64,000 bases of DNA, taken from Firmicutes bacterium UBA5509 (GTDB lineage: Bacteria > Bacillota > Proteinivoracia > UBA4975). The stretch is taken from the NCBI GenBank assembly GCA_002423965.1, contig DIOR01000023.1:90997-154996 (forward strand). Reading direction: 5' to 3'. This document shows, piece after piece, positions 1 to 64,000 of this stretch. The first letter of the stretch is position 1, and every line of letters begins with the position of its first letter. A model generated the notes under the pieces. The model searched no databases and had not been told where the DNA came from. It saw nothing but the letters and a program-made list of their open reading frames with translations. The translations under genes were made by a program, and so were the position numbers.

Positions 1-485
1 ACCCCTGTCCCTGCGGCTACTATGGCGTAGAGGGAGGGCTCTGTACTTGTACAGTGGGTCAAATCAGCAGGTACCGCAGCAGATTTTCGGGCCCAATCTT
101 GGACCGCATTGATTTATGGCTGGATATACCCCCTGTCAGCTATGAAAAATTGCGGCAAAGGGGGCGGGAAGAAGATTCTTCAGCAGTGCGCCAAAGGGTA
201 CTGGCCGCCCGGGATATTCAAAAACGCCGCTTTGGCGTCAGTCAACTCAATGGCGAAATGAATAGCCATCAGGTTGAAGTTAATTGTACGCTGGACTTCC
301 AGGGAGAAGCATTATTAAAAGAAGCCTTTCGCCGTCTGCGTCTTAGTGCTCGGGCCCATCAACGAGTCTTGAAGGTAGCTAGGACAATTGCAGATCTTGC
401 AGGCAGGCAGCATATACTCAGGGAGGATATGGCAGAGGCTTTGTCATACCGTAGTTTTTCCTGGCAAGGAGATGATGGATATTAA
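1..485 (+). CDS. comM: ComM/YifB-family Mg-chelatase-like ATPase, C-terminal part (gene begins upstream of the window)
   Basis: The reading frame is open from base 3 (PCPCGYYG zinc-binding motif ... ILDRIDLWLDIPPVSYEKL), matching the ComM C-terminal region. The ORF track starts it at an internal GTG, but the frame continues to the window edge. Confidence 0.85.
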   Translation, partial: PCPCGYYGVEGGLCTCTVGQISRYRSRFSGPILDRIDLWLDIPPVSYEKLRQRGREEDSSAVRQRVLAARDIQKRRFGVSQLNGEMNSHQVEVNCTLDFQGEALLKEAFRRLRLSARAHQRVLKVARTIADLAGRQHILREDMAEALSYRSFSWQGDDGY

Positions 486-1032
486 CGATATCGTTGCTAC
501 CAGTCACTTTTTTGTCAGCCGTTATATGAAACCCGGAGCTGTTGTAGTGGACGCAACTGCCGGCAATGGTTATGATACTCTTTTTTTAGCTAGGCTCCTT
601 GGTGAGGAAGGCCGGGTTCATGCATTTGACCTACAAAAACATGCCCTTGACAATACCAGGGCTTTATTGGCAAAAAACGGCTTGGAACATAGGGTATCCC
701 TTTACCTGGATTCCCATAGGAATATTCCCCAAAGGGTTGCGGCCCCAGTGCAGGTTGTAATGTTTAATTTAGGATACTTGCCAGGGGGAGAGAAGGATGT
801 CGCTACTTGCCCTCAGGAAACTCTCGCTGCTCTTGAGGGCAGTCGGGAGGTATTAGCCAAGGGGGGAGTTATTTCTGTGGCCACCTATTCTGGGCATCCG
901 GGGGGAAAGAGTGAGGAGGAGGCAGTGGCAGCCTGGTGCAGCAAGCTCAATCCTGGTAAGTACACCGTAATGTGCCTGAGGGTGCTGAACAAAGAAAATA
1001 ACCCCCCCCAATTGTGGTTAATAAAAGGGTGA
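472..1032 (+). CDS. ytqB: Class I SAM-dependent methyltransferase, YtqB-like (rRNA/tRNA methyltransferase family)
   Basis: The VVDATAGNGYDTLFLA motif matches the DATMGNGHDTQFLA motif of B. subtilis YtqB. Start chosen at MMDINDIV (ATG 472/475), overlapping the comM stop. Confidence 0.8.
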   Translation: MMDINDIVATSHFFVSRYMKPGAVVVDATAGNGYDTLFLARLLGEEGRVHAFDLQKHALDNTRALLAKNGLEHRVSLYLDSHRNIPQRVAAPVQVVMFNLGYLPGGEKDVATCPQETLAALEGSREVLAKGGVISVATYSGHPGGKSEEEAVAAWCSKLNPGKYTVMCLRVLNKENNPPQLWLIKG

Positions 1033-1084
1033 CAGCTTTTATTCTCCCAGCATAGGCTAAAGTAACGGGAAAATTGGGAGGGGG

Positions 1085-1360
1085 TTGCCTGTGCTTTCGG
1101 GGAAGGTCATTGATGTGCATACAGGCTATCCTGTGGCAGGTGTTAGGTTGGGGTGTCTAAGACCGGGAACCGTGCACAACTGTCGCAGCGACGCCACAGG
1201 GGGGTTTAGTTTTACAGACATCAATGAAGGCTGCTGGCAAGTCAAGGCCAATAAACCTCCATACGCTGAACACATCAGTACACAATGCGTGGAGGGAAAT
1301 TTGCAAATCCATATATGTCTATTGATAGAGGGACTGGAGGATGGGGTGGTGACTGCCTAA
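1085..1360 (+). CDS. Small protein with a carboxypeptidase-regulatory-like (CarbopepD_reg) beta-sandwich motif; TTG start
   Basis: Sequence GKVIDVHTGYPVAGVRL...SDATGGFSF is typical of CarbopepD_reg domains. GGGAGGGGG Shine-Dalgarno lies before the TTG. Only 91 aa, so the call is weak. Confidence 0.4.
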   Translation: MPVLSGKVIDVHTGYPVAGVRLGCLRPGTVHNCRSDATGGFSFTDINEGCWQVKANKPPYAEHISTQCVEGNLQIHICLLIEGLEDGVVTA

Positions 1361-1842
1361 TAACCGATGACAATCAAACTAGACAGGTGAACGCGGAGGT
1401 TGTGGGTGCTGTCCCGCAACCTCTTATATGTTAGCTCAAAAGAGTTTTCCCCCTTATTCCGGAAAACCCTGACGGAGGGGACCATTATTATGCCATGGCG
1501 GATTTTTTCCGCTTCTAGCATTTTTAATAGGGCCAGCCAGACTTTGGTGTAGAGGTTGCATCTTTCGATTTCAATGGCCACACCGGTGCTGGGATTGAAA
1601 TAGTCCACTTCAAAGAGACAACCTTGCTGAAAGAGCTGAACTTTTCGGTTGGTAACTGAATGAATAAACCCTAGCTCTTCCAGGCCTGGCCTTAAAATAA
1701 GTTCAATTTTGCGGCTCTTTTCATTTTTAGTGTCCCGGATGTTCACAATGTAATCCTTCTGGGCGGCAATCACTTTTAAAATGCCTTCGAAATCCGGTTG
1801 AGGCAGTTGGTTTTTAATTATATAATAAAGGGGATAATCCAT
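1357..1842 (-). CDS. Hypothetical protein (162 aa) with a PD-(D/E)xK-like motif (VD-x10-EIE), possibly a BglII/BamHI-like nuclease fold
   Basis: On the - strand an AGGAG lies 8 nt upstream of ATG (MDYPLYYIIKN...). The longer 226-aa ORF would overlap the amidohydrolase gene by 155 nt and has a low-complexity N-terminus, so I trimmed it. The resemblance of FEVDYFNPSTGVAIEIER to the BglII active-site strand (as I recall it) is unverified. GC looks lower than the neighbouring genes. Confidence 0.5.
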   Translation of the reverse strand: MDYPLYYIIKNQLPQPDFEGILKVIAAQKDYIVNIRDTKNEKSRKIELILRPGLEELGFIHSVTNRKVQLFQQGCLFEVDYFNPSTGVAIEIERCNLYTKVWLALLKMLEAEKIRHGIIMVPSVRVFRNKGENSFELTYKRLRDSTHNLRVHLSSLIVIGY

Positions 1843-1882
1843 TATCCGCACTCCTATCCGGGGTGGTAAGGGAGGATTTGAA

Positions 1883-3400
1883 ATGTTCGTAGCCGGAGAC
1901 CGCATATTTGACGGGAAAAATTTTCGCAGGGGCACCTTAGAAATCCAAGCTGGGCACATTAAGGCTTTTAGACCGGCAAGGGAGGGGGTCGCCCTGATTA
2001 CTCCTGGGTTGATTGATTCCCACTTACATCTTGTCAACCTGGGATTAGACCTGCAGGGTCTACAGCTTAGGGACTGCCAAAGTCAAGGGGAGTTTGTTCA
2101 GGCTTTTCGGGAATACTCCCAGACTGGTTCAAAAGGGTGGATTACTGGGCGGGGATGGGATCAAAATAAACTTGGCTTTACACCAACTCGCCAGTTGTTG
2201 GACTCTCTTTGTCCGGACAGACCTGCGGTCCTTACCAGGACCTGTGGCCATGTGGTGGTGGTAAACTCAAAGGCTTTGGAGATGGCAGGAATCGCAAACT
2301 CCACGGAAATTGTCGGTGGCGTGTTGCGGCGGGATTCTTCAGGAGAACTGACGGGTATACTGGAGGAGAAAGCAGTAAATTTAGTCACCGATGTCATTCC
2401 ACAGCCAGATTCAGCTACTCTTTATAGTGCCTTAGTCGCTGCCATAAAATACGCTCAAAGCTACGGGATTACCGGAGCTCATACCGATGACCGGGGACAG
2501 GTAAAGGATTACCTTAGTCTTTGGGGATTATACTACCGAGTGACACAGTCATATCCCTTGCGGGTGCAACTTCACTACACCATAACATGTCCAGAGGATC
2601 TTCGGGATTACATAAGCCTTAGGGCAGAGCTGCAAGATACAGCTTTTGTATACAAAGGTGCTGCCAAAATATTTTTGGACGGTTCGTTGGGAGCAGGGAC
2701 AGCTGCCCTAGTGGAGGATTACAGTGATGACCCAGGCAGCAGGGGGGTATTGGTCTATGATGATTGTACACTTAGAGAAATTGTAACTATCGCTGAAGAA
2801 TATGGGATTCAACTGGCGGTTCATGCTATCGGCGATAGGGCTACAGAACAATTTTTGCGGATTCTAGAAGAGGTAAGAGGGTTAAAGCCGGGGCCGATTA
2901 GGCACAGACTCGTGCACTTTCAGGTTACAAATATCTCTCAGATCAATCGAGCTAAAGCCCTTGATTTAGCAATTGAAATTCAGCCGGCGTTTTTGCGGAC
3001 AGATATGCACTGGGCAGAAAGCCGTCTGGGCTACACACGCCTGCAAACCAGCTATTGTTGGCAGACTATGGATAATGCAGGTTTGTATTTAAGTGGTGGT
3101 TCAGATTCTCCCGTAGAAGAAATCAATCCATGGCTGGGAGTGGCGGCAGCTGTGACCCGCCAGGACGGCAAGGGGAACTTTGCTTCAGCCTGGCGGAAGG
3201 ATGAGTCCTTGGGGCTGGAAAGGGCTCTGTCCCTTTTCACATCCTCTGCGGCGGGGCTTGCTGGCTGGCAGCAGCTTGGAAGCGTTAGCCCAGGGAAGAT
3301 TGCCGACTTGGCCATATATTCTCAGTTCGATCCCGGAAACCTATGGGGAACAAGACCTAATCAAGTCTTAGTCCAAGGGAACATAGTCTATCAGAGGTGA
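1883..3400 (+). CDS. Amidohydrolase-3 family metal-dependent hydrolase (YtcJ-like)
   Basis: 505 aa. N-terminal PGLIDSHLHL metal-binding motif. GGAGG Shine-Dalgarno 7 nt before the ATG. Confidence 0.85.
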   Translation: MFVAGDRIFDGKNFRRGTLEIQAGHIKAFRPAREGVALITPGLIDSHLHLVNLGLDLQGLQLRDCQSQGEFVQAFREYSQTGSKGWITGRGWDQNKLGFTPTRQLLDSLCPDRPAVLTRTCGHVVVVNSKALEMAGIANSTEIVGGVLRRDSSGELTGILEEKAVNLVTDVIPQPDSATLYSALVAAIKYAQSYGITGAHTDDRGQVKDYLSLWGLYYRVTQSYPLRVQLHYTITCPEDLRDYISLRAELQDTAFVYKGAAKIFLDGSLGAGTAALVEDYSDDPGSRGVLVYDDCTLREIVTIAEEYGIQLAVHAIGDRATEQFLRILEEVRGLKPGPIRHRLVHFQVTNISQINRAKALDLAIEIQPAFLRTDMHWAESRLGYTRLQTSYCWQTMDNAGLYLSGGSDSPVEEINPWLGVAAAVTRQDGKGNFASAWRKDESLGLERALSLFTSSAAGLAGWQQLGSVSPGKIADLAIYSQFDPGNLWGTRPNQVLVQGNIVYQR

Positions 3401-3405
3401 GTTTG

Positions 3406-4464
3406 ATGAAAAAAGTCTTAGTGGCTATGAGTGGCGGCGTCGACAGTTCGGTGGCAGCCGCCCTTTTACAAGAACAGGGTTACCAGGTCAGCGGGGCAAC
3501 CATCCAGATGTGGCACGGCACTGCCGAGAGCCCTTGCTCTCGGGAAGCCGTTGAGGATGCTAGCCGTGTTGCCGATAGCTTGGGCATCCCCTTTTACACT
3601 TTTGACATGGAAGAAGTATTTCACAAGGAGGTCATAGATTACTTCGTTAAGGAATATACATTGGGAAGAACACCTAATCCATGCATCCAATGTAACCGGA
3701 GGATAAAGTTCGGACAATTTTTCCACATAGCAGATGAATTAGGTGTAGATTTCATCGCTACTGGTCATTACGCCCGCATTGTCAAGGAGGGGGAGCGCAG
3801 GCGGCTACTGCGGGGACTGCGTACCGAAAAGGATCAGAGTTATTTTCTCTATCCCTTGACTGAGGACAAGTTGAAGCGAATCCTCTTTCCCGTTGGCGAC
3901 TATACCAAGAATGAGATTCGCTTGATGGCAAAGCGGTTTCAGTTGAAGATTGCAGATAAACCCGACAGCCAAGAAATTTGCTTTGTTCCTGGGAATGATT
4001 ATAAAGACTTCCTTCGCAGCCAGGGCGGTCTAACAGAAACTCCAGGAGATATTGTCGACACACAGGGAAATGTCATCGGTTGCCACGATGGTGTGTTTAA
4101 TTTTACTATTGGGCAACGTCGAGGCTTGGGAGTTTCCCAGGGGACGCCCCTGTATGTATTAGACATTAATGCCAAGACAAATACCATTGTGGTTGGCAGC
4201 AATGAGGAAACCGGGGGCAGGGTTTTTACTGTTGATGATTTTACCTGGATCTCAGGGTCGTCACCAGGTGAAAGCTTTCAGTCTAAAGTGCAGATTAGAT
4301 ATAATGCCCAGGCCCAGCCTGCAAATGTCAGGCTCTTATTCCCGGGAAGGGTAAGAATAGAATTTTTCCAACCCCAGAGGGCTGTCGCCCCGGGACAGGC
4401 TGCGGTGATTTATGCTGGGGAAGAAGTGTTAGGCGGGGGGAAAATTACCGAGAGATTATTGTAA
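3406..4464 (+). CDS. mnmA: tRNA-specific 2-thiouridylase MnmA (TrmU)
   Basis: MKKVLVAMSGGVDSSVAA PP-loop, and overall length and motifs match MnmA. AGAGGTGAG Shine-Dalgarno then ATG at 3406. Confidence 0.9.
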   Translation: MKKVLVAMSGGVDSSVAAALLQEQGYQVSGATIQMWHGTAESPCSREAVEDASRVADSLGIPFYTFDMEEVFHKEVIDYFVKEYTLGRTPNPCIQCNRRIKFGQFFHIADELGVDFIATGHYARIVKEGERRRLLRGLRTEKDQSYFLYPLTEDKLKRILFPVGDYTKNEIRLMAKRFQLKIADKPDSQEICFVPGNDYKDFLRSQGGLTETPGDIVDTQGNVIGCHDGVFNFTIGQRRGLGVSQGTPLYVLDINAKTNTIVVGSNEETGGRVFTVDDFTWISGSSPGESFQSKVQIRYNAQAQPANVRLLFPGRVRIEFFQPQRAVAPGQAAVIYAGEEVLGGGKITERLL

Positions 4465-4476
4465 AGGGGGAAAGCT

Positions 4477-5727
4477 ATGGACACATCTGTATCGTTGTCG
4501 GCAAAACGCAGAGATGCAAATGCCCGCGCCCAGGAATTAAAGGAACGCATTGATGACTATAGCAAGGTTAGTGCTACTATTCCCACTGGTAGCAATGTCC
4601 GTTCAAGAATTGAAGCCCAGAAGAACAGAATCCTTGAATTCCTTGGCGGAAAAGATGAAGATTGGAATGACTGGAAATGGCAGCTTAAAAACCGCATTAC
4701 TGAACCAGCTGTATTGGCGAATATTATCGGGCTTTCCCGACAGGAGCTGGAGGAAATAAAGGCAACGGGTGCAAAGTTTCGCTGGGCCCTTTCTCCTTAT
4801 TACGCAAGCCTTATTGACCCCAGTGACCACAACTGTCCCGCTCGCCTCCAGTCGGTGCCAAGAGTAAAGGAAATACTTGATGAAACGGGAACTTTAGATC
4901 CAATGGCGGAAGAACTTACTTCCCCGGTGGAGGGAATTACGCGCAGATATCCTGATCGTCTAATTATCAATGTTACCAATCAATGTGCCATGTACTGCCG
5001 GCATTGTCAGCGGCGTCGCAATATAGGGGAGACTGATAAAAATACCTCCCGAAAATGTTTATCTCAGTGTCTTGATTACATTCGAAACAATCCTGAAATA
5101 AGGGATGTCTTGTTGACCGGGGGAGATGCTCTGCTCCTAGATAATAGCACCATCGACTGGTTGCTAGCTGAGTTGGATGCCATTCCTACTGTGGAAATTA
5201 AGCGCCTGGGCACTAGGACGCCGGTGACCATGCCTCAGCGCATCACTCCTGAGTTATGCGGGATTCTAGAGCGCCACCATCCCGTCTTTGTCAATACCCA
5301 GTTCAACCATCCCCTGGAGATTACTAAGGAGGCCGCAGAGGCCTGCGTGCTACTGGCGGGGGCAGGAGTGCCTTTGGGTAACCAAGCTGTTCTCCTGGCA
5401 GGAATTAATGACTCTGCCCATGTAATGAAAAAGCTCAATCAGGAACTTCTAAAAATCAGAGTTCGTCCTTACTATATCTTTCATGCTAAGAATGTTCAGG
5501 GGACAATGCACTTTGTCACCAGTATAGAAACCGGGCTGGAAATAATGGATAAGCTACGGGGGTATACTTCTGGTCTGGCGGTGCCTACTTATGTCATTAA
5601 CGCTCCTCATGGCTATGGCAAGACGCCCATACTGCCGGATTACCTACTGTGGCTGACTCCTGAGCAAGGGGTAATTAGAACTTGGGAAAACAGAATCCTA
5701 TCCTATCCCAATCAGCGGGCCAAATGA
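4477..5727 (+). CDS. kamA: Lysine 2,3-aminomutase (radical SAM, PLP-dependent)
   Basis: 416 aa. CAMYCRHCQRRR radical-SAM cluster motif and overall similarity to clostridial LAM (C. subterminale type). Confidence 0.9.
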   Translation: MDTSVSLSAKRRDANARAQELKERIDDYSKVSATIPTGSNVRSRIEAQKNRILEFLGGKDEDWNDWKWQLKNRITEPAVLANIIGLSRQELEEIKATGAKFRWALSPYYASLIDPSDHNCPARLQSVPRVKEILDETGTLDPMAEELTSPVEGITRRYPDRLIINVTNQCAMYCRHCQRRRNIGETDKNTSRKCLSQCLDYIRNNPEIRDVLLTGGDALLLDNSTIDWLLAELDAIPTVEIKRLGTRTPVTMPQRITPELCGILERHHPVFVNTQFNHPLEITKEAAEACVLLAGAGVPLGNQAVLLAGINDSAHVMKKLNQELLKIRVRPYYIFHAKNVQGTMHFVTSIETGLEIMDKLRGYTSGLAVPTYVINAPHGYGKTPILPDYLLWLTPEQGVIRTWENRILSYPNQRAK

Positions 5728-5736
5728 CCCACATTG

Positions 5737-5775
5737 AAATCGGCATTGCTGCAAAGGCTGTGCCGATTTACATTA
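5737..5775 (+). terminator. Hairpin after kamA (9-bp stem AAATCGGCA/TGCCGATTT, 15-nt loop) followed by a U-rich stretch
   Basis: Perfect inverted repeat seen directly. The U-tract is interrupted (TACATTATT). Confidence 0.4.
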
Positions 5776-5889
5776 TTGTGATTTACCGGGGTAGGTACGA
5801 CCGACTATATGTTTTAAACGGGTTTTTGTTTGACAATTGGCTTATTTCCTGATACCTTAAAGAAAATTTGTAAGACTGGGGCGGTGGAC

Positions 5890-6984
5890 ATGGGTGAAGT
5901 AGAAAAATGGATTGCCCTGACTAACGTGCCTAATCTAGGGCCACGGCGAATTGCCAAGGTCTATAGGGAATTGGGGAATATCGATAGTTTCTTTTCCGGC
6001 AATAGCTCCTTGCTTTCCAATGTGCTGAACTTAAAGACGGAAATCATCGACGGAATGTTGCGAGCTGTTGATCTTAAGTATGGTATTTCTGGACTTAAGG
6101 AGTGCCGGAGGCTGGGGATTAGGGTGATCTGTCCTCAATCAGCTGAATATCCACCTTTACTGCTGGACTGTCACGACCCCCCACCTGTACTATACTACTT
6201 GGGTTCATTGCCCCGACAGGATCTGTTGGGGGTGGTGGGTTCACGGAAAGCAACCCGATATGGCAGATGGGCTGCAGGCGCGCTCATACCCCCTTTGTGT
6301 CAGGCTGGATTCGGCATAGCCAGTGGCCTTGCCCTGGGCATTGACGCCAGCGCGCATAAGGCCTGTCTTCAGGTAAAGGGCTATACCATTGCTGTCTTAG
6401 GCAATGGAGTAGACCAGTTCTATCCCTATGACAATAAAGGGCTGCAAAAGGAAATATTAGCTGCCGGTGGCTGCCTATTAAGCGAATTTTCTCCAGGAAC
6501 TAAGCCTCGTCCAGACCATTTTCCCCGCCGCAACCGAATCCTCAGCGGCCTTTGCCGCGGGGTGCTGGTAATTGAGGCGGGAATGAAGAGCGGTGCCATG
6601 ATCACCGTTGGCTTTGCCTTAGAGCAGGGCAGAGATGTGTTTTGTGTTCCCGGTAATATTGACAGTCCTCAGAGCGTGGGTACCAATAATCTCGTGCGCC
6701 TGGGGGCAAAACCAGTATTGTCAGCTGGAGATATTTTGGAAGAGTACCACTTGGATTTGCCCATTCACGTGCACAGTCACAGTGACCCTTCCCTAGACAA
6801 GGAGGAACGGGCTATCCTTAATCTCATAGACCAGCAAGGAGTTGGCCTTGATGATCTATGTTACCAGCTGGAACTTCCCGGGGGAGTTGTCCTTGCCCGG
6901 TTGGCAGCTCTTGAACTAAGGGGCTTAATTGAAAGGCTTCCTGGACAAAAATATATTCGTGCAAGTGGAGGTGCATCTTTGTGA
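5890..6984 (+). CDS. dprA: DNA-processing protein DprA (Smf)
   Basis: Rossmann-fold core GVVGSRKAT...ALGIDA...GGCLLSEF...FPRRNRI plus a C-terminal winged-helix region. The start could be the ATG at 5890 or the TTG at 5830. Confidence 0.85.
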   Translation: MGEVEKWIALTNVPNLGPRRIAKVYRELGNIDSFFSGNSSLLSNVLNLKTEIIDGMLRAVDLKYGISGLKECRRLGIRVICPQSAEYPPLLLDCHDPPPVLYYLGSLPRQDLLGVVGSRKATRYGRWAAGALIPPLCQAGFGIASGLALGIDASAHKACLQVKGYTIAVLGNGVDQFYPYDNKGLQKEILAAGGCLLSEFSPGTKPRPDHFPRRNRILSGLCRGVLVIEAGMKSGAMITVGFALEQGRDVFCVPGNIDSPQSVGTNNLVRLGAKPVLSAGDILEEYHLDLPIHVHSHSDPSLDKEERAILNLIDQQGVGLDDLCYQLELPGGVVLARLAALELRGLIERLPGQKYIRASGGASL

Positions 6985-9038
6985 ATCTAGTAATTGTAGA
7001 ATCACCTGCAAAAGCAAAGACTATCAACAAGTTTCTCGGCAAAAACTATACCGTCAAGCCTTCCATGGGGCATTTAATCGACCTCCCCAAGAGTCAACTG
7101 GGAGTGGAGCCTGATGAAGATTTTAAGGTTAAGTACATTACCATTCGGGGCAAAGGAAAGATATTAGCAGAATTACGTAGACTCGCGGCAAAAGCTGACG
7201 CCGTTTACCTGGCTACTGACCCCGACCGGGAGGGGGAGGCTATAGCATGGCATTTACATAATGAGTTTAAGCTGGACCCATTAGTTCCCTGCCGGGTGGA
7301 ATTTAATGAAATCACAAAGGGGGCAATAAAAAAGGCTTTTACTGCTCCCAGAAGGATAAATTACGATTTGGTGGACGCTCAACAGGCAAGAAGAGTCCTT
7401 GACCGCTTGGTGGGCTACAAAATTAGCCCTATCCTTTGGGAAAAGGTTAGACGGGGACTCAGTGCCGGCCGGGTTCAGTCTGCCACCCTAAACATCCTTT
7501 GCCTTCGTCAGGAAGAAATCGCTAAGTTTACTTCCCGGGAATACTGGACAATCGAAGGACAGTTTGACATCGAATCCACTAAGGTAAAGGCTGTGCTATC
7601 TAAGGTTGACGGCGAAAAACCCGTCTTGGACAATGAGGCTGTCGCAGGTTCTATAGCTCAGCGGGTAAAAAATACCCCCTTCATCCTCAGCAAGCTCATA
7701 TCCAAGCCCCGGCAAAAGCGGCCTAAGCCTCCCTTTATCACTAGCACATTGCAGCAACAGGCTGGCAGTAAGTTAAACTATAGCCCCAAAAAAACCATGG
7801 CCATAGCCCAACAATTATATGAAGGTATCGCCTTGGGTAAGCGAGGGACAACAGGTTTAATTACATACATGCGCACCGACTCAGTGCGTATATCCTCCGA
7901 GATTCAAAAAGCTACCGGGGATTTTTTAGCGGCACGCTTTTCTCCCCAGTATGTGCCCGAGACTCCGCCGGTATATTCCTCCCGCAAAGGTGCTCAGGAA
8001 GCACACGAAGCCATCCGCCCTACTAATGTCACCTTAACCCCAGAGGAAATTCAGGCCTATCTGACTCCTGAGCAGTTTGCTCTCTATCGCTTAATCTGGC
8101 AGCGCTTTGTCATGAGTCAGATGACGCCGGCAAAGTACATGCAGCAAACCGCCACTGTTAGCGGCGATGGGTTGGAATTCTTAGCTTCTGAAATGACCTT
8201 AATCTTTCCGGGATTTCTTGCCGCTGGTAATGGGGAGGAGGAAAAAGAAAAGGGTGTCAATCTGGGGGGTCTTATAGAGGGAAGTCCTGCTCATCTTGAG
8301 ACAGTGGTTCCCATACAGCACTTCACCCAACCCCCCCCAGCATATAGCGAAGCCATGCTTGTAAAAGAGATGGAGAATAAGGGGATAGGTAGGCCCAGCA
8401 CTTATGCACCTACTATTGAAACCCTGCTAAACAGAGGGTACGCCGAAAAGATAAACTCTGCATTGACTCCTACTGAATTGGGTATTACTGTCAACAACCT
8501 TTTGCGGGATTTCTTTCCGGATATCCCCAATCTAGATTTCACCGCCGCCCTTGAGAACCAGCTGGATACTGTGGGAGAAGGGGACTTGCACTGGAAGCAG
8601 GTAGTGGGATCCTTCTACTCCAAGTTTAAAAAATACGTGGAGATTGCCCAGGAAGAAATGGATACAGTCAATATTGAAGATGAGGTCAGTGACGAGATTT
8701 GTGAAAACTGTGGTCAAAACATGGTAATCAAAAGGGGAAGGTTTGGGAAATTCTTGGCCTGTCCTGGTTATCCCCAGTGCAAAAACACAAAGCCTTTGCT
8801 GACAAAAATTAATGTTCCTTGCCCCAAATGCGGGGGCAATATTGTTCAGCGTCGCAGCAAGAAGGGCAGGCTATTTTACGGTTGCGAAAAGTATCCCAGC
8901 TGTGATTTTGTATCTTGGAAGCGACCGGTTAAGGAGACATGTCCTCAGTGCCACTCCATGTTAGTGGTTGAGAAAAAAAACGTCCTGGCCTGCAGCAACC
9001 AGGACTGTGACTACCAGGTAATAAATAGCAATGCATAG
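6981..9038 (+). CDS. topA: DNA topoisomerase I with three C-terminal Zn-ribbon motifs
   Basis: Toprim N-terminus (VIVESPAKAKTI), ITYMRTDS catalytic-Tyr region, and C4 zinc fingers (CENCG, CPKCG, CPQCH). The GTGA at the start overlaps the dprA stop. Confidence 0.95.
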   Translation: MNLVIVESPAKAKTINKFLGKNYTVKPSMGHLIDLPKSQLGVEPDEDFKVKYITIRGKGKILAELRRLAAKADAVYLATDPDREGEAIAWHLHNEFKLDPLVPCRVEFNEITKGAIKKAFTAPRRINYDLVDAQQARRVLDRLVGYKISPILWEKVRRGLSAGRVQSATLNILCLRQEEIAKFTSREYWTIEGQFDIESTKVKAVLSKVDGEKPVLDNEAVAGSIAQRVKNTPFILSKLISKPRQKRPKPPFITSTLQQQAGSKLNYSPKKTMAIAQQLYEGIALGKRGTTGLITYMRTDSVRISSEIQKATGDFLAARFSPQYVPETPPVYSSRKGAQEAHEAIRPTNVTLTPEEIQAYLTPEQFALYRLIWQRFVMSQMTPAKYMQQTATVSGDGLEFLASEMTLIFPGFLAAGNGEEEKEKGVNLGGLIEGSPAHLETVVPIQHFTQPPPAYSEAMLVKEMENKGIGRPSTYAPTIETLLNRGYAEKINSALTPTELGITVNNLLRDFFPDIPNLDFTAALENQLDTVGEGDLHWKQVVGSFYSKFKKYVEIAQEEMDTVNIEDEVSDEICENCGQNMVIKRGRFGKFLACPGYPQCKNTKPLLTKINVPCPKCGGNIVQRRSKKGRLFYGCEKYPSCDFVSWKRPVKETCPQCHSMLVVEKKNVLACSNQDCDYQVINSNA

Positions 9039-10323
9039 AGTTACAGTTATTGGCGGTGGTTTGGCAGGGTGTGAGGCTGCGTGGCAGTTAGCCCTTAGGG
9101 GATGCAAGGTTGCTTTATTTGAGATGCGTCCCCATACATTGACCCCAGCCCATTCCAGTGGCAATTTGGCTGAGTTAGTATGTAGCAACTCCCTGGGGGC
9201 CTTAAACCCAGACAGTGCCGGGGGGTTGCTAAAAGCCGAATTGAGACAGCTTAACTCCCTAATAATGGCTTGCGCCGACGCCGCCCAGGTTCCCGCAGGG
9301 GGGGCCTTGGCAGTGGACCGAGATGTCTTTTCACAGTTGGTAACCAAAAGGATAAGCGAAAATACCAATATCCAAGTGCGCCGGGAGCTATGCACAGATT
9401 TCCCAACTTCCCCGGCGATAATAGCTACTGGTCCTTTGACAGACAACGCCTTTGCCCAGGTCCTAAAGGATAAATTAGGGGAAGGTATGCTCTCTTTCTA
9501 TGACGCCGCCTCCCCAATTATTGAGGCAAGCAGTATCGACTTTTCCCAAGTATTTTGGGGCTCCCGGTATGGAAAAGGCGGCGAAGATTATCTCAACTGT
9601 CCTATGGACTATGAGGAGTACAGCCATTTTTTAACGGAACTTATAGCTGCCAAGACAGTAGTGCAAAAGGAGTTTGAGGAAGGATATTTTGAAAGCTGTC
9701 TGCCTGTGGAAGTGCTGGCGAAACGAGGTCCTAAGACATTGCTCTTTGGACCCCTGAAGCCTGTTGGCCTGTTGGACCCCCGAAGGGAAAAACCACCCTA
9801 TGCCGTTGTCCAGTTACGTCGAGAAGATGCTGAAAGCACCATGTTTAATATGGTAGGCTTTCAGACTAACTTAGTCTGGGGAGAGCAGAAAAGGATTTTT
9901 CGCATGATTCCCGGTTTGCAAAAAGCTGAATTCCATCGCCTGGGCGTAATGCACAGGAACAGCTTTATTAATTCTCCCAAGCTCTTAGTGAAGAATTATC
10001 AACTAAAGGACTTTCCGGGAGTTTATATTGCCGGTCAGCTGGCAGGGGTGGAAGGATATTTGGAGTCCACTGGTTCTGGCCTTGTCGCTGCCTTGCATTT
10101 GTGGGGAGAGTTATGCGGCAGAGAAGTCACTTTGCCTTTAGATACCCTGCTGGGGGCACTGGCAGCATATACAGTGCGACCTAACTCAGATTTTCAACCT
10201 ATGAATGCAAACTTTGGACTTCTACCACCCTTCGCTATGAAATTAAGTAAAAAGGAAAGGCGTCAACAATATTCCGAACGTTCATTGAAAAACTTATTAG
10301 TTTGGGTGAACAATTTTGTATGA
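9031..10323 (+). CDS. trmFO: Methylenetetrahydrofolate--tRNA-(uracil54-C5)-methyltransferase TrmFO (Gid)
   Basis: VTVIGGGLAGCEAAWQLA FAD-binding N-terminus. Sits in the topA-gid-xerC synteny. Confidence 0.95.
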   Translation: MHRVTVIGGGLAGCEAAWQLALRGCKVALFEMRPHTLTPAHSSGNLAELVCSNSLGALNPDSAGGLLKAELRQLNSLIMACADAAQVPAGGALAVDRDVFSQLVTKRISENTNIQVRRELCTDFPTSPAIIATGPLTDNAFAQVLKDKLGEGMLSFYDAASPIIEASSIDFSQVFWGSRYGKGGEDYLNCPMDYEEYSHFLTELIAAKTVVQKEFEEGYFESCLPVEVLAKRGPKTLLFGPLKPVGLLDPRREKPPYAVVQLRREDAESTMFNMVGFQTNLVWGEQKRIFRMIPGLQKAEFHRLGVMHRNSFINSPKLLVKNYQLKDFPGVYIAGQLAGVEGYLESTGSGLVAALHLWGELCGREVTLPLDTLLGALAAYTVRPNSDFQPMNANFGLLPPFAMKLSKKERRQQYSERSLKNLLVWVNNFV

Positions 10324-10380
10324 AAATCTTGTATTCTTATTAGAACTTTGCTATTATAGTGAAAGGGTGCTTTAGTTGGG

Positions 10381-11235
10381 ATAGCCGCAGAGTATGTTCA
10401 ATGGTTAAACGTTAATGGTTACTCACCTGACACCGTCAAGGCATATCAGCATGATGTTGAAGAGTTCTTGCTCTCCCTACCTGACAAGCCGGGTAATGCA
10501 GACCGAAACGACATCCGCCGTTTTTTGGCACTTGTCCAATCTCGTGGTTGTTCAAAACGCAGTGCTGCCCGCAAACTGGCAGCAGTACGTAGTTTTTTCC
10601 GGTTTTGTCATTTAGCCGATGCCGGGGATAATCCCGCCAAGGCAATCCGAACACCAAAGTTTGGTCGCTCCTTACCAACATTTCTTTATCCTGATACCGT
10701 GACTGCGTTGTTGGAATTACCCGATTCCAGTCCTCTGGGTTTAAGGGATAGAGCACTTTTGGAGCTCCTCTACGCTACCGGTATTCGGGTTGGGGAATTA
10801 GTTGCCATGGAGATTGGGGATTATCGGCGGGAAACTCGTCAAATTCTTGTCACAGGTAAGGGAAATAAGCAGCGCTTGTTGCCGGTTCACCAGATGGCAA
10901 TGGCAACATTGGACAGTTATCTTAACCAAGGCCGTCCACAGCTATTGTCTCAGCCCACTTTACGTATTTGGCTTAACAACAAGGGCACCCCCTTAGGACA
11001 AAGGGGAGTTAGGTGGATCTTATCCAAGTACTGCCAACGCTTATGTCTGCTACAATCAGTTTCACCCCACGTCATCAGGCATAGCTTTGCAACTCATCTG
11101 CTTGAAAATGGTGCTGACTTGCGGACGGTTCAGGAGCTATTGGGTCACTCCAGTTTATCTTCAACTCAAATCTATACCCATGTGACCAAGGAACATCTTA
11201 AATCTGTCTATGCCAAAAGCCATCCCCGAGCTTAG
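10381..11235 (+). CDS. xerC: Tyrosine recombinase XerC/CodV. The homologous reading frame opens at 10363 and the first canonical start is the TTG at 10468.
   Basis: The core-binding-domain sequence (AAEYVQWLNVNGYSPDTVKAYQHDVEEF) is in frame upstream of the first ATG/GTG/TTG. AAGGGTG lies 11 nt before an ATA codon at 10381. The C-terminus carries the catalytic RHSFATHLL...HSSLSSTQIYTHV motifs. Confidence 0.85.
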   Translation: MAAEYVQWLNVNGYSPDTVKAYQHDVEEFLLSLPDKPGNADRNDIRRFLALVQSRGCSKRSAARKLAAVRSFFRFCHLADAGDNPAKAIRTPKFGRSLPTFLYPDTVTALLELPDSSPLGLRDRALLELLYATGIRVGELVAMEIGDYRRETRQILVTGKGNKQRLLPVHQMAMATLDSYLNQGRPQLLSQPTLRIWLNNKGTPLGQRGVRWILSKYCQRLCLLQSVSPHVIRHSFATHLLENGADLRTVQELLGHSSLSSTQIYTHVTKEHLKSVYAKSHPRA

Positions 11236-11267
11236 CACCAATTTAATAAAAATAGGAGGTAAAGGCA

Positions 11268-11996
11268 ATGCAAAACTTGTTACAGAAGACCCGACGCTTA
11301 AACAGATTTCTACAGCGTTCTGGGGGTCAAGTTGTTGCTGTCGAAGATTTGGTGAATATTATGGAGGAGTTAATTGACGCCGACGTACTCCTTGTCAATG
11401 ATCAAGGAGATGTTATGGCTAACTCGTCTAACCTTGGAGATGGAAGCAAAATTGATTTCCCCAGAGATCTCAGTGATACTCTCCTCAGTCTAGAGGGCAG
11501 TTTGGCAAATCTCACTGAGGGCACTGAAAAACTATTCCCGGGCAAATTCAGCCTAATTGTACCTGTTAGTGGCGGTAATCAAAGGCTGGGTAACTTGGTG
11601 CTATCACGGAAAAATAAGTTTGAAATTGCTGACCTGATTATTGCTGAACTAGGTGCAACTATCACTGGTCTGGGAGTTATACGGGCAAAAGAAGCCATTC
11701 TCGAAGAAGAAAACCGCAACAGATCTGTGGTCAAAATGGCCCTGGACACCCTGTCCTATTCAGAGCAGGAAGCAGTCGAACATATTTTTAAAGAACTTAA
11801 TGGCAAAGAAGGTCTGTTGGTTGCAAGCAAAATTGCCGACAGAGTTGGCATTACCCGTTCCGTTATCGTCAATGCCCTGCGCAAGTTTGAAAGTGCCGGC
11901 GTTATAGAATCACGTTCCTTGGGTATGAAGGGAACTTTCATCAGGATTCTAAACGACCAGTTGCTACCAGAGCTGGAAAAACTCCGGAACAGATAA
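11268..11996 (+). CDS. codY: GTP/BCAA-sensing global regulator CodY
   Basis: Near-identity to B. subtilis CodY over the C-terminal HTH (ASKIADRVGITRSVIVNALRK.ESAGVIESRSLGMKGT). AGGAGG Shine-Dalgarno. Confidence 0.95.
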   Translation: MQNLLQKTRRLNRFLQRSGGQVVAVEDLVNIMEELIDADVLLVNDQGDVMANSSNLGDGSKIDFPRDLSDTLLSLEGSLANLTEGTEKLFPGKFSLIVPVSGGNQRLGNLVLSRKNKFEIADLIIAELGATITGLGVIRAKEAILEEENRNRSVVKMALDTLSYSEQEAVEHIFKELNGKEGLLVASKIADRVGITRSVIVNALRKFESAGVIESRSLGMKGTFIRILNDQLLPELEKLRNR

Positions 11997-12025
11997 GCCC
12001 TCTTACGGGGGCTCTTTTTCTTTCT
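11997..12025 (+). terminator. Short hairpin (AGCCC/GGGCT) followed by CTTTTTCTTTCTG after codY
   Basis: Inverted repeat plus a U-rich tail; the stem is only 5 bp. Confidence 0.45.
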
Positions 12026-12095
12026 GCATTATTCAAGCAGGAAAAAGCGGCCAATTTGTCGAAATTAGTTTAAAACACGCACAGGGGGAGAGGAA

Positions 12096-12464
12096 TTGGG
12101 TCTAAATAATCGCATTCTTGTTGTAGATGATGCAGCCTTCATGCGGATGATGATTAGAGATATTCTCACCAAAAATAATTTCGAAGTAGTAGGTGAGGCC
12201 ACCAATGGCGATGAAGCTGTCAGCAAATATATTGAATTAAAGCCCGACCTGGTCACCCTGGATATTACCATGCCCGGCATGGATGGGGTCACCGTCCTAA
12301 AAAAAATTCGGGAGCATGATCCCTCAGCTCGGGTTGTAATGTGTTCAGCCATGGGGCAGCAGGCCATGGTTGTTGAGGCTATCCAAAATGGGGCCAGGGA
12401 CTTTATCAATAAGCCCTTTCATCCCCAAAAGGTTGTTGAAATACTCCGCCGGGCATTGAGATAG
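12096..12464 (+). CDS. cheY: Chemotaxis response regulator CheY (stand-alone receiver)
   Basis: 122 aa. ILVVDDAAFMR...DITMPGMDG...NKPF receiver motifs. TTG start after GGGGGAGAGG. Confidence 0.9.
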   Translation: MGLNNRILVVDDAAFMRMMIRDILTKNNFEVVGEATNGDEAVSKYIELKPDLVTLDITMPGMDGVTVLKKIREHDPSARVVMCSAMGQQAMVVEAIQNGARDFINKPFHPQKVVEILRRALR

Positions 12465-14441
12465 GTGATGACTGTGGACAATATAGACTTAAACACATAC
12501 CTGCCCATCTTTATAGAAGAGACCAAAGAAAATATCCAGCAGATTTCTTCTAACCTTCTGCGTTTAGAGCAAGATGAAAATGATGTTGAGGCTATTAACG
12601 AAATTTTTCGGGCTGCTCACACCCTTAAAGGAATGTCTGCCACTATGGGTTATTCCGATATTAGTCAGCTAGCCCACCAGGCTGAGAATCTACTGGATGA
12701 GGTTCGCAACAATAAAACCCATATTACTTCTACTATGATTACCGGCTTTTTTCACATAGTCGATGAGTTTGAAGCTCAGCTGAATTCCTTAGTGGAAACT
12801 GGTGAACCCAGCAAAATCTCACAAGAACGATACCAAGAGATTCTCGCTTTCTTTTCACCGTCTCAGGTAGTGGCTCCCCTAGAGATTATGGAGAAGATCA
12901 GTGAAACGTCAAGGGAAGAAGCTACCGAGGGCGAATGTTTCCTCTTAGAAATATTTTTTAGCAGGGACTGCCAACTTCCTCAAGCTAGGGCGATGATTAT
13001 CTGCAACCAGCTTGCCTCAGTTGGCAAATTGCTTGAGACTTCACCTTCTCAAAAGCATTTGGCTGAACGGGACCAATTGGATAAGCTTACCTGCCGGGTT
13101 TCGGACATTCGTCCTGAGCAGGTCCGGGCTCTTCTGGAGGGTGGAGTTGAAGTTGATTATTACACCATCGAAAAGTACAATTGTGACCAGGAGATTGCGC
13201 CCCAGGTAACAGAGGAAGAAGGAGGGTTTCGTCAGCCTCAGGACAGTACTGATAACTCCGATTCCCACCATGATCCTCTTGTACTCCGGCATACAATTCG
13301 AGTGGATACCGAGAAACTTGATCAGCTTCTCAATTTGGTCAGTGAACTGGTTATCAATAAGACATCCCTACTGCAAGCGGCTACCAACTTTCCCTTACTG
13401 GCTGATGGGGTTGAACATCTCCATCGCCTTACTAGCGAATTGCAAGTAATTGTTATGAAAATGAGGATGATTCCCTTAGAAACAGTCTTTAACCGCTTCC
13501 CCCGCATGGTAAGGGATACCGCAATGGCTGTGGATAAATTGGTTAACTTCGAGATTCGCGGCGCAGAAACAGAGCTAGATAGGACTATAATTGATGATAT
13601 CTCCGATCCCCTTGTTCACTTGCTCCGCAATGCCATTGACCATGGAATCGAAGCTGTGGATCGCCGGGTCAGCATTGGCAAGCCAAGGACAGGTACCATT
13701 CGCCTTGAGGCCTACCAAACAGGAAATCAAGTTGTTATTGAAGTTTCTGATGATGGTCACGGCCTTGATATAGAACAAATACGAGCAAAATCCCGAGAAA
13801 TGGGTTTGCCAGGAGTGGATGCTGATGCAGGTGAATTGGCCAATTTGATTTTCACTCCCGGCTTCAGCACAGTGGAGAGCATCACTGATTTATCTGGCCG
13901 GGGCGTGGGCCTGGACGTGGTAAAAAACTCAATTGAAGCCCTGGGCGGTTCCACCGATGTGTATTCTCGCCCCAATGAGGGCACAACCTTTAAGATTTCT
14001 CTTCCTCTAACTTTAGCAATTATCCAAGGGCTATTGGTCAAATGTAGTGAGGAAATTTACGTCATCCCCTTGAGTTATATCGCGGAAACAGGAATTATCT
14101 TTCCCGAAGATATTCAGACCATTGGTCAACAAGAGATTGTCATGTTGCGAGGAAAGGTACTACCAATTGTCTGTTTAAATAAGCTCCTGGAGATTGAAGG
14201 TCCTGGTCCTACTGAAGAATTGAGCTTGGTTGTGGTCAGATACGGAGAACGGCAAATTGGCATTATCGTAGATGACTTGCTGGGTCAGCAAGATATTGTT
14301 ATAAAAAATGTCAACTGGGGTGAACAATTTTTCCGCAGCTTCCTTGGATGCTCAATACTTGGCGACGGGTCAGTGGTCATGATACTGGACATCAATGTTC
14401 TCCTATCAGTTGTAAGAGCGAGGGAGGTCAATCATGCTTAA
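12465..14441 (+). CDS. cheA: Chemotaxis histidine kinase CheA
   Basis: HPt domain (AAHTLKGMSATMGY), P2, dimerisation and HATPase_c domains (GRGVGLDVVK), and a C-terminal CheW-like domain. Confidence 0.95.
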   Translation: MMTVDNIDLNTYLPIFIEETKENIQQISSNLLRLEQDENDVEAINEIFRAAHTLKGMSATMGYSDISQLAHQAENLLDEVRNNKTHITSTMITGFFHIVDEFEAQLNSLVETGEPSKISQERYQEILAFFSPSQVVAPLEIMEKISETSREEATEGECFLLEIFFSRDCQLPQARAMIICNQLASVGKLLETSPSQKHLAERDQLDKLTCRVSDIRPEQVRALLEGGVEVDYYTIEKYNCDQEIAPQVTEEEGGFRQPQDSTDNSDSHHDPLVLRHTIRVDTEKLDQLLNLVSELVINKTSLLQAATNFPLLADGVEHLHRLTSELQVIVMKMRMIPLETVFNRFPRMVRDTAMAVDKLVNFEIRGAETELDRTIIDDISDPLVHLLRNAIDHGIEAVDRRVSIGKPRTGTIRLEAYQTGNQVVIEVSDDGHGLDIEQIRAKSREMGLPGVDADAGELANLIFTPGFSTVESITDLSGRGVGLDVVKNSIEALGGSTDVYSRPNEGTTFKISLPLTLAIIQGLLVKCSEEIYVIPLSYIAETGIIFPEDIQTIGQQEIVMLRGKVLPIVCLNKLLEIEGPGPTEELSLVVVRYGERQIGIIVDDLLGQQDIVIKNVNWGEQFFRSFLGCSILGDGSVVMILDINVLLSVVRAREVNHA

Positions 14442-14880
14442 ACAATTTGTTGTTTTTCCTCTTGAAGACGAGCTATATGGCGTAGACATCCATCAAGTAA
14501 TGCGCATCGAAAAGATGCTGCCCTTGACACGGGTGCCAAATGCCCCATCATTTGTCATTGGGGTGTGCAATCTACGGGGCAGCGTTATTCCCGTCATTGA
14601 TTTAAAGCAACGTCTAACTCTACCTAGTAATATAGATGAAAATGCGAAAATCATTTTCGTCCATGTAGGCAAGCAGGTTGTGGGCATGACAATAGACTCG
14701 TCTGTTGATGTTACTTCCATCGACTCAGATGAAATCGAACCTTCTCCAAGCCTAGTCACAGGTATAGACTCCCAGTTTATTCAGGGTGTCGCCAAAATCA
14801 GCAACCGATTATTGATTGTCCTAGACATGGAGCGGGTTTTAACATTAGATCAACTCAATGTCTTAGCTGACTTGGATTAG
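14434..14880 (+). CDS. cheW: Chemotaxis coupling protein CheW
   Basis: 148 aa CheW-like domain. GAGGGAGG Shine-Dalgarno. Overlaps cheA by 8 nt. Confidence 0.9.
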   Translation: MLKQFVVFPLEDELYGVDIHQVMRIEKMLPLTRVPNAPSFVIGVCNLRGSVIPVIDLKQRLTLPSNIDENAKIIFVHVGKQVVGMTIDSSVDVTSIDSDEIEPSPSLVTGIDSQFIQGVAKISNRLLIVLDMERVLTLDQLNVLADLD

Positions 14881-14883
14881 CCC

Positions 14884-15495
14884 ATGGAAAAGCTAAACTT
14901 TAACGAGCAGGACTTGCTGACAGAGGTAGGTACAATAGGAACTGGACATGCCGCAACAGCGATGGCAGATATTCTTGGGCAAAAGATCACCATTACAGTG
15001 CCCAATGTGGAATTGGTTAGCTTCAACCGGGTGGCGGAATATATCGGTGCATCAGGAAGTAATTTGGCATGCATTTACTTTGATGTCCTGGGAGATCTAC
15101 CGGGGACTGTCTTGGTGATGTTTACCGAGAACTCTGCCCGCAGGCTGTTGAATACTTTTATGCCCGACGAGCCCCTGATCTTTTTAGAGCTTTCTCAGCT
15201 TCAGCAGTCGGCATTAATGGAAATGGGGAACATCCTTTCGGGAGCTTATCTCACGGCTCTGGCGGACTTTTCTAACCAGCGAATGTCCCTCAGTGTACCG
15301 CGGCTAGCTGTAGACATGGCTGAGGCCATGCTCAGCGTCCCCTTGATTAAGCTGGGCAGCGAGACCGACCGGGCCTTATTGATTCAGGCAAGGTTTTTTG
15401 AGGAATCTAGTAACCGCGGATATATTGTGTTTTTCCCAAACCAAGGGGCTACTACCAGACTGCTAGAGATCTTCGGGGTGGGAAGCGATGGATAA
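14884..15495 (+). CDS. cheC: CheC-family CheY-P phosphatase
   Basis: 203 aa, two CheC-like repeats (GTIGTGHAATAMAD...EMGNILSGAYLTALAD). Confidence 0.85.
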   Translation: MEKLNFNEQDLLTEVGTIGTGHAATAMADILGQKITITVPNVELVSFNRVAEYIGASGSNLACIYFDVLGDLPGTVLVMFTENSARRLLNTFMPDEPLIFLELSQLQQSALMEMGNILSGAYLTALADFSNQRMSLSVPRLAVDMAEAMLSVPLIKLGSETDRALLIQARFFEESSNRGYIVFFPNQGATTRLLEIFGVGSDG

Positions 15496-15964
15496 CTATC
15501 AAATTGGCATGGCTCAACTATATGTCGCAAAAAGCCCTGGGATAATCCGCTCTACCGGCTTGGGTTCCTGCATTGGCATTATTCTCTACGACCCTTTTGC
15601 CAAAGTCGGGGGCATGGCCCACGCAATGCTGCCAAAACATCGCCCGGGCAGAGGGGACAATAAAGCTAAATATGTGGACACAGCAATAAATACAATGCTA
15701 GAGGATATGGAGGCCCTGGGTGCCGGCCCCATGAATATCATTGCCAAGCTTGCAGGGGGGGCTCAGATGTTTCCCGACAGTGACAAGGATAGCCTGATGA
15801 TAATTGGCGAAAAAAATATCGCTGCCGCTGATGAACATCTTGGGACCTTGGGGATTCCCATTGTTGCCAAAGATGTTGGAGGCCATTCGGGGCGAACCCT
15901 AGAGTTGGATTGCAGAGATGGTACATTGTACATAAAGACTGTCACTACCGAAACCAAAATTTAA
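15488..15964 (+). CDS. cheD: Chemoreceptor glutamine deamidase CheD
   Basis: 158 aa. GLGSCIGIILYDP...GGMAHAMLP matches CheD. Overlaps cheC. Confidence 0.9.
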   Translation: MDNYQIGMAQLYVAKSPGIIRSTGLGSCIGIILYDPFAKVGGMAHAMLPKHRPGRGDNKAKYVDTAINTMLEDMEALGAGPMNIIAKLAGGAQMFPDSDKDSLMIIGEKNIAAADEHLGTLGIPIVAKDVGGHSGRTLELDCRDGTLYIKTVTTETKI

Positions 15965-16022
15965 CAAGCTGGCGTAATAACTGCGGTCAAAATAGATATA
16001 CTAGCCTAGGGGGTGTATCAAA

Positions 16023-16604
16023 ATGACCAAAAACAGACGCTGGCTTTCTTTTTTGACAGGAATGTTTACTGGAACTTTACTTGTTCTGATTGTTCTAGCA
16101 GGAGTAATATACTTAGGGGGGCACCAGATCTGGCTACTGCGCATCAATACCCATGAAGTGTCAGACAGGCTGGAGGGTGCCGTCAAACTTATGGCTGAGG
16201 AAACACTGCCGATATTTATTGAGCAAGTAAAGCCCGCGATTCCTGAAATGGTGGCTGAAAATGTCAGCCCCCAGTTTTCTGATGTGAAATTTCAGCTTGG
16301 AGGCGAAGAGTTTTCCTTGCCCAAGGAACTTGCAGAACGCATGGAAGCCAACTACCGGGCTAGTTTGATCATAGCTATAGGCGAATTCCTGGACTCCTTG
16401 CCCCTGGAAGAAATGGGCGAAGAATTAGGCAAGGAAGCCGGGGAGATAGTAGAAAATGCTATTTATGCTGAATTTAACACTCGGCTCTTTGATATTGCTC
16501 TGGCGGACTTTTTTTCAGTGCCAGTGCGCGTTGAGCTTATGGACCAGCCCGGTGAAAAGCCCTTTCGGCTGCAACTGACAGCAGAGACCCGACCCAAACA
16601 ATAA
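16023..16604 (+). CDS. Single-pass membrane protein with an acidic cytoplasmic domain, in the position of B. subtilis swrB/ylxL
   Basis: N-terminal transmembrane segment (FLTGMFTGTLLVLIVLAGVIYL), acidic remainder. The assignment rests on its position between cheD and rpsB; no direct motif evidence. Confidence 0.55.
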   Translation: MTKNRRWLSFLTGMFTGTLLVLIVLAGVIYLGGHQIWLLRINTHEVSDRLEGAVKLMAEETLPIFIEQVKPAIPEMVAENVSPQFSDVKFQLGGEEFSLPKELAERMEANYRASLIIAIGEFLDSLPLEEMGEELGKEAGEIVENAIYAEFNTRLFDIALADFFSVPVRVELMDQPGEKPFRLQLTAETRPKQ

Positions 16605-16607
16605 ACC

Positions 16608-16636
16608 TTGCCAACTAACGCTGAATCTGGTATACT
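16608..16636 (+). promoter_or_regulatory. Sigma-A type promoter for rpsB-tsf (TTGCCA-17 nt-TATACT), followed by a leader of about 90 nt
   Basis: The -35/-10 hexamers and the 17-nt spacing are read directly from the sequence. Confidence 0.65.
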
Positions 16637-16729
16637 GGGCAAGTAAAATTACACACACTTGGCGGCAAACCTTTCAGTGACAGGTTCAAGGTGCCAGGTG
16701 GAGGAAAAACTGAGAGGAGGAAAATGCAT

Positions 16730-17431
16730 ATGTCAGTAGTCAACATGAAACAACTGTTAGAAGCAGGAGTTCACTTTGGTCATCAGACCAGAAGGTGGAA
16801 CCCCAAAATGGCAGCCTATATTTTCACTGAGCGCAATGGCATATATGTCATTGACTTACAAAAAACTGTGCAAAAGTTAGAAGAGGCCTACAACTTCGTA
16901 AAGAATCTTACTATGGAGGGGGGCACCCTTCTATTTGTTGGCACTAAGAAGCAAGCTCAGGCTTCCATCGAGGAAGAGGCCAATCGCTGCGGAATGTTTT
17001 ACGTCAACCAACGCTGGCTGGGTGGCATGCTTACCAATTTTGCTACTATTAGCAAACGGGTAGCGCGCCTAAAACAGTTAGAAGCCATGGAAGAAGACGG
17101 CAGTTACTCAGTCTTACCCAAGAAAGAAGTCATACAGCTACGCCACGAGCGGGATAAGTTGGATAAGTTTCTTAAGGGTATTAAGGACATGGGCAAATTG
17201 CCTGACGCTCTATTTATCGTTGATCCCCGCAAGGAACGGATTGCCATAGCTGAAGCAAGAAAATTAGGTATCCCTATCATTGCTATTGTCGATACCAACT
17301 GCGATCCTGATGAAATTGATTATATCATCCCCGGCAATGATGATGCGATTAGAGCGGTCAACCTTTTTTCCTCAAAAATGGCTGATGCTGTTCTTGAAGG
17401 CAAGCAGGGTGAACAATTAACTGAGGAATAG
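16730..17431 (+). CDS. rpsB: 30S ribosomal protein S2
   Basis: [33 protein letters not shown] lies 9 nt upstream of the ATG. Confidence 0.95.
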
Positions 17432-17501
17432 GATAAGGGGGTGAGGGTAATACTTATTTACTCTTACCCACTTTCAAATTACTGGCAAGGAGGAGAAGTT
17501 A

Positions 17502-18143
17502 TTGTCAGCTGGAAGTGTTAAAGAATTACGTGCTCGTACCGGGGCCGGCTTTATGGATTGTAAGCGGGCCCTTGAAGAAACTGGTGGTAATGTTGATAAG
17601 GCTGTTGACCTGCTTAGGGAAAAAGGTCTGGCTGCCGCAGCGAAAAAGTCTGGAAGAATCACTGCAGAAGGCGCAGTTGGCTCATACATACACGGCAATG
17701 GCCGCATTGGCGTCCTAGTAGAAATTAACTGCGAAACTGACTTTGTCGCTAAAAACAGCGATTTTCAAAAGTTAGTTCACGATATTGCCATGCATGTGGC
17801 TGCTGCTAATCCCAAGTATGTGTCTAGGGAAGATGTAGAGCCTGAAGTGCTGGAACATGAAAAGCAGATCCTCATTAACCAAGCCATTAACGAGGGGAAA
17901 AAACCTGAAATCGCCGAAAAGATTGTCGCTGGTCGCTTGGAGAAGTTTATCACTGAGATTTGCTTGCTAGAGCAACCTTTTATCAAGGAACCTGACATTA
18001 CAGTGGGCAAACTGGTTAAGCAAACAATTGCCCAGTTTGGGGAAAACATCTCGGTGCGCAGGTTTACCCGCTTTGAAATGGGAGAAGGGCTGCAAAAGAG
18101 ACAGGAATGTTTTGCCGCTGAAATCGCTAAGCTGCAGCAATAA
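17502..18143 (+). CDS. tsf: Elongation factor Ts (short form)
   Basis: [22 protein letters not shown]-like N-terminus. TTG start after AAGGAGGAG. Confidence 0.9.
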
Positions 18144-18150
18144 AAGCAAC

Positions 18151-18176
18151 AGAGCACTCTCAGTGCTCTTTTTTCT
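18151..18176 (+). terminator. Rho-independent terminator after tsf (AGAGCAC-tctca-GTGCTCT + TTTTTTC)
   Basis: Perfect 7-bp stem followed by a U-tract. Confidence 0.8.
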
Positions 18177-18229
18177 GAAAAAAGGTATTTTAATAACGGA
18201 CAGCGAAAGAGAGTTTGGAGGGTTTATAA

Positions 18230-18946
18230 ATGCAAGTAGAATATAAACGGGTGGTCCTGAAACTTAGCGGTGAGGCCCTAGCAGGCTCTAAAGGGAATGG
18301 TATAGATAGCCAGGTCCTACACGCTGTGGGAGTGCAGATTAAAACCCTTATCGACATGGGTGTCCAGGTAGCTTGCGTTGTTGGCGGTGGCAACATTTGG
18401 CGTGGGGCTGTTGCTAGTTCCCAGGGAATGGACAGGGCTACTGCTGACTATATGGGAATGCTGGCTACTGTGATCAATGGCTTGGCCCTTCAAGATACTT
18501 TAGAATCTCTTGGAGTGATTACCCGCACCCAGACTGCTATTGAGATGAGACAGGTTGCTGAACCGTATATCCGGAGGAAGGCGATTCGCCACTTGGAAAA
18601 GGGCAGGGTGGTTATATTTGCCGCGGGCATTGGAAATCCCTACTTTTCTACCGACACCGCCGCTGCACTCCGGGCGGCAGAAATTGAAGCAGATGTCATC
18701 TTAATGGCCAAGAACAATGTAGATGCCGTTTTTGACCGTGATCCCCGCCGAGAGCCAAATGCAAAGAAATTTAGCGAATTAACTCATCGCCAGGTTCTAA
18801 ACTTGGGATTGGGTGTAATGGATGCCACGGCCGCTTCCCTTTGTATGGACAACAATATCACTATTATCGTTTTTTCTATGGCTGAGGATAGCAATATTGT
18901 CAAGGTTGTCTGCGGAGAAAAAATTGGTACAGTAATAAGGGGGTAA
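18230..18946 (+). CDS. pyrH: UMP kinase
   Basis: [10 protein letters not shown]...GGGNIWRG...ATVINGLA motifs. Confidence 0.95.
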
Positions 18947-18951
18947 GCAAG

Positions 18952-19509
18952 GTGTTTGATGAGATTCACGCTGATGCTAAAACCAGGATGGGAAAGGCAA
19001 TTGATGCTCTAAAAACTGAGTTTAACTCTGTAAGGGCCGGGCGGGCTAACCCCGCACTACTTGATCGCTTGACTGTGGAGTACTATGGCACTGTCACCCC
19101 AATTAAACAAATGGCCAATGTCAGTGCCCCCGATCCAAGAACCTTAGTTATTCAACCCTGGGACAAGACGGCAATCCCTGAAATCGAAAAAGCTCTTTTA
19201 AAATCCGGTTTGGGGCTGACACCAAATAGTGACGGGACATTAGTTAGACTATCTATTCCCCAGCTTACCCAGGAGCGAAGAATTGAGTTGGGCAAACTGG
19301 TCCGCAAGAAAACAGAGGAAGCAAAAGTCGCAATTCGCAACATTCGCAGGGATGCCAATGACTTAATCAAGGCCTTACAAAAGGACGGAGATATTTCCGA
19401 AGATGACGAAAGACGTCACCAGGAGGAAATCCAGAAGTTAACGGATCAGTATACTAAGCTCACTGATGACCAGCTTGCCATTAAGGAAGCAGAAATCATG
19501 GAAGTCTAA
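18952..19509 (+). CDS. frr: Ribosome recycling factor
   Basis: 185 aa RRF. GTG start after AAGGGGG. Confidence 0.95.
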   Translation: MFDEIHADAKTRMGKAIDALKTEFNSVRAGRANPALLDRLTVEYYGTVTPIKQMANVSAPDPRTLVIQPWDKTAIPEIEKALLKSGLGLTPNSDGTLVRLSIPQLTQERRIELGKLVRKKTEEAKVAIRNIRRDANDLIKALQKDGDISEDDERRHQEEIQKLTDQYTKLTDDQLAIKEAEIMEV

Positions 19510-19561
19510 CTGTTAAAACTGCGCCCCAGATGGGGCGCTTCGACTGAAATGAGGGGATGGT

Positions 19562-20311
19562 ATGTTCTTTCAGAGAAAGCGTATTGCCAAGGAGCAGAAG
19601 CGCTTAGACAGCGGCCCAGTGCCGGTGCATATAGGGATTATTATGGATGGCAACGGCCGCTGGGCGCAGAAGCAAGGTTTGCCCAGAAAGGCAGGACACT
19701 GGGCAGGAATGAATGCCATTAATCGCTGCATAGATGGCCTAAAAACCATTGATGTCAAGTATTTAACTCTCTTTGCCTTCTCTACGGAAAATTGGCGTCG
19801 CCCTAAAGCAGAAGTAGATTATCTCATGAACTTGCCCGCCCAGTTTGTCGCCAGGGAACTAGATAATTTAATTGCTAACAACATACGTCTTAGAATTATC
19901 GGGGATATGGATGGGTTGCCTGAACATACCCAAAAAGCTGTTGCCAATGGGATCAAGGCAACTACTGAAAATACTGGTTTGACTCTATCCTTTGCCATTA
20001 ACTATGGTGCCAGAGAAGAAATAATCAGGGCGGTGCGGCAGGTGGGGCTGGACTGTAAAAGGGGTCTTCTGGACCCAAAGGAAATTGACGGTCCTGCATT
20101 TGAACAATACTTGTACACAACAGGGATGCCAAACCCGGACTTGATTATTCGAACTAGTGGCGAAGTTAGGATAAGCAATTTTTTGCTTTGGCAAATTGCC
20201 TACTCGGAACTGTGTTTTATTGATACTCTTTGGCCAGATTTTAGTGAACAGGATCTCTACCGTACCATTGCCGATTTTCAGCAACGGCAACGCCGGTATG
20301 GCGGAATCTAA
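19562..20311 (+). CDS. uppS: Undecaprenyl diphosphate synthase (isoprenyl transferase)
   Basis: HIGIIMDGNGRWA...FSTENWRRP motifs. Confidence 0.9.
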   Translation: MFFQRKRIAKEQKRLDSGPVPVHIGIIMDGNGRWAQKQGLPRKAGHWAGMNAINRCIDGLKTIDVKYLTLFAFSTENWRRPKAEVDYLMNLPAQFVARELDNLIANNIRLRIIGDMDGLPEHTQKAVANGIKATTENTGLTLSFAINYGAREEIIRAVRQVGLDCKRGLLDPKEIDGPAFEQYLYTTGMPNPDLIIRTSGEVRISNFLLWQIAYSELCFIDTLWPDFSEQDLYRTIADFQQRQRRYGGI

Positions 20312-20329
20312 GGACTGGAGGCTTATATA

Positions 20330-21106
20330 ATGCGTGCACGATTTATCACAGCTGCAATTGGGATACCTATTGTCATCGCCGCCTTATACCTTGGTGGTCC
20401 AGTGTTTTTTGTGTTTATGGGCTTGTATTCCCTGGGGGCGATGTACGAATTCTGCCATATGCTTGGACTGTCAAATGGGTTAAGCACTGTGGTTGCCGGT
20501 GCTCTTGTAATTCCCTACTACCTAAATCTATATTTGCATTTCTTGCCTTGGGATGTCTATCTTTTACTCTATATAATAATTGCCGCCAGTATCTTTTTCG
20601 TGTTTAGCTATACCAAGTTAACTTTCCAACAATCCGCGGGCTTAATCTTCGGCGGTCTTTATATCCCGGTTCTTGCATCTACACTTGCCTTGGTCAGAGA
20701 AATGGACCAAGGAATGTTTTTGACCCTGGCGGTCTTTCTCGTCACTTGGGGAACAGACAGCGGCGCCTATTTTATCGGCATGCTCCTGGGAAAGAAAAAG
20801 CTCGCCCCAGCTGTTTCCCCAAACAAGTCTTGGGCTGGTGCCATTGGAGGTTTTATCACAGGTATCATCATCGCCACTGCTATTGGCATACTAATTAAGG
20901 GTAATGTGCTGATCTTCTTTTTATGGGGATGTGCCGCAGCTGTACTTGGTCAGGTGGGGGACCTCTGTGAATCTGCACTTAAGCGCCAAGCTGGGGTCAA
21001 GGATTCTGGCAATTTTTTTCCCGGCCACGGAGGTTTTCTTGACCGTATAGACAGTTTGCTGTTTGTTTCTGCCTTGGCCTATATATTTTTCGGGGTGCTA
21101 CTATGA
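20330..21106 (+). CDS. cdsA: Phosphatidate cytidylyltransferase
   Basis: Multi-pass membrane protein with the C-terminal CdsA signature (SALKRQAGVKDSGNFFPGHGGFLDRIDS). Confidence 0.9.
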   Translation: MRARFITAAIGIPIVIAALYLGGPVFFVFMGLYSLGAMYEFCHMLGLSNGLSTVVAGALVIPYYLNLYLHFLPWDVYLLLYIIIAASIFFVFSYTKLTFQQSAGLIFGGLYIPVLASTLALVREMDQGMFLTLAVFLVTWGTDSGAYFIGMLLGKKKLAPAVSPNKSWAGAIGGFITGIIIATAIGILIKGNVLIFFLWGCAAAVLGQVGDLCESALKRQAGVKDSGNFFPGHGGFLDRIDSLLFVSALAYIFFGVLL

Positions 21107-22263
21107 AAACCCTAGGTATTCTTGGCTCTACTGGCTCAATCGGCACTCAGACCATAGAGGTTCTGCAGCGGAATCCCGGTCAGTATAATGTACAGTTGCT
21201 GGGGGCAAAAAACAATTGGCGCCTCCTTGAACAGCAAATTAGGCTTTTCCGTCCCCCCTGGGCCGCCTTGGCCGATGAAGAGGCTGCCAGGGAATTGCAG
21301 TCCCGGGTCAAGGACCTGGATGTCCAGGTTTTAGTTGGGGAAAAGGCCCTTACAGACCTACTGGCTACCCAAGGCTTTGACATGGTAGTTGCTGGGATGG
21401 TTGGCCATGCAGGGTTGTTGCCGGTGGTATCTGCAATCCAAGGGGGGGCAGATATAGCCTTGGCCAACAAAGAGGTACTGGTAATGGCGGGCCATATAGT
21501 TACTGAATTATGTCGTCAAAAAGGTGTTAAGTTATTGCCCCTTGATAGTGAACACTCTGCGATTTTTCAGTGCCTACAGGGGCAAAGGGCCAAAGATGTC
21601 AATAAGCTCATCCTTACAGCCTCCGGTGGCCCTTTCTTAGGAAAGACCAGAGGGGAATTGGAAAATATCACCCCTGCCCAAGCTGTGAAACATCCTAACT
21701 GGCTAATGGGAGCCAAAATATCTGTTGATTCAGCTACCCTAATGAATAAGGGGTTAGAAATAATAGAAGCCAGTTGGCTCTTTGGCATCAATCCTAAAAA
21801 TATTGATGTCCTGGTTCATCCCCAGAGTATGATTCATTCTATGGTTGAGTTTACCGACGGAGCCGTCTTGGGGCAGCTTGGCATTCCCTCAATGGAAGTG
21901 CCCATCCAACTCGCCCTGTCGTACCCTGCTCGCTGGCCAAGTCCTGATAACTATTTTATTAATTGGCGGGACTTCCCTAATTTGACTTTTTCCCAGCCGG
22001 ATACCGAGGCTTTTCCGTGTTTGGATTTGGCTAGAGCTGCAATTAGCCGGGGAGGTAATGCTCCCGCAGTCCTTAGCACTGTCAATGATATATGTGTGGA
22101 ATATTTTCTTACCGGCAAGCTCAGTTTCAACGGAATCCCTAAGGTAATAGAGCATATGTTGGCTGAGGCTTCTTGGCTGGAAAATCCCAATCTCTCTCAA
22201 ATTATTGAGACCATGGAAAGTACCATCCTGGGTACTAGAAATTACATCGAAAGTATGGAGTGA
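21103..22263 (+). CDS. dxr: 1-deoxy-D-xylulose 5-phosphate reductoisomerase
   Basis: LGSTGSIGTQT NADPH motif and overall Dxr architecture. Confidence 0.95.
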   Translation: MKTLGILGSTGSIGTQTIEVLQRNPGQYNVQLLGAKNNWRLLEQQIRLFRPPWAALADEEAARELQSRVKDLDVQVLVGEKALTDLLATQGFDMVVAGMVGHAGLLPVVSAIQGGADIALANKEVLVMAGHIVTELCRQKGVKLLPLDSEHSAIFQCLQGQRAKDVNKLILTASGGPFLGKTRGELENITPAQAVKHPNWLMGAKISVDSATLMNKGLEIIEASWLFGINPKNIDVLVHPQSMIHSMVEFTDGAVLGQLGIPSMEVPIQLALSYPARWPSPDNYFINWRDFPNLTFSQPDTEAFPCLDLARAAISRGGNAPAVLSTVNDICVEYFLTGKLSFNGIPKVIEHMLAEASWLENPNLSQIIETMESTILGTRNYIESME

Positions 22264-22267
22264 TAGC

Positions 22268-23278
22268 ATGCCGATTTTGATAGCAGTTCTAGTTTTTAGT
22301 GTTGTCATCATTGTTCACGAACTGGGCCACTATCTTGTCGCCAAGGCAGTAGGAATTGCTGTTGAGGAGTTTTCCATTGGTTTTGGACCTAAACTCCTTA
22401 GTCTGGGCAAGAATACTAAGTTATCTATCCGCCTGATTCCCATGGGCGGGTTTGTGCGCATGTTGGGTGAGGAGGATGGCAGCGGCGGAGATAATCCTGC
22501 CAGCTACGCCAACAAGACCCCTTGGCAACGTATGGGGGTCATTGGCGCTGGTCCGATAATGAACTTTGTCCTGGCCATGGTTATCTTCATCATCTTATAC
22601 GCTTCCTTAGGTGCCACAGTAGACAATGTTGCAATAATTGGCGGTATTATCCCCGACTCCCCAGCAGAACAGGCTGGGCTACAGCCAGGAGACGAGGTAC
22701 TGTCTATTGATTCTAAAGCCACTAAGAAGTGGACAGATATTCAAGAAATAGTAAGGGCCAGTGAGAATGAGGCGCTGACATTTACCCTTAGGCGAGGGGA
22801 ACAAACTCATGTAGTTGAAGTGCTGCCTCGGATGGGTGAAACTGCTCCCGAAGTTGGAATTTCACCTCGGCTTAAACGCCTGACCGTTGGTGCCACTATT
22901 ATTCAGGGGATAAAGGAAACCTGGAACATGACAGCAGCCGTATTTACCAGTCTGGTGGGGATAATAACCCGCAAGATTCCTGTAGGGGATTTAACCGGTC
23001 CTATTGGTATTGTTCACTACGTGGGGGAGGCTGCACGGACAGGAATCCTAAATGTCTTAAGCTTAACAGCTCTTATCAGCGTCAATTTGGGGTTATTTAA
23101 TCTATTGCCTATTCCTGCCCTTGACGGCAGCAAGATTATTTTATTGGGAGTGGAATTAGTCCGCAAGAAGCCGTTAGATCCAGAGAAGGAAGGGCTTATT
23201 CACCTGGTAGGCTTTGCTCTGCTTATTATTCTGATGCTGGTAATTATGTATAAAGATATCGTTCGCTTTTTACTGTAG
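22268..23278 (+). CDS. rseP: RIP zinc metalloprotease RseP (site-2 protease, single PDZ)
   Basis: HELGHY motif in the first transmembrane segment, a PDZ domain, and a C-terminal LDG motif. GGAGTG lies 6 nt upstream of ATG 22268. Confidence 0.9.
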   Translation: MPILIAVLVFSVVIIVHELGHYLVAKAVGIAVEEFSIGFGPKLLSLGKNTKLSIRLIPMGGFVRMLGEEDGSGGDNPASYANKTPWQRMGVIGAGPIMNFVLAMVIFIILYASLGATVDNVAIIGGIIPDSPAEQAGLQPGDEVLSIDSKATKKWTDIQEIVRASENEALTFTLRRGEQTHVVEVLPRMGETAPEVGISPRLKRLTVGATIIQGIKETWNMTAAVFTSLVGIITRKIPVGDLTGPIGIVHYVGEAARTGILNVLSLTALISVNLGLFNLLPIPALDGSKIILLGVELVRKKPLDPEKEGLIHLVGFALLIILMLVIMYKDIVRFLL

Positions 23279-23285
23279 GTGCACC

Positions 23286-24344
23286 ATGGAAAGACGAAAA
23301 ACCAGAGTTGTTGATGTTGGCGGAGTTAAGATTGGCGGCAATCATCCCATAGTCATTCAATCTATGACTAATACCAGTTCCAGTGATGTTAAGAGCACTG
23401 TAGCGCAGATTAAAAGGCTTGTAGAAGCCGGTTGCCAGCTGGTGAGGGTTACTGTGCCCGACAAAGAAGCGGCCCAATGCCTTAAGCAAATCCGGGGGCT
23501 AAGTCCGGTTCCCTTAATTGCAGATATCCACTTTGATCCTCCCATGGCCTTAGCTGCTTTGGAAGCTGGCGCTGACAAGCTGAGGATCAATCCCGGCACT
23601 ATGGGAGAGAAGGCATTAAAGGATATTGCCTTGGCCGCTAGTAGTAAGAAAGTGCCAGTAAGGATTGGTGTAAACTCTGGCTCAATTCATCGCAAATACC
23701 GACATTTATCTAGGGTTGATGCCTTAGTGCAAAGCGCCCTCTATTATTGCCAGGCCATGGAAAGCATGGGTTGTACTGACTTGGTGGTATCCCTCAAGTC
23801 CTCCTCGGTTGAAGAGACTTTTTTGGCAACCGAGCAATTTGCCAGGGGCAACGATTATCCTATTCATCTGGGGGTTACCGAAGCAGGAACTCTTCAGTCC
23901 AGCACAATAAAATCTTCCATCGGCATTGGTTCTCTCCTTTTGCAGGGCATTGGCGATACCCTCCGGGTATCTGTTACTGGTCCACCGGAAACAGAAATCC
24001 CAATCGCCCTTGGAATTTTACGTGCTTTAAATCTCCGGAAGGGTGTGGATATTATCAGTTGTCCCACCTGCGGTCGCAGTGGTTATGACGTGGCCAAAGC
24101 TGCAAGGGAAGTAGATGAACATTTATCCGGGGTGGAAGTAGATTTGAGAATTGCCGTTATGGGTTGCGTAGTAAATGGTCCTGGTGAAGCAAAACATGCT
24201 GACTATGGCATTGCCTTTGGCCCAAAAGAAGGAGTTCTCTTTGAAAAGGGTATAGTTATTAATAAATTACCTAATGAAGAACTGCCCAAAGCCTTGATTC
24301 AACTTATTGACTTAGGATGTTACACTGAAAGATCCGAGGTGTAA
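23286..24344 (+). CDS. ispG: 4-hydroxy-3-methylbut-2-en-1-yl diphosphate synthase IspG (GcpE)
   Basis: TIM-barrel N-terminus and a C-terminal 4Fe-4S motif (CPTCGR...GCVVNGPGE). Confidence 0.95.
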   Translation: MERRKTRVVDVGGVKIGGNHPIVIQSMTNTSSSDVKSTVAQIKRLVEAGCQLVRVTVPDKEAAQCLKQIRGLSPVPLIADIHFDPPMALAALEAGADKLRINPGTMGEKALKDIALAASSKKVPVRIGVNSGSIHRKYRHLSRVDALVQSALYYCQAMESMGCTDLVVSLKSSSVEETFLATEQFARGNDYPIHLGVTEAGTLQSSTIKSSIGIGSLLLQGIGDTLRVSVTGPPETEIPIALGILRALNLRKGVDIISCPTCGRSGYDVAKAAREVDEHLSGVEVDLRIAVMGCVVNGPGEAKHADYGIAFGPKEGVLFEKGIVINKLPNEELPKALIQLIDLGCYTERSEV

Positions 24345-24346
24345 AC

Positions 24347-24976
24347 ATGAATGTTGCAGCGATAATCCCTGCTTATAATGAGGAAAATACCATTGCCGGT
24401 GTTGTCCAGGTTTTGCTTGCATCTCCCAGCATTCAACAGGTTATCGTAGTCAGTGACGGCTCCACCGACAATACTGCTGCTGTCGCTGAACAGATGGGGG
24501 CCCAAGTGGTGAGTTTATCCGATAACTTGGGAAAGGGCGGTGCAATGCTTGCAGGGGTCAAACATACCGACGCCGAGTACGTAATGTTTATTGATGCCGA
24601 CCTCATCGGACTTAAAGGGTACCATATTGATAGTATGCTCTCGCCAATCAAAAGCGGCGAAGTGGAGGCCACCTTGGGCGTGTTTAAAAAAGGGCGGGGG
24701 GCCACCGACTTGGCCCAAATAATCGCTCCTAGATTATCTGGTCAAAGGGTAATCAAGACATCCCTGTTGGAGTTAGTCAAGGGCATGGAAATCTCCAGGT
24801 TTGGCGTCGAGCTTGCTTTAAACCGCGTAGTAGAAGAACAAAACGTTAAGTGGATAACGGTTGAGTTGCCTGAACTCAGTCATGTTATGAAAGAAGAGAA
24901 ACTGGGTTTTTGGAAGGGTTTCTGGGCTAGGCTGAAGATGTATAAAGAATTACTCTCTTACCGGATAAAAAATTAA
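24347..24976 (+). CDS. Family-2 glycosyltransferase (small, 209 aa)
   Basis: AIIPAYNEE...VVSDGSTD...FIDADL (DxD) GT2 motifs. Confidence 0.75.
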   Translation: MNVAAIIPAYNEENTIAGVVQVLLASPSIQQVIVVSDGSTDNTAAVAEQMGAQVVSLSDNLGKGGAMLAGVKHTDAEYVMFIDADLIGLKGYHIDSMLSPIKSGEVEATLGVFKKGRGATDLAQIIAPRLSGQRVIKTSLLELVKGMEISRFGVELALNRVVEEQNVKWITVELPELSHVMKEEKLGFWKGFWARLKMYKELLSYRIKN

Positions 24977-24988
24977 CGGAGGGGTTGT

Positions 24989-25618
24989 ATGGTCATTGCC
25001 CTGCGGCTTGTTCTGGCGGTAATCTTTGGAAGCATCATTGGCCTAGAAAGAGAGCTGCACAACCATCCGGCGGGATTTCGCACTCATATCTTGGTGTGCA
25101 TTGGTTCTACCTTGTTTACTTTAGTATCTATTAGCTCCTTTGGCGGCGACGATTCCTCCCGAGTTGCCGCTCAAATCGTCAGCGGCATTGGCTTCTTAGG
25201 AGCGGGGACAATTTTGCGGGAGGGTGCCACTATCCGAGGCCTTACTACCGCTGCCAGCTTGTGGTCGGTGGCCGGGGTGGGTATGGCAATTGGTACTGGT
25301 TACTACTGGGGAGCCACACTGACTACCGCACTGATGGTAGTCGTCTTATTCTTCTTTTACAGTCTGGAAAAAAGGATCTGGCAAAGAACTAAGACAGTGG
25401 ATATTACAGTGGCAGATGTTCCTGGCCAGTTGGGAAAAGTGGCTTCTAAGCTGGGTGAGATGGGTGTATCCATCAAGTCAGTGGATATTTCCCCTGAGTC
25501 GTCAAAGCGGGTTGCTATCCAATTCATTCTACAGATGCCTGGAACCATGGAAATCCACCAGGTGGCAGGTTCACTGGCTCAATTGGAGGGGGTCAGCAAC
25601 ATTAAGACCCAGGATTGA
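24989..25618 (+). CDS. MgtC/SapB-family membrane protein with a C-terminal ACT-like domain
   Basis: LVLAVIFGSIIGLERE...GFRTHILV...GIGFLGAGTIL motifs. Confidence 0.8.
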   Translation: MVIALRLVLAVIFGSIIGLERELHNHPAGFRTHILVCIGSTLFTLVSISSFGGDDSSRVAAQIVSGIGFLGAGTILREGATIRGLTTAASLWSVAGVGMAIGTGYYWGATLTTALMVVVLFFFYSLEKRIWQRTKTVDITVADVPGQLGKVASKLGEMGVSIKSVDISPESSKRVAIQFILQMPGTMEIHQVAGSLAQLEGVSNIKTQD

Positions 25619-25674
25619 CTTAGGATACTCAGTTAGTTTAGGTATCTTTCAATGTAAGACAAGGAGTGTTTTTC

Positions 25675-26736
25675 ATGGATGTAGTAGAGTTTGTCGAGGC
25701 TATTGATCAGCTTTCCGCTGAAAAGGGAATCGAAAAAGAATTACTCTTAGAAGCTGTTGAGGCTGCTCTTGTATCTGCCTACAAAAAGAATTTTTCTTCA
25801 TTGCAAAATGTCAGGGTGGACCTTAATCGCAAAACTGGTGAGATCAAGGTGCTATCCCAAAAAGAAGTGGTGGAATCTGTTGACAATTCCTTAGAACAGA
25901 TATCTCTCCGGGATGCTTTAAAGATCAGTCCCGCATATACCTATGGAGATCTGGCAGAAATAGAGGTCACCCCTAAGAACTTTGGCCGCATTGCAGCTCA
26001 GGCTGCAAAACAGGTAGTCATTCAAAAGATTCGTGAGGCAGAGCGGGATAAGATCTATAAGGAATTTTCCAATAGGGAAAGTGAAATTGTCACTGGCATT
26101 GTACAAAATATCGAGCACGACAATGTCTTTGTGGACATTGGCAAGACTGAAGCAATTCTCCCTCCCTCAGAACAATTGGCCAACGATATTTATGATTCTC
26201 AGGCTCGCATGAAGTTTTTTGTCTTGGAAGTAAAAAACTCTCCCAAGGGTCCCCAGGTTTTTGTCTCCAGGACTCATCCCAGCTTAATTAAAAGGCTGTT
26301 TGAAGCCGAAGTGCCTGAGATCTTCGACGGCACTGTTGAAATCAAAGGGGTGTCTCGGGAAGCAGGTCAGCGCTCTAAGCTGGCTGTCTGGTCAGACAAT
26401 GCGGACGTTGATCCCGTGGGGGCCTGCGTGGGACCCAAAGGTATGCGGGTGCAAGCTGTTGTCAGCGAACTCAAGGGAGAAAAAATTGACATAGTGCGCT
26501 GGAGTCCGGAAGCCGAAGTCTTTGTTGCCAATGCATTGAGTCCAGCTCAAGTTACCAAAGTATTTGCTGACTCCGAAACCAGGATTGCTACAGTAATTGT
26601 CCCTGATAATCAACTATCCTTGGCCATTGGTAAAGAAGGTCAAAATGCCCGCCTGGCAGCTAAGTTGACTAGCTGGAAGATTGACATCAAGAGTGAAAGT
26701 CAGTATGAGGAAGGTGAACTTGGTGCAGAAAGTTAA
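25675..26736 (+). CDS. nusA: Transcription termination/antitermination factor NusA
   Basis: N-terminal domain, S1 and two KH domains. AAGGAG lies 8 nt before the ATG. Confidence 0.95.
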   Translation: MDVVEFVEAIDQLSAEKGIEKELLLEAVEAALVSAYKKNFSSLQNVRVDLNRKTGEIKVLSQKEVVESVDNSLEQISLRDALKISPAYTYGDLAEIEVTPKNFGRIAAQAAKQVVIQKIREAERDKIYKEFSNRESEIVTGIVQNIEHDNVFVDIGKTEAILPPSEQLANDIYDSQARMKFFVLEVKNSPKGPQVFVSRTHPSLIKRLFEAEVPEIFDGTVEIKGVSREAGQRSKLAVWSDNADVDPVGACVGPKGMRVQAVVSELKGEKIDIVRWSPEAEVFVANALSPAQVTKVFADSETRIATVIVPDNQLSLAIGKEGQNARLAAKLTSWKIDIKSESQYEEGELGAES

Positions 26737-26998
26737 AAAAGTCCCCTTGCGCCAATGTATTGCCTGCCGTACAAAAAAAACTAAGCGAGAAATGGTGCGA
26801 ATTGTCCGGGATCCCCAGGGAAAACTGCTCTTAGACTTGAAAGGGAAGTTACCTGGCAGAGGGGCGTACATCTGTGTCTCAGGCGATTGTTTGCGCAAAG
26901 CTACCATAGACCACCTCTTTGCACGCCACCTTGATGCAAAGCCCGAAGCTGAGTTGCTGACAGAACTGGAGAATTTGATTGGTGATAACCCGGATTAA
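26723..26998 (+). CDS. ylxR: YlxR/RnpM-family RNA-binding protein (DUF448)
   Basis: VPLRQCIACR...ELIRIV-like motif. GTG/TTG start overlapping the nusA end after AGGAAGGTG. Confidence 0.8.
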   Translation: MQKVKKVPLRQCIACRTKKTKREMVRIVRDPQGKLLLDLKGKLPGRGAYICVSGDCLRKATIDHLFARHLDAKPEAELLTELENLIGDNPD

Positions 26999-27326
26999 GA
27001 ACCTGTTGGGAATTGCTCAAAGGGGAGGCTTTATTATTTCCGGCAGCAATTTAATTCTCCGGGAGGTGGCCCGTGGAAAGAACAAAGGCCTTGTCCTTAT
27101 AGCTGCCGACGCACAGACACCCACAGGAGATGATTTAGTTGCTACCTGTCGGGGAAAAGGCCATAGGGTTATCACAATACCGGTAAGCAAGATCGAATTA
27201 GGACTGGCTATTGGTAAAAGCCAGCGCGGCTATGTTATGATACAAGACAAAGGAATAGCTAGGCGTATTATCGCTTTACTTGAAGAAATGGAGGAGAGCG
27301 CCCATGACGAAGATGAGAATTTATGA
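26979..27326 (+). CDS. ylxQ: L7Ae-family ribosomal-protein-like protein (YlxQ)
   Basis: LLGIAQRGGFIISG...LVLIAADA pattern, as in B. subtilis YlxQ. Confidence 0.75.
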   Translation: MVITRIKNLLGIAQRGGFIISGSNLILREVARGKNKGLVLIAADAQTPTGDDLVATCRGKGHRVITIPVSKIELGLAIGKSQRGYVMIQDKGIARRIIALLEEMEESAHDEDENL

Positions 27327-29373
27327 GTTGGCGCGGGAGCTAAAGTTAGATAGCAAGGAAATACTCAAGGTTGCATTGGAAATGGGGTTTGAAGTCAAAA
27401 ACCACATGAGCAACCTAGATTCGGGACAGGTTCAGGCCGTACGCAAAGCCTTGACAAAGCCTGTAGATAAGGCTGAACCGGCCAAACCCCAGAAAACTAA
27501 GCCCCAGCCAGCCAAAGGCCAGACCAGGAAGGCGCAGCCAACCAAGCCAAGGGCTAACAAGACAAGGGATAAGGCCCCTGAACCACCCAAGGAGTCTAAA
27601 ACCCGCAAGGAGCCTAGTTTCAAAGGGCCTGTGTTGATATCCCCTCAAGGACATACTGTGGCCCAACTAGAACCTTTATTTCATTTTCCTGTCACTCATT
27701 TAATTAAGTCCTTGATGTCTCTTGGAGTTATGGCCAACATCAATCAGCAGCTGGATACAGATACCGTGGAAATCCTGGCAGCTCAGTTAGGCATCGAAAC
27801 CGAAGTGGAAAAATCTGCCGAAGAACTGAAGCAGGAGCGGCTGACTGCAATGAAGACATCCTCGGCAGCAGATGCGGTGGAGCGTTCCCCTGTAGTTACA
27901 GTAATGGGTCACGTGGACCACGGCAAGACCTCATTGCTGGATCACATCCGCAACGCCAATGTTACCGCCGGGGAGGCAGGGGGAATAACCCAGCATATTG
28001 GTGCCTACCAGGTAGTTCACAACGGTAAAAAAATCGTGTTTTTGGATACCCCGGGCCATGAGGCATTTACCGCGATGCGGGCAAGGGGCACTAAGATCAC
28101 TGACCTTGCTATTTTAGTGGTGGCCGCTGACGAAGGTGTCATGCCCCAGACTATTGAGGCTCTCAACCATGCCAAGGCTGCTGAAGTGTCAATAATAGTT
28201 GCTGTCAATAAGATGGATAAGGCCGGTGCCAATCCCGAGAAAGTAAAACAACAGTTGTCTAACCATGGCCTCATGCCAGAGGAGTGGGGAGGGGATACTA
28301 TTTTTGTGGAAGTGTCCGCTACTACAGGCACTGGCATCGAAAATCTCTTGGAAATGATTCTCTTAAGTGCTGAGATGATGGAATTAAAGGCCTCACCTAG
28401 CCCCTTGGCTGAGGGTACTGTAATTGAAGCCAAAGTCGACAAAGGACGGGGGCCAGTGGCTACTATCCTCATTCAGCAAGGGACTTTAAATGTGGGGGAT
28501 TCAATTGTCTGTGGCTCCGCTTTTGGTAAAGTCAGGGCAATGTTTGATGACCGGGGACAAAAGTTGCAAACTGCCGGTCCCGCCGTGCCGGTGGAAGTCT
28601 TGGGCCTATCCGATGTACCTCCTGCGGGGGAAATTTTTCAGGCTGTCAGCGATGACAAGACTGCACGCAGCGAGGCCCTAGACTACGGCCAGGAACAACG
28701 GCAAACCAGCATGATTAAACCCCGCGTTTCCCTAGAAGACATCTTTAAGCAAATGGAAGAATCCCAGATAAAAGAACTTAATCTCGTGTTAAAGAGCGAT
28801 GTCCAGGGCACCACTGAAGCAATTAAGCAATCTTTGAACAAAATCAAAGTCCAAGATATGAAAGTTAACATCATTCACGATGGAGTTGGCGGCATTAACC
28901 AATCTGACGTAACCTTGGCCTCTGCCTCTGGGGCGGTTATCATTGGCTTTAACGTTCGTCCTGATACCCAGGCCCAAAAGCTCGCAGAGGAAGAAAGTGT
29001 TGAAATCCGGCTTTACAGGGTAATTTATGATGTCATTGATGATGTCAAGCTGGCCTTAAAAGGTATGCTTGAACCGGAGTACAAGGAGAAGATCCTGGGT
29101 CGTGTAGAAGTGCGCAACACTTTCCGTCATTCTAAGATTGGAACTATTGCCGGTTGCTACGTCTTGGATGGCAAAGTTACTAACCACGCTCTTGGCCGCC
29201 TCCTGAGAGATGGAGTCATAATTCATGAAGGGAAGCTTTCGTCCCTCAAACGCTTTAAAGAGGACGTAAAAGAAGTTTCCACTGGGTATGAATGCGGAAT
29301 TATGCTGGAGAACTATAATGACATTAAGGAAGGCGACGAAATAGAATTCTATACCATGGTGGAGGAAAAATAG
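27304..29373 (+). CDS. infB: Translation initiation factor IF-2
   Basis: [15 protein letters not shown]-terminus, basic linker, GTPase domain ([12 protein letters not shown]), C-terminal beta-barrels. GGAGGAG Shine-Dalgarno. Confidence 0.95.
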
Positions 29374-29742
29374 ATGGGTGGAACCAGAGCTCAAAAGATG
29401 GCCGAAGCCATAAAAGAAGAAGTCAGCGATATTATCACTTCAAAGCTTAAAGACCCCAGAGTAGGTTTTACCACAGTTACCGCAGTGGAGACCAGCAAGG
29501 ACGTGCATTATGTCACTGTCCATGTCAGCGTCCTTGGCGATACCGAACAGCAAAAGGAAACGATGAAAACCTTGCAGAATGCAGCTGGCTTTATCCGCAC
29601 AGAATTGGGAACACGGATTCGGATTCGCCATGTGCCTGAACTGCGTTTTGTCCAAGATAGGGCAATGGAGCATCATGCTCACATAAATGCCTTACTTCGG
29701 GAAATCAAAGAGGGGGAAAGCAATGGTGAAGAAAAACAATGA
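29374..29742 (+). CDS. rbfA: Ribosome-binding factor A
   Basis: 122 aa. RAQKMAEAIKEEVSDII...VTVHVSVLGD motifs. Confidence 0.9.
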   Translation: MGGTRAQKMAEAIKEEVSDIITSKLKDPRVGFTTVTAVETSKDVHYVTVHVSVLGDTEQQKETMKTLQNAAGFIRTELGTRIRIRHVPELRFVQDRAMEHHAHINALLREIKEGESNGEEKQ

Positions 29743-30691
29743 TCTTTCCCAAATTCGCCAGGCTCTACTCGGGGCAGAAGTCCCTGTAGTAATCCTCTCT
29801 CACCCTTCTCCCGATGGGGACAGTATTGGTTCAACTATTGGCGCCCATGGAATCTTGACTGCAGCGGGCATTAAGGCAATTCCCGTGCTTCCTGAATTGC
29901 CTTCTATTTACGATTTTTTAACCAAGGACGTAGATATCCTTCATCCTTCTGTGGACCTCACGGGTAAAATTGCCCTGATTTTAGATTGCGGAGACGGCAA
30001 TCGATTGACGCAATCAGGGCAATCCCTGGAGGGTGCAGACCTGGTAATTAATATCGACCACCATCTACATAATGATTATTTTGGCAATCTCAACTATGTG
30101 GATCCCAATGCTTCCGCGGCTGGTGAACTGATCTTTACGCTGTTCCGGGATTATCCCCAATACTTTTCCCCCGGCATTGCAGATGCTCTATATACAGCCC
30201 TAGTTACAGATTCTGGCGGCTTTTGTTACAGCAATACCTCTTCTGAAGCCTTATGGGCTGCGGGCACTTTGGTGGAATGGGGGGCCAAGCCTCACAGTAT
30301 ATATTGTCATCTTTATCAAAATAGATCTCTGGGCTACTTCGCCTTCTTAGCTGAAGCCCTGGGTAAGATTGAGCTTCATTGTTCCGGAAAAGTGGCTCTG
30401 CTACCTTTGGATAGAGAGCTTATGCTACGGCATAGCATTGGGGATTGGGAGCTAGATGAAGTTAATGACTATCCCCGGAGTCTTGCGGGGATTTCTGTTT
30501 CTATAGTCCTCAAGGAAACTGAAGCCGGAGTTAAAGCAAGCTTGCGCTCAAAGGGCTGGAATGTGGCGGAAATTGCTGCAGCCTTTGGGGGCGGTGGTCA
30601 TAACAACGCCGCAGGTGTCACCCTGGACATGAGTCTGGATGAGGCAAAAAATCAGCTCCTTAAGTACCTAGAACAGGAGCAAGTACTGTGA
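29723..30691 (+). CDS. nrnA: DHH/DHHA1 phosphoesterase NrnA (nanoRNase / pAp phosphatase)
   Basis: SHPSPDGDSIGS...DHH... and a C-terminal GGGH motif. Confidence 0.85.
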   Translation: MVKKNNDLSQIRQALLGAEVPVVILSHPSPDGDSIGSTIGAHGILTAAGIKAIPVLPELPSIYDFLTKDVDILHPSVDLTGKIALILDCGDGNRLTQSGQSLEGADLVINIDHHLHNDYFGNLNYVDPNASAAGELIFTLFRDYPQYFSPGIADALYTALVTDSGGFCYSNTSSEALWAAGTLVEWGAKPHSIYCHLYQNRSLGYFAFLAEALGKIELHCSGKVALLPLDRELMLRHSIGDWELDEVNDYPRSLAGISVSIVLKETEAGVKASLRSKGWNVAEIAAAFGGGGHNNAAGVTLDMSLDEAKNQLLKYLEQEQVL

Positions 30692-31557
30692 ACGGCTTCA
30701 TCCCTTTGAATAAGCCTGCCGGGATAAGTTCTCAGCAAGCTGTGTCCAAAGTAAAGAGAATCACAGGGGTGAAAAAGGCTGGGCATACAGGAACATTGGA
30801 CCCTATGGCAACAGGTCTGTTGTTGGTGGCCCTAGGTAAGGCAACCCGTCTTTGTCAATACTTTCTCGATGGTACAAAGGGTTACCGGGGAGAGATTCGG
30901 TTTGGCGCTGCCACTGACACTGGCGATAGCGAGGGCAGGGTAATCGCGACTGCCTCCAACTATTACTACAGTCTGCAAGAGATTACCGCCGTCCTTACTA
31001 AGTTTCAAGGTTGGATTCAGCAAAGGCCACCAGCGGCTTCAGCTCTCAAGATTGATGGCCAAAGGGCATATAAGCTCTTTCGCCAAGGTAAATCTCCAGA
31101 GATGCCGCTGCGCAAAGTAGAGATTAATACTTTGGACAACATTTATCCCCAGGATATTTCCGATGCCAATCCCATACTGACTATCGATGTGCACTGCAGT
31201 AAAGGCACTTATATTCGCAGTCTGGCCAGGGATATTGGCGAGGCCCTTGGTTGTCCTGCCCATCTTGCCAGTCTCATTCGCACCCATATGTCTCACATCG
31301 ATCTTAGCTTGGCGGCTACTTTCCTTGATTTAGAAGAGGACTTTAGTCCTTGGCTACTGGATATGGCAGTGGCCGTGGATAATTTGCCGAGACTCCAAGT
31401 GGAAGGTCAAGATTGCAAGTTTTTTACGGAGGGAAGGAGCATTACCGCCCAAAGTGACCTGGGGGAAGTAGCTGTTTTTTCCGGCGACCTCTTATTAGGT
31501 ATAGGCTTCGCCACCGCTAATATAATTAGGCCTATTAAGGTGCTAGTACAGGAGTAA
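30688..31557 (+). CDS. truB: tRNA pseudouridine(55) synthase TruB
   Basis: GHTGTLDPMATGLL catalytic motif. Confidence 0.95.
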   Translation: MNGFIPLNKPAGISSQQAVSKVKRITGVKKAGHTGTLDPMATGLLLVALGKATRLCQYFLDGTKGYRGEIRFGAATDTGDSEGRVIATASNYYYSLQEITAVLTKFQGWIQQRPPAASALKIDGQRAYKLFRQGKSPEMPLRKVEINTLDNIYPQDISDANPILTIDVHCSKGTYIRSLARDIGEALGCPAHLASLIRTHMSHIDLSLAATFLDLEEDFSPWLLDMAVAVDNLPRLQVEGQDCKFFTEGRSITAQSDLGEVAVFSGDLLLGIGFATANIIRPIKVLVQE

Positions 31558-31562
31558 GAGCT

Positions 31563-32504
31563 GTGAAAATATATTTTGATTATAAAAGAGTTCCTCCGGA
31601 TGGGGCAGTGGTTGCCCTTGGAAACTTTGATGGCTTTCATCTTGGACATCAGGAAATCCTCAGGCAGACTGTCCTTAAGTCACATTCCCTATGTCTGCCT
31701 TCTTTGGCTATGACCTTTCAACCACACCCCCGCCGTTTCTTTGGTAGTGATCTATCTCTAATTACTTCTTTGGGGCAAAAGATGAGTTTGCTGAAAAAAG
31801 CAGGGATTGATATTGCCTTGATTCAGCAATTTACTCAAGGCTTTGCCTCTATTTCCCCCCAATCCTTTATACAAGACGTCCTAGCTGCCTCCCTGGGTTG
31901 CCGCCATATCGTGGTGGGATATGATTACTCTTTTGGCAGGGCAGGCTCTGGGGATACCAGCTTAATAAAGGAGCTAACATCGAATTTGGGAATTACCTGC
32001 GATATTATCCCCCCGGTTATGTATGGGCAGGAAGTAATAAGTAGCTCCGCTACCCGCAACTTTTTGGCTACAGGCAATATTGAAATGGCAGCAAAATACA
32101 TGGGCAGGCCCTTTACCGTCAGGGGGAGGGTTACCCCTGGGGCGGGCCGTGGCAAGTCTCTAGGATTTCCTACTGCCAATATCTATCCATTCTCTTCAGC
32201 GGCTTTGCCTGCTTATGGAGTGTACCTAGTCCAGGTCTGCGCCATGGGGAACTCTTACTGGGGGGTAGCTAATCTAGGCAGTCACCCCACCTTCCCTGGA
32301 GGTAAAAGATCTTTGGAAGCCTTCATTCTCGACTTTCAGGGTGATTTGTACGGTTCTCTTGTGTCTGTTAGCTTTATAAAAAGGCTGCGGGCCGAGTGCA
32401 AGTTTCCTGATGCTAGTAATCTTCAAAAGCAGCAGATGGAGGATGTAAAGCTGGCAAAAACTTTACTTGCCAATGACAATATGCTAAAATTACAAAGGAT
32501 TTAA
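31563..32504 (+). CDS. ribF: Bifunctional riboflavin kinase / FMN adenylyltransferase
   Basis: [11 protein letters not shown] nucleotidyltransferase motif and a C-terminal riboflavin kinase ([12 protein letters not shown]). Confidence 0.9.
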
Positions 32505-32581
32505 CCATAAGCTCTGATTACCGCATACTCCGACGGTTTTCTGGGCTAATGGCGTTTCTGAAATTAAAGGAGGTGAATTTC

Positions 32582-32851
32582 ATGACCATGACACGGGAAC
32601 AAAAGGACGAGATTATTGGACAGTTTAAGGCCCATGAAACTGACACTGGTTCTACCGAAGTCCAAGTTGCCTTGCTGACCAACAGAATCAACCATCTCAC
32701 CGCCCATCTTAAGACCCATAAAAATGACCATCATTCCCGAAGAGGGCTCATGAAAATGGTCGGCCGTCGGCGTAGACTACTTGATTATCTCAAGAAAGTT
32801 GACATTAAACGCTACCGCGCCATTTTGGAAAAACTTAATTTACGAAAGTAA
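32582..32851 (+). CDS. rpsO: 30S ribosomal protein S15
   Basis: 89-aa S15 ([13 protein letters not shown]...[15 protein letters not shown]). AAAGGAGGTGA Shine-Dalgarno. Confidence 0.95.
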
Positions 32852-32876
32852 AAGCGGGGATCCCCGCTTTTATTTA
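32852..32876 (+). terminator. Rho-independent terminator between rpsO and pnp (AAGCGGGGA/TCCCCGCTT + TTTATTT)
   Basis: Perfect 9-bp GC-rich palindrome followed by a U-tract. Confidence 0.8.
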
Positions 32877-32901
32877 AATGAAGTATGAAAGGAGGAGTAT
32901 T

Positions 32902-35025
32902 ATGAAATACAGATATGACATGTCTGGGAGAGAATTAACGGTGGAAGTCAATAAGTTTGCCAAGCAGGCAAACGGGTCTGCACTGGTTCGCTACGGCGAT
33001 ACAGTGTTACTAGTTGCTGCCACTGCTTCCAAAGAACCCAGGGAAGGAATCGATTTTTTCCCACTTACTGTTGATTATGAAGAGAGAATGTACTCTGTGG
33101 GGAAAATACCCGGAGGTTTTATTAAACGGGAAGGCCGCCCTACTGAAAAAGCTATCTTAACAGCCAGGCTTACTGACAGGCCTTTGCGGCCTCTGTTTCC
33201 CAAGGGATTCCGAAATGCTGTCCATATCGTCTCCACAGTCATGTCAATGGACCAGGATAATCCACCGGAGATTGCCAGCATCAACGGGGCATCAATAGCC
33301 CTTTCAATTTCCAACATTCCCTTTGCGGGACCGGTGGCTGCCGTTATGATTGGCTATGTAGATGGAGAACTGGTAGTTAACCCCAATATGGAACAGCGGG
33401 AAAAAAGCGATTTACACCTTACTGTCGCCGGAACCAGTGAGGCTATTATGATGGTGGAGTCCGGTGCCAAAGAAGTAAGCCAAGAAGTGTTTATTGATGC
33501 ACTGCTTTTGGCCCATCAAGAGATAAAATCCTTGGTGGCTTTCCAGGAGAGCATTGTCCGGGATTTAAACAAGGAGAAGATGGCTGTCAAGTTCACTCCA
33601 GTTCCTGACGAAATGGTTGAAGAGGTCAAAGATTTTGCTGCTTCCGGCATAGACGAAGCCTTGACAATAGCTGACAAACTTCAGCGGGAGGCCCGGATTG
33701 ACGAAATCATGGCCAGCTGGCTGACTAGGTTTGAAGATACACCTGAATCTGCTAGCTTGGGCAAGGAAGCCTTTAAAAACTTGTTAAGAGCTCTGGTGAG
33801 GTCAAGAATCCTGGAGAGGGACCAGCGCCCCGATGGCCGTAAACATAATGAAATTAGACCCATTACCTGTGAGGTAGGCCTGCTGCCGCGAATCCATGGT
33901 TCAGCCTTATTTACCCGTGGACAGACACAGGTTCTCAACGCCTGCACTTTAGGTGTTCCCAGTGATGTGCAAATACTTGATGGCCTTACTTTAGAGGAAT
34001 CTAAGCGCTTTATGCATCACTACAATTTTCCTCCTTACTCCGTAGGTGAACCGGGCTTTATCCGGGGACCCGGACGTAGGGAAATTGGCCATGGTGCTTT
34101 GGCCGAACGGGCCCTTATTGGAATGATTCCCCCCGAAGAAGACTTCCCCTATACCATTAGGGCAGTTTCCGAAGTCTTGGAATCTAACGGATCATCTTCT
34201 ATGGGCAGCGTCTGTGCTGCGTCTATGTCTTTGATGGATGCAGGGGTTCCTATGCGGGCCGCTGTTGGCGGAATCGCTATGGGGCTTATCAAAGAAGAAG
34301 AGCGCTATGTCATCCTAACGGACATCCAAGGTATGGAAGACTTTCTCGGGGATATGGACTTTAAAGTAGCTGGAACTCGCAAGGGCATTACCGCTTTGCA
34401 GATGGATATTAAAGTTCATGGCTTAAACAGGGAAATCCTCACCAAGGCTTTGGAGCAGGCAGTGGCCGGTTATAATTCCATTTTAGACAAAATGGAGGCG
34501 GCAATTTCCCGTCCTCGTCCCGAGCTTTCACCTTATGCGCCCCGCATCGTTGTTCTGAAAGTGCCAGTAGACAAAATTCGGGAAGTCATCGGCCCCGGTG
34601 GCAAGATGGTCAATAAAATCATCGACGAAACCGGCGTCAAAATTGACATTGAAGATGATGGCACTATCTATATCGCTTCCCCCGACGGCGAAGCCGCCGC
34701 CAAGGCCAGGAAAACTATCGAAGATCTTGTGCGGGAAGTGGAAGTGGGAGAAGTATACATGGGCACAGTTGTCCGCGTGGAGAGCTATGGTGCTTTTGTC
34801 GAACTCTTGCCTGGCAAAGACGGCTTAGTTCACATTTCCCAGCTAGATCGCAAACGGGTGGCCAAGACTGAAGATGTTGTCAAAGTCGGAGACTCCATTG
34901 AGGTCAAGGTTATTGGAATTGATGAAAAAGGACGAGTAAAATTGTCCCACAAGGTGCTACTTCCCCCGGATCCCGAGGATGAAGGCACTAATGAAGCAGA
35001 ACAAAACCAAAGAAAACCAAGGTAG
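32902..35025 (+). CDS. pnp: Polyribonucleotide nucleotidyltransferase (PNPase)
   Basis: Two RNase PH domains plus KH and S1 domains. Start chosen at [15 protein letters not shown] by homology. Confidence 0.95.
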
Positions 35026-35026
35026 T

Positions 35027-35060
35027 AAAAGAGCATCTGATAAGGATGCTTTTTTATTTT
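35027..35060 (+). terminator. Rho-independent terminator after pnp (AGCATC-tgataag-GATGCT + TTTTTTATTTTG)
   Basis: Stem-loop and long U-tract seen directly. Confidence 0.85.
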
Positions 35061-35108
35061 GTCATATTTCCATAAAACCAGGGGTAAGAATAAACGGGAG
35101 GGGGAGCA

Positions 35109-36128
35109 ATGAGAATCTTTTGGGTAATAAAAGCGAAAACATTGGTCTTTTGTCTGGTGGCTTGTTTTGCCTTGCTGCTGGTAGTATATTCCCTTAATTT
35201 TGCAGTGGGGGAGGTCTTTTCCCGAAAGCCCAAGTATGTGGTTTTTTTAGGGCAGGAGTTGTATCCCAAGGACCTTGACTTGCATAAACAGGTGGAGCGA
35301 ATAACTGAAAGTATTAACCAACAACCGGAAGAAGCCCGCTATGACAATGTCAATAAAGCCGTAATTCCTGAGGTAAATGGCTTTGAAATAGATGTGGCCG
35401 CCTGTGTGGAGGCAATCAAAGGGGCAAAAAGAGGTGAAGTTGTCATACCGGTGTGGCGGGAAATCCCGCCGGAAATGAAACTGTCGGATTTTGCCTTATT
35501 CCCAGTCTATCAAGGCAATCCAGTAAAGAATCAAGTGGCCTTAGTAATAAATGTGTCATGGGGTAATGAATATTTGGAAGAGATGCTGAGTATTTTAGAG
35601 TCAAATGCCGTCCCCGCCAGTTTCTTTTTAGTTGGTCGTTGGGCGGAGGAAAATCCGGAGCTAGTGAAAAAAATCGCAGAGCTGGGTATGGATTTTGGCA
35701 ATCATGGTTATTCCGATCCCCATATGCAAGACCAAAGCCCGAAGGAAATAGAAGAGGAAATAATTAAGACAAATAAGGTAGTAGAAGAATTAACAGCTAA
35801 GAAAGTCCGCTGGTTTAGCCCCCCTTATGGGGAAAAGGCGGAGAAGATATACGAAGTGGCAGCTGATTTAGGGCTGCATACAATTCTCTGGTCTCTGGAT
35901 ACCGTAGATTGGCAACTGCCTGGTGAAGAAGTTATTATCCGCCGCATTGTTGACAATTTGCACAATGGGGCAATCATCCTTATGCATCCCACAGAACAAA
36001 CTCCTGGGGCCCTAAAGGCCATTATTGAGGGAGCTAGAGAAAAAAATCTAGAGTTTGTCACCGTCAGCCAGCTCCTGGATCCCAGTTATTGGCCTGCAAA
36101 ATACAGTGCACTGTGGGCGGGAAATTAA
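35109..36128 (+). CDS. Polysaccharide deacetylase (NodB domain) with N-terminal signal anchor; YlxY-like
   Basis: Transmembrane N-terminus and NodB motifs (VALVINVSWGNEY...FFLVGRW...HGYSDPHM). Position matches the ylxY orthologue. Confidence 0.85.
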   Translation: MRIFWVIKAKTLVFCLVACFALLLVVYSLNFAVGEVFSRKPKYVVFLGQELYPKDLDLHKQVERITESINQQPEEARYDNVNKAVIPEVNGFEIDVAACVEAIKGAKRGEVVIPVWREIPPEMKLSDFALFPVYQGNPVKNQVALVINVSWGNEYLEEMLSILESNAVPASFFLVGRWAEENPELVKKIAELGMDFGNHGYSDPHMQDQSPKEIEEEIIKTNKVVEELTAKKVRWFSPPYGEKAEKIYEVAADLGLHTILWSLDTVDWQLPGEEVIIRRIVDNLHNGAIILMHPTEQTPGALKAIIEGAREKNLEFVTVSQLLDPSYWPAKYSALWAGN

Positions 36129-36129
36129 A

Positions 36130-36390
36130 TTGGAAGTGGTAAGGTTTTCGGATCTTGCCTCCAAGGAAGTAATTAATTTTGGCAATGGCAAATGTCTGGG
36201 TCAATTTTCCGACTGTGATCTCTGTATAGATCCTGCAACTGGGAAAATTAAAGAGGTAACTTTGGCAGGACGCTCGGGCTTTATTTCTTCCTTCTTTACA
36301 AACTCACCAATGTATGTCATTCCCTGGCAAGCGATAATTAGGGTGGGAGTTGACACCATTATTGTTTCAATCCCTGAAAAAAAGGAATAA
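36130..36390 (+). CDS. ymxH: YlmC/YmxH-family (PRC-barrel) sporulation protein
   Basis: The EVVRFSDLASKEVINFGNGKCLG...DLCIDPATGKI pattern matches YmxH. TTG start chosen. Confidence 0.7.
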   Translation: MEVVRFSDLASKEVINFGNGKCLGQFSDCDLCIDPATGKIKEVTLAGRSGFISSFFTNSPMYVIPWQAIIRVGVDTIIVSIPEKKE

Positions 36391-36442
36391 TTTATCTGGC
36401 CTCTGAGGCATAATAACCGTAGTACTTTAGGGAGGTAATGAC

Positions 36443-36925
36443 ATGGAAAAAACTGTAATAGCTTATTATAACTCAAGGGACGACGCCGAAAGCAGTGTCC
36501 GCCATCTGCGGGAACAAGGATTTGGCGATAACGAAGTCTCAATCCTTGCCAAAGAAGATGAGGGGGGCTCTAACTCTGGAGAAGAGATGAGCTTCAAGAA
36601 TCAAAATCTCACCGATGGCACTATGACTGGTGGGGCTATCGGAGGCTTGGCGGGGCTGGCCATGGGGGCCGGAGCCTTGTTGATTCCTGGAATCGGACCT
36701 ATTGTCGCTGCTGGTCCCTTAGCGGGCGTGCTTACAGGAGCCCTGACTGGTGGGGTAGCTGGAGGGCTAATCGACTATGGCATTCCCGAGGAAAGCAGCA
36801 GAAGGTACGAACAACATCTGGAGTCAGGAAAAGTGCTGGCGTTAATAAAGACTGATTCCGATCGGGCTATGGAAGCAATGAAAATCATGGACCGAACCGG
36901 TGGGCAAGACATAGAGATGCATTAA
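36443..36925 (+). CDS. General-stress-protein (YflT/GSP17M-like) N-domain fused to a glycine-zipper membrane segment
   Basis: N-terminus resembles YflT (IAYYNSRDDAESSVRHLREQGF...VSILAK). It is followed by a Gly/Ala-rich zipper (GGAIGGLAGLAMGAGALLIPGIG...). Confidence 0.7.
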   Translation: MEKTVIAYYNSRDDAESSVRHLREQGFGDNEVSILAKEDEGGSNSGEEMSFKNQNLTDGTMTGGAIGGLAGLAMGAGALLIPGIGPIVAAGPLAGVLTGALTGGVAGGLIDYGIPEESSRRYEQHLESGKVLALIKTDSDRAMEAMKIMDRTGGQDIEMH

Positions 36926-36940
36926 ACTCAGAATTCCCAA

Positions 36941-36981
36941 CAGGGGCAGCGGGCAAACAGGACCGCTGCCCCTGTCTTTTG
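36941..36981 (+). terminator. Strong rho-independent terminator (12-bp stem CAGGGGCAGCGG/CCGCTGCCCCTG + TCTTTTG)
   Basis: Perfect 12-bp inverted repeat with a 10-nt loop and a U-tract. Confidence 0.85.
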
Positions 36982-37020
36982 CATATTGTATTAAGGAAAG
37001 GGCTAGAGGAGGAATGTTAC

Positions 37021-37899
37021 ATGGGGGTCGGAAGAATAGCAATAATTGGCGGTGACGCCAGAGAATTGACACTAGCCATGGAGCTAGTGGAGAAAGGATT
37101 TGACATCTGCCTGTGTGGCTTTGACTCAAGCGCCCTGGCTGGGGTGGAGCATTTCTCTTGCCCCAAGGAAGCAGTCAGAGGAGCTCAGGCTGTAATATTG
37201 CCTATGGCTGGGGTTAAAGGGGACTTAATCTACTGCCCCGGAAACCCAAACCCACCTGAGATACATGAGAATTTTTTTTCGGAACTGCCTGACAAAACTC
37301 CAGTGTTTATTGGCTGGGCCACTAAAGAATTAAAAAAAATGGCGGTAAATGTGCGGCTGGTGGAAATTGCCCAGGATGATGAATTGGCAGTGCTAAATTC
37401 CATCCCCACTGCCGAAGGAGCTGTTGCCATTGCTATTAACGATAGCCCCATTAGCATTCACGGCAACGATGCAATGGTGGTGGGCTTTGGGCGTTGCGGA
37501 ATTTCCTTAGGACGAATGCTAGGAGGCATAGGTGCCCATGTGACAGTGGCTGCCAGAAAGGCTTCTGACCGCGCCAGGGCAACAGAAATGGGGTTTCGTA
37601 CCTGCTCAATAAGCGACCTTCGGGAGCATGTAAAATCAATGGCATTTATTTTCAACACCATTCCGGCGCCGGTGCTGACCCAAGAGGTCTTGGCAAATGC
37701 AAGGAAATGCTCTTTACTTGTAGATATAGCCAGCGGTGGAGGCACGGATTTTGCTGCAGCTGAAAGCTTCGGCATAAAAGCACTTCTCGCTCCAGGGCTA
37801 CCAGGAAAAGTAGCACCGGTAACCGCCGGAAAGATCCTGGGAAAGGTAATTCCCAGGTTACTGTACGAATATGGCATCGGGGGAGGCGGAGAAAAGTGA
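37021..37899 (+). CDS. dpaA: Dipicolinate synthase subunit A (SpoVFA)
   Basis: Rossmann NAD(P)-binding fold (IAIIGGDARE...VVGFGRCG). GAGGAGG lies 8 nt before the ATG. Paired with dpaB downstream. Confidence 0.9.
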   Translation: MGVGRIAIIGGDARELTLAMELVEKGFDICLCGFDSSALAGVEHFSCPKEAVRGAQAVILPMAGVKGDLIYCPGNPNPPEIHENFFSELPDKTPVFIGWATKELKKMAVNVRLVEIAQDDELAVLNSIPTAEGAVAIAINDSPISIHGNDAMVVGFGRCGISLGRMLGGIGAHVTVAARKASDRARATEMGFRTCSISDLREHVKSMAFIFNTIPAPVLTQEVLANARKCSLLVDIASGGGTDFAAAESFGIKALLAPGLPGKVAPVTAGKILGKVIPRLLYEYGIGGGGEK

Positions 37900-38468
37900 A
37901 AAGCTTAAAAATAGGCTTTGCAATAACCGGGTCCCATTGCACTTTTGCGGCAATAACGGATCCGATGAAGGACTTGCGTGCTAAGGGAAACACCTTAATC
38001 CCGATATTGTCTGATGCAGCAGCCAGTACCAGCACTCGTTTTGGGGAGGCTGAGCATTGGACCAAAGCCTTTGCTGATATATCCGGGCATAGGGTAATTT
38101 CTTCAATCAAAGAGGCCGAGGAAATTGTCACCAATAAAGTGGATGTTGTTGTTGTGGCGCCTTGCACAGGAAATACTCTTGGGAAACTGGCAAACGCAAT
38201 AACAGATACTGCCGTGACTATGGTGGTCAAGGCTCAGTTGAGAAATGAAAAACCTGTGGTGTTGGCCATTTCCACAAATGATGGCTTGGCTGGCAATGCT
38301 GTGAACATTGGCAGGCTGCTGGATAAAAAGAATATTTATTTTGTCCCCTTCTGTCAAGATAATCCTCAGGTGAAGCCCCGTTCGCTGGTATGCAATATGT
38401 CCCTGTTGCCGGATACCATTGAAAGTGCAACCCAGGGAATACAAATCCAGCCGATTTTAATAAGGTAG
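37896..38468 (+). CDS. dpaB: Dipicolinate synthase subunit B (SpoVFB, flavoprotein)
   Basis: Flavoprotein fold (IGFAITGSHCTF...VVAPCTGNTLGKLA). The GTGA start overlaps the dpaA stop. Confidence 0.9.
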   Translation: MKSLKIGFAITGSHCTFAAITDPMKDLRAKGNTLIPILSDAAASTSTRFGEAEHWTKAFADISGHRVISSIKEAEEIVTNKVDVVVVAPCTGNTLGKLANAITDTAVTMVVKAQLRNEKPVVLAISTNDGLAGNAVNIGRLLDKKNIYFVPFCQDNPQVKPRSLVCNMSLLPDTIESATQGIQIQPILIR

Positions 38469-38477
38469 GGATGAAGG

Positions 38478-39443
38478 GTGCGGATTGGAATCGCTGGAGC
38501 AACAGGCATTGTTGGCCGGGAGCTGGTATCCCTTCTGGCTACAAGCAAGCTAGAGGTAACAGAACTGAGATTGTCCGCAACCACGAGGTCGAAGGGGATA
38601 ATGGTGGCAACTCCATTTGGAAAGCAGAATATCACCGAGCTAAATGCCGATTTTTTCCCCGGATTGGACTTATGTTTTTTTTGCGTCTCTGCATCTGTCA
38701 GTGAAAAATGGGTGCCGGTAGCCAAAGACCAAGATGTAGTAGCCATTGATAACAGCAGTTGCTATCGGCTGGAAGATGATGTGCCTTTAATAGTGCCTGA
38801 GGTAAATGGAGAGCACCTCGGCCAGGGGGAGATGATAATTGCCAATCCAAATTGTATTGTCACCCCGTTGGTTGTGGCTCTTAACCCAGTTAAAAACCTT
38901 TTTGGTTTAGAAGAACTTTGCCTCAGCACTTATCAGTCAGTATCAGGTGCAGGGCAAAAGGCATTGGATCAGCTGGAAGATGAAATAGACAAGCACCCTG
39001 GCCCTTCAAGGGATGGTCAGTTCTTGTTGAATGTACTTGGTTCTATTGGCTCAATTGACTCCTATGGACATTCCCAGGAGGAAATAAAAATTATCAATGA
39101 AACCCGAAAAATCTTGGATTTGCCTGACTTACCGATGGCGGTTACTGCCGCTCGAGTAGCGGTAAAGCGTGGTCATTGTCAGGCAGTGACCTTTATAACG
39201 AAGAGATGGGCTAGTACCGAGGAAATCAGGAAAGTCATGGAGGCAGGGGGCATAATTGTCACTGATATCCCTCCTCAACCATTGGCCCTGGGGGGAAGCG
39301 ATTGCGTATATGCAGGTCGCCTGCGAGAAAATAAGGAGCACCGTCCCCGCTCATATTCCCTCTGGGTCGGAGCCGATAACCTGCGCAAGGGGGCTGCACT
39401 GAATGCCTTGAAAATTGCTGAGGAATGGTGGTTTCATCAGTGA
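38478..39443 (+). CDS. asd: Aspartate-semialdehyde dehydrogenase
   Basis: RIGIAGATGIVG NAD motif, an active-site Cys region (IANPNCIV) and a C-terminal dimerisation domain. Confidence 0.9.
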   Translation: MRIGIAGATGIVGRELVSLLATSKLEVTELRLSATTRSKGIMVATPFGKQNITELNADFFPGLDLCFFCVSASVSEKWVPVAKDQDVVAIDNSSCYRLEDDVPLIVPEVNGEHLGQGEMIIANPNCIVTPLVVALNPVKNLFGLEELCLSTYQSVSGAGQKALDQLEDEIDKHPGPSRDGQFLLNVLGSIGSIDSYGHSQEEIKIINETRKILDLPDLPMAVTAARVAVKRGHCQAVTFITKRWASTEEIRKVMEAGGIIVTDIPPQPLALGGSDCVYAGRLRENKEHRPRSYSLWVGADNLRKGAALNALKIAEEWWFHQ

Positions 39444-40651
39444 AAAGCAAGGTAGTGGTACACAAATACGGCGGAACGACCTTAAAAGATCCCCGTCAGC
39501 TTCGGTGTTGCGGGGAAAATATATGCAAAGCATATACCAGCGGCCAACGCCCTGTGGTGATTGTTTCTGCCATGGGCAGAAACGGAGACCCTTATGCCAC
39601 TGATACTTTTCTTGGCCTAGCCTACGCCATATCGTCTTCTCCTGCACCACGAGAATTGGATTTACTGATGGCCTGCGGTGAACTAGTATCGGCAACACTG
39701 CTGACCGTGCAGCTCCAGGAATTGGGGTGCCAAGCTATGGCTCTTACCGGCAGCCAGGTGGGAATTATCACCGATGACAATCACGGCAACGGAGAGATCA
39801 AGGCTGTGGAAATAAAGCGTATTCGCCAGGTCTTGGAATCAGGAATCATTCCGGTCATATGTGGTTTCCAGGGAGTCTCAGCAGCTGGGGAATTGACCAC
39901 CCTGGGGCGGGGTGGCAGCGATATAACAGCAGTGGCGGTAGCAGCCGCTTTAAAGCTTGATTCGGCGACAATTTATACCGATGTGCCTGCAATCAAAACG
40001 GCTGACCCCAAGCTAGTTAAGGACGCCCAGCCAATTTTCCAGTTGCACTATCAGGAAATACTAGAAATGGCTATCGAAGGGGCAAGAGTCATTCACCCCC
40101 GGGCGGTGGAAAGAGCTATGGCGGACGATATCCGCATAGTGATAACGTCTTTGGCCAACTCCGACACCCAACCAACTGAAATAGGGCCTCGCCACAGCAC
40201 TGGGAAGGGGGAGGGGGTAATTCGCGCTATTACCCATATAACAGAAGTCACTCAGTATAAATTTTCACTAGAGCCAGCAAAAATGGCGGTTTTATTGGAC
40301 AAAATCGCCGCTGCTGATATTGATCTGGATTTAATCAACTTGGGGGAGATAGGCCATAGTCTTACTGTAGCCAGTAAAGATGCTCTGGCAATGGGAAAAA
40401 TCTTAGAAGCGGAAAAGGTTTCGGCCCTGCATAGAGAGGACTGTAGCAAAATATCCCTGATCGGCCTTGGAATTCGAGGGATATCAAGGCTGATTAATCG
40501 GATTTATAAACCCCTTATGGAGAGAAATATTCCGGTATACCATACCTCAGACTCCTATACACAGATTGCCTTGCTTGTCCCTCAAGAAAAGTTGGGAGAA
40601 GCCGTCAACCACTTGCACGAAGTATTTTTTGGGGAGGGAAGTTCCAGTTGA
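39440..40651 (+). CDS. dapG: Aspartokinase (DapG-like)
   Basis: VVHKYGGTTL kinase N-terminus and C-terminal ACT domains. The GTGA start overlaps the asd stop. Confidence 0.9.
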   Translation: MKSKVVVHKYGGTTLKDPRQLRCCGENICKAYTSGQRPVVIVSAMGRNGDPYATDTFLGLAYAISSSPAPRELDLLMACGELVSATLLTVQLQELGCQAMALTGSQVGIITDDNHGNGEIKAVEIKRIRQVLESGIIPVICGFQGVSAAGELTTLGRGGSDITAVAVAAALKLDSATIYTDVPAIKTADPKLVKDAQPIFQLHYQEILEMAIEGARVIHPRAVERAMADDIRIVITSLANSDTQPTEIGPRHSTGKGEGVIRAITHITEVTQYKFSLEPAKMAVLLDKIAAADIDLDLINLGEIGHSLTVASKDALAMGKILEAEKVSALHREDCSKISLIGLGIRGISRLINRIYKPLMERNIPVYHTSDSYTQIALLVPQEKLGEAVNHLHEVFFGEGSSS

Positions 40652-41535
40652 AGGCTTGGGGAAAGACTTTAACAGCTATGGTGACGCCTATGGATGCAAA
40701 AGGGAGAGTAGATATCTCCACTGCTGTTGCCCTGGCAGAAGATATCATCGGCAATGGTTGCGATGGTGTTATCCTCTCCGGTACCACCGGTGAGGCTGCT
40801 ACGCTGACAAGAGATGAAAAGGTGGAATTATTCGGCGCAGTAGGGGAGGCAATTCAGGGAAAAGGGCTCACGATTGCCGGTGTAGGTAGCAACTGCACCC
40901 GAGATACGGTGGAGCTAATCCGCCATGTTGAGGATCTGCCTGTAGACGGCTACATGATAATTACGCCGTATTATAACAAGCCGAACCAGGCGGGGATGGT
41001 ACGACACTACATGGCCGCTGAAGACGCAAGCACAAAGCCGATTATGCTCTACAATGTGCCATCCAGAACGGGGATTGACTTGTCTCTGGAGGATTACCAG
41101 CGGGTATTGACAAACTGTCCTAAGATCACAGCGGTGAAAGAGGCTGGGGCGGATAACGGTAAGGCCAGTAGACTGGTTGCTGAGTTTCCAGATGTGGACT
41201 TTTTCAGCGGCAATGACAACGGCACTCTCCCCTTGATGGTCCTCGGATTTAAAGGGGTGGTCAGTGTGGCGGCCAATGTGGCCCCTGGGGCCGTGAGTTG
41301 GCTGACCTTGCAAGCTAGCCAAGGTCATTGGGACAGTGCCAGGAAGACCCATGATTATTTATCCCCCTTGTTTTCAGCAATGTTTCTGGAGACCAATCCA
41401 GTGCCGGTAAAGGCTGCCTTGGAACTCCAGGGCTGGTCAGTAGGGGATCCTAGACTGCCCCTGGCGGGACTGTCGGAAAGTAATTTTCGGTCCTTGGAAA
41501 ATATCGTGAAAAGCTATACTAGAGAAGGGCGTTAG
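40648..41535 (+). CDS. dapA: 4-hydroxy-tetrahydrodipicolinate synthase
   Basis: AMVTPMDAKG...GVILSGTTGE...YNVPSRTG motifs. TTG start. Confidence 0.9.
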   Translation: MKAWGKTLTAMVTPMDAKGRVDISTAVALAEDIIGNGCDGVILSGTTGEAATLTRDEKVELFGAVGEAIQGKGLTIAGVGSNCTRDTVELIRHVEDLPVDGYMIITPYYNKPNQAGMVRHYMAAEDASTKPIMLYNVPSRTGIDLSLEDYQRVLTNCPKITAVKEAGADNGKASRLVAEFPDVDFFSGNDNGTLPLMVLGFKGVVSVAANVAPGAVSWLTLQASQGHWDSARKTHDYLSPLFSAMFLETNPVPVKAALELQGWSVGDPRLPLAGLSESNFRSLENIVKSYTREGR

Positions 41536-41620
41536 CCCTTCTCCCTTGTATCAAGGCAGAAAATGCGCTATAATAACAGCAATGAACTGCGGTCGGGAAA
41601 TTACTTACGGAGGTGTAATA

Positions 41621-43324
41621 TTGGCAGAAGTTAATAAAAGAATGAAAACCCGAACTAAAGCTCCAAAAAATAACGAAAAGGTTAGCCTGGTTTCCCTGGG
41701 CGGAGTAGGGGAAATCGGGAAAAATATGTTTGCCTTTGAATATGAGGGAGAAATCGTCGTTATTGACGGAGGCTTAAAATTCCCGGAGGATGACATGTTG
41801 GGAGTAGACATCGTCATCCCTGATATCACTTACTTAGTGGAGAACCAGGACAAAGTTGCCGCGATTTTACTTACCCACGGTCATGAGGACCATATTGGAG
41901 GCTTGCCGTATATTCTCAAGCAACTTTCAATACCGGTTTATGGCACAAAGTTAACCTTGGGAATTCTCGAAGGCAAGCTTAAGGAAAAAGGCATGTTGGC
42001 GGATTGTGATTTGCGCCAAATCAGGCCAGGCATGAAACTACAGGTCACAAAAAATTTCCAAGCCGAGTTCTTTGTTGTAAACCACAGCATTCCCGATGCT
42101 GTTGGAATTTGTCTACGTACTCCCGCCGGTCTCATTGTTCATTGCGGGGATTTTAAAATTGATCATACTCCCGTGGATGGCCGGGTCATGGATTTTAATC
42201 GGCTGGCCAAGTTTGGGGAGGAAGGGGTGCTGGCTGTCCTAATAGATTCCACCAATGCCGAACGCCCCGGTTTTACCAAGTCTGAGACAATGGTTGGAGA
42301 AACGATTTCTGAGGTACTTCGCCTGTCTAGCAATCGTGTAATTCTTGCTACCTTTGCCTCTAACGTTCATAGGATACAGCAAGTCATTAACGCCGCCGCC
42401 AAGCACAAGCGCAAAGTGGCCGTCAACGGGCGTTCCATGGTCAATGTGGTTAGTATCGCTTCCGAGCTAGGTTACCTACAGGATAGACACCATGTCTTAG
42501 TTGAGTTGGAACAGGCAATTAAAATGCCCCCCAATAAAGTAGTGCTGTTGACCACTGGCAGTCAAGGGGAACCCATGTCAGGCCTTAGCAGAATGGCCTC
42601 GGGGGACCACCGCCAGGTAGAGATAGTTCCTGGGGATACAGTGATTTTTGCCGCTAGTGCTATTCCCGGCAATGAAAAACTTGTTTCCCGAACCATTGAT
42701 AATTTGTTTCGGCTGGGGGCAGATGTCATTTATGAACCGGTAACCGGAACCCATGTCTCGGGACATGCAAGCCAGGAAGAAATTAAATTGATCTTGAGCT
42801 TGCTCAAGCCCAGGTATGCTATTCCCGTTCACGGGGAGTATCGCCACTGTGTCCATTTTCAAAAACTGGCGAAAGCTCAAGGTATCCCCACTAGCAGCTC
42901 TCCCATCATGAAAATCGGTGAAGTATGGGAATTCTCAGGGGAGGGGGCTAAGCATACCAGCACTGTGCCCTCTGGCCAAATTCTGGTGGACGGCCTAGGG
43001 ATTGGCGATGTAGGTAACATTGTCCTCAGGGACCGCAAGCAGCTATCCATGGATGGTATTTTAATCGTGGTCCTTACCTTGGAAAAGTCTACCGGCAAGA
43101 TTCTTTCCGGTCCAGATATTGTCTCCAGGGGCTTTGTCTACGTGCGTGAATCCGAAGACCTAATGGCAGAAGCCAAGGAAGTTATCAATAATAACTTTGC
43201 AAAAAATGGCACTCGGACTGAGTGGTCTGTTATTAAATCCGGTATTCGCGATTGTCTTGGGAAGTTTTTCTATGACAAAACCCGCCGCAGTCCCATGATA
43301 ATTCCCATTATCATGGAAGTCTAA
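41621..43324 (+). CDS. rnj: Ribonuclease J (beta-CASP metallo-beta-lactamase)
   Basis: [11 protein letters not shown]...[10 protein letters not shown] motifs. TTG start after ACGGAGGTG. Confidence 0.9.
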
Positions 43325-43334
43325 GTTCATTCGT

Positions 43335-43367
43335 AACACCCTGGCATAATGCCAGGGTGTTTCTACA
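43335..43367 (+). terminator. Hairpin after rnj (AACACCCTGGC-ataat-GCCAGGGTGTT + TCT)
   Basis: Perfect 11-bp stem; the U-tract is weak. Confidence 0.5.
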
Positions 43368-43413
43368 TAATCCCAATCCCCAGGGGAAGACTATGCACCT
43401 AAGGGGGATGCCA

Positions 43414-44085
43414 ATGACAACAGTTGAAAACAAGCAGTTGGACACCATTACAAGTATGGGGCAAAATGTACTGCCTTCTCCGGAACACAGTAATCTGCAT
43501 ATCCTCAATATCATTGGCCAAATTGAAGGGCATGTGGTGCTTCCTCCCCAAAACAAGACCACAAAATATGAGCACATCATCCCTCAACTGGCCGCAGTGG
43601 AACAGAATAAGTCAATCCAAGGCCTATTAGTGATACTCAACACGGTAGGCGGCGATGTGGAGGCTGGGCTGGCAATAGCAGAGATGATCAGGTCCCTTAG
43701 CAAGCCTACAGTCTCCTTGGTTCTGGGTGGCGGACACAGCATCGGTGTCCCTATAGCCGTCAGCACCGATTATTCAATAATTGCTGAAACTGCTACCATG
43801 ACTATCCATCCAATTCGCTTGACGGGTCTGGTAATAGGTGTACCCCAGACTTATGAGTACTTGGATAAAATGCAGGATAGGGTGGTAGACTTTGTCTGCC
43901 GTAATTCTAATGTTACTTCAGAAACCTTTCGGGAGCTGATGTTTCGCACCGGGGGGCTGGCTCGGGATATTGGCACTGTGTTGGTGGGCAAGGACGCAGT
44001 GGATGTCGGTTTAATTGATGCTATAGGTGGCATGGCTATGGCCATAGAAAGACTATCCACCTTGGCGAAAGATAAGGTGAATTAA
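43414..44085 (+). CDS. tepA: ClpP-like translocation-enhancing protein TepA (YmfB)
   Basis: ClpP/crotonase-fold core ([21 protein letters not shown]). Position matches rnj-tepA-ylzJ. AAGGGGGA Shine-Dalgarno. Confidence 0.8.
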
Positions 44086-44298
44086 ATGGTGCTATATACT
44101 CCTTATGATGTCAGCATCATTATGCAGGACCTGACCCAGCCTGAGGTGGAGCAGAGGGAGGTAAAATTGGCCAATGGAATTGTGCTTGTAGGTAGTGATG
44201 TCAAGAATGGCTTTAAAATTGAGCGAGTGATTAGCGGCAACTGCAACGCCTACCTCCTTCCTGATTACCAGCCTGGAAAGGTGATCAAGACAGACTGA
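44086..44298 (+). CDS. ylzJ: YlzJ-like small protein
   Basis: 70 aa directly downstream of tepA, as in Bacillus. The call rests on synteny and size. Confidence 0.6.
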   Translation: MVLYTPYDVSIIMQDLTQPEVEQREVKLANGIVLVGSDVKNGFKIERVISGNCNAYLLPDYQPGKVIKTD

Positions 44299-44317
44299 CT
44301 CCGGTCTGTTTTTTTAT
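44290..44317 (+). terminator. Hairpin (ACAGAC-tgactccg-GTCTGT) followed by TTTTTTTATT
   Basis: 6-8 bp stem overlapping the ylzJ stop, then a T7 run. Confidence 0.55.
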
Positions 44318-44355
44318 TCTGGCATGTGATAATATCAGATTCGGAGGGATGTGTA

Positions 44356-45174
44356 ATGGATTACCTAAAGGCTGCATTAATCGGTCTAATTCAGGGACTT
44401 ACTGAATTTTTGCCTGTTAGTAGTTCCGGCCATTTGGTTCTCACTCAGCAGGTGTTGGGGATTGAAATGCCGGGTATTACCTTTGAAGTCTTCTTGCACC
44501 TGGGAACTTTGGTCTCAGTATTTTGGGTTTTTCGGCAGCGCATTGTCAGTATAATTAAATCCTTTCTGGTTTTATTCAAAAAGGAAGAATGGGCACGGTT
44601 TTCCTCCAGCGTAGATCGTCGCTTTGGTATTTACTTAATAGTTGCCAGCATCCCTACTGCAATTATGGCCTTTCTCCTCAATGACTATCTTGAAAAGGCC
44701 TTTGATACCCCCTTGTTTGTCGGTATTGCCTTGGCAGTCACTGGCGGTATGCTCTGGTTGGCAGACTCCCTGCCCGGGGGGAACAAAGATATTTCCAAAA
44801 CCAGTCCCGTAGACGCTGTCCTAATTGGTGTGTTTCAAGGATTTGCAATTTTCCCCGGCATATCCCGCTCCGGAGCAACCATAAGCGGTGCCCTATTCCG
44901 TAAATTGGATAAACGCACTGCCGCAGAATTTTCCTTTCTTCTTTCAATCCCAGCCATCCTCGGTGGCGCTCTTGTAGAAATAATAAAAATCATCCGGGAC
45001 GGCGCTGATGTAGCATTCAATTGGCTTTTTTTCTTGGTGGGCATTACAGTTGCCGCTGTTGCAGGAATTCTTGCTATAAATTTCTTCATTCGCCTGCTGG
45101 TGAAAGACAGGTTGCGTATTTTCGCTGTCTACTGCTGGATAATCAGTATTGTCGTCATCTTTATTACCCTGTAA
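44356..45174 (+). CDS. uppP: Undecaprenyl-diphosphatase (UppP/BacA)
   Basis: LIQGLTEFLPVSSSGHL signature, 8-transmembrane protein. GGAGGGA Shine-Dalgarno. Confidence 0.9.
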   Translation: MDYLKAALIGLIQGLTEFLPVSSSGHLVLTQQVLGIEMPGITFEVFLHLGTLVSVFWVFRQRIVSIIKSFLVLFKKEEWARFSSSVDRRFGIYLIVASIPTAIMAFLLNDYLEKAFDTPLFVGIALAVTGGMLWLADSLPGGNKDISKTSPVDAVLIGVFQGFAIFPGISRSGATISGALFRKLDKRTAAEFSFLLSIPAILGGALVEIIKIIRDGADVAFNWLFFLVGITVAAVAGILAINFFIRLLVKDRLRIFAVYCWIISIVVIFITL

Positions 45175-45186
45175 AGGAGTGTATTT

Positions 45187-47409
45187 ATGCCTAGAACTCG
45201 ACGAAGACGCCGGCGAAAGGACCGGCAGGTTCACAATGAGGTCGGTGGCCTGATTATAGTTGCTCTTGCCGTTCTTGCAGGGGCAAGTCTATTTTCTCCT
45301 GATAATGTCGGTAAAATAGGCGGCTTACTTGCTCGCATGCAGTGGACTATTGCTGGCGAATACGCACTTTTTATTCCGTTTTCCTTGCTCTTATGGGGAA
45401 TAAGGATGATTTTCTTCCCCAATTCTCCCTTGTTTGCCCGCAGGGCTATTGGCAGCATGCTGCTAATTCTATGTATATTAACTGCAGTCCACATAGCTGC
45501 CGCTGATAAAGACTATTCCTCAGACCACCTATTGGCTATTTCCCGAGGGGATCCTATTATCGGCGGGGGAATTTTGGGTGCCTTAGGGGCCATTGGTTTG
45601 CTCAAGGCCTTTGGCCTGGTAGGGGGAGTTGTCATCCTGATTTCGGTGGTGTCAATTGGACTCTTCCTGCTCCTTAACATATCCTTGAAAGAGTTTGTCC
45701 AGGGTTTCTCCCGACTGGCCAAATCGGCAGCTAAGGCAATGGTTAAATCCATGTCCCGTCTAAACACTGCAGTGGGGAAATTGGTTAAATCCTCAGGTAC
45801 TCCTATAAAGGACAAGCCTGCTCCAGAGCCTGTCAATATTCACGACTATCAGGTTCCCGTCACAGACGATGGGGGGGATTCTACACCCCAGGAGCCGATT
45901 ATTGTTGAAGCTGAGCCATTGCTTCCTGAAACCATAGAGGAAGTTCTAGAGTTAGAACATGAAGAACCTGAACTTTACCAACTGCCGCCTTTGAACTTGT
46001 TGCAAAAAACCGTTCGCCTCAAAGACCCTCAGGGGAGGAGAGAGCTGGTTTCCCAGGCGGATATTTTAGAAGAGACTTTGGCTAGTTTTGGCATAGAGGC
46101 AAAGGTCATCAATGTTCACCGGGGGCCCACCATTACCAGGTTTGAAATTCAGCCAGCTTCAGGTGTCAAGGTCAGCAGAATTGTCAACCTTGCCGATGAC
46201 TTGGCCTTGAATCTGGCGGCTACAGGAGTAAGAATTGAGGCACCTATTCCAGGCAAGTCTGCCGTGGGCCTAGAATTGGCCAATAAATCCAAAGCTACTG
46301 TGTATTTGCGGGAAGTGCTGGAGACCAGCGAATTCCTTGATAACCCCTCGAAATTAGCAATTGCCCTGGGTAAGGATATTGCAGGGGCGACGGTTATTGC
46401 GGATTTGATGGACATTCCTCACCTCCTGATTGCTGGGGCCACAGGTTCTGGTAAGTCTGTCTGTCTCAATTCGATTATCATATCCCTATTGTACAAAGCC
46501 AAACCTTCGGAACTAAAGTTCTTGCTGATAGATCCGAAAGTTGTGGAATTAAACGTCTACAACGGACTGCCTCACTTGCTTTGCCCCGTTGTCACCGATC
46601 CACGCATGGCAGCCCAGGGGCTAAAAAACATTGTCAAGGAAATGGAGCAGCGCTATCATCTCTTTGCAGAGGTCGGAGCCAGGGATATACTGCGCTATAA
46701 TGAATCTGCCCAGGAAAGAGGGGAGAAACCCCTGCCCTATGTCATCGTCATAATTGACGAGCTGGCAGACCTAATGATGACTTCTCCTACAGAGGTAGAG
46801 GACTCTATCTTTAGGATTGCCCAGAAGTCTCGAGCCGCTGGAATTCACCTTATTGTAGCAACCCAGCGCCCTTCAGTGGATGTCATTACGGGGGTTATAA
46901 AAGCCAATCTTACAACGCGAATGGCCTTTGCCGTTTCCTCCAGTGCTGACTCCAAGACAATTCTCGACATGGGGGGAGCAGAAAAACTTTTGGGTCGTGG
47001 AGATATGCTCTTCTTCCCATTTGGGGCCTCCAAGCCACAGCGGCTCCAAAGTGCGTACATTTCCGATGAAGAAGTTGAAAATGTCGTCGCCCATGTCCTT
47101 GCTCAGTCCATGCCCGTGCTACGCACTGATTTCCTACAGCCCCATGAAGGTGAGACTGAGAAAGAGCTTTTGGAGATGGACGAATTGCTACCGGAAGCTG
47201 CAAGGATGATTGTTGAAAGTGGCCAAGCCTCAATTTCCATGTTGCAAAGGCGCCTGCGCGTTGGATATACCAGAGCCGGAAGGCTAATTGACAGTATGGA
47301 ACGGTTGTCCATTGTCGGGGGTCATGAGGGCAGTAAAGCCAGAAAAATCTTAGTTACCCTGGCACAGTTGGAAGAAATCCTAGAAAACCAAAATTTATAT
47401 ACCCCATAA
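45187..47409 (+). CDS. ftsK: DNA translocase FtsK/SpoIIIE
   Basis: N-terminal transmembrane domain, linker, motor domain (HLLIAGATGSGKSV...IIDELADLM), and a C-terminal gamma winged helix. Confidence 0.95.
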   Translation: MPRTRRRRRRKDRQVHNEVGGLIIVALAVLAGASLFSPDNVGKIGGLLARMQWTIAGEYALFIPFSLLLWGIRMIFFPNSPLFARRAIGSMLLILCILTAVHIAAADKDYSSDHLLAISRGDPIIGGGILGALGAIGLLKAFGLVGGVVILISVVSIGLFLLLNISLKEFVQGFSRLAKSAAKAMVKSMSRLNTAVGKLVKSSGTPIKDKPAPEPVNIHDYQVPVTDDGGDSTPQEPIIVEAEPLLPETIEEVLELEHEEPELYQLPPLNLLQKTVRLKDPQGRRELVSQADILEETLASFGIEAKVINVHRGPTITRFEIQPASGVKVSRIVNLADDLALNLAATGVRIEAPIPGKSAVGLELANKSKATVYLREVLETSEFLDNPSKLAIALGKDIAGATVIADLMDIPHLLIAGATGSGKSVCLNSIIISLLYKAKPSELKFLLIDPKVVELNVYNGLPHLLCPVVTDPRMAAQGLKNIVKEMEQRYHLFAEVGARDILRYNESAQERGEKPLPYVIVIIDELADLMMTSPTEVEDSIFRIAQKSRAAGIHLIVATQRPSVDVITGVIKANLTTRMAFAVSSSADSKTILDMGGAEKLLGRGDMLFFPFGASKPQRLQSAYISDEEVENVVAHVLAQSMPVLRTDFLQPHEGETEKELLEMDELLPEAARMIVESGQASISMLQRRLRVGYTRAGRLIDSMERLSIVGGHEGSKARKILVTLAQLEEILENQNLYTP

Positions 47410-48438
47410 GGACCCGGTCTCCGGGTTTTTTGGGTTTAGGTTCTCAATGTCCGACACTATTTTCTCTGGCAACCGGGCAATTTCTGAATAGTCCATACCC
47501 GACCTGTATACCTCTTCCAACTGACTATGGAGCTTAGCAGCCTTAGCCATGTCATCAATAGCCCTTTCAATATAATTACTGACTTGGCTTTCTAATTCAG
47601 AAGGTCCAGTATATTCGGGGCCAAATTCACCATCAATTCCCTTGACTAGGTGGGGCTGATGACTTGAAAAAATCGCTAATTCTCCTGGAATATAAATATG
47701 CTCTAAGTGCTGGGGCTGCAGACCACAATAGAGGTAGAGGGCAGGAATATGGTGCAGGGAGAGGTGGCGGGATATTTCCACCAAAACAAGAGAATTAAAA
47801 GCTCTGTTACCGCCAACTAAGGCAAAGCTGTGCTTGACTTTCAGGCTGGGTAAAAAGCTGACAAAGCCATCGGCGGTAATCCCCGTAGCAAAGGCATGGC
47901 GTATAATCCCCTTAGAGGGTGTGGAAATATATTCTTTGATATGAGCCGCAATTTCCCGGGCATTGAGCTTAACCCGGGTGCGCTCCAGTTGCTGAACCTG
48001 GTCTGCCAGTCCCCCTGCCACAGCCAACCAGCCATAAGCGGCTTTATATCTATTAGCTTTTTCTGCAACGAGATCTTGTATTTTTTTGCGCTGTGCAATC
48101 AATACCTTTTCGTCCCAATAACGGCCTAAATCTATTACCTGTTGCACTGCTCCAGGTAAATGGGGGTCTATTGTATGGGGAGATGTGCCATCAATAATTG
48201 ATACTTGCTGAGAAGGAATGAAAAGACCGTCCAGGGAATCCGAAGCTGCTGTGCAATGGTATTTTTCCAGGGAGCAGGGGTAATTCCTGGAAACCTTTTG
48301 AATAATAGTTGATTTTCCGGTGCCGGGACCGCCTTTAAGGATGAAAACTCTGTTAAGACTGTCCATGGCTAGGTATTGATAGTGGGAAAAAAATCCCCTA
48401 GAGGAATTTGCACCGGCAAAAAGATGGATAGTGGTCAC
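47395..48438 (-). CDS. Uncharacterised P-loop NTPase (Walker A GGPGTGKST), about 347 aa
   Basis: On the - strand GAAAGGAAG lies 8 nt upstream of a GTG (MTTIHLFAGAN...). Walker A ILKGGPGTGKST and a Walker B-like VSIIDG. The ORF track extends to 48510 with a TTG that has no RBS. Confidence 0.7.
   Translation of the reverse strand: MTTIHLFAGANSSRGFFSHYQYLAMDSLNRVFILKGGPGTGKSTIIQKVSRNYPCSLEKYHCTAASDSLDGLFIPSQQVSIIDGTSPHTIDPHLPGAVQQVIDLGRYWDEKVLIAQRKKIQDLVAEKANRYKAAYGWLAVAGGLADQVQQLERTRVKLNAREIAAHIKEYISTPSKGIIRHAFATGITADGFVSFLPSLKVKHSFALVGGNRAFNSLVLVEISRHLSLHHIPALYLYCGLQPQHLEHIYIPGELAIFSSHQPHLVKGIDGEFGPEYTGPSELESQVSNYIERAIDDMAKAAKLHSQLEEVYRSGMDYSEIARLPEKIVSDIENLNPKNPETGSLWGI
47412..47431. terminator. 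Short bidirectional hairpin (ACCCGG-tct-CCGGGT + TTTTTT) at the ftsK 3' end; it lies inside the 3' coding end of the convergent gene
   Basis: Inverted repeat and a T6 run seen directly. Overlaps the last 15 codons of the minus-strand ORF. Confidence 0.45.
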
Positions 48439-48543
48439 GGCAATAACTTCCTTTCTGTTTTCTGTATTATCATACTGCCGGCACAAAGTTTCAGTGCAAT
48501 TAGAGGGCAAATTTGATATACTCTTTTTATGGAGTGAAGGTCA

Positions 48544-49305
48544 ATGGAATGGTACATGGAATATGAAGTTATCAAAAACAGGCCTGGCACCTTAGGCGAT
48601 ATCGCTTCTTTCCTAGGGCTCATGGGTGTAAATATTCTCATGATTAATGGCGTTGCCGAGGGACGGCGCGGTCTATTACTGGGATGTAAAGAAAAATCTA
48701 GAATCGAGTTTATAAAAGATGCTCTCTCTAAAGTACGTAGCATCAAACTTCGAGCTTTTCGACAACCCAACTTTATAGACAGAATTAGCCTGAAACACGG
48801 CAAGATAATATGTCAGGAGGCAAACTCCCCTGCAACATATAGCTTTGTCCGAGAAGATTTAGGCATGTTGGTGGACTTTTTAGGGGAGTTGTTCTTACAG
48901 GATAAGCCCATTATCGGCCTCCGTGGCATGCCCAGAGTGGGCAAGACAGAAGCTACAATTGCAGCCAGTGTCTATGCCAATAAAAAATGGGTAATCATCT
49001 CATCCACCCTTATGCGCCAGTCAATGCGCAAAGTCTTGTCTGAGGAAGAGCAGACAGTGGATTGTGTCTACTTAATTGACGGCATCGTTTCCGGTGTCCG
49101 AGGCAGCACTGAACACAAGGAATTGGTTGAGGAAATATTGAAGCATCCTGTGCCAAAGGTTATCGAACATCCTGATATCTTCCTGCGGGAAAACGACTTG
49201 CCAGAGGACTTTCTTGACTATATTATTGAACTCAGGCGTTCTAAGGATGAGGTTATAGACTATAACCTCGTTTCTCAGTCCTTTTCATCCTTTGATATAA
49301 GCTGA
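48544..49305 (+). CDS. ACT-domain protein with a C-terminal Walker-A-like motif (DUF3388/YmfK-like)
   Basis: N-terminal ACT fold (YEVIKNRPGTLGDIASFLGLMGVNI). GMPRVGKTE (GxxxxGKT) and a hydrophobic-D stretch (VDCVYLIDG). Lies upstream of rodZ, as ymfK does in Bacillus. Confidence 0.75.
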   Translation: MEWYMEYEVIKNRPGTLGDIASFLGLMGVNILMINGVAEGRRGLLLGCKEKSRIEFIKDALSKVRSIKLRAFRQPNFIDRISLKHGKIICQEANSPATYSFVREDLGMLVDFLGELFLQDKPIIGLRGMPRVGKTEATIAASVYANKKWVIISSTLMRQSMRKVLSEEEQTVDCVYLIDGIVSGVRGSTEHKELVEEILKHPVPKVIEHPDIFLRENDLPEDFLDYIIELRRSKDEVIDYNLVSQSFSSFDIS

Positions 49306-49315
49306 GGTGAATGTA

Positions 49316-50089
49316 ATGGATCAAATCGTCAGTCAGTTAATTGAAGCTCGCAACAAAGCCGGTCTTAGTCTGGAGGATCTGCACAAATTGACAATGATTC
49401 CAGTCAGGCAATTAGAATACCTGGAATCATATCAGTTTGACAAAATAGGTCCCTCTGTCTATGTCAAAGGTTTTATGCGCAGGTACGCTGAAGAAGTTGG
49501 CATTGACCCCGACAGCCTATGGCAGATTGAAACAAGTCAGCTTCCATTAGCTTCTCCTGTCAAGGCCAAAGGCAGTCGTCCGCCTCTAAAGAATTATCTT
49601 ATCCCTATTGTGCGCATTCTTGCTGTTTTAGCCATTCTCTTTTTAGTAGGGGTCCTGATTTACAAAGCTTATATTTCTTTTAACCAGCCAGCTCCCCCTG
49701 CACCACCAGCACCGCCCGGACATGAGGACCAGGAACCCGAACCGGAGCCGCAGCCGGAGCCTGAACCCGAACCGGAACCCCAGGTGACAGCAGAACCGGT
49801 GCAGGTAGATAGTAACGATGCAATCTATTTGATTCACAATGCCGAGAGCCTTGAAGTGACTTTAGACTTTAGCGGTAGTTGTTGGACCCGCATGACTGTT
49901 GACGGGAAGAAGGCAGGGGAGAGTACTTTTACCTCCGGCCAACAACACCAGTTGGCTGCAACGGAGTACGTGAAAATCAGGTTCGGTGCCCCCCTTTATG
50001 TCAGCGTTACTGTCAATGGCGTCCCAATTGAAACCCCGGAACTACGAAAGGGCTTTAATTTGGAAATTAGGTTGGCTCCTGCCGATTAG
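49316..50089 (+). CDS. rodZ: Cytoskeleton protein RodZ (XRE-type HTH, TM segment, Pro/Glu-rich linker, DUF4115)
   Basis: HTH (LIEARNKAGLSLEDLHKLTMIPVRQLEYLE), transmembrane segment (LIPIVRILAVLAILFLVGVLIY), PPAPPAPP and PEPEPQ repeats, C-terminal beta domain. Confidence 0.85.
   Translation: MDQIVSQLIEARNKAGLSLEDLHKLTMIPVRQLEYLESYQFDKIGPSVYVKGFMRRYAEEVGIDPDSLWQIETSQLPLASPVKAKGSRPPLKNYLIPIVRILAVLAILFLVGVLIYKAYISFNQPAPPAPPAPPGHEDQEPEPEPQPEPEPEPEPQVTAEPVQVDSNDAIYLIHNAESLEVTLDFSGSCWTRMTVDGKKAGESTFTSGQQHQLAATEYVKIRFGAPLYVSVTVNGVPIETPELRKGFNLEIRLAPAD
49694..49793 (+). repeat. Low-complexity Pro-Ala / Pro-Glu repeat-coding tract inside rodZ (CCN-GAR tandem repeats)
   Basis: Encodes PPAPPAPP...EPEPEPQPEPEPEPEPQ. 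The tandem GAACCS units are visible in the DNA. Confidence 0.6.
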
Positions 50090-50105
50090 AACTGGGAGAG
50101 TGTTT

Positions 50106-51410
50106 ATGGATAGAATCGCTATAGTGAATATGGGTTGCCCAAAAAATCAAATTGACTCAGAAACCATGTCGGGGTTGTTGGCTGAAGAAGGGTACCAGCT
50201 TACTCCCCATCCGGAAAGTGCAGATATCATCGTGGTCAATACTTGCAGTTTCATAGATGAAGCCAGACAGGAATCAATAGACCAAATACTCACTATGGCT
50301 AAATACAAAAAGACTGGCTGCTGTCGCCAGTTGCTTGTAACCGGTTGTCTGGCCCAAATGCATCATCAGGAGTTGGCTCAAGAGATTCCCGAGGTGGATG
50401 GTTTTCTTGGCACAGGCAGTGTGGATAAAATACTGGAGGTCATTAAAGGGGAAGGAGCCCTAATATCTCCTCCCGAACAGTATGACGGTAGGGCAGAAAC
50501 CAGGCGCTTACTTTCCACCTATCCCTTTGGGTATTTAAAAATTGCTGAAGGCTGTAGCAATCACTGTTCCTATTGTGTCATTCCGAAATTAAGAGGTCCT
50601 TTGCGCAGCAAAGAGTTGAACCAAATCCTTTCGGAAGCCCGTTGGTTAGTGCAAAGGGGAGTAAAGGAAATTATCCTCATTGCTCAAGATACCTCTCAAT
50701 ATGGACTGGATATTGGCGGCATAAGCCTATTGCCTCAATTACTAAGGGAACTAGAAGAAATACCTGGCCTACAGTGGATGCGCTTGTTATACTGTTATCC
50801 CGATAATATTACTGATGAGCTCATAGACGTCATTGCCGCCTCCAATAAGCTGTGCAAATACCTAGATATACCCCTTCAGCACAGTCATCCTTCCATTTTA
50901 AGCAGCATGGGCCGAAGGGGCAGGGGAGAGGCAAGGGAGCTCATTGACAAACTCCGGTGCCGCATCCCCGATATTTCCTTAAGGACAACATTCATAGTGG
51001 GCTATCCCGGCGAAACACAGGAGCATTTTCATCACTTGTTGGATTTTATCCGGTGGGCAGAGTTTGACCATTTAGGGGCATTTACTTATTCCCAGGAGGA
51101 AGCGACTAGGGCAGGCGCCATGAAAAATCAAGTAGCACCCGCAATCAAGAAAAACCGTTACCACCAACTTATGACGGCTCAGCAACAAATTGTCCGTAAT
51201 CGCAACCAAAAGCTAATTGGAAGTAAGTATGATGTACTTGTAGATACCATTAGCCAAGGCCTGGCTTACGGACGTAGTTACAGGGAAGCCCCTGAAATCG
51301 ACAGCAACATCATTTTTCCGGCCATGTCTGTTGAAGTGGGAGACTTTGTGTCAGTAAGGTGCACCAGCTTCGATGGCTATGACCTAATGGGAGAGATCGA
51401 TAATGGATAG
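50106..51410 (+). CDS. rimO: Radical-SAM methylthiotransferase, most likely ribosomal protein S12 methylthiotransferase RimO (MiaB family)
   Basis: N-terminal MTTase domain (IAIVNMGCPKNQIDSE), radical-SAM CSNHCSYC, C-terminal TRAM domain. Position is upstream of pgsA. The RimO versus MiaB distinction is not certain. Confidence 0.75.
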   Translation: MDRIAIVNMGCPKNQIDSETMSGLLAEEGYQLTPHPESADIIVVNTCSFIDEARQESIDQILTMAKYKKTGCCRQLLVTGCLAQMHHQELAQEIPEVDGFLGTGSVDKILEVIKGEGALISPPEQYDGRAETRRLLSTYPFGYLKIAEGCSNHCSYCVIPKLRGPLRSKELNQILSEARWLVQRGVKEIILIAQDTSQYGLDIGGISLLPQLLRELEEIPGLQWMRLLYCYPDNITDELIDVIAASNKLCKYLDIPLQHSHPSILSSMGRRGRGEARELIDKLRCRIPDISLRTTFIVGYPGETQEHFHHLLDFIRWAEFDHLGAFTYSQEEATRAGAMKNQVAPAIKKNRYHQLMTAQQQIVRNRNQKLIGSKYDVLVDTISQGLAYGRSYREAPEIDSNIIFPAMSVEVGDFVSVRCTSFDGYDLMGEIDNG

Positions 51411-51984
51411 CGTAGCAAACAAAATTACAGTTGCCAGGATTATTCTTGCCCCCTTGTATGTCATTATTTTTTTGCTTCCTATTCCCTACAGGGAATTATG
51501 GGCTGCATTGCTCTTTGTAATTGCTGCAAGTTCCGACGGCCTAGATGGCTACTTGGCCAGAAAAAGCAAGACGGTGACCACCTTTGGCAAATTTCTCGAT
51601 CCCCTTGCAGACAAGCTCTTGATTTCCGCCGCCCTTATTACCTTGACCTGGCTACAGCAGGTTGGGCCTCTAGCGGTATTTACTATTATCTGCCGGGAAT
51701 TTGCTGTAACGGGTTTACGGGTTATCGCAGCCAGTCAGGGAACAGTGATCTCTGCAAGTAAATTGGGAAAGGCCAAGACATTGTCCCAGATCATCGCCAT
51801 CACCGCTCTAACCCTAAATCTAGGCCTTGACAGCGGTAATACATGGGTGCATAAGGTTTTAGGCTTTCTGCCTGTAGAACTCATTGCCAAGATTGCCATC
51901 ATCGTTGCTGTCATCATGACAGTAGTATCGGGATTAGATTACTTTATCAAAAATAAATATGTTTTTAAAAAGGGATTGGCATAG
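51403..51984 (+). CDS. pgsA: CDP-diacylglycerol--glycerol-3-phosphate 3-phosphatidyltransferase
   Basis: DGLDGYLAR...G..LDPLADK CDP-alcohol phosphatidyltransferase motif. Confidence 0.9.
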   Translation: MDSVANKITVARIILAPLYVIIFLLPIPYRELWAALLFVIAASSDGLDGYLARKSKTVTTFGKFLDPLADKLLISAALITLTWLQQVGPLAVFTIICREFAVTGLRVIAASQGTVISASKLGKAKTLSQIIAITALTLNLGLDSGNTWVHKVLGFLPVELIAKIAIIVAVIMTVVSGLDYFIKNKYVFKKGLA

Positions 51985-51999
51985 GCCAATCCTTTTTTT
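51970..51999 (+). terminator. Rho-independent terminator overlapping the pgsA stop (AAGGGATTGGC-ata-GCCAATCCTT + TTTTTTG)
   Basis: 10-bp stem and a T7 tract. Confidence 0.75.
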
Positions 52000-52002
52000 G
52001 TT

Positions 52003-52032
52003 ATTAAAAAAAAACCCCTGCCGTGTTATAAT
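52003..52032 (+). promoter_or_regulatory. Candidate sigma-A promoter with an extended -10 (TGtTATAAT) in front of the hyp-ftsH-like-pncC-phosphoesterase gene set
   Basis: TATAAT at 52027-52032 with TG at -15/-14. The -35 is only A/T-rich (TTATTA). Confidence 0.5.
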
Positions 52033-52063
52033 ATCTTATGTAAACTAGGAGGTGTGAATGCTC

Positions 52064-52549
52064 ATGCGTTGGAAACTGTTCTTGCCACTGGCGGTGATTC
52101 TTACATTGCTAGGAATGCTGGGCAGCAATTATTGGTCTGCATCAGCATCTCACCGGCAAATAGCCGCATTGCAACAAGAAAGCGTTGCTAATATCTCAGA
52201 GAATGAGGATAGTATTGTCCTTAGCCTTGAAGCTAATGGTGACCTGGCAGATATCTTAGCTAATCTGGACCAAGAGAAAGTCAACAGGGTACTGGCGGGC
52301 AGGGAGCTGAAATTACAACGGACTGGGCTGGTGCCCATCGACTTGGATTTTTCTCGACAGGTTGATTTACTTGTTGCCCAAGCGGTGGCAACTCGTGAAT
52401 ACTACTCAGCCAGCCTGATGCTTGAAAAAATGGCCCAGGAGCATGGGTACAACTCTGCTTTAGTTATCTGGGGGGATAGGGTGGTGGCTGAGGTTGGTGA
52501 CAGCCTTGAATGTCATATCGCCCAGCAGGTTATGGAGGTGAGACCATGA
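52064..52549 (+). CDS. Hypothetical signal-anchored/secreted protein (about 161 aa)
   Basis: N-terminal hydrophobic segment (WKLFLPLAVILTLLGMLG). AGGAGGTG lies 9 nt before the ATG. The stop overlaps the next gene's start (ATGA). Confidence 0.55.
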   Translation: MRWKLFLPLAVILTLLGMLGSNYWSASASHRQIAALQQESVANISENEDSIVLSLEANGDLADILANLDQEKVNRVLAGRELKLQRTGLVPIDLDFSRQVDLLVAQAVATREYYSASLMLEKMAQEHGYNSALVIWGDRVVAEVGDSLECHIAQQVMEVRP

Positions 52550-54015
52550 AAGAAATAGCAGCGGCTGTGGTAGTGGCCGCTTTGGCAGTCCTTGCCCTAA
52601 ATGGAGTTAATATCATGCCCTATATTTTAGTCTCGATAATTGGCTTAATGCTGGTTACTCGCTTTGAACTCTTTGGCAAAATCACTAACGGCGCCAAGTA
52701 TTCATCCGAGAAAGGGACCCTTTCGGATATCAGCTTTGATGTGGTGGGGGGGCAGGATGATGCAAAGGAAGACCTGATGGAAGCTTTGTCTCTCTTAAAG
52801 TCCTCCCGAAACACCAAGTTGGGAATTAAGCCTTTGGGGGGCATCCTCCTTCAAGGCCCACCGGGAACGGGCAAGACGCTGATGGCAAGGGCCGCCGCCA
52901 ACTATACTGATTCGATCTTTTTGGCTGCATCCGGCAGTGAATTCGTAGAAATGTATGCTGGAGTTGGAGCCAAACGTGTGCGGGATCTATTTAGCAAAGC
53001 CCGGCGCTTGGCGCGCAGGCATCGCAAGGAATCTGCAATGGTCTTTATCGATGAAATGGATGTTGTAGGTGCAAAAAGAGGAAAAGTTGAAAGTCATATG
53101 GAGTATGACCAGACCCTTAATCAGCTCCTGGTAGAACTTGATGGCATTGAGGATACCAGCGATGTCAAATTATTTGTCCTGGGGGCAACCAATAGAGCAG
53201 ATCTCTTAGATGAGGCTCTCCTCCGGCCAGGGCGTTTCGACAGAATTGTCGACATCGGTCTTCCTGATTTAGACGGTAGATTGGCGATATTGAAAATTCA
53301 CTGCCAGGGAAAGCCACTGGCTCCGGATGTGGATTTAACGGACATTGCTCATCAGACCTATGGTTTTTCCGGCGCACATCTGGCTAATTTGGCCAATGAG
53401 GCTGCGATTCAAGCAATGCGCCGTGGTGATGACAATATTATGCACAATGACTTCCTGGAATCCATCGACAAAGTTCAGCTTGGTGGCATTAGGGAAGGCT
53501 TGCTTTCATCTGCTGAAAAACAGCGGGTGGCGATTCATGAATCTGGACATGCCCTCATTAGTGAACTGTTTTTCCCCGGCTCCGTTTCAACGGTAACAGT
53601 TGTACCACGGTCCAAGACCCTAGGCTTTATCCGCCAAAAGGAAGATGTGGCCCCTGTTCTTCAGACCGAATCCTATCTGAAGAAACAGTTATGTGTGCTT
53701 TTGGCCGGAGGCGCTGCTGAGGAACTGGTTTTAGGCGAAGGCAGCACCGGTGCCGCCAATGATTACCAACGGGCTACCGAGATCAGTAAAAATATTATTG
53801 TCCACGGTCTTTCAAGATTGGGTATAATTAATATGGACCACATCGATAATCGGGAATTCAACATGGTTAGCAGTGAAATCATTAAAGAGAGCCGCGATAA
53901 GGTGGCAGGCGTTCTCGCCAGTCACCGTGACGCCCTGGATGGGGCCGCTGCAATATTGGCAGAGCAAGAAAGGATTTCTGGAGAAGATTTTCGCAATCTG
54001 ATGCATCAAGGATAA
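52546..54015 (+). CDS. Short FtsH-family AAA+ zinc metalloprotease paralog (N-terminal TM hairpin, no periplasmic domain)
   Basis: Walker A GPPGTGKT, Walker B FIDEMD, second region of homology (GATNRADLLDEALLRPGRFDR), HEXXH (HESGH) and a downstream GAANDYQRAT third zinc ligand. 489 aa, against about 600-650 for canonical FtsH. Confidence 0.85.
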   Translation: MKEIAAAVVVAALAVLALNGVNIMPYILVSIIGLMLVTRFELFGKITNGAKYSSEKGTLSDISFDVVGGQDDAKEDLMEALSLLKSSRNTKLGIKPLGGILLQGPPGTGKTLMARAAANYTDSIFLAASGSEFVEMYAGVGAKRVRDLFSKARRLARRHRKESAMVFIDEMDVVGAKRGKVESHMEYDQTLNQLLVELDGIEDTSDVKLFVLGATNRADLLDEALLRPGRFDRIVDIGLPDLDGRLAILKIHCQGKPLAPDVDLTDIAHQTYGFSGAHLANLANEAAIQAMRRGDDNIMHNDFLESIDKVQLGGIREGLLSSAEKQRVAIHESGHALISELFFPGSVSTVTVVPRSKTLGFIRQKEDVAPVLQTESYLKKQLCVLLAGGAAEELVLGEGSTGAANDYQRATEISKNIIVHGLSRLGIINMDHIDNREFNMVSSEIIKESRDKVAGVLASHRDALDGAAAILAEQERISGEDFRNLMHQG

Positions 54016-54056
54016 GCCTGTTACAGGCTTATCACTACATAGCAGGAGGAAGAAAA

Positions 54057-54545
54057 ATGGAGAAGATGGAGAAGGCTGCCCACTTAGTGGAAACCCTAAT
54101 AAATTACCACATTTCTTTATGCACGGCAGAATCTTGTACTGGGGGAGGCATTGCAGACAGGATTACTGATATTCCCGGTGCAAGCCGGGTTTTTGTAGGT
54201 GGTGTAGTAGTATATACCCCTGAAGCCAAGACAATTCTATTGAATCTGCCTACATCAGAGATTCCCCTGGGTGCGGTTGGGGAAGAATTAACTGTGAGCA
54301 TGGCCTCAAGGGCGAAGTCTTTGTTAGGGACTGATCTGGCCCTTGGCATTACAGGGGCCTTGGGCCCCACAAGCCCTGGGGACCACATCAAGGTTGGCCA
54401 GGTGTATATTAGCATCGCCGGGTTGGGGCACCAGGAGGTGACTCAGATTATTTTCTCCGGAGACAGGCAGACTATAAAGGAAACAGCAGTAGAGACCAGC
54501 ATTGATTTACTATTGGCCTATATCGCGAGGTGGTACATTGCCTAG
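54057..54545 (+). CDS. pncC: CinA C-terminal domain only (PncC nicotinamide-nucleotide amidohydrolase-like)
   Basis: LCTAESCTGG...VFVGGVVVY signature. The N-terminal MoCF-like domain of full-length CinA is absent. Confidence 0.85.
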   Translation: MEKMEKAAHLVETLINYHISLCTAESCTGGGIADRITDIPGASRVFVGGVVVYTPEAKTILLNLPTSEIPLGAVGEELTVSMASRAKSLLGTDLALGITGALGPTSPGDHIKVGQVYISIAGLGHQEVTQIIFSGDRQTIKETAVETSIDLLLAYIARWYIA

Positions 54546-55962
54546 GGCTTCCGCCGTACTAAAAATTATCCTTGTCGGGATACTGGGGGCCATGCTCCTG
54601 GTTTCCCTTTTGTCCTCCCAAGACATAAATGCTCGAGCCCTGGACCTTACCCTGTCCACGTCCTTTGTTCAAGGTGGATTTACCGAGCTGGCTATACCCC
54701 CCTTGGGTACAATCCGAGCCAAGACTCATCACTTTCCCTTGAGGTTTCGCGTCAGTTTAAAGGACATCAATCTTGATAGGCTAAAAACACTAGTCTCCCA
54801 AGAACCAGAAAGCATTTTTCCGGAAATTGAGGCATCCTTCCGCTCACAAATATTATTCTTTGTGCTGCGGTTATTGTTTTTGTCCCTACTGGGGGGATTT
54901 GTCCTAGGATACATTCTTTTTCGAAAGCCTAGTCAGGCATTGCTAGCAGGATTGGCTGGACTTTTGGCTTTTGCAATCCTGATTGGCGGTGCGGCTTTAA
55001 CTTTTAATGAAAATGCTTTCCAAGAACCGGAGTTTACTGGCGTAGTAGAGGCTGCGCCATGGCTATTGGGCGTTGCAGAGGAAGCATTGATAGCGGTGGA
55101 TAGTCTCGATGAAAAGCTCAAGGTCATCGCCTCAAATCTAACTCTTATGTTTGAGTCCCTTAGCTTGGTAGGGGCAGAGAATGCAGTTATTGACGGAGAG
55201 CTAAAGATTCTCCACGTTTCTGATGTACATAACAATCCCTTGGGGATTTCTTTGGCTTTTCAGATGGCTGACGCCTTTAGGGCAGATTTAATTATTGACA
55301 CCGGAGACGCCACCGACTATGGCACTCCCATTGAGGGAGAGATGGTAAGTAAGATCAGTCAAAACAGGCTTCCCTGGATTTTTGTGCCTGGAAACCATGA
55401 TTCTCCTGCAGTAATAGAGGAGCTGAAAGAGGTAGAAAATGTCACCGTTCTAGAAGCAGGCTTAGTCTACCTTGAGGAATTTGACTTGACTATTGCTGGT
55501 ATTGGAGACCCGGCAGCGGTAAAAACCGAAATGCGTGTGCCCTCTAAAGAAGAATACAAGGAAGCCGCTTCACGGTTAATGGAGATTATCCAACAATCAG
55601 AGAAGAAGCCTGCAATTATTATTTCTCACAATGGAGCGGTTGTTGAGGAGTTTACCCATATGCCGGTTACTTTGTTACATGGCCACAGTCACCGGGTGAA
55701 TATTCGCACACTGGATCAGGCAGCAATTATTGACGCAGGCACCACTGGTGGCGCAGGGATAAGGGGACTTATGACCAGGGATGAGATTCCCTATACTATG
55801 GTTTTGCTCCATCTGCATCGCTTGGAGGATAATTGGCAAGTGATTGCTGCCGATATCATTACTTTTAACCAGCAAAATACAGGATTCATTCTTGAGCGCA
55901 AACGGCTTGCTAACCCAGGTACTTTGGAAACTGAAGACATGGAAGAGAGTCCTGAGGAATAG
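54538..55962 (+). CDS. Membrane-anchored calcineurin-like metallophosphoesterase
   Basis: About 3 N-terminal transmembrane helices, then LHVSDVHN...DTGDATDYG...PGNHD...GHSH phosphoesterase motifs. TTG start overlapping the pncC end. Confidence 0.8.
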   Translation: MPRASAVLKIILVGILGAMLLVSLLSSQDINARALDLTLSTSFVQGGFTELAIPPLGTIRAKTHHFPLRFRVSLKDINLDRLKTLVSQEPESIFPEIEASFRSQILFFVLRLLFLSLLGGFVLGYILFRKPSQALLAGLAGLLAFAILIGGAALTFNENAFQEPEFTGVVEAAPWLLGVAEEALIAVDSLDEKLKVIASNLTLMFESLSLVGAENAVIDGELKILHVSDVHNNPLGISLAFQMADAFRADLIIDTGDATDYGTPIEGEMVSKISQNRLPWIFVPGNHDSPAVIEELKEVENVTVLEAGLVYLEEFDLTIAGIGDPAAVKTEMRVPSKEEYKEAASRLMEIIQQSEKKPAIIISHNGAVVEEFTHMPVTLLHGHSHRVNIRTLDQAAIIDAGTTGGAGIRGLMTRDEIPYTMVLLHLHRLEDNWQVIAADIITFNQQNTGFILERKRLANPGTLETEDMEESPEE

Positions 55963-55988
55963 AAAAGACACGAAAACAGAAAATGTCC

Positions 55989-56017
55989 TTGCTAGAGGCG
56001 AATAAATGTTCTATAAT
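55989..56017 (+). promoter_or_regulatory. recA sigma-A promoter (TTGCTA-17-TATAAT) with an embedded LexA/Cheo box CGAATAAATGTTCT
   Basis: Hexamers and spacing read directly. The box closely matches the B. subtilis recA operator CGAATATGCGTTCG (consensus CGAACN4GTTCG). Confidence 0.7.
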
Positions 56018-56050
56018 TTAAGTAAATATATTTTTGGGAGGTTGGCCTTA

Positions 56051-57061
56051 TTGGAACGACAAAAGGCTCTTGATATGGCAATCCAGCAGATTGAGCGGCA
56101 GTTTGGCAAGGGCTCAATCATGAAACTAGGAGAAGATACTTCACTAAACGTGTCAGTAATCCCTAGCGGCTGTCTGGCACTGGATATCGCCCTTGGTTCT
56201 GGAGGGTACCCCCGGGGGAGGGTTGTGGAAATCTTTGGGCCGGAATCTTCCGGCAAGACTACAGTGGCTCTGCACTTAGTTGCTGAAGCACAAAAGCTGG
56301 GTGGCAACGCAGCCTTTATTGACGCTGAGCATGCCCTGGATCCTGTATATGCCAAAAACCTTGGGGTAAATGTGGACGAGCTCTATGTTTCCCAGCCAGA
56401 TACAGGGGAACAAGCTCTTGAAATTGCCGAAGCTCTTGTGCGCAGCGGCGCTATCGATGTTGTTATTGTTGACTCTGTAGCTGCTCTGGTTCCCAAAGCT
56501 GAGATTGAAGGGGATATGGGTGACGCCCACGTTGGTCTACAAGCTCGCCTCATGTCTCAAGCTCTGCGGAAATTATCTGGAGCTATTAGCAAGTCAGGAA
56601 CCGTAACGGTTTTTATCAATCAAATTCGCGAGAAGGTCGGAATCATGTTTGGCAACCCCGAAGTCACTCCCGGTGGAAGGGCTCTCAAGTTCTATGCCTC
56701 AGTGCGCCTTGACATTCGCAGAATCGAGACCCTGAAACAGGGCACTGAGATGATTGGCAATAGGACTAGAGCCAAAGTTGTCAAGAATAAGATTGCCCCA
56801 CCCTTCAAACAAGCAGAATTTGATATCATGTATGGCCAGGGGATTTCCAGAGAGGGTTCTGTTTTAGACACTGCCGCAGAATTGGACATCGTCAACAAAA
56901 GTGGATCTTGGTATTCCCTGGACTCCGAAAGGTTGGGCCAAGGGCGAGAAAACGCCAAGGAATTTCTTAAAAATAATCCCGAGGTAACAGATCAAATTGA
57001 AAAAAAAGTGCGGGAGCATTACCAATTAGGTTCATTTAATGCCCCTGTAAAGGAAGAGTAG
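56051..57061 (+). CDS. recA: Recombinase RecA
   Basis: [27 protein letters not shown]-terminus and Walker [13 protein letters not shown] start 9 nt after GGGAGG. The upstream in-frame ATG of the ORF track lies inside the promoter. Confidence 0.95.
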
Positions 57062-57065
57062 TTAG

Positions 57066-57509
57066 ATGGCAACAGCCTTTTCCCAGGCATTGAATTATCT
57101 CACCGCCCGCAGCAGGACAGTCCAGGAGACCTCTAAGTACTTGCTGCGCAAAGGTTGTTCCCCCCAAGAAACCCAGGAAGCTATTTTGCGCTTGCTAGAG
57201 CTAGATTTGCTTAATGACAAAAAAACGGCCAGCCAATGGGTAGAATACACCATGAGATGCAAGCCCCGGGGAAAGGATCGCCTTAACCGGGAACTAAGAG
57301 CCCGAGGTGTAGACAGGGCAATCATTGAAGAAGTACTTTTGGTTCTCGACGACGATACCGAATATGAGTTGGCCTTGGAACTTCTTGCTTCACGGCATGT
57401 CAGTGAATGGCCCAGGGAGAAATTATTCCGGTTTCTCCGCTACCGGGGATTCTCTTTCCCTGTAATTGAAAGAATCCAGCTATATTATGAAAACTTGACA
57501 GGGGAATAA
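57066..57509 (+). CDS. recX: Recombination regulator RecX
   Basis: 147 aa with three-helix repeats, immediately downstream of recA. Confidence 0.85.
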   Translation: MATAFSQALNYLTARSRTVQETSKYLLRKGCSPQETQEAILRLLELDLLNDKKTASQWVEYTMRCKPRGKDRLNRELRARGVDRAIIEEVLLVLDDDTEYELALELLASRHVSEWPREKLFRFLRYRGFSFPVIERIQLYYENLTGE

Positions 57510-57632
57510 AAAAGCATTAAAATTGAAGTTGGTATTTCCACAAAATTACTTTAAGATTCTGCCCTGGTGGCATTTTGATATAAACGAGGATAAAGATTCA
57601 TAGTAGCAGATTATCCTTTTTTATAAATTTAG

Positions 57633-57660
57633 AGCCAGGGTAGAGCCCTGGCTTATTTTA
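57633..57660 (+). terminator. Hairpin AGCCAGGG-tagag-CCCTGGCT + TATTTTATATT between recX and rny
   Basis: Perfect 8-bp stem and an A/T-rich tail, directly upstream of the rny Shine-Dalgarno. Confidence 0.6.
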
Positions 57661-57669
57661 TATTAGGAG

Positions 57670-59220
57670 GTGACGAATATTCCAACACCATTAGTAGTTT
57701 TAATTGTAGTTGTAGCTTCGGCTCTTGCTGCTATCGCCGGTTATATAGTGAGGAAACTATTGGCAGAAGCCAAGATTGCTTCTGCAGAAGAAGCAGCGAA
57801 AAAGTTGATTGCCGATGCTATCAAAGAAGCCGATTCAAAAAAACGTGAGACTATACTTGAAGCAAAAGAGGATATTCACAAGCTGAGAACGGAGTTAGAC
57901 AATGAGATTAAAGAACGCCGCCAAGAACAGCAGCGTGTGGATAGACGCCTGACCCAAAGGGAAGAGACCTTAGACCGTAAGTTGGAAAGTGTCGAAAAGA
58001 AAGAAGACAACCAGCGAATTAAAGAAGCAGAACTGGAAGAAGCGAATCAGAAGATTCAACAACTCCACCAGCAACAATTACTGGAATTAGAACGCTTATC
58101 AGGCCTTTCTAGAGGTGAAGCTCGGGAACTGTTGTTGCAGAACGTCCAAAAAGAAACTCGTCACGAGGCGGCACAGCTAATCAAAGAGATTGAAAATGAG
58201 ACTAAGCAGGAAGCGGAAAAGCGTTCCAGAGAAATTATTTCTCAGACCATTCAGCGCTACGCTGCTGATCATGTGGCTGAAACCACAGTCTCAGTTGTAA
58301 GCTTGCCCAATGACGAGATGAAGGGACGGATTATCGGCCGGGAAGGCAGAAATATCCGAGCTTTGGAAACCCTGACTGGTATCGACTTGATAATTGACGA
58401 CACCCCAGAGGCCGTCATCATCTCCGGGTTTGACCCCGTTCGTCGTGAAGTGGCAAGAATCGCCCTGGAAAAGCTTATCGCTGATGGGCGCATTCATCCG
58501 GGACGCATCGAAGAAATGGTTAATCGGGCACAAAAAGAGGTAGATAACCATATCAAAGAGATGGGTGAACAAGCTACCTTTGATACCGGAATTCATGGCC
58601 TCCACCCTGAGTTGATAAGACTCCTAGGTAGGTTGAACTACAGGACAAGTTACGGTCAAAATGTCTTAAAGCACTCCTTGGAAGTCTGCCACCTTGCAGG
58701 TATGATTGCTGCTGAAATAGGCGCAGACGTCAAACTAGCCAAGCGTGGAGGATTGCTCCACGACATTGGCAAAGCCATCGACCATGAAGTTGAAGGCCCT
58801 CATGTTACCATCGGTGCAGATGTGGCGAAAAAGTATCGGGAGAACCCAGCAGTTGTCCATGCCATTGCCGCTCATCATGGAGATGTCGAGCCTGAAACTG
58901 TTGAAGCAGTCTTGGTTCAAGCCGCTGATGCCATTTCCGCTGCTCGTCCAGGAGCCCGCCGGGAAACCCTGGAAAACTACATCAAGCGTCTAGAAAAATT
59001 AGAAGAAATTGCGGATTCATTCCAGGGAGTAGACAAGTCATATGCTATTCAGGCAGGCCGGGAAGTCCGCATTATCGTCAAACCCGAGCGAATCGATGAT
59101 GCCCTTGCAAGTCAAATGGCCAGGGAAATCGTCGAACGCATTGAAGGTGAGATGGAATACCCTGGACAAATCAAAGTTACTGTCATTAGAGAAAGTCGTG
59201 CTGTTGAATATGCCAGGTAA
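57670..59220 (+). CDS. rny: Ribonuclease Y (N-terminal TM helix, coiled coil, KH and HD domains)
   Basis: Near-identity to B. subtilis Rny over the KH/HD region ([32 protein letters not shown]...LLHDIGKA). The start is a GTG fused to the Shine-Dalgarno, or an ATT 8 nt downstream of it. Confidence 0.9.
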
Positions 59221-59245
59221 AACCCTTTGGGTTTTACCTTTTTTC
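59219..59245 (+). terminator. Hairpin AAAACCC-ttt-GGGTTTT + ACCTTTTTTC after rny (possible attenuating terminator before ymdB)
   Basis: 7-bp stem and a T6 run. Confidence 0.6.
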
Positions 59246-59260
59246 TAAAGGAGGAACCCT

Positions 59261-60022
59261 ATGAAAGTATTATTTATCGGCGATATTGTCGGTGGCAGTG
59301 GACGCAATGCCGTCGCCGCGATCTTGCCTGAATTGGCTCGTGAACAATCCTGGGACCTGTGTATTGCCAATGCCGAAAACTCTGCCGGTGGCAAGGGGAT
59401 AACCGCCGCTATTGCCGAAGAATTGCTGGCAACAGGCATTGACGTCATGACCATGGGCAATCACACCTGGGATAATAAAGAGATATTCAAGTTCATCGAT
59501 GATGCTCATTACCTGGTGCGGCCAGCAAATTACCCAATAAATGTTCCTGGTCAGGGATATACTGTGGTCGAAATAAAAGGAAAAAGAGTTGCAGTGATCA
59601 ATTTATCCGGACAAGTGTTTATGGGTTCTATGGACTGCCCCTTTGCCAAAGCTGACGAATTATTATTAAGTCTCTCGGATTGCGATTACATAATCATCGA
59701 TTTTCATGGGGAAGCCACTGCCGAAAAGGTTGGCTTTGCCCGTTATGTCGACGGCAGGGCAGCTGCTGTAATCGGTACCCATACTCATATTCAGACCGCC
59801 GATGAAGGGCTTTTGCCTCAGGGGACTTTGTATATCACTGATGTAGGAGCAACTGGTGCAATAAATTCTGTGTTGGGTATGGAAGTTGGGCCGGTGATAA
59901 AGCGGTTGACTACTAAATTGCCCCAGCGCTTTGTAGCCGCCAAGGGCCCTGCAATGATGTGCGCTGTGTTGATGGATTTATCCGCCAAAAAGATTTTACG
60001 CATTGCACTTACTGCTGAATAG
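59261..60022 (+). CDS. ymdB: YmdB-family metallophosphoesterase (2',3'-cyclic-nucleotide phosphodiesterase)
   Basis: MKVLFIGDIVG...ANAENSAGG...GNHTWD signature. Sits in the rny-ymdB-spoVS synteny. Confidence 0.9.
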   Translation: MKVLFIGDIVGGSGRNAVAAILPELAREQSWDLCIANAENSAGGKGITAAIAEELLATGIDVMTMGNHTWDNKEIFKFIDDAHYLVRPANYPINVPGQGYTVVEIKGKRVAVINLSGQVFMGSMDCPFAKADELLLSLSDCDYIIIDFHGEATAEKVGFARYVDGRAAAVIGTHTHIQTADEGLLPQGTLYITDVGATGAINSVLGMEVGPVIKRLTTKLPQRFVAAKGPAMMCAVLMDLSAKKILRIALTAE

Positions 60023-60040
60023 ATGATGTATTAGCTGAAA

Positions 60041-60069
60041 AGAAGGTATTTTTTTCTTTGCGGCGAATA
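60041..60069 (+). promoter_or_regulatory. Sigma-H-type promoter candidate upstream of spoVS (gaAGGtATT-11 nt-ggcGAATat)
   Basis: Matches the sigma-H consensus RNAGGAWWW-N11-12-RNNGAATWW with one mismatch. spoVS is sigma-H dependent in B. subtilis. Confidence 0.5.
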
Positions 60070-60112
60070 TATCATATGTAGAACTTTATTTAGACAAGAG
60101 GGGGTTTACTTT

Positions 60113-60373
60113 TTGGACGTATTGAAAGTATCAGCAAAATCCAATCCTAATTCCGTCGCCGGAGCATTGGCAGGTGTCCTGCGGGAGCGGGGTGGTGCTG
60201 AAATGCAGGCCATCGGTGCCGGGGCCCTGAACCAGGCTGTCAAAGCCGTTGCAATCGCAAGAGGATTCGTCGCTCCCAGTGGTGTTGACCTAATCTGCAT
60301 CCCCGCCTTTACAGACATAATTATCGATGGTGAAGAACGTACTGCCATCAAGCTCATTGTTGAACCGCGTTAG
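60113..60373 (+). CDS. spoVS: Stage V sporulation protein S
   Basis: 86 aa, about 90% identical to B. subtilis SpoVS as I recall it (LKVSAKSNPNSVAGALAGVLRERG...). TTG start 8 nt after AGAGGGGG. Confidence 0.95.
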   Translation: MDVLKVSAKSNPNSVAGALAGVLRERGGAEMQAIGAGALNQAVKAVAIARGFVAPSGVDLICIPAFTDIIIDGEERTAIKLIVEPR

Positions 60374-60402
60374 CACTCATATTCCGATAAAACCTGTTTA
60401 TA

Positions 60403-61383
60403 TTGTGTAAGCAGGTTTTCTTATATTCTAAGGAGGGATGTGCTATTTATCAGTTTGCAGATTTTCATTGTGATACCCTGCTGAAAGTCTCTAAAGGTCT
60501 GGTGGATTTTTCTTGTTCCCAAGAGAAGGGACACTTGGATCTCAACCGTTTGCTGGCCACTAACTATGTTTTTCAGTGTTTCGCCGCCTTCTTTGAACCC
60601 AGCTTGGGCCAAGAAGCTGCCTTGCGTCATACTCTTAGATTGCTTAACATCGCCCGGGAAAAAATCCTTACATTGCCCCAGGTTCAATGGGTAAAGAGGG
60701 CAGAGGATCTTGATGGTGGCGGGGATAAGTTGTTGGCGTTGCTGTCTATTGAAGGTGCGGATTTCATTGGCTCTGACCTATACTTAATAGAATTAGTCCA
60801 TACTATGGGTGTAAGACTGATTACATTAACTTGGAACGGACGTAATAGCCTGGGAGACGGTGTCAAGGTTGGAGGAGGCGGGGGGCTGACAAAGCTTGGT
60901 ACTAAAGCTGTCAATGTCATGCAGGATATTAATATTATCGTCGATGTTTCCCACCTGGGGGAAAGAGGCTTTTGGGACGTAGCTTCTGCTGCCGAAAAAC
61001 CCTTTGTTGCTTCACATTCAAACGCCTGGGCACTGTGCCAGCATCCCCGAAACTTAAAGGATGAGCAAATCCGTGAAATCAGCAGTCATGGTGGCTTGAT
61101 TGGTGTGAATCTGTGTCCCGCCTTTATTGCCCAGTCCCGGGAGGGTCAGACCTTGGATGCATTGGTCCGACATATAAGTCATATTGCAGAAGTAGGCGGT
61201 GTCGACTGTCTTTGCCTTGGGGCGGATCTGGACGGCATTGAAGAACTACCCATAGACATGGTAGACGTAAAGGATATGGGCCAACTGCCCGGTCTATTGG
61301 AGGATGTCGGCTTCTCGTCAATAGAAATTCAGGCGGTTTGTGCCGCTAACCTAATTAGGTTTCTAAGAAATAATCTGGAGTGA
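60403..61383 (+). CDS. Membrane-dipeptidase (peptidase M19) family protein
   Basis: FADFHCDTL...ITLTWN...VDVSHL M19 motifs. The only canonical start (TTG 60403) lies inside the spoVS terminator with no RBS. AAGGAGGGA sits 6 nt before an in-frame ATT at 60445. Confidence 0.8.
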   Translation: MCKQVFLYSKEGCAIYQFADFHCDTLLKVSKGLVDFSCSQEKGHLDLNRLLATNYVFQCFAAFFEPSLGQEAALRHTLRLLNIAREKILTLPQVQWVKRAEDLDGGGDKLLALLSIEGADFIGSDLYLIELVHTMGVRLITLTWNGRNSLGDGVKVGGGGGLTKLGTKAVNVMQDINIIVDVSHLGERGFWDVASAAEKPFVASHSNAWALCQHPRNLKDEQIREISSHGGLIGVNLCPAFIAQSREGQTLDALVRHISHIAEVGGVDCLCLGADLDGIEELPIDMVDVKDMGQLPGLLEDVGFSSIEIQAVCAANLIRFLRNNLE

Positions 61384-61389
61384 ACTTCT

Positions 61390-62181
61390 ATGCGTGTTGA
61401 TTTACACCTACATTCCACGGCCTCTGACGGTTTGCTGGCCCCTGGTGACCTTGTTGGCCAGGCAAAAGCTAAGGGACTTGAGATTATCGCCTTAACTGAC
61501 CACGACACCACCGCAGGATTGGAGGAGGCCCATGCTGCAGGTAAAGACTGTAGTATTGGCGTCATTTCTGGCATTGAACTGAGCTCAGATCTTGACGGCA
61601 TAGAAATACATATTCTTGGGTATCTTTTGGATTACCGCAATCAACAATTGCAAGAGTTGCTGGAGAAGATTCGCCTTAGCCGAATCCAGCGAATTAAAGA
61701 AATGATAAACCGCCTAAACACATTGGGCTTTGACTTGACTTGGGGAGAGCTTGCTGCCTTAGGAAGTAAGGCCAGCAGCCTTGGACGCCCTCATGTGGCC
61801 AGGTTAATGGTGAAAAAGGGGTATGCCTCCTCGGTTAAGGAAGCATTTGACCATTGGCTTGGTTTCGGGTGCAAAGCTTATGTCCCCAGGTTCAAGCTCC
61901 ATCCAAGGGAAGCCATTAATATAATCCATGGGGCCCAGGGCCTGGCTTTTCTTGCCCACCCCGGGCTACTTCCCAGAAATAACTTAGTTGGCCAGGTGGC
62001 AGCTTGGGGCCTGGATGGTTTGGAAGTATTTCACCCTCAACATAGGCAAGAGCAAGTCCAGGTATTCTTGCAGCAAGCTGAGGCACTTACACTTCACATT
62101 TCCGGAGGTTCTGATTTCCATGGGGGACCCGAAGAAAGTCTGGGATATATTGAACTTTACCAGCCATGGTTAATGGACTGA
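61390..62181 (+). CDS. PHP-domain phosphoesterase (TrpH/YciV-like)
   Basis: MRVDLHLHSTASDG...LTDHDT PHP motifs. Confidence 0.85.
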   Translation: MRVDLHLHSTASDGLLAPGDLVGQAKAKGLEIIALTDHDTTAGLEEAHAAGKDCSIGVISGIELSSDLDGIEIHILGYLLDYRNQQLQELLEKIRLSRIQRIKEMINRLNTLGFDLTWGELAALGSKASSLGRPHVARLMVKKGYASSVKEAFDHWLGFGCKAYVPRFKLHPREAINIIHGAQGLAFLAHPGLLPRNNLVGQVAAWGLDGLEVFHPQHRQEQVQVFLQQAEALTLHISGGSDFHGGPEESLGYIELYQPWLMD

Positions 62182-62208
62182 AAAAACAGGTCCAATTTAG
62201 CCGTTTTT

Positions 62209-62236
62209 TCCTGCCTTTAGGCAGGAATTTCTGTGT
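62209..62236 (+). terminator. Hairpin TTCCTGCC-ttta-GGCAGGAA + TTTCTGTG after the PHP gene
   Basis: Perfect 8-bp stem with a short U-rich tail. Confidence 0.6.
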
Positions 62237-62302
62237 ACAGGGCGAATATTGTATTGTAATGGCCTAATGGACCAGGACAAGTCCAATATTGGAGGTGAGT
62301 TC

Positions 62303-63283
62303 TTGAAACTCCAGTTGAAAAGAGAGACAGGCATACCTCTATATATTCAAGTGCAAAACTTAGTAAAGGACTTAATTAAAAATGGCGTCTGGATGCCAGG
62401 TAGCAAGATTCCCACCGAGAGGAGTTTGGCCCAGCAGCTCCATGTCAGCCGCAATACCATCAGCATGGCCTTTCATGATCTAGAACACCAAGGCCTATTG
62501 GTCTGTCACCAGGGCCGGGGAACTTTTGTCGCTGAGTCTGATGAAGTAGTTCGCCTGGAGAGCCGCAAAGAACGCCTACTGAGAATAATCGATATGGCCA
62601 TGGAAGATGCAACTACCTTGGGGTTTAGCATTGATGATTTCATGGCTATTACCCATGTACGGGCTCGGGAAAAGCGGGATATTCTTTCTCGGGTCAATAT
62701 AATCCTCATTGAATGTAATCGAGAGCAAGTCGAGTTCTTTGCAAAAGAATTGGCTCATAGTGTTGGTGTCATTATCAATCCAATTTTAATTGGAGATCTG
62801 GAAACACGCCCAGATAAGTTTCGCGATATTATTCGCAAGGCTGACATTGTCATTACAACGCTTTTTCATCTACAATCCGTTAAAGAAATTGTCGGCGATT
62901 TGGGGACGGAAATTATCTCCATCGCCCTTAGTCCTCTGCTGGATTCAATCGTCCACATTGCTCGTATTCCCAACGATGCCCATGTAGGCATCTTTTGCCT
63001 GTCCAATAATTTCGCCGATAAAATGATTGCTTCCCTGCGTAGCGCAGGCATCAACCATCTGCAATACAGTGTATTCTTAGGTTCTGCCAAAAAGGAGGTC
63101 TTGCTTGAACAAATTGACAGCGTCGACTACCTCATTACATCACCTGGTCGGAAGCAAGAGCTAAAGAATCACACAAGAAAGGAAGTCGTAGAATTCATCT
63201 ATTCACCGGATCAAGCATCTACCAATCTGCTCAGGGCTACTTTGATGGAACTCAAGGAAAAGAATCTTAAGAAGTGGGAGTGA
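62303..63283 (+). CDS. GntR-family transcriptional regulator with an uncharacterised C-terminal domain of about 250 aa
   Basis: N-terminal GntR HTH (IPLYIQVQNLVKDLIKNGVWMPGSKIPTERSLAQQLHVSRNTISMAFHDLEHQGLL). TTG start after GGAGGTGA. Confidence 0.8.
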   Translation: MKLQLKRETGIPLYIQVQNLVKDLIKNGVWMPGSKIPTERSLAQQLHVSRNTISMAFHDLEHQGLLVCHQGRGTFVAESDEVVRLESRKERLLRIIDMAMEDATTLGFSIDDFMAITHVRAREKRDILSRVNIILIECNREQVEFFAKELAHSVGVIINPILIGDLETRPDKFRDIIRKADIVITTLFHLQSVKEIVGDLGTEIISIALSPLLDSIVHIARIPNDAHVGIFCLSNNFADKMIASLRSAGINHLQYSVFLGSAKKEVLLEQIDSVDYLITSPGRKQELKNHTRKEVVEFIYSPDQASTNLLRATLMELKEKNLKKWE

Positions 63284-63287
63284 CCAA

Positions 63288-63494
63288 ATGGCAAGCAAGT
63301 TTCAAGTGAGCATTCTGCCGAAGTACTGTAAGGGTTGCGGAATTTGTGTCAGCGTTTGTCCTAAACAGGTTTTGGCCTTAGGCAAGGACAAGGCCCAAGT
63401 TGAGCATGCAGATCAATGTATCGGCTGTTTAAACTGCGAGTATCACTGTCCGGATTTTGCATTAACCGTGACGGAAGGTGGTAACGATGAGTAA
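63288..63494 (+). CDS. korD: 2x[4Fe-4S] ferredoxin, delta subunit of a 2-oxoacid:ferredoxin oxidoreductase (KorD/OorD-like)
   Basis: Two CxxCxxCxxxCP motifs (CKGCGICVSVCP, CIGCLNCEYHCP), 68 aa, immediately upstream of korA. Confidence 0.85.
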   Translation: MASKFQVSILPKYCKGCGICVSVCPKQVLALGKDKAQVEHADQCIGCLNCEYHCPDFALTVTEGGNDE

Positions 63495-64000
63495 GAAACT
63501 TATTCAAGGTAACGAAGCATGTGTCGAAGGCGCTTTAGCAGCTGGCGCAAGATTCTTTGCCGGCTATCCAATTACCCCCTCCACAGAAATCGCCGAATTA
63601 ATGGCGAAAAAACTGCCTCGGGTAGGCGGTGTATTTATGCAAATGGAAGATGAGATTGCCAGTATAGCAACTATCATTGGAGCATCAATCTCAGGTGCTA
63701 AGGCTATGACAGCTACTAGCGGCCCCGGTTTTTCCCTTATGCAGGAGAACCTCGGTTTTGCCGCCATGACAGAAGTGCCAATTGTAGTTGTCAATGTCAC
63801 AAGGGGAGGTCCCAGCACCGGCACTCCAACCAAGGCCAGCCAAGGAGACTTTATGCAGGCCCGTTGGGGATGTCATGGGGACCATCCAATAATTGTGTTG
63901 GCTCCCAGCAGTGTTCAGGAGGTTTATGACCTTGCTATCACTGCTTTTAATATGTCCGAAAAATACATGGTGCCAGTAGTGCTCCTTTATGACGAAGTTG
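63487..64000 (+). CDS. korA: 2-oxoacid (2-oxoglutarate):ferredoxin oxidoreductase alpha subunit, N-terminal part (runs off the window)
   Basis: LIQGNEACVEGALAAGARFFAGYPITPSTEI...MQMEDEIAS matches the KorA/PorA N-terminus. The ATG overlaps the korD stop. Confidence 0.9.
   Translation, partial: MSKKLIQGNEACVEGALAAGARFFAGYPITPSTEIAELMAKKLPRVGGVFMQMEDEIASIATIIGASISGAKAMTATSGPGFSLMQENLGFAAMTEVPIVVVNVTRGGPSTGTPTKASQGDFMQARWGCHGDHPIIVLAPSSVQEVYDLAITAFNMSEKYMVPVVLLYDEV

Follow-up and report, generated by a model that had tools for sequence, protein, structure and literature searches.

In Bacillus subtilis, codY precedes the fla/che promoter and flgB, and the fla/che operon ends with swrB, whose product activates flagellar type III export. 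The CheA-CheW-CheY-CheC-CheD pathway of this species falls in the flagellar class 'F1' in the scheme of Wuichet and Zhulin. In Clostridium acetobutylicum codY adjoins rpsB, with the flagellar regulon at another site. Che-like systems also serve type IV pili (Pil-Chp, cyanobacterial Tax) and alternative cellular functions (Myxococcus Che3 and Dif), and in archaea CheF links the Che system to the archaellum. Here we describe a chemotaxis locus of Firmicutes bacterium UBA5509, found in a 64,000-nucleotide stretch of DNA (the window). About 84 kb around the locus was examined in this species, together with about 7-22 kb in each of 10 species-level relatives, all uncultured Bacillota MAGs.

Gene content and setting of the che block

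Five intact chemotaxis genes and one gene for an acidic membrane-anchored protein, X193, lie between codY and rpsB (Table 1). This succession, already given in the initial annotation, is confirmed by gene order and domain matches; codY itself scores 278.7 bits against the NCBIfam CodY equivalog cutoff of 255. To call the block a che module at the usual fla/che site is also a fair description, because the order on both flanks agrees with that of B. subtilis: upstream, smc-ftsY-ylxM-ffh-rpsP-...-trmD-rplS-...-dprA-topA-trmFO-xerC-codY, and downstream, rpsB-tsf-pyrH-frr-uppS-cdsA-dxr-rseP-...-nusA-infB-rbfA-truB-ribF-rpsO-pnp, then ...-dpaAB-asd-dapG-dapA-rnj-...-ftsK-...-pgsA-cinA-recA-rny-ymdB.

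Table 1. Features of the codY-rpsB region, in positions of the window
Feature	Position	Strand	Remarks
dprA	5830-6984	+	upstream gene
topA	6981-9038	+	upstream gene
trmFO	9031-10323	+	upstream gene
xerC	10468-11235	+	upstream gene
codY	11268..11996	+	upstream anchor; CodY GAF-like and HTH_CodY domains
Terminator-like hairpin and T-run	11996..12023	+	7-bp stem, 5 G-C pairs, then CTTTTTCTTT
Two-part promoter-like element	12037..12066	+	GCAGGAAAA-N12-GTCGAAATT
che block	12096-15964	+	cheY, cheA, cheW, cheC, cheD, all intact
cheY	12096..12464	+	single-domain response regulator; Response_reg E 4e-33; TTG start; strong ribosome-binding site, GGGGGAGAGG
cheA	12465..14441	+	histidine kinase, P1 to P5 all present; gene-caller ATG 12468, 657 aa
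cheW	14434..14880	+	coupling protein; CheW domain E 6e-35
cheC	14884..15495	+	CheY-P phosphatase and CheD partner (by family); two CheC matches/repeats
cheD	15488..15964	+	chemoreceptor deamidase (by family); CheD domain E 4e-31; overlaps cheC end
X193	16023..16604	+	acidic membrane-anchored protein, uncharacterised family; after cheD, before rpsB
rpsB promoter-like site	16608..16636	+	sigma-70 type; TTGCCA-17-TATACT, extended -10 TG, 10/12 matches
rpsB	16691..17431	+	downstream anchor; Ribosomal_S2 domain E 9e-104; gene-caller start 16730
tsf, pyrH, frr, uppS, cdsA		+	in this order downstream of rpsB

The cheY gene directly abuts cheA, and the first 8 nt of cheW are also the last 8 of cheA. 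CheA, CheY, CheD and the second site of CheC retain their catalytic residues. CheA matches the Hpt, P2, H-kinase_dim, HATPase_c and CheW domains, its translation shows the H-box (AAHTLKG) and the N, G1 (DDGHG), F and G2 (GRGVGLD) boxes, and its nearest named homologues are CheAs of fla/che operons. CheY has its phospho-acceptor and switch residues, and an identical CheW protein occurs on 22 public contigs. In CheC the second E-x2-N site is intact; the first has Thr or Ser in place of Asn throughout the clade.

The hairpin and T-run after codY recur at this spot in the relatives and, being terminator-like, would end the codY transcript. Beyond them, GCAGGAAWW-N11/12-GTCGAAA stands upstream of cheY in 10/10 clade loci and occurs as a single copy in the window at two or fewer mismatches. 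Compared with the published sigma-H consensus, RNAGGAWWW / RNNGAATWW (PMC8510167), the -35 part is perfect and the -10 part has one mismatch (GAAA vs GAAT). The che operon has a conserved promoter-like element of its own, resembling a sigma-H promoter. Transcription would then probably start from this element, and not from the sigma-A and sigma-D promoters of the fla/che operon; if so, expression would be tied to the transition into stationary phase.

Neither the window nor the 10 kb upstream of it contains flagellar, sigD, cheB, cheR, MCP or pilus genes. When 23 flagellar, sigD, cheB and motAB queries were run by tblastn on 250 kb of clade DNA, the hits were confined to expected cross-matches, of FliY to CheC and of FlhF to FtsY and Ffh. 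The earlier statement that flagellar structural genes and sigD are absent at the locus is thus borne out over all of this DNA, and the lack of cheR, cheB and MCP genes noted for the window extends to the 10 kb upstream. The finding named at the time as refuting a loss, a complete fla operon directly beyond the window, is excluded for those 10 kb and for the entire window.

X193 is probably the sixth and last gene of the che operon. Its product has 193 aa, a pI of 4.7 and one N-terminal hydrophobic helix at about residues 8-32. Nine of the 10 clade loci have the gene after cheD, and the contig of the tenth ends too early to tell; rpsB comes next wherever the contig reaches that far. It has no Pfam or NCBIfam family match; a profile search gave 96 representative clusters, and a confident AlphaFold model (pLDDT 93) has no neighbour among solved structures. 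The initial annotation placed the gene in the swrB position, and the place holds: like SwrB of B. subtilis, X193 comes last before rpsB, is of similar size (193 vs 167 aa) and has a single N-terminal membrane helix. Identity with SwrB is unsupported, given the lack of a family match and an opposite predicted topology: Lys and Arg on the N-terminal side of the helix predict N-in, C-out for X193, whereas SwrB has been measured as N-out, C-in.

Conservation, selection and the CheY surface

The window and all 10 relatives share the order codY-cheY-cheA-cheW-cheC-cheD, over a range of CheA identity from 82% down to 49%. All reading frames are intact in 10 lineages, and the promoter, ribosome-binding site and overlapping junctions are kept. 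For a pair of relatives in which dS is unsaturated (0.4-0.8; L008 vs L009), dN/dS of the operon lies between 0.02 and 0.13 (cheY 0.025, cheA 0.089, cheW 0.083, cheC 0.094, cheD 0.062, X193 0.124), like that of the neighbouring housekeeping genes (topA 0.088, trmFO 0.097, codY 0.085, rpsB 0.030). Clade-wide identity is 82-94% for CheY versus 59-80% for TopA, and CheY is conserved as strongly as ribosomal protein S2. The che module is not decaying; purifying selection on it is as strong as on its housekeeping neighbours.

CheY carries the clade-specific substitutions E61G, A67V, V105N, Q109H, D111Q, R112K and K119R, and fixed changes have come in a burst at sites that vary little or not at all outside the clade. 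Among 41 clade CheY clusters, G61, V67, N105 and K112 are present in all, and H109 in 39. We compared 161 outgroup CheYs. In the 81 nearest, A67, V105, Q109 and R112 are found in every one and E61 in 80; in an independent 80 from metagenomes, A67, V105 and R112 are again universal, with Q109 in 79 and E61 in 76. V105 is thus invariant in all 161 outgroup CheYs, orphans included, and Asn in every clade CheY. Counted over 12 derived states, clade CheYs have 10-12 and outgroups 0-2, with no intermediates. Because outgroup cheY genes that stand alone, away from flagellar genes, still have the ancestral residues, physical separation alone does not explain the change. N105 and R119 correspond to V108 and K122 of E. 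coli (V108N and K122R in that numbering), both listed among the key FliM-binding residues of CheY (PMC8225110). K122R is a conservative change; for V108N, we infer an effect on CheY. The same face of CheY also binds the P2 domain of CheA and CheC, so the substitutions could reflect co-evolution within the module or with a diverged or replaced FliM.

The reading that we prefer, with a probability of about 0.5, is that cheY-cheA-cheW-cheC-cheD form a working core chemosensory operon, a fla/che remnant left in place, whose output may have been retargeted. Chemoreceptors encoded elsewhere, which the intact CheD leads us to expect, would control CheA through CheW; CheA would phosphorylate CheY; and CheC and CheD would be responsible for dephosphorylation and for feedback to the receptors, on the pattern of B. 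subtilis and Thermotoga maritima. CheY-P would no longer act via the canonical N-terminal peptide of FliM or FliY, and would have a different or strongly altered target; the clade would then be either non-flagellated or equipped with an unusual switch. Five signalling genes without flagellar genes, together with an altered CheY surface, may thus steer something other than a normal flagellar motor.

A strong competitor, to which we give somewhat less credence, is that the clade is flagellated and its flagellar regulon (with sigD, MCPs, cheR and cheB) lies elsewhere, moved or replaced by an acquired set, while the che genes stayed. CheY-P would still bind FliM, and the CheY substitutions would be co-evolution with a diverged switch, P2 domain or CheC. 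Strong selection on all five genes is expected if they still serve motility, CheA and CheY belong to the families found in fla/che operons, and the intact CheD implies ordinary receptors. In bacteria, Che systems with both CheC and CheD whose nearest kin are fla/che CheAs are not known to be other than flagellar. Moreover, cheY lies away from flagellar genes in some flagellated-type outgroups too, and Clostridium offers a precedent for codY next to rpsB with flagellar genes elsewhere. However, the native locus could have undergone its three clean deletions only after a second flagellar locus had appeared, no sigD is left at the site, the genome of one relative is small (1.84 Mb at 92% completeness, or about 2 Mb), and the otherwise invariant V105 has become Asn throughout the clade. 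It is the changed CheY surface that tilts us, narrowly, towards a changed output over ordinary chemotaxis with relocated flagellar genes.

Descent from a fla/che operon

By CheA (46% identity), the nearest cultured relative is Proteinivorax. The locus of Proteinivorax hydrogeniformans (CP159485.1) reads fliM-fliY-cheY-fliO-P-Q-R-flhB-A-F-G-pilZ-cheA-W-C-D-sigD-...-187 aa-rpsB, and its che genes are orthologous to those of the window (CheY 68%, CheW 48%, CheC 38% and CheD 37% identity). The 187-aa protein directly before rpsB is a full-length homologue of X193 (E 4.5e-16), and rpsB-tsf-pyrH-frr-uppS-cdsA lie downstream in both. Proteinivorax differs in keeping fliM, fliY, fliO-R, flhB, flhA, flhF, flhG, a PilZ protein, sigD, FapA, DUF6115 and YceG-like genes among and around its che genes; the residues of its CheY are the ancestral ones. 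The two other nearest outgroup CheYs are encoded in fliM-fliY-cheY-fliO...cheB-cheA operons, and such flagellar operons also hold 70 of the 80 metagenomic outgroup CheYs.

Because Proteinivorax carries the full operon with the same cheA-cheW-cheC-cheD ... rpsB tail, the conclusion that several clean deletions reduced the ancestral Bacillota fla/che operon, in place, to the che module is well supported. The full operon, the 68% identity of CheY and the X193 homologue before rpsB likewise favour the earlier suggestion of a signalling-only module kept at this site. At least three blocks would have been cleanly deleted on the stem of this uncultured Bacillota clade, sparing the signalling genes: flgB...fliY upstream of cheY; fliO...flhG (and pilZ or cheB) between cheY and cheA; and sigD with its neighbours between cheD and X193.

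It is improbable that a stand-alone che operon instead entered the codY-rpsB interval of an ancestor with no history of flagellar genes at this site, its resemblance to the tail of fla/che being coincidental. Stand-alone che operons in Clostridia and the codY-rpsB adjacency in Clostridium would allow it, but cheA-cheW-cheC-cheD and the X193 homologue before rpsB follow exactly the order of the Proteinivorax fla/che tail, the nearest CheY and CheA homologues are all within fla/che operons, and the flanking order agrees with fla/che-bearing Bacillota. That the che genes are leftovers becoming pseudogenes after flagellar loss, as the missing flagellar genes and sigD and the first CheC site without its Asn might suggest, is effectively refuted by the intact frames, the housekeeping-like dN/dS, the S2-like conservation of CheY and the conserved signals and gene junctions.

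Comparison with known systems

The clade locus shares with B. subtilis fla/che its codY ... rpsB site, the cheA-cheW-cheC-cheD tail order, the CheA domain layout, the presence of both CheC and CheD, and a single-domain CheY; by homology, its CheA and CheY group with those of fla/che operons. It differs in having no flagellar structural or export genes, cheB, sigD or swrB, in a cheY that abuts cheA, in its own sigma-H-like promoter and in the fixed CheY changes.

The closest solved structures are those of T. maritima CheY (4IGA/1TMY, E 1e-48), CheC (1XKR/2F9Z, E 3e-26) and CheD (2F9Z_C, E 2e-32). The catalytic Thr, Cys and His of T. maritima CheD align with conserved residues here, and conservation extends to the second CheC site and to the phospho-acceptor residues of CheY. 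The first CheC site is E-V-G-T here and E-I-G-N there, and a Val on strand beta-5 of T. maritima CheY, within the FliM-peptide-binding face seen in 4IGA, is Asn here.

Non-flagellar Che-like systems have separate CheA classes or adjacent dedicated adaptor genes (CheF, PilG/H/I/J), and no partner of this type was seen beside the clade che operon. They offer a possible analogy nonetheless, since they use a CheA-CheW-CheY core without the bacterial flagellar switch; the archaeal system, like this one, is of the type with CheC and CheD, and its CheY acts on a different target.

The chemotaxis block between codY and rpsB

The locus is a flagellar-type Che operon that has been reduced in place to its signalling genes and whose CheY has been remodelled. 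ORF listing and profile searches gave dprA, topA, trmFO, xerC, codY, the che block, X193 (a 193-aa membrane protein), rpsB, tsf, pyrH, frr, uppS and cdsA, all on the + strand. The initial annotation had seen a chemotaxis core at the site between codY and rpsB, and these searches showed it to be correct in every particular. Within the block cheY abuts cheA, cheD is separated from X193 by 58 nt, and the short spacers contain no remnants of excised genes.

Coordinates of codY, the che genes and the X193 gene in the window
Feature	Position	Strand	Remark
codY	11268-11996	+	
cheY	12096-12464	+	
cheA	12465-14441	+	
cheW	14434-14880	+	
cheC	14884-15495	+	
cheD	15488-15964	+	
X193	16023-16604	+	193 aa, without family match

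The same annotation had reported neither flagellar structural genes nor sigD at the site, and this was borne out. Flagellar genes were found neither in the window nor in the 10 kb preceding it, and were likewise lacking from all 10 related loci; when 23 flagellar, sigD, cheB and motAB proteins were compared by tblastn with 250 kb of clade DNA, expected cross-hits alone came back. The window search likewise agreed that cheR, cheB and MCP genes are absent; CheR and CheB genes are missing from the clade loci too, and MCP genes from the flanks examined. A fla operon directly outside the window had been named as the observation that would speak against loss; it was looked for in the 10 kb upstream and not found. 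The remaining window and those 10 kb contain housekeeping and sporulation-related genes only, and their order matches that of B. subtilis. An Rfam search of the window gave no matches.

The che layout is genuine and shared by a whole clade. The order codY-cheY-cheA-cheW-cheC-cheD is found in 10/10 clade loci, over a range of CheA identity from 82% down to 49%, and X193 followed by rpsB lies downstream of cheD in every clade locus whose contig reaches that far. Contigs carrying the identical CheW protein reach 376 kb and come from MAGs and metagenomes (GCA_036789325.1, JGI 3300038316 and 3300038318, as well as several sequencing runs). A CheA scan of species-representative genomes yielded, among the matches listed, six relatives, all Bacillota/Firmicutes bacterium MAGs, and three deeper relatives were recovered through a protein database. 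The nearest cultured relatives are Proteinivorax, Anaerobranca and Alkalicella when judged by CheA, and Proteinivorax and Anaerobranca when judged by X193. One relative has a small genome, 1.84 Mb at 92% completeness (biogas-MAG supplement).

Several other features of the window deserve mention. xerC lies directly 5' of codY (10468-11996), and hslV and hslU (clpQ and clpY) are absent both here and in the relatives' loci; in B. subtilis they stand between codV/xerC and codY. Between ispG and nusA (24347-26736) the window encodes an MgtC-ACT protein and a GT2 glycosyltransferase, an interval occupied in B. subtilis by proS, polC and rimP; no rimP-like ORF was seen directly upstream of nusA in the window. 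The sole sizeable minus-strand gene in the long + strand run is a 371-aa ORF without Pfam match (47395-48510). A JGI contig has it too, with a called length of 363 aa and flanked by ftsK and a DUF3388 gene.

The one acidic single-TM protein that the initial annotation had placed before rpsB, in the position of B. subtilis swrB, is X193 (pI 4.7, one N-terminal membrane helix). It aligns over its full length with a 187-aa Proteinivorax protein encoded just before rpsB (E 4.5e-16) and belongs to a family of hypothetical membrane-anchored proteins of about 165-190 aa, with 96 representative clusters and members in Anaerobranca and Proteinivorax. X193 matches no Pfam or NCBIfam family. AlphaFold models it with confidence (pLDDT 93) as the membrane helix together with helical hairpins and one small sheet; compared with solved structures, the model has no convincing neighbour. 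We considered whether X193 might be SwrB, a 167-aa protein shown to be N-out, C-in. However, by the positive-inside rule the charge distribution of X193 predicts the opposite topology, N-in, C-out, and we do not file it as SwrB.

CheY and its partners in signalling

CheY is a single-domain protein whose match to T. maritima CheY has E 1e-48. The acidic pocket, phospho-Asp, Thr/Ser, aromatic switch and Lys of the T. maritima and E. coli proteins have their aligned counterparts in D11, D12, D56, S84, F103 and K106. In a CheY search, 41 clade clusters have at least 80% identity, after which identity falls abruptly to 74% or less. A metagenome scan returned, among the matches listed, outgroups only, at 63-71% identity, and 80 of these served as a control set. 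At seven positions the clade has its own residue, and no protein falls between the two groups: of 12 derived states, members of the clade have 10-12 and outgroups 0-2.

Residues at clade-specific CheY positions (window CheY numbering)
Position	Clade	Nearest outgroups	Metagenomic outgroups
61	G 41/41	E 80/81	E 76/80
67	V 41/41	A 81/81	A 80/80
105	N 41/41	V 81/81	V 80/80
109	H 39/41	Q 81/81	Q 79/80
111	Q 39/41	D 76/81	
112	K 41/41	R 81/81	R 80/80
119	R 39/41	K 81/81	K 78/78 scored

In alignment with E. coli CheY, which fits D57, T87, Y106 and K109, N105 is the equivalent of V108 and R119 that of K122. The key FliM-binding residues of E. coli CheY are A90, K92, I95, A99, Y106, V108, K119 and K122 (PMC8225110), and clade-specific changes fall at two of these eight, V108 to Asn and K122 to Arg. 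At the V108 equivalent the contrast is complete: Asn in 41/41 clade clusters versus Val in 161/161 outgroups. A burst of substitutions on the clade stem, followed by very tight conservation, looks like what a change of partner would be expected to produce. Separation from the flagellar genes does not by itself account for the change, since outgroup cheY genes that stand alone among housekeeping genes retain the ancestral residues. One orphan cheY, on the outgroup contig L055 (9989-10369), is 68% identical to window CheY and has every ancestral residue; its neighbours are ftsW, a penicillin-binding protein gene, NUDIX, iscS, iscU and mnmA, and che and flagellar genes are absent within 10 kb of it. 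The FliM/FliY-type CheY-binding peptide LSQxEIDALL was not found in any reading frame of the window and clade loci; Proteinivorax FliY provided the positive control.

CheC changes in parallel with CheY. Its second E-x2-N site is intact, but the first active site (residues 10-24) reads E-V-G-T rather than E-I-G-N, the Asn being replaced by Thr or Ser in 10/10 clade members, whereas the Proteinivorax and T. maritima proteins keep it. CheC and CheD match their Pfam models, and match the NCBIfam models below cutoff; the closest PDB entries are 1XKR for CheC and 2F9Z for CheD. All CheD residues aligned with the catalytic Thr, Cys and His of T. maritima are conserved, and an intact CheD would imply that chemoreceptors exist in the genome, encoded elsewhere.

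We put at about one half the probability that phosphorylated CheY no longer targets the canonical FliM/FliY peptide, the clade being either non-flagellated or equipped with a strongly altered switch. The main rival is ordinary chemotaxis, with the flagellar genes elsewhere in the genome; we see this as quite possible, though short of an even chance. It has to accommodate the altered FliM-contact positions. In CheA, Pfam recognises all five core-pathway domains, P1 (Hpt), P2, P3 (dimerisation), P4 (ATPase) and P5 (CheW-like), and the translation shows the H, N, G1, F and G2 boxes (AAHTLKG, HLLRNAIDHG, DDGHG, FTPGFST, GRGVGLD). Beyond the clade, CheA identity falls to 46% in Proteinivorax hydrogeniformans and then to about 40-45% in Alkalicella, Anaerobranca, Brevibacillus and Geobacillus, and these nearest recognised named matches all come from motile Bacillota. 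CheA groups with the fla/che CheAs, as judged by these nearest named matches, for one of which the context was inspected and is a fla/che operon. The encoding of cheC and cheD beside cheA, cheW and cheY is also that of flagellar class F1 (Firmicutes/Thermotoga type).

Origin, maintenance and transcription of the operon

In Proteinivorax the same site holds fliM-fliY-cheY-fliO-fliP-fliQ-fliR-flhB-flhA-flhF-flhG-pilZ-cheA-cheW-cheC-cheD-sigD-FapA-...-187 aa-rpsB-tsf-pyrH-frr, and window CheY is 68% identical to the CheY of that operon. The two nearest non-clade CheYs lie within fliM-fliY-cheY-fliO...flhG-(pilZ)-cheB-cheA operons, with cheB immediately 5' of cheA in both, and among the matches listed 70/80 metagenomic outgroup CheYs have a fla/che-type operon context. 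Reduction of the fla/che operon in place is the simplest history. It would have required excision of at least three blocks: one preceding cheY, one from fliO to pilZ or cheB, and one from sigD to a YceG-like gene. The alternative that a che operon was inserted independently would have to reproduce the position and gene order of the ancestral operon, and we consider it unlikely. Another outgroup contig, L021, carries at 1-20369 a flagellar operon in many short ORFs, with FliR, FlhB, FlhA and FliY each in three pieces; this could reflect long-read indel errors or genuine decay.

Selection was estimated by the Nei-Gojobori method on the pair of clade loci L008 and L009, for which dS is unsaturated (0.4-0.8). 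dN/dS was 0.025 for cheY, 0.089 for cheA, 0.083 for cheW, 0.094 for cheC, 0.062 for cheD and 0.124 for X193; the neighbouring genes gave 0.088 (topA), 0.097 (trmFO), 0.085 (codY) and 0.030 (rpsB). Across the clade, identity is 82-94% for CheY, 79-93% for RpsB and 59-80% for TopA. A decaying relic, for which the stripped-down gene content might speak, is effectively ruled out by the low dN/dS and the clade-wide conservation of CheY. At the level of sequence, these data show a CheA-CheW-CheY core with CheC and CheD that is complete, intact and under selection. Polymorphism within species, at most 9 SNPs in 20 kb, is too sparse for pN/pS.

codY ends in a hairpin with a T-run, and 99 nt separate it from cheY in the window. 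About 60-110 nt before the cheY start, 10/10 clade loci carry the element GCAGGAAWW-N11/12-GTCGAAA, followed by a strong ribosome-binding site; at 2 or fewer mismatches, this is its sole copy in the window. Sigma-D promoters follow the pattern TAAA-N15-GCCGATAT, to which the block upstream of cheY is a poor fit at the -35 and in spacing. The CodY box is AATTTTCWGAAAATT; the block matches it at 10-11 of 15 positions in some members, with a left half that is unconserved across the clade. Both readings fit worse than a sigma-H-like one and were rejected in its favour. The sigma-H consensus is RNAGGAWWW-N11/12-RNNGAATWW (PMC8510167), and the -35 half (GCAGGAAAA) and spacer agree with it in 10/10 loci; the predicted -10, GTCGAAA, has GAAA instead of GAAT. 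Because the -35 half and spacing fit, we propose that the element is a sigma-H-type promoter that may stand in for the lost fla/che promoters. The only other window match to a strict sigma-H-like pattern is at 62221-62249 (GCAGGAATT-N11-GGCGAATAT, with canonical GAAT), where a GntR-family gene (62249-63283) begins. Between cheD and rpsB the sequence shows no terminator-like site, and X193 is therefore probably cotranscribed with the che operon; rpsB is provided with a sigma-70-like site of its own (16608-16636).

Possible outputs and comparison with known pathways

In the pathway that we envisage, receptors encoded elsewhere would drive CheA, CheA would phosphorylate CheY, and CheC and CheD would take care of dephosphorylation and of feedback to the receptors, on the model of B. 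subtilis and T. maritima. More tentatively, and at less than even odds, we suggest that an anaerobic, spore-forming clade lost its flagella but kept this CheC/CheD-type pathway, retuned the target-binding face of CheY to a non-flagellar output such as type IV pili or some other cellular process, and came to express the operon from a sigma-H-like promoter linked to the stationary-phase transition.

The locus is a natural experiment in which the flagellar half of an operon was excised and the signalling half kept under housekeeping-level selection, over a divergence reaching 59% identity in TopA. If the clade is without flagella, three questions become testable: which other outputs the pathway can serve in Gram-positive anaerobes, through which of its residues CheY acquires a new target, and how an operon is rewired after loss of its promoter and sigma factor. 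If flagella are instead encoded elsewhere, this would be a tidy case of operon fission, together with an unusual change at an otherwise invariant FliM-contact residue of CheY. Anaerobic digesters and pit mud commonly harbour these organisms, and whether they are motile, or alter their behaviour in some other way, bears on finding syntrophic partners.

Chemotaxis pathways of the Bacillus/Thermotoga type are regarded as flagellar. Were CheY indeed retargeted, E61G, A67V, V105N, Q109H, D111Q, R112K and K119R would form a ready-made specificity-switching set, and this would be the first bacterial case in which a Che system of the CheC- and CheD-containing class has been retargeted.

Follow-up and report, generated by a model that had tools for sequence, protein, structure and literature searches.

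The locus raises the question of whether two divergently transcribed genes for nucleotide-binding proteins, lying between ftsK and rodZ in the 64,000-nucleotide stretch of DNA analysed here (the window), work as a pair. The initial annotation had regarded them as an unexplained conserved arrangement. The explanation that we favour overall, with a probability of roughly 60%, is that two independent genes were joined by a lineage-specific insertion and do not constitute a dedicated two-protein system. Both genes are real and were correctly described, the initial interpretation held up in part, and they are members of catalogued families of unknown mechanism. Because these families had already been catalogued and are adjacent in one uncultured lineage only, the pair does not represent a newly found two-protein system.

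The minus-strand gene has the following features.
47395 to 48438, minus strand: gene for a P-loop NTPase of the dual-wield type (dwNTPase), class 3, a distant PRK06851 relative, with a GTG start and 347 aa
48307 to 48333, minus strand: N-terminal Walker A, intact (G36-T44, GGPGTGKST), read from the sequence
47791 to 47814, minus strand: second P-loop position, degenerate in the alignment (G209-S216, GGNRAFNS; no Lys-Ser/Thr)

The longest open reading frame at this gene runs from 47395 to 48510, with a TTG start at 48510 and 371 aa, and is the one used in the public annotation (P0001). The GTG at 48438 is the better supported start, since it is preceded at 8 nt by a ribosome-binding site, AAGGAAG, and homologues of 345-347 aa start at the same aligned position. 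With this start, the 347-aa gene with a Walker A described initially was recovered (ILKGGPGTGKST at residues 33-44), as was the 105-bp intergenic region. In the last 60 kb no other substantial gene lies on the minus strand, as had been noted; the other minus-strand reading frames past about 2 kb lie within plus-strand genes or are antisense shadows. The statement that the protein has no other recognisable domain was wrong, as it has full-length PRK06851 homology and a second, degenerate P-loop domain. In profile searches it matched the PRK06851 models NF005320 (E 8.2e-52, residues 4-256, 176 bits against an equivalog cut-off of 556) and NF005317 (E 6.8e-45, 154 bits against 689). Judged by these scores, the protein is a homologue of the curated models and not an equivalog. 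It could be aligned over its full length with proteins named PRK06851 (P0039, P0042, P0055 and P0107), with an identity to canonical members of only 27-33%. The guess of a PRK06851-like protein opposite a DUF3388/YmfK-like one was thus correct, and so was the divergent transcription.

The PRK06851 family has been described as dual-wield NTPases by Sakuma, Koike & Ota 2024 (PMC10949312). When the two halves of the window protein were compared with hhalign, they matched with a probability of 99.8% (E 1.5e-29), and GGPGTGKST was paired with GGNRAFNSL. The AlphaFold model (pLDDT 90.5, pTM 0.89) showed a strand/helix pattern that occurs twice, along with two long helices (117-152 and 281-312), with pLDDT falling below 50 in the C-terminal tail (residues 338-347). 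The predicted model fits the two-domain dwNTPase architecture of two homologous P-loop-type domains and two long helices. In an alignment of 23 sequences, K35, G36, P38, G39, K42 and S43 were invariant, and so were C62, D70, D83 and H88; the last four were matched by eye to Cys66, Asp74, Asp87 and His92 of the Bacillus thuringiensis protein (PMC10949312), itself outside the alignment. At the second site, canonical members have G-x-x-G-[ST]-G-K-[ST], and the subfamily of the window protein has a conserved G-G-N-R-x-[YF]-N. Class 1, with both P-loops intact, was ruled out by GGNRAFNS, which has no GK[ST]. P-loop 1 is intact, P-loop 2 is degenerate and both domains were modelled confidently, which places the protein in class 3 as defined in Fig. 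S5 of PMC10949312. The gene product would thus be a pseudo-dimeric class-3 dwNTPase that arose when an atypical P-loop domain was duplicated within the chain. Its N-terminal site alone would keep the residues for nucleotide binding and hydrolysis (GGPGTGKST with Cys62, Asp70, Asp83 and His88), and the C-terminal site may have turned into a conserved non-catalytic pocket, in which GGNRxYN, Cys and His are kept and Lys, Ser and one Asp are lost.

The minus-strand gene might instead be the cargo of a past insertion, unrelated to sporulation and only accidentally beside ymfK, for instance an NTPase of a defence or STAND-like type, or some other accessory ATPase. It is a lone head-on gene within a 60-kb co-directional block, there are "empty-site" loci (L090 and L081, see below), and the protein has weak Pfam/PADLOC matches to nSTAND3, AAA_19, PDC-M16A and mad8. 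However, these matches, with E around 1e-3 and under the cut-offs, do not extend beyond the Walker A region (about residues 22-66), whereas the full-length homology is to PRK06851. The PADLOC defence-system models gave no significant match, with only this Walker-A-length similarity for the minus-strand protein and none for YmfK. At the flanks, the reading frame lists contained neither mobile-element genes nor repeats, the GC content of the gene matches that of its surroundings, and the gene has been stably inherited and conserved across 38-70% identity. We consider this origin very doubtful.

What the dwNTPase does may be suggested by CD3298 (CD630_32980) of Clostridioides difficile, which PMC10949312 names as belonging to the dwNTPase/PRK06851 family and which is the only member studied so far. 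This gene is SigE-dependent, expressed in the mother cell and needed for Ca-dipicolinate loading of spores, and mutants lack Ca-DPA (PMC5509370, PMC10449524). The initial view of the family as uncharacterised needs correcting here: its fold has been described (PMC10949312) and one member has a spore Ca-DPA phenotype (PMC5509370, PMC10449524). Like C. difficile, the organism of the window is an endospore former with dpaAB. Both dpaA and dpaB lie in the window and score over the NCBIfam cut-offs; tepA, ylzJ, ftsK/spoIIIE, a SpoVS-like reading frame and, under its cut-off, a spore deacetylase of the ylxY type are also there. By homology with CD3298, the protein may be a sporulation-associated ATPase that helps to load Ca-dipicolinate into the forespore. 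The carry-over of the CD3298 phenotype is weak, because the window protein is so distant from canonical PRK06851. No sporulation-sigma (SigE-like) promoter was recognised by eye upstream of the gene, and no conserved neighbours pointing to a DPA role were found around the canonical genes at 73 loci.

The plus-strand gene and its surroundings are as follows.
48544 to 49305, plus strand: YmfK/DUF3388 (Pfam), 253 aa, with ACT at about residues 1-75 and a small AAA+-like P-loop core at about 95-235
48925 to 48948, plus strand: YmfK Walker A (G128-T135), with a Walker-B-like VYLID ending at D179
49307 to 50089, plus strand: rodZ (HTH_25 and RodZ_C, Pfam), starting 1 nt past the ymfK stop
45187 to 47409, plus strand: ftsK/spoIIIE-type translocase (reading frame, tblastn synteny and, for the identical gene in L084, FtsK domains in Pfam)
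47403 to 47434, plus strand: stable hairpin and then a U-run, just past the ftsK stop (fold -19.2 kcal/mol, z -2.7)
48439 to 48543, no strand: divergent intergenic region of 105 bp, aligned across 8 lineage regions

The 253-aa plus-strand protein matched Pfam DUF3388 (PF11868) with E 9.7e-63 and 211.4 bits (gathering cut-off 25), as had been proposed. Its GMPRVGKTE motif and Walker-B-like stretch (VYLIDG) were both present and, in 38 homologues, invariant; RGMPRVGKTE and DGIVS were invariant as well. The proposed N-terminal ACT domain held at the level of the fold, a beta-alpha-beta-beta-alpha-beta arrangement like solved ACT domains, but the Pfam ACT match (PF01842, 22.5 bits) fell under the gathering threshold of 27. 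ACT is listed for many YmfK homologues in a precomputed domain table. YmfK would therefore combine an ACT ligand-sensing domain with a minimal AAA+-like P-loop core, and we infer that it may be an NTPase that is gated by a small molecule and works with RodZ and the machinery of the cell envelope and phospholipids. Since only 1 nt separates the ymfK stop from the rodZ start, rodZ is the likely operon partner. In 17 of 17 loci, DUF3388 was directly followed by a RodZ-like gene (HTH_25/RodZ_C); 12 of these loci belong to the window lineage and 5 to other Bacillota. At L086 and L087 this downstream gene encodes 254-256 aa and has no Pfam hit on record. In Bacillus subtilis, ymfK also adjoins rodZ (PMC5073135, Fig. 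1A legend). The truly conserved arrangement is ymfK(DUF3388)-rodZ-(rimO)-pgsA, already visible in B. subtilis (PMC5073135), and ymfK would be the first gene of this widely conserved cluster.

On the other side, the ftsK and dwNTPase genes are convergent and their stop-codon ends overlap by 15 bp. The hairpin falls within the last codons of the dwNTPase reading frame. It is likely a terminator, judging from its predicted fold and U-run, and was missing from the list of a consensus terminator scan.

The divergent pair was not broadly conserved. It occurred in all 12 loci of one uncultured Bacillota lineage and only there, which comes near to the lack of co-occurrence in other genomes that the initial annotation had accepted as a refutation. 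DUF3388, RodZ or FtsK was found within 10 kb of canonical PRK06851 at 0 of 73 loci, which showed no conserved neighbour of any kind, and none of the five DUF3388 loci from other Bacillota had a dwNTPase neighbour. In L090, one of these five, ymfK directly follows ftsK. In most lineage loci the far flank of the dwNTPase gene is ftsK, but L088 and L091 have a Bmp-ABC operon there, so that the adjacency to ymfK was kept through at least one rearrangement. Proteinivorax L081 has the same operon, yet lacks the dwNTPase gene. These distributions, and the isolation of the dwNTPase gene as the one real minus-strand gene in about 60 kb, are consistent with its head-on insertion beside ymfK, which would have taken place in the ancestor of the lineage.

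The 12 of 12 loci and the persistence in L088 and L091, where the operon stands instead of ftsK, would also be expected of a lineage-specific functional pair, co-regulated from overlapping back-to-back promoters and with a joint action, such as that of two ligand-sensing NTPases with an input to RodZ and envelope synthesis in sporulating cells. The conservation of the degenerate second site itself (GGNRxYN) suggests a retained binding function. The intergenic region contains a promoter-like element for ymfK (GTGCAA at 48494-48499, 17 nt, TGaTATACT at 48514-48522) and a weaker one for the minus-strand gene (CTGAAA, 17 nt, GATAAT; 48494-48466). An 8-10 bp block, cagtGCAATt (48492-48501), was invariant in the 8 lineage regions and placed an invariant GTGCAAT core at the -35 position of both elements. 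This promoter layout is putative and read from the letters; in a consensus scan, promoter-like sites in the region were not enriched over shuffles, and no Rfam match was found there. Against joint function, the families are never linked outside the lineage (0 of 73 and 0 of 5 loci), and the YmfK of Bacilli, about 50% identical to that of the lineage, has no dwNTPase neighbour, so the dwNTPase cannot be required for YmfK function. Evolutionary rate also differs between the genes: across the same lineage genomes the dwNTPase diverges faster (40-70% identity) than YmfK (64-87%). Inheritance alone explains the adjacency, because the 12 loci all belong to a single clade whose synteny is otherwise conserved, and the chance odds of surviving one flank change are roughly even. 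Such a pair therefore seemed unlikely to us. A more elaborate version, in which a half-inactivated dwNTPase was recruited beside ymfK under a bidirectional control region to form a working pair with ACT-gated YmfK, coupling spore maturation (Ca-DPA loading) to the RodZ/PgsA envelope machinery with the GGNRxYN pocket as partner or ligand site, seemed highly improbable. Two independent genes joined by insertion remained our preferred reading; the survival of the flank change and the invariant intergenic core could instead reflect selected linkage or co-regulation.

On present evidence the pairing has no general significance. The two families are of wider interest, being widespread in Bacillota. 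The dwNTPase fold occurs nowhere in the PDB, and the only genetic phenotype of the family concerns the loading of Ca-DPA into spores of C. difficile. A naturally "single-handed" subfamily, in which a conserved motif replaces the second Walker A, would mark the site that catalysis can spare, and may thus guide mutagenesis. YmfK is the more general lead, a highly conserved ACT and P-loop protein whose translation appears coupled to that of rodZ across Bacillota, and a plausible candidate for regulating the machinery of cell elongation or of phospholipids.

With the dwNTPases of PMC10949312, the window protein shares full-length homology, an internally duplicated P-loop domain and, in its predicted model, a pair of long bridging helices. 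Also common to both are the Walker A of the N-terminal site with the preceding Lys, the conserved Cys/Asp/Asp/His and, as in class 3, the degenerate P-loop 2; the distribution is likewise confined to Bacillota, with no similar solved structure. It differs from canonical PRK06851 in its low identity and bit scores far under the equivalog cut-offs, a shorter length (334-347 aa in the subfamily against about 355-380), the motif of the degenerate site and a fixed genomic place in divergent orientation to ymfK, where the canonical genes show no constant neighbourhood. YmfK resembles the ACT modules of SerB, IlvN and TyrR in its DRPGxLG-type loop, and the AAA+ cores of NSF-D2, Cdc6/Orc and Vps4 in having Walker A and Walker B. 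However, there is no relationship at the sequence level (best E-value against solved chains 0.77), and no AAA+ lid domain was visible. A close parallel was B. subtilis YmfK, from which the plus-strand protein differs in nothing substantive: the Pfam match is strong, identity to NCBI "YmfK family" proteins is about 50%, the ACT and P-loop architecture is present, and the gene likewise lies immediately upstream of rodZ (ymfM) and pgsA. The loci themselves differ in that the window lineage has rimO between rodZ and pgsA, and the dwNTPase gene upstream in place of ymfJ (DUF3243).

According to the ORF table and the raw sequence, ORFs lie on the minus strand at 47395..48510 and on the plus strand at 48544..49305 (ymfK). 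At its longest, from a TTG start, the minus-strand ORF encodes 371 aa, and this is also the annotation in the public record (P0001). The GTG at 48438 is preceded by a ribosome-binding site (AAGGAAG) 8 nt upstream, and coincides with the N-terminus of homologues 345-347 aa long. This start gives a 347-aa protein and a 105-bp intergenic region, so both sizes proposed in the initial annotation were borne out with it. Also found were the Walker A motif ILKGGPGTGKST in the minus-strand protein and, in the plus-strand one, the motifs GMPRVGKTE and VYLIDG. The minus-strand gene encodes a P-loop NTPase of the dual-wield type (dwNTPase) and is, as had been noted, the sole real gene on its strand downstream of about 2 kb; the other ORFs there are embedded in plus-strand genes or are antisense shadows. 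The GC skew was positive across the whole window, which, together with this solitary orientation, makes dwNTPase a single head-on gene amid a co-directional block.

The window reproduces a B. subtilis-type region. The order runs ylxY-type spore deacetylase, dpaA, dpaB, asd, dapG, dapA, rnj, tepA, ylzJ, uppP and ftsK, followed beyond the dwNTPase gene by ymfK, rodZ, rimO, pgsA, a 163-aa ORF and an FtsH-like gene, and then by cinA, a phosphoesterase gene, recA, rny, ymdB and a SpoVS-like ORF. Features within or beside this order were as follows.

1357-2037, minus strand: sole other candidate minus-strand gene of the window, 226 aa, overlapping a plus-strand ORF in part; no Pfam match
35109-36128: ylxY-type deacetylase
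36979-38468: dpaA/dpaB
52058-52549, plus strand: unannotated ORF of about 163 aa, without Pfam or NCBIfam match, overlapping the start of the FtsH-like gene
52510-54015, plus strand: FtsH-like AAA/M41 protease, 501 aa (TIGR01241, 415 bits, under the cut-off of 600)
60113-60373, plus strand: SpoVS-like ORF, 86 aa, recognised by eye

An 83-aa minus-strand ORF (60106-60357) is the antisense shadow of the SpoVS-like ORF. Because the gene set includes dpaA/dpaB, the ylxY-type deacetylase and the SpoVS-like ORF, the organism is very probably an endospore former making dipicolinate. The 163-aa ORF and the FtsH-like gene come after pgsA in every locus of the lineage (including contigs L086-L088 and L091) and in Proteinivorax (L081).

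Full window synteny was retained at all seven loci of the dwNTPase subfamily in GTDB species genomes (L001-L007), all from uncultured 'Bacillota bacterium' MAGs, and four of four further lineage contigs (L086, L087, L088 and L091) carried the divergent pair. The ymfK-rodZ-pgsA order also occurs in B. subtilis (PMC5073135). Five loci from other Bacillota encoding DUF3388, the domain of YmfK, were compared (Proteinivorax, Effusibacillus, Paenibacillus, Melghirimyces and an Alicyclobacillaceae MAG). Each had a RodZ-type gene directly downstream of DUF3388, and none had a dwNTPase neighbour. Around typical, or canonical, PRK06851 genes, the relatives of dwNTPase, 0 of 73 loci had DUF3388, RodZ or FtsK within 10 kb, nor was there any conserved neighbour. 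When the ORFs lying up to 5 kb from the 73 canonical genes were clustered, no conserved operon partner and no functional clue emerged; among real neighbours, the most widely shared was an ABC-transporter ATPase-like cluster (17/73 loci, variable in position and strand), and the best position-specific one an unannotated 163-aa ORF directly upstream (12/73). The 'conserved arrangement' initially claimed for the pair thus shrinks to the ymfK-rodZ linkage, which was visible before, and a neighbour specific to the lineage; overall, the initial annotation was confirmed in its observations and partly supported in its interpretation.

Two loci resemble empty sites. In the Alicyclobacillaceae MAG (L090, 3553-6765), ftsK is followed directly by ymfK. 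In Proteinivorax tanatarense (L081), the order is ftsK-GntR-Bmp-ABC-ymfK, without dwNTPase, and the same Bmp-ABC transporter operon separates ftsK from the dwNTPase gene in L088 and L091. Two independent genes are the best-supported reading, in which the dwNTPase gene would have been inserted head-on next to ymfK in this lineage alone. A working pair of the two proteins has some support, since their adjacency was kept through one flank rearrangement; against this, the linkage is wholly absent outside one clade. The evolutionary rates of the two proteins are also unequal, which speaks against joint work: across the same genomes, identity was 40-70% for dwNTPase, 64-87% for YmfK and 71-90% for FtsK. 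A defence or mobile-cargo reading of the dwNTPase gene is not supported, and PADLOC matched dwNTPase at the Walker-A level only.

Other details varied around ymfK. The L090 locus has a Spore_YhcN_YlaJ gene directly after rodZ. In Melghirimyces algeriensis (L089, 6001-10261), three HTH_25 (RodZ-like) genes stand in tandem after DUF3388, with RodZ_C on the third only. Directly upstream of ymfK, and co-oriented with it, lie unannotated genes in Effusibacillus dendaii (L082, 5840-6973, 377 aa) and Paenibacillus (L083, 6031-6882, 283 aa), both without NCBIfam matches. The 377-aa gene was considered as a hidden dwNTPase and proved unrelated (BLASTP E = 1), as is the 283-aa gene.

The ftsK and dwNTPase ORFs are convergent and overlap by 15 bp. 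Two elements stand out.

47403-47434: stable hairpin and U-run after the ftsK stop, inside the last dwNTPase codons (-19.2 kcal/mol, z -2.7)
48492-48501: cagtGCAATt block, without variation across eight intergenic regions of the lineage, placed at -35 in each of the two divergent promoter-like elements

The C-terminal tail of dwNTPase (residues 338-347), where the hairpin lies, is poorly conserved and was modeled with low confidence. The eight aligned intergenic regions share a TGnTATAAT-like extended -10 for ymfK (TGaTATACT in the window, 48514-48522) and, 17 nt upstream of it, a GTGCAAT block that does not vary. This block also occupies the -35 position of the weaker promoter-like element, that of the dwNTPase gene, and the cagtGCAATt sequence may be an operator common to the two genes, or else two -35 boxes that overlap. 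The invariant intergenic core is a further point in favor of a working pair. We infer, rather than observe, the back-to-back promoter layout, because sites in a promoter/terminator consensus scan were no commoner than in shuffles and Rfam (E up to 1) gave no RNA element in 47000-49600. Inspection by eye of the eight aligned regions showed no convincing sporulation-sigma motif.

YmfK matched Pfam DUF3388 (E 9.7e-63). Its homologues number 1859; identity is about 50% even to those from Bacilli, NCBI names several 'YmfK family protein', and this high conservation without a dwNTPase partner weighs against a working pair. Among 38 diverse sequences, 46 columns were invariant, including RGMPRVGKTE (Walker A), SSTLxRQ, EHPD and DGIV, which is Walker-B-like and follows a hydrophobic strand. 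The model (pLDDT 90.0) has two parts, and no solved structure related by sequence was found. We found no literature on DUF3388; matches to 'ymfK' were mostly to an unrelated E. coli prophage gene, and B. subtilis ymfK is merely listed among genes co-evolving with polC in one comparative study. For ymfK the best reading is a conserved gene at the head of the ymfK-rodZ cluster; its product would be an ACT-gated NTPase, probably working with RodZ or the envelope/lipid machinery.

The minus-strand protein gave Pfam matches of Walker-A length only. The NCBIfam PRK06851 models covered most of it (E 8e-52 and 7e-45), with scores far under the equivalog cut-offs. Both proteins, initially described as of unknown function, are indeed mechanistically uncharacterised, but belong to known families. 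A database search showed that the dwNTPase relatives form a discrete subfamily (38-100% identical, 334-347 aa), nearly all metagenomic and without Pfam annotation; canonical PRK06851 proteins ranked under it, at 27-33% identity to the window protein. No second match from the seven lineage assemblies stood among the 80 best of 317 relatives, which is weak evidence against a canonical paralogue in these genomes. Two leads stand out as most useful: YmfK as a partner of RodZ, and this naturally single-site dwNTPase as a mutagenesis guide.

PRK06851 was named the 'dual-wield P-loop NTPases' in 2024, a family nearly restricted to Firmicutes and without any similar solved structure (PMC10949312). One chain carries two atypical P-loop domains in two-fold pseudo-symmetry, with a pair of long bridging helices, and each half has a conserved Cys/Asp/Asp/His cluster (PMC10949312). 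The confident AlphaFold model of dwNTPase (pLDDT 90.5, pTM 0.89) showed strands in a duplicated pattern, and long helices at 117-152 and 281-312. In a joint alignment of subfamily and canonical proteins, the N-terminal site was fully conserved (K35, G36, P38, G39, K42 and S43 invariant), as were C62, D70, D83 and H88, which, in the B. thuringiensis protein, correspond by position to Cys66, Asp74, Asp87 and His92 (PMC10949312). The C-terminal half has G-G-N-R-x-Y/F-N in place of the canonical GxxGSGKST. It retains Cys (C238) and His (H263), with the second Asp replaced by Ser. Profile-profile comparison matched the two halves at 99.8% probability and mapped GGPGTGKST onto GGNRAFNSL. The replacement motif is conserved in the subfamily, which also lends some weight to a working pair. 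The protein fits class 3, 'P-loop 1 intact, P-loop 2 degenerate' (Fig. S5, PMC10949312). The second P-loop is also degenerate in some relatives of canonical length (P0060, P0070, P0074 and P0107), and the subfamily is therefore not alone in having lost the second site.

The only functional lead for dwNTPase is C. difficile CD3298, itself a dwNTPase (PMC10949312). Expression of CD3298 takes place in the mother cell and depends on SigE; loss of the protein abolishes Ca-DPA packaging into spores (PMC5509370; PMC10449524). On the basis of this distant homology and of the dpaAB genes in the window, a CD3298-like role in sporulation and DPA loading would be the most likely function of dwNTPase.

Follow-up and report, generated by a model that had tools for sequence, protein, structure and literature searches.

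The obligate pairing of a small membrane protein with a short FtsH paralogue (sFtsH) is the new and robust result of this study. In the window, which is the whole 64 000-nucleotide stretch of DNA from Firmicutes bacterium UBA5509 that was analysed here, the pair is encoded between pgsA and recA. The explanation that we favour, with moderate confidence for its parts taken together, is that the pair constitutes a two-component membrane AAA+ zinc protease encoded in a gene block that is old and has been passed on vertically in the Bacillota outside the Bacilli. If this is correct, the pair would represent a membrane protease of a kind not recognized before, in which one of the two components is a single-pass protein that has its own gene and evolves rapidly. 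A literature search found no published description of such a system, in line with the preliminary description, which could assign no described function to the module.

Gene organization and regulatory elements

The order on the + strand is pgsA with its terminator, an extended −10 promoter, the small protein (the partner), sFtsH, a CinA protein containing only the PncC domain, a three-TM metallophosphoesterase (MPE) and recA. The four ORFs previously placed between pgsA and recA were all found where they had been located, and the domain content claimed for their products was upheld by Pfam and NCBIfam profile matches together with hydrophobic-helix prediction. The features are as follows.

51967–51998, + strand: pgsA 3′-end intrinsic terminator, 14 bp stem and T-run
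52004–52045, + strand: sigma-A-type promoter, 10/12 match, TG present
52064–52549, + strand: partner protein gene, 161 aa, or 163 aa if read from ATG 52058
52546–54015, + strand: sFtsH gene, 489 aa from ATG 52546
54012–54032, + strand: hairpin ATAAGCCTG-TTA-CAGGCTTAT, 9 bp, spanning the sFtsH stop codon, read from the sequence
54057–54545, + strand: PncC-only cinA, 162 aa, RBS AGGAGG upstream
54538–55962, + strand: three-TM MPE gene, 474 aa from TTG 54538
55989–56017, + strand: recA promoter TTGCTA-17-TATAAT, overlapped by a LexA-like box
56051–57061, + strand: recA, with TTG 56051 as its probable start (56006 in the mechanical ORF); bounds the cluster on the downstream side

The partner ORF can be read from ATG 52064 (161 aa) or from ATG 52058 (163 aa), and its homologues begin at MRWK. 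The start of sFtsH is the ATG at 52546, rather than position 52510 where the mechanical ORF begins, and this start codon shares bases with the stop codon of the partner ORF in an ATGA overlap. For the MPE, TTG 54538 is the most likely start; the resulting length agrees with the 473–474 aa of its close homologues, and there is an 8 nt overlap with the cinA stop. The sFtsH and cinA genes do not overlap and are separated by a 41 nt spacer containing the 9 bp hairpin, which has no T-run and was not called as a terminator. Translational coupling, which had been proposed for all four genes, is therefore limited to the partner/sFtsH and cinA/MPE junctions.

The terminator, the extended −10 promoter and the LexA box at the recA promoter described earlier were all recovered, and each is conserved in three related genomes (L008–L010). 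In these genomes the pgsA terminator keeps its hairpin and T-run, and stem substitutions compensate for one another. The cluster promoter consists of a weak −35 element, TTAAAA (52004–52009), and the extended −10 element TGTTATAAT (52024–52032), closely followed by the conserved segment TTATGTAAAC (52036–52045); across four genomes neither TGnTATAAT nor TTATGTAAAC varies, whereas the −35 region is not conserved. The LexA-like box GAATAAATGTTC (56000–56011) overlaps the −10 element of recA and is identical upstream of recA in L008–L010, with a background density of 0.01 per 280 nt. No terminator was predicted between the promoter-driven cluster and recA, and this absence, together with the gene spacing, suggests a single transcript for the cluster in this genome.

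The short FtsH paralogue

The sFtsH protein is composed of AAA (PF00004, 118.9 bits), AAA_lid_3 and Peptidase_M41 (PF01434, 95.5 bits) domains, and its residues 61–486 align to the cytosolic region of FtsH in solved structures. An alignment of 20 family sequences shows no variation in the Walker A (GPPGTGKT), Walker B (FIDE), SRH (TNR..LLRPGRFDR) and HExGH motifs, nor in His331, Glu332, His335 and Asp406, the last of which occupies the third-ligand position; the complete set of motifs and the third Asp ligand attributed to this protein are present in all 20 members. On the basis of these motifs, sFtsH is predicted to be a catalytically intact AAA+ zinc protease, which may act as an ATP-dependent hexamer.

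Canonical FtsH contains two TM helices around an extracytoplasmic domain of ∼70–100 aa (FtsH_ext, PF06480). No match to FtsH_ext was found in sFtsH at E ≤ 0.01, which agrees with the reported lack of a periplasmic domain in this 489 aa protein. Its N-terminus instead forms a hydrophobic hairpin (about residues 4–40) made up of two segments of ∼15 residues each and a four-residue NGVN loop, and this anchor may be a re-entrant hairpin instead of two full spans. The cytosolic architecture and the catalytic residues resemble those of canonical FtsH (E. coli FtsH/HflB and B. subtilis FtsH; PDB entries 2CE7, 2DHR and 7VHP), as do the anchoring in the membrane at the N-terminus and the pore-loop aromatic residue (MYAG in sFtsH and MFVG in canonical FtsH). 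In contrast to canonical FtsH, sFtsH has no FtsH_ext domain, has short hydrophobic segments and a minimal loop, is preceded by a dedicated partner gene and does not lie in the tilS–hprT–ftsH context. Its scores against the NCBIfam equivalogs are 415 bits for TIGR01241 (cutoff 600) and 287.8 bits for NF008004 (cutoff 1008). As judged from sequence, sFtsH is a paralogous subfamily and not a canonical FtsH orthologue, with the signature motifs F[VI]EMYAGV and SH[LM]EYDQT. In species-representative genomes the family is matched by at least 570 stretches; among the matches listed, members with ∼48–55% identity occur in Desulfotomaculum, Symbiobacterium, Sulfobacillus, Limnochorda, Halanaerobiales, Tepidanaerobacter, Thermincola, Syntrophothermus and Proteinivorax.

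The partner protein and its link to sFtsH

The partner is a single-pass protein with an N-terminal hydrophobic helix followed by an α/β domain. The window protein matches nothing in Pfam, SPFH and Bax-inhibitor domains included, or in NCBIfam, and structure comparison gave no clear fold match and no convincing structural match. It is nevertheless a divergent member of the family of proteins that precede the short FtsH, as indicated by the alignment of its profile with that of the family (hhalign 97.4%, E 1.2e-11, 135 columns). Of the 77 species loci that could be tested, 76 have a partner-family ORF directly upstream of sFtsH, ending between −60 and +400 nt from the sFtsH start, and at the remaining locus the partner is located 1.3 kb upstream, so that the two co-occur in 77/77 loci. 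The median gap is 2 nt and overlaps of 4–8 nt are common. Partners outside the set used to train the model were matched in L012, L053 and L089. Among 3950 ORFs the profile had essentially no matches elsewhere, the sole exception being a 16.9-bit match to a second sFtsH copy in L062. The preliminary description had held that a small ORF without conservation, or partners scattered at unrelated loci, would argue against a functional module; its proposed gene-neighbourhood comparison revealed conservation and adjacency for the small protein and the protease. The adjacency of this apparently obligate pair points to a functional link, the nature of which is not given by adjacency itself.

The partner is 38–46% identical to its nearest relatives, compared with 68–72% for the protease, and a profile of the window-clade partner retrieves no more than 13 representatives from 1.84 billion proteins. 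The charges flanking its TM helix are nearly balanced (K+R of 1.70 on the N side versus 1.55 on the C side), and the partner domain could therefore be cytoplasmic.

The PncC-only CinA and the metallophosphoesterase

Full-length CinA consists of a MoCF_biosynth (COG1058) domain, a KH domain and a C-terminal PncC domain. The cinA product of the window matches PF02464 only (133.7 bits) and exceeds the cutoff of TIGR00199, the model of PncC-domain nicotinamide-nucleotide amidohydrolase (106.6 bits; cutoff 68.9), whereas its score against the full-length CinA model NF001813 is 117 bits (cutoff 379). The N-terminal MoCF_biosynth domain is absent throughout the window, which bears out the suggestion that CinA is reduced to its PncC domain. 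This short form is restricted to the window clade and L035 among the loci compared.

The architecture of the MPE comprises TM1, a β-sandwich loop carrying an invariant PPxG...TH..P motif, TM2–TM3 and a C-terminal Metallophos domain, in accordance with the three-TM calcineurin-like phosphoesterase originally proposed. All five calcineurin-like motifs (DxH, GDxxD, GNH[DE], H and GHxH) are invariant. The net charges over 44 members (+1.39 for the N-terminal tail, +2.25 for the TM2–TM3 loop and −1.77 after TM3) are consistent with a catalytic domain that is predicted to be outward-facing (extracytoplasmic). Assignment of the MPE as YmdB, YaeI, YfcE or SbcD was rejected: the scores are below the cutoffs (YaeI, 34.4 versus 188; YfcE, 29 versus 56; SbcD, 17 versus 78) and the true YmdB is encoded by a separate gene at 59261–60022. 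Compared with the calcineurin-like proteins TT1561, aq_1956, Mre11/SbcD, Lmo2642, UshA/NadN, ADPRibase-Mn and YmdB, the N-terminal module of the MPE is unique.

Association of cinA and MPE with the pair

The proposed four-gene module stands for the partner and sFtsH, whereas the association of the other two genes is looser: cinA is found within 2.5 kb following sFtsH in 48/71 loci, and the MPE gene within 5 kb of sFtsH in 30/64 loci, although in several lineages the latter accompanies the pair outside the recA context, which lends partial support to its place in the module. It is possible, but on balance doubtful, that only the partner–sFtsH pair is functional, with cinA, MPE and recA as housekeeping neighbours and the module as a synteny artefact. 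In addition to the incomplete linkage, this reading is supported by Limnochorda, in which the pair stands by itself beside nuo genes, by L075, in which it lies beside ClpC/CheX/HD-GYP with no MPE, by Acetohalobium, in which cinA–MPE occurs without sFtsH nearby, by more distant genomes in which the MPE is present alone, and by the hairpin-bearing spacer that parts sFtsH from cinA in the window. However, passive synteny with recA fails to explain the blocks that are located away from rimO, pgsA and recA, namely partner–sFtsH–MPE(–LigT), in its LigT-bearing form between CheX/HD-GYP and OsmC genes, and partner–sFtsH–cinA–MPE–LigT beside phoPR and ackA, and these blocks argue for some functional cohesion. 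The MPE gene also adjoins sFtsH directly in about nine loci without cinA, and a LigT gene follows MPE in Orenia, L050 and L089.

In the cinA–ligT–recA operon of Deinococcus, the LigT gene lies between cinA and recA (PMC5552922). The present locus resembles this operon and the pgsA–cinA–recA string of Bacillus in having cinA immediately upstream of recA, and resembles the former in having a phosphoesterase gene in the cinA–recA slot (LigT there, MPE here). Unlike in both, the slot is occupied by a three-TM MPE with its predicted outward orientation, the protease pair precedes cinA, and the N-terminal ADP-ribose pyrophosphatase/KH part of CinA has been lost.

Proposed mechanism and alternatives

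In the most likely mechanism, the two-component membrane protease, sFtsH would act as the usual hexameric unfoldase-protease at the cytoplasmic membrane face, and the TM helix and conserved juxtamembrane motif of the partner would dock onto the sFtsH hairpin. The partner would thereby supply in trans a non-catalytic regulatory or substrate-selecting module, a role that the built-in ectodomain and accessory proteins play in canonical FtsH, and the resulting machine would degrade membrane proteins for quality control or in a regulated manner. The pair would be co-transcribed with the PncC-type NMN deamidase and the MPE from the sigma-A extended −10 promoter. The partner–sFtsH contact, the direction of regulation, the substrates and the co-transcription are presumptive elements of this scheme.

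Association of an FtsH-type protease with small or single-pass membrane proteins that modulate the access of substrates is also seen in FtsH–HflK/HflC (SPFH) and FtsH–YccA/SpoVM, the modulation being a proposal in the present case; unlike these proteins, the partner has no recognizable Pfam domain and, unlike HflKC, its gene is translationally coupled to that of a protease with which it invariably co-occurs. Yme1 (i-AAA, with the adaptors Mgr1/Mgr3) and plastid FtsHi have reduced membrane or ectodomain parts and separate membrane adaptor subunits, and may be regarded as analogous to sFtsH and its partner. However, they are eukaryotic organellar systems, their adaptors have no sequence relationship to the partner and, unlike in FtsHi, the protease site is intact in sFtsH.

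Less probably, the partner could serve sFtsH as its dedicated substrate or inhibitor, the degradation or release of this tethered regulator transmitting a signal, by analogy with anti-sigma factors or with the relationships of SpoVM and YccA to FtsH. Both SpoVM and YccA, small membrane proteins, modulate FtsH and are themselves substrates, and the fast evolution of the partner and the few representatives retrieved with the window-clade profile would suit such a role. In contrast, no sigma-factor or transcription-factor gene is consistently adjacent in the neighbourhoods compared, and strict 1:1 translational coupling is a pattern seen more often for subunits in a stoichiometric complex.

An extended form of the two-component reading, which we consider improbable as a whole, is that the pair is ancestral to Bacillota and that the partner replaces the FtsH ectodomain and sets substrate choice in a pathway shared with MPE, CinA and LigT. 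This pathway, encoded immediately upstream of recA, would carry out envelope-to-nucleotide processing (of NAD/ADP-ribose or nucleic acid ends) and would have been lost in Bacilli and classical clostridia.

It is more unlikely still that sFtsH is a sporulation-specific protease, perhaps FtsH(P1) or (P2), acting on forespore or mother-cell membrane proteins. Desulfotomaculum, Sulfobacillus, Symbiobacterium, Thermincola and Orenia, all of which host the family, are spore formers, and dpaA/dpaB and spoVS are present in the window organism. Garcia et al. (2021; PMC8136486) distinguish FtsH paralogues (P1) and (P2), the distribution of P2 tracking SpoIID, and propose that a Firmicutes FtsH paralogue acts in sporulation. 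However, the conserved promoter is of the sigma-A extended −10 type and not of the sigma-E, -F, -G or -K type. Furthermore, the family also occurs in Tepidanaerobacter and Syntrophothermus, genera that are usually described as non-sporulating.

Conservation of the gene block

The preferred two-component protease is encoded in a gene order, rodZ–rimO–pgsA–partner–sFtsH–cinA–MPE–recA–recX–rny, that recurs in distant Bacillota lineages, and from rodZ to recX the order in Proteinivorax is identical gene for gene. The preliminary description had regarded the four genes as an insert in the pgsA–cinA–recA junction, a string that is present in Bacilli without the extra genes. The synteny effectively refutes a horizontal insertion of recent date, as well as an island of mobile or defence genes. 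In favour of such an origin one might cite the junction-like terminator-plus-promoter boundary after pgsA and the anti-phage IteA model, which the AAA region matches weakly (78 bits versus a cutoff of 510), but it can be given hardly any credence, since the GC content is uniform (0.45–0.49 both within and outside the region), no flanking direct or inverted repeats were found, no mobility genes were seen at the locus, and the pgsA/promoter junction is itself conserved with compensatory changes. As the block order recurs in distant lineages, the pgsA–cinA–recA arrangement of Bacilli is more likely to be the reduced state.

Organization of the locus

Ten genes lie in one orientation (+ strand) in the order rodZ, rimO, pgsA, a small ORF encoding a membrane protein (the partner), the short FtsH paralogue lacking an ectodomain (sFtsH), cinA, the gene for a three-TM metallophosphoesterase (MPE), recA, recX and rny.

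Window coordinates of the genes from rodZ to recA
49307-50089, + strand: rodZ
to 51410 (mechanical ORF 49986-51410), + strand: rimO
51403-51984, + strand: pgsA
52058/52064-52549, + strand: small ORF (partner)
52546-54015, + strand: sFtsH, start ATG 52546, 489 aa
54057-54545, + strand: cinA
54538-55962, + strand: MPE, start most likely TTG 54538
about 56051-57061, + strand: recA

The gene coordinates of the preliminary description needed small corrections, namely the sFtsH start at ATG 52546, for which the exact 489-aa protein exists in public collections, and the probable TTG start of the MPE, while its domain calls for the four proteins from the small ORF to the MPE were borne out by Pfam and NCBIfam. 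The mechanical rimO ORF overlaps rodZ by ~100 nt, and rimO itself probably begins close to 50106 (MDRIAIVNMGCPKN).

The sFtsH start and the small ORF stop share an ATGA overlap, and the MPE start and the cinA stop overlap by 8 nt. The translational coupling described for all four genes therefore holds at two of the three junctions, because a 41-nt spacer with a 9-bp hairpin parts sFtsH from cinA. This hairpin (54012-54032; perfect 9 bp with a 3-nt loop, ATAAGCCTG TTA CAGGCTTAT) lies across the sFtsH stop codon, has no T-run and might serve, between these two genes, in mRNA processing or stability.

The terminator of pgsA and the extended -10 promoter that follows it, both recognized in the preliminary description, are kept in the genomes of three relatives, the proteins of which are only ~70% identical; among these genomes and the window the terminator stem shows compensatory changes and TGnTATAAT is invariant. 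Just 3' of the extended -10, the decamer TTATGTAAAC (52036-52045) is invariant in the four genomes, in which the -35 region is not conserved, and it may act as an operator or belong to a conserved 5' leader. The LexA-like box reported at the recA promoter is also present, as GAATAAATGTTC over the -10, and is identical in the same three relatives.

A recurrent gene order rather than an insertion

Species-representative genomes, which exclude the window's own genome, were scanned with two subfamily-specific peptides, F[VI]EMYAGV and SH[LM]EYDQT, and at least 570 matching stretches were found; the nearest representative among the matches listed is the uncultured 'Firmicutes bacterium UBA4975', with an sFtsH identity of 72%. 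The window proteins were mapped onto 80 loci drawn from these stretches, and the order rodZ-rimO-(pgsA)-small ORF-sFtsH-cinA-(MPE)-recA-(recX)-rny recurred repeatedly. Proteinivorax tanatarense has an identical gene-for-gene order, and Desulfotomaculum nigrificans has the same order without the MPE. Among testable loci, rimO lies within 3 kb upstream of sFtsH in 39 of 67, and downstream cinA lies within 2.5 kb in 48 of 71, the MPE within 5 kb in 30 of 64 and recA within 8 kb in 37 of 56.

The reading of the four genes as an insert between pgsA and recA does not stand: the GC content stays level over the region, flanking repeats were looked for around it and none were found, and the same gene order occurs at many other loci. 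Since the longer order recurs across loci, the short pgsA-cinA-recA string of Bacillus is more plausibly a derived, reduced state. This well-known string would thus need rereading, with an older arrangement that holds a protease pair and a predicted outward-facing phosphoesterase.

The partner of sFtsH

At nearly all loci the sFtsH start adjoins the end of an ORF of 170-200 aa, the product of which carries a hydrophobic helix at its N-terminus. An HMM made from these upstream ORFs was run on every ORF of 80 aa or more from all loci, 3950 in total; in 76 of the 77 eligible loci its match was the ORF that directly precedes sFtsH, and in the 77th it was an ORF 1.3 kb upstream. The only off-target match among the 3950 ORFs (16.9 bits) was the second sFtsH copy of L062, a locus in a Thermoanaerobacterales MAG. 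Loci left out of HMM building also gave matches, as did nine loci in which the partner ends 100-250 nt upstream of sFtsH; the median gap is 2 nt, and overlaps of 4 to 8 nt are common. The small upstream ORF is thus conserved, and the partner and sFtsH are an obligate pair.

No Pfam domain was found in the partner-family proteins, and the window protein matched no Pfam or NCBIfam family. A HMMER search with the profile of its clade returned 13 proteins, all from close relatives, among 1.84 billion representatives, which by itself would suggest an orphan. This is ruled out by profile-profile comparison with the synteny-derived ORFs, by which alone the wider homology is visible (97.4% probability, E 1.2e-11, 135 columns); judged by this match, the window protein is a member of a divergent branch of the partner family. 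The partner evolves much faster than the protease, with 38-46% identity to its nearest relatives, whereas sFtsH retains 68-72%. The charges on the two sides of the partner's helix are nearly balanced (K+R 1.70 on the N side, 1.55 on the C side) and would fit either orientation; in the window clade, though, its N-terminus resembles a signal peptide and carries an invariant SASAS motif, a hint of export. The label '3-hydroxy-3-methylglutaryl CoA synthase' given by one annotation source to the window's 163-aa partner (P0121) has no domain evidence and was rejected.

The sFtsH family

A protein search with sFtsH gave thousands of matches, the best 120 of which are all ~490 aa; genera with named members are Desulfotomaculum, Symbiobacterium, Sulfobacillus, Limnochorda, Carboxydochorda, Orenia, Frackibacter and Desulforudis. 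The gene is carried by cultured organisms, among them Desulfotomaculum nigrificans, Desulforamulus putei, Tepidanaerobacter, Proteinivorax tanatarense and Limnochorda pilosa. Public labels are 'AAA family ATPase', 'vesicle-fusing ATPase' or 'cell division protease FtsH', and an anti-phage (IteA) identity was ruled out on score. Pfam assigns the AAA, AAA_lid_3 and Peptidase_M41 domains, FtsH_ext is absent by Pfam/NCBIfam search, and the score of the protein against the FtsH equivalog model is 415 bits, below the cutoff of 600. Twenty members from many lineages show no variation in Walker A, Walker B, the SRH arginines, HExGH or Asp406, and residues 61-486 align with the cytosolic regions of solved FtsH structures; from these features sFtsH is expected to be active as an ATP-dependent zinc protease. 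Its N-terminal region, in which a Pro and an N-terminal K/E are conserved, contains two hydrophobic segments of ~15 residues with NGVN between them, consistent with a hairpin that is either re-entrant or a minimal TM one.

L062 carries two convergent sFtsH copies (10001-11440 and 12409-13680, - strand), the second with 42% identity to the window protein. Three loci (L058, L064 and L065) with typical Bacillota synteny at sFtsH have record titles that name Desulfovibrio, Bacteroidota or Acetobacteraceae MAGs, which likely reflects binning contamination rather than sFtsH outside Bacillota.

CinA and the metallophosphoesterase

The window CinA consists of the PncC domain alone, and no CinA N-terminal domain is encoded anywhere in the window. 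This form is limited to the window clade (L008-L010) and L035; at other loci the median gap from sFtsH to PncC is 932 nt, which leaves room for a full-length CinA.

The fourth protein of the cluster is a calcineurin-like phosphoesterase by Pfam and NCBIfam, from a family of ~470 aa found in Halanaerobiales, Proteinivorax, Peptococcaceae, Syntrophothermus and others. All five MPE motifs are invariant in the family, as is PPxG...TH..P in the loop after TM1, and a P..G...AAPW motif follows TM3. The structural model (pLDDT 82.7) comprises TM1, a loop forming a five-stranded beta-sandwich, TM2-TM3 and the MPE domain, the last joined on by a linker that is poorly defined. In 44 members the charge is +1.39 in the N-tail, +2.25 in the TM2-TM3 loop and -1.77 after TM3, and the beta-sandwich and catalytic domain are therefore predicted to lie outside the cell. 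The structural neighbours are generic (TT1561, Mre11/SbcD, Lmo2642, UshA/NadN and ADPRibase-Mn). Proteinivorax (L006, 11005-14389) and Acetohalobium (L088, 12199-15568) have recA(-recX), an SbcD-like MPE and split SMC_N/SbcC-like genes followed by rny, so that three MPE genes (3-TM MPE, SbcD-like and YmdB) fall within ~10 kb.

Association of the pair with its neighbours

The MPE directly follows cinA in 21 of the 23 loci having both. More telling than such local adjacency are two arrangements away from the recA context, in which the block moves as a unit: in a Hydrogenispora-like clade, with none of rimO, pgsA, cinA and recA near the block, partner-sFtsH-MPE-LigT lies between CheX/HD-GYP and OsmC genes, and on a metagenomic Bacillota contig partner-sFtsH-cinA-MPE-LigT lies between phoPR and ackA. 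Other loci count against such cohesion: the pair occurs without the other block genes in Limnochorda and at L075, Acetohalobium has cinA-MPE without the pair, and distant MPE homologues stand alone. Of the self-contained module proposed in the preliminary description, the protease and its partner hold as an obligate unit; from gene neighbourhoods, their link with the MPE, CinA and LigT is real but facultative.

CheX and HD_5 (HD-GYP-type) genes directly precede the pair at L050 (7593-9209), L074 (3019-4638) and L075 (7394-8991), a second recurrent context, in lineages with the pair outside the recA neighbourhood, which hints at a signalling link. LigT, a 2H phosphoesterase, directly follows the 3-TM MPE at three unrelated loci (L004, 16390-16959; L050, 13015-13587; L089, 9693-10268), an adjacency that echoes the cinA-ligT-recA operon of Deinococcus.

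Proposed mechanism and significance

In many bacteria FtsH is the sole membrane-bound and the sole essential AAA+ protease, and there is continuing debate over the way in which substrate choice is governed by its membrane and ectodomain parts. The best-supported reading of the sequences is that the partner and sFtsH form a two-component membrane AAA+ protease, in which sFtsH would supply the unfoldase and peptidase, and the co-translated partner would dock via its TM and juxtamembrane segment, which bears GGQ..Y in the family and GSKYW in the window clade, and supply the regulatory or substrate-selecting part. In canonical FtsH this part comes from its own ectodomain and accessory proteins, whereas in sFtsH it is proposed to come from the partner. 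The physical partner-sFtsH contact, the substrates and the part played by the MPE are inferred. A second, ectodomain-less FtsH, always with its own partner gene, is present in at least several hundred species of many Bacillota lineages, in a well-known chromosomal neighbourhood, and offers a natural split enzyme with separable anchoring, regulation and catalysis. For annotation, two unnamed families are also defined, that of the partner and that of the 3-TM MPE, marked by its PPxG...TH..P loop; no papers on the pair or on either family were found among open-access papers and preprints.

A purely sporulation-specific role of sFtsH is a less likely reading, although the organism encodes dpaA/dpaB (dipicolinate synthase; 36979-38468, upstream of asd-dapG-dapA) and spoVS (60113-60373, after ymdB) and therefore looks like an endospore former of an uncultured Bacillota lineage. 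The sole literature lead is the FtsH(P1)/(P2) paralogues of Garcia et al. 2021 (PMC8136486), who also proposed a sporulation role for an unnamed FtsH paralogue. The conserved promoter is of the sigma-A type, which argues for vegetative expression and counts against a role confined to sporulation.

Other features of the window

A long Pro/Glu repeat (PAPPAPPAP...EPEPEPQPEPEPEPEP) makes up the linker of RodZ. Apart from one sizeable minus-strand gene (47395-48510, - strand), the genes of the window all lie on the + strand; this one sits between ftsK and a DUF3388 gene and encodes a 371-aa product with only weak P-loop/AAA matches.
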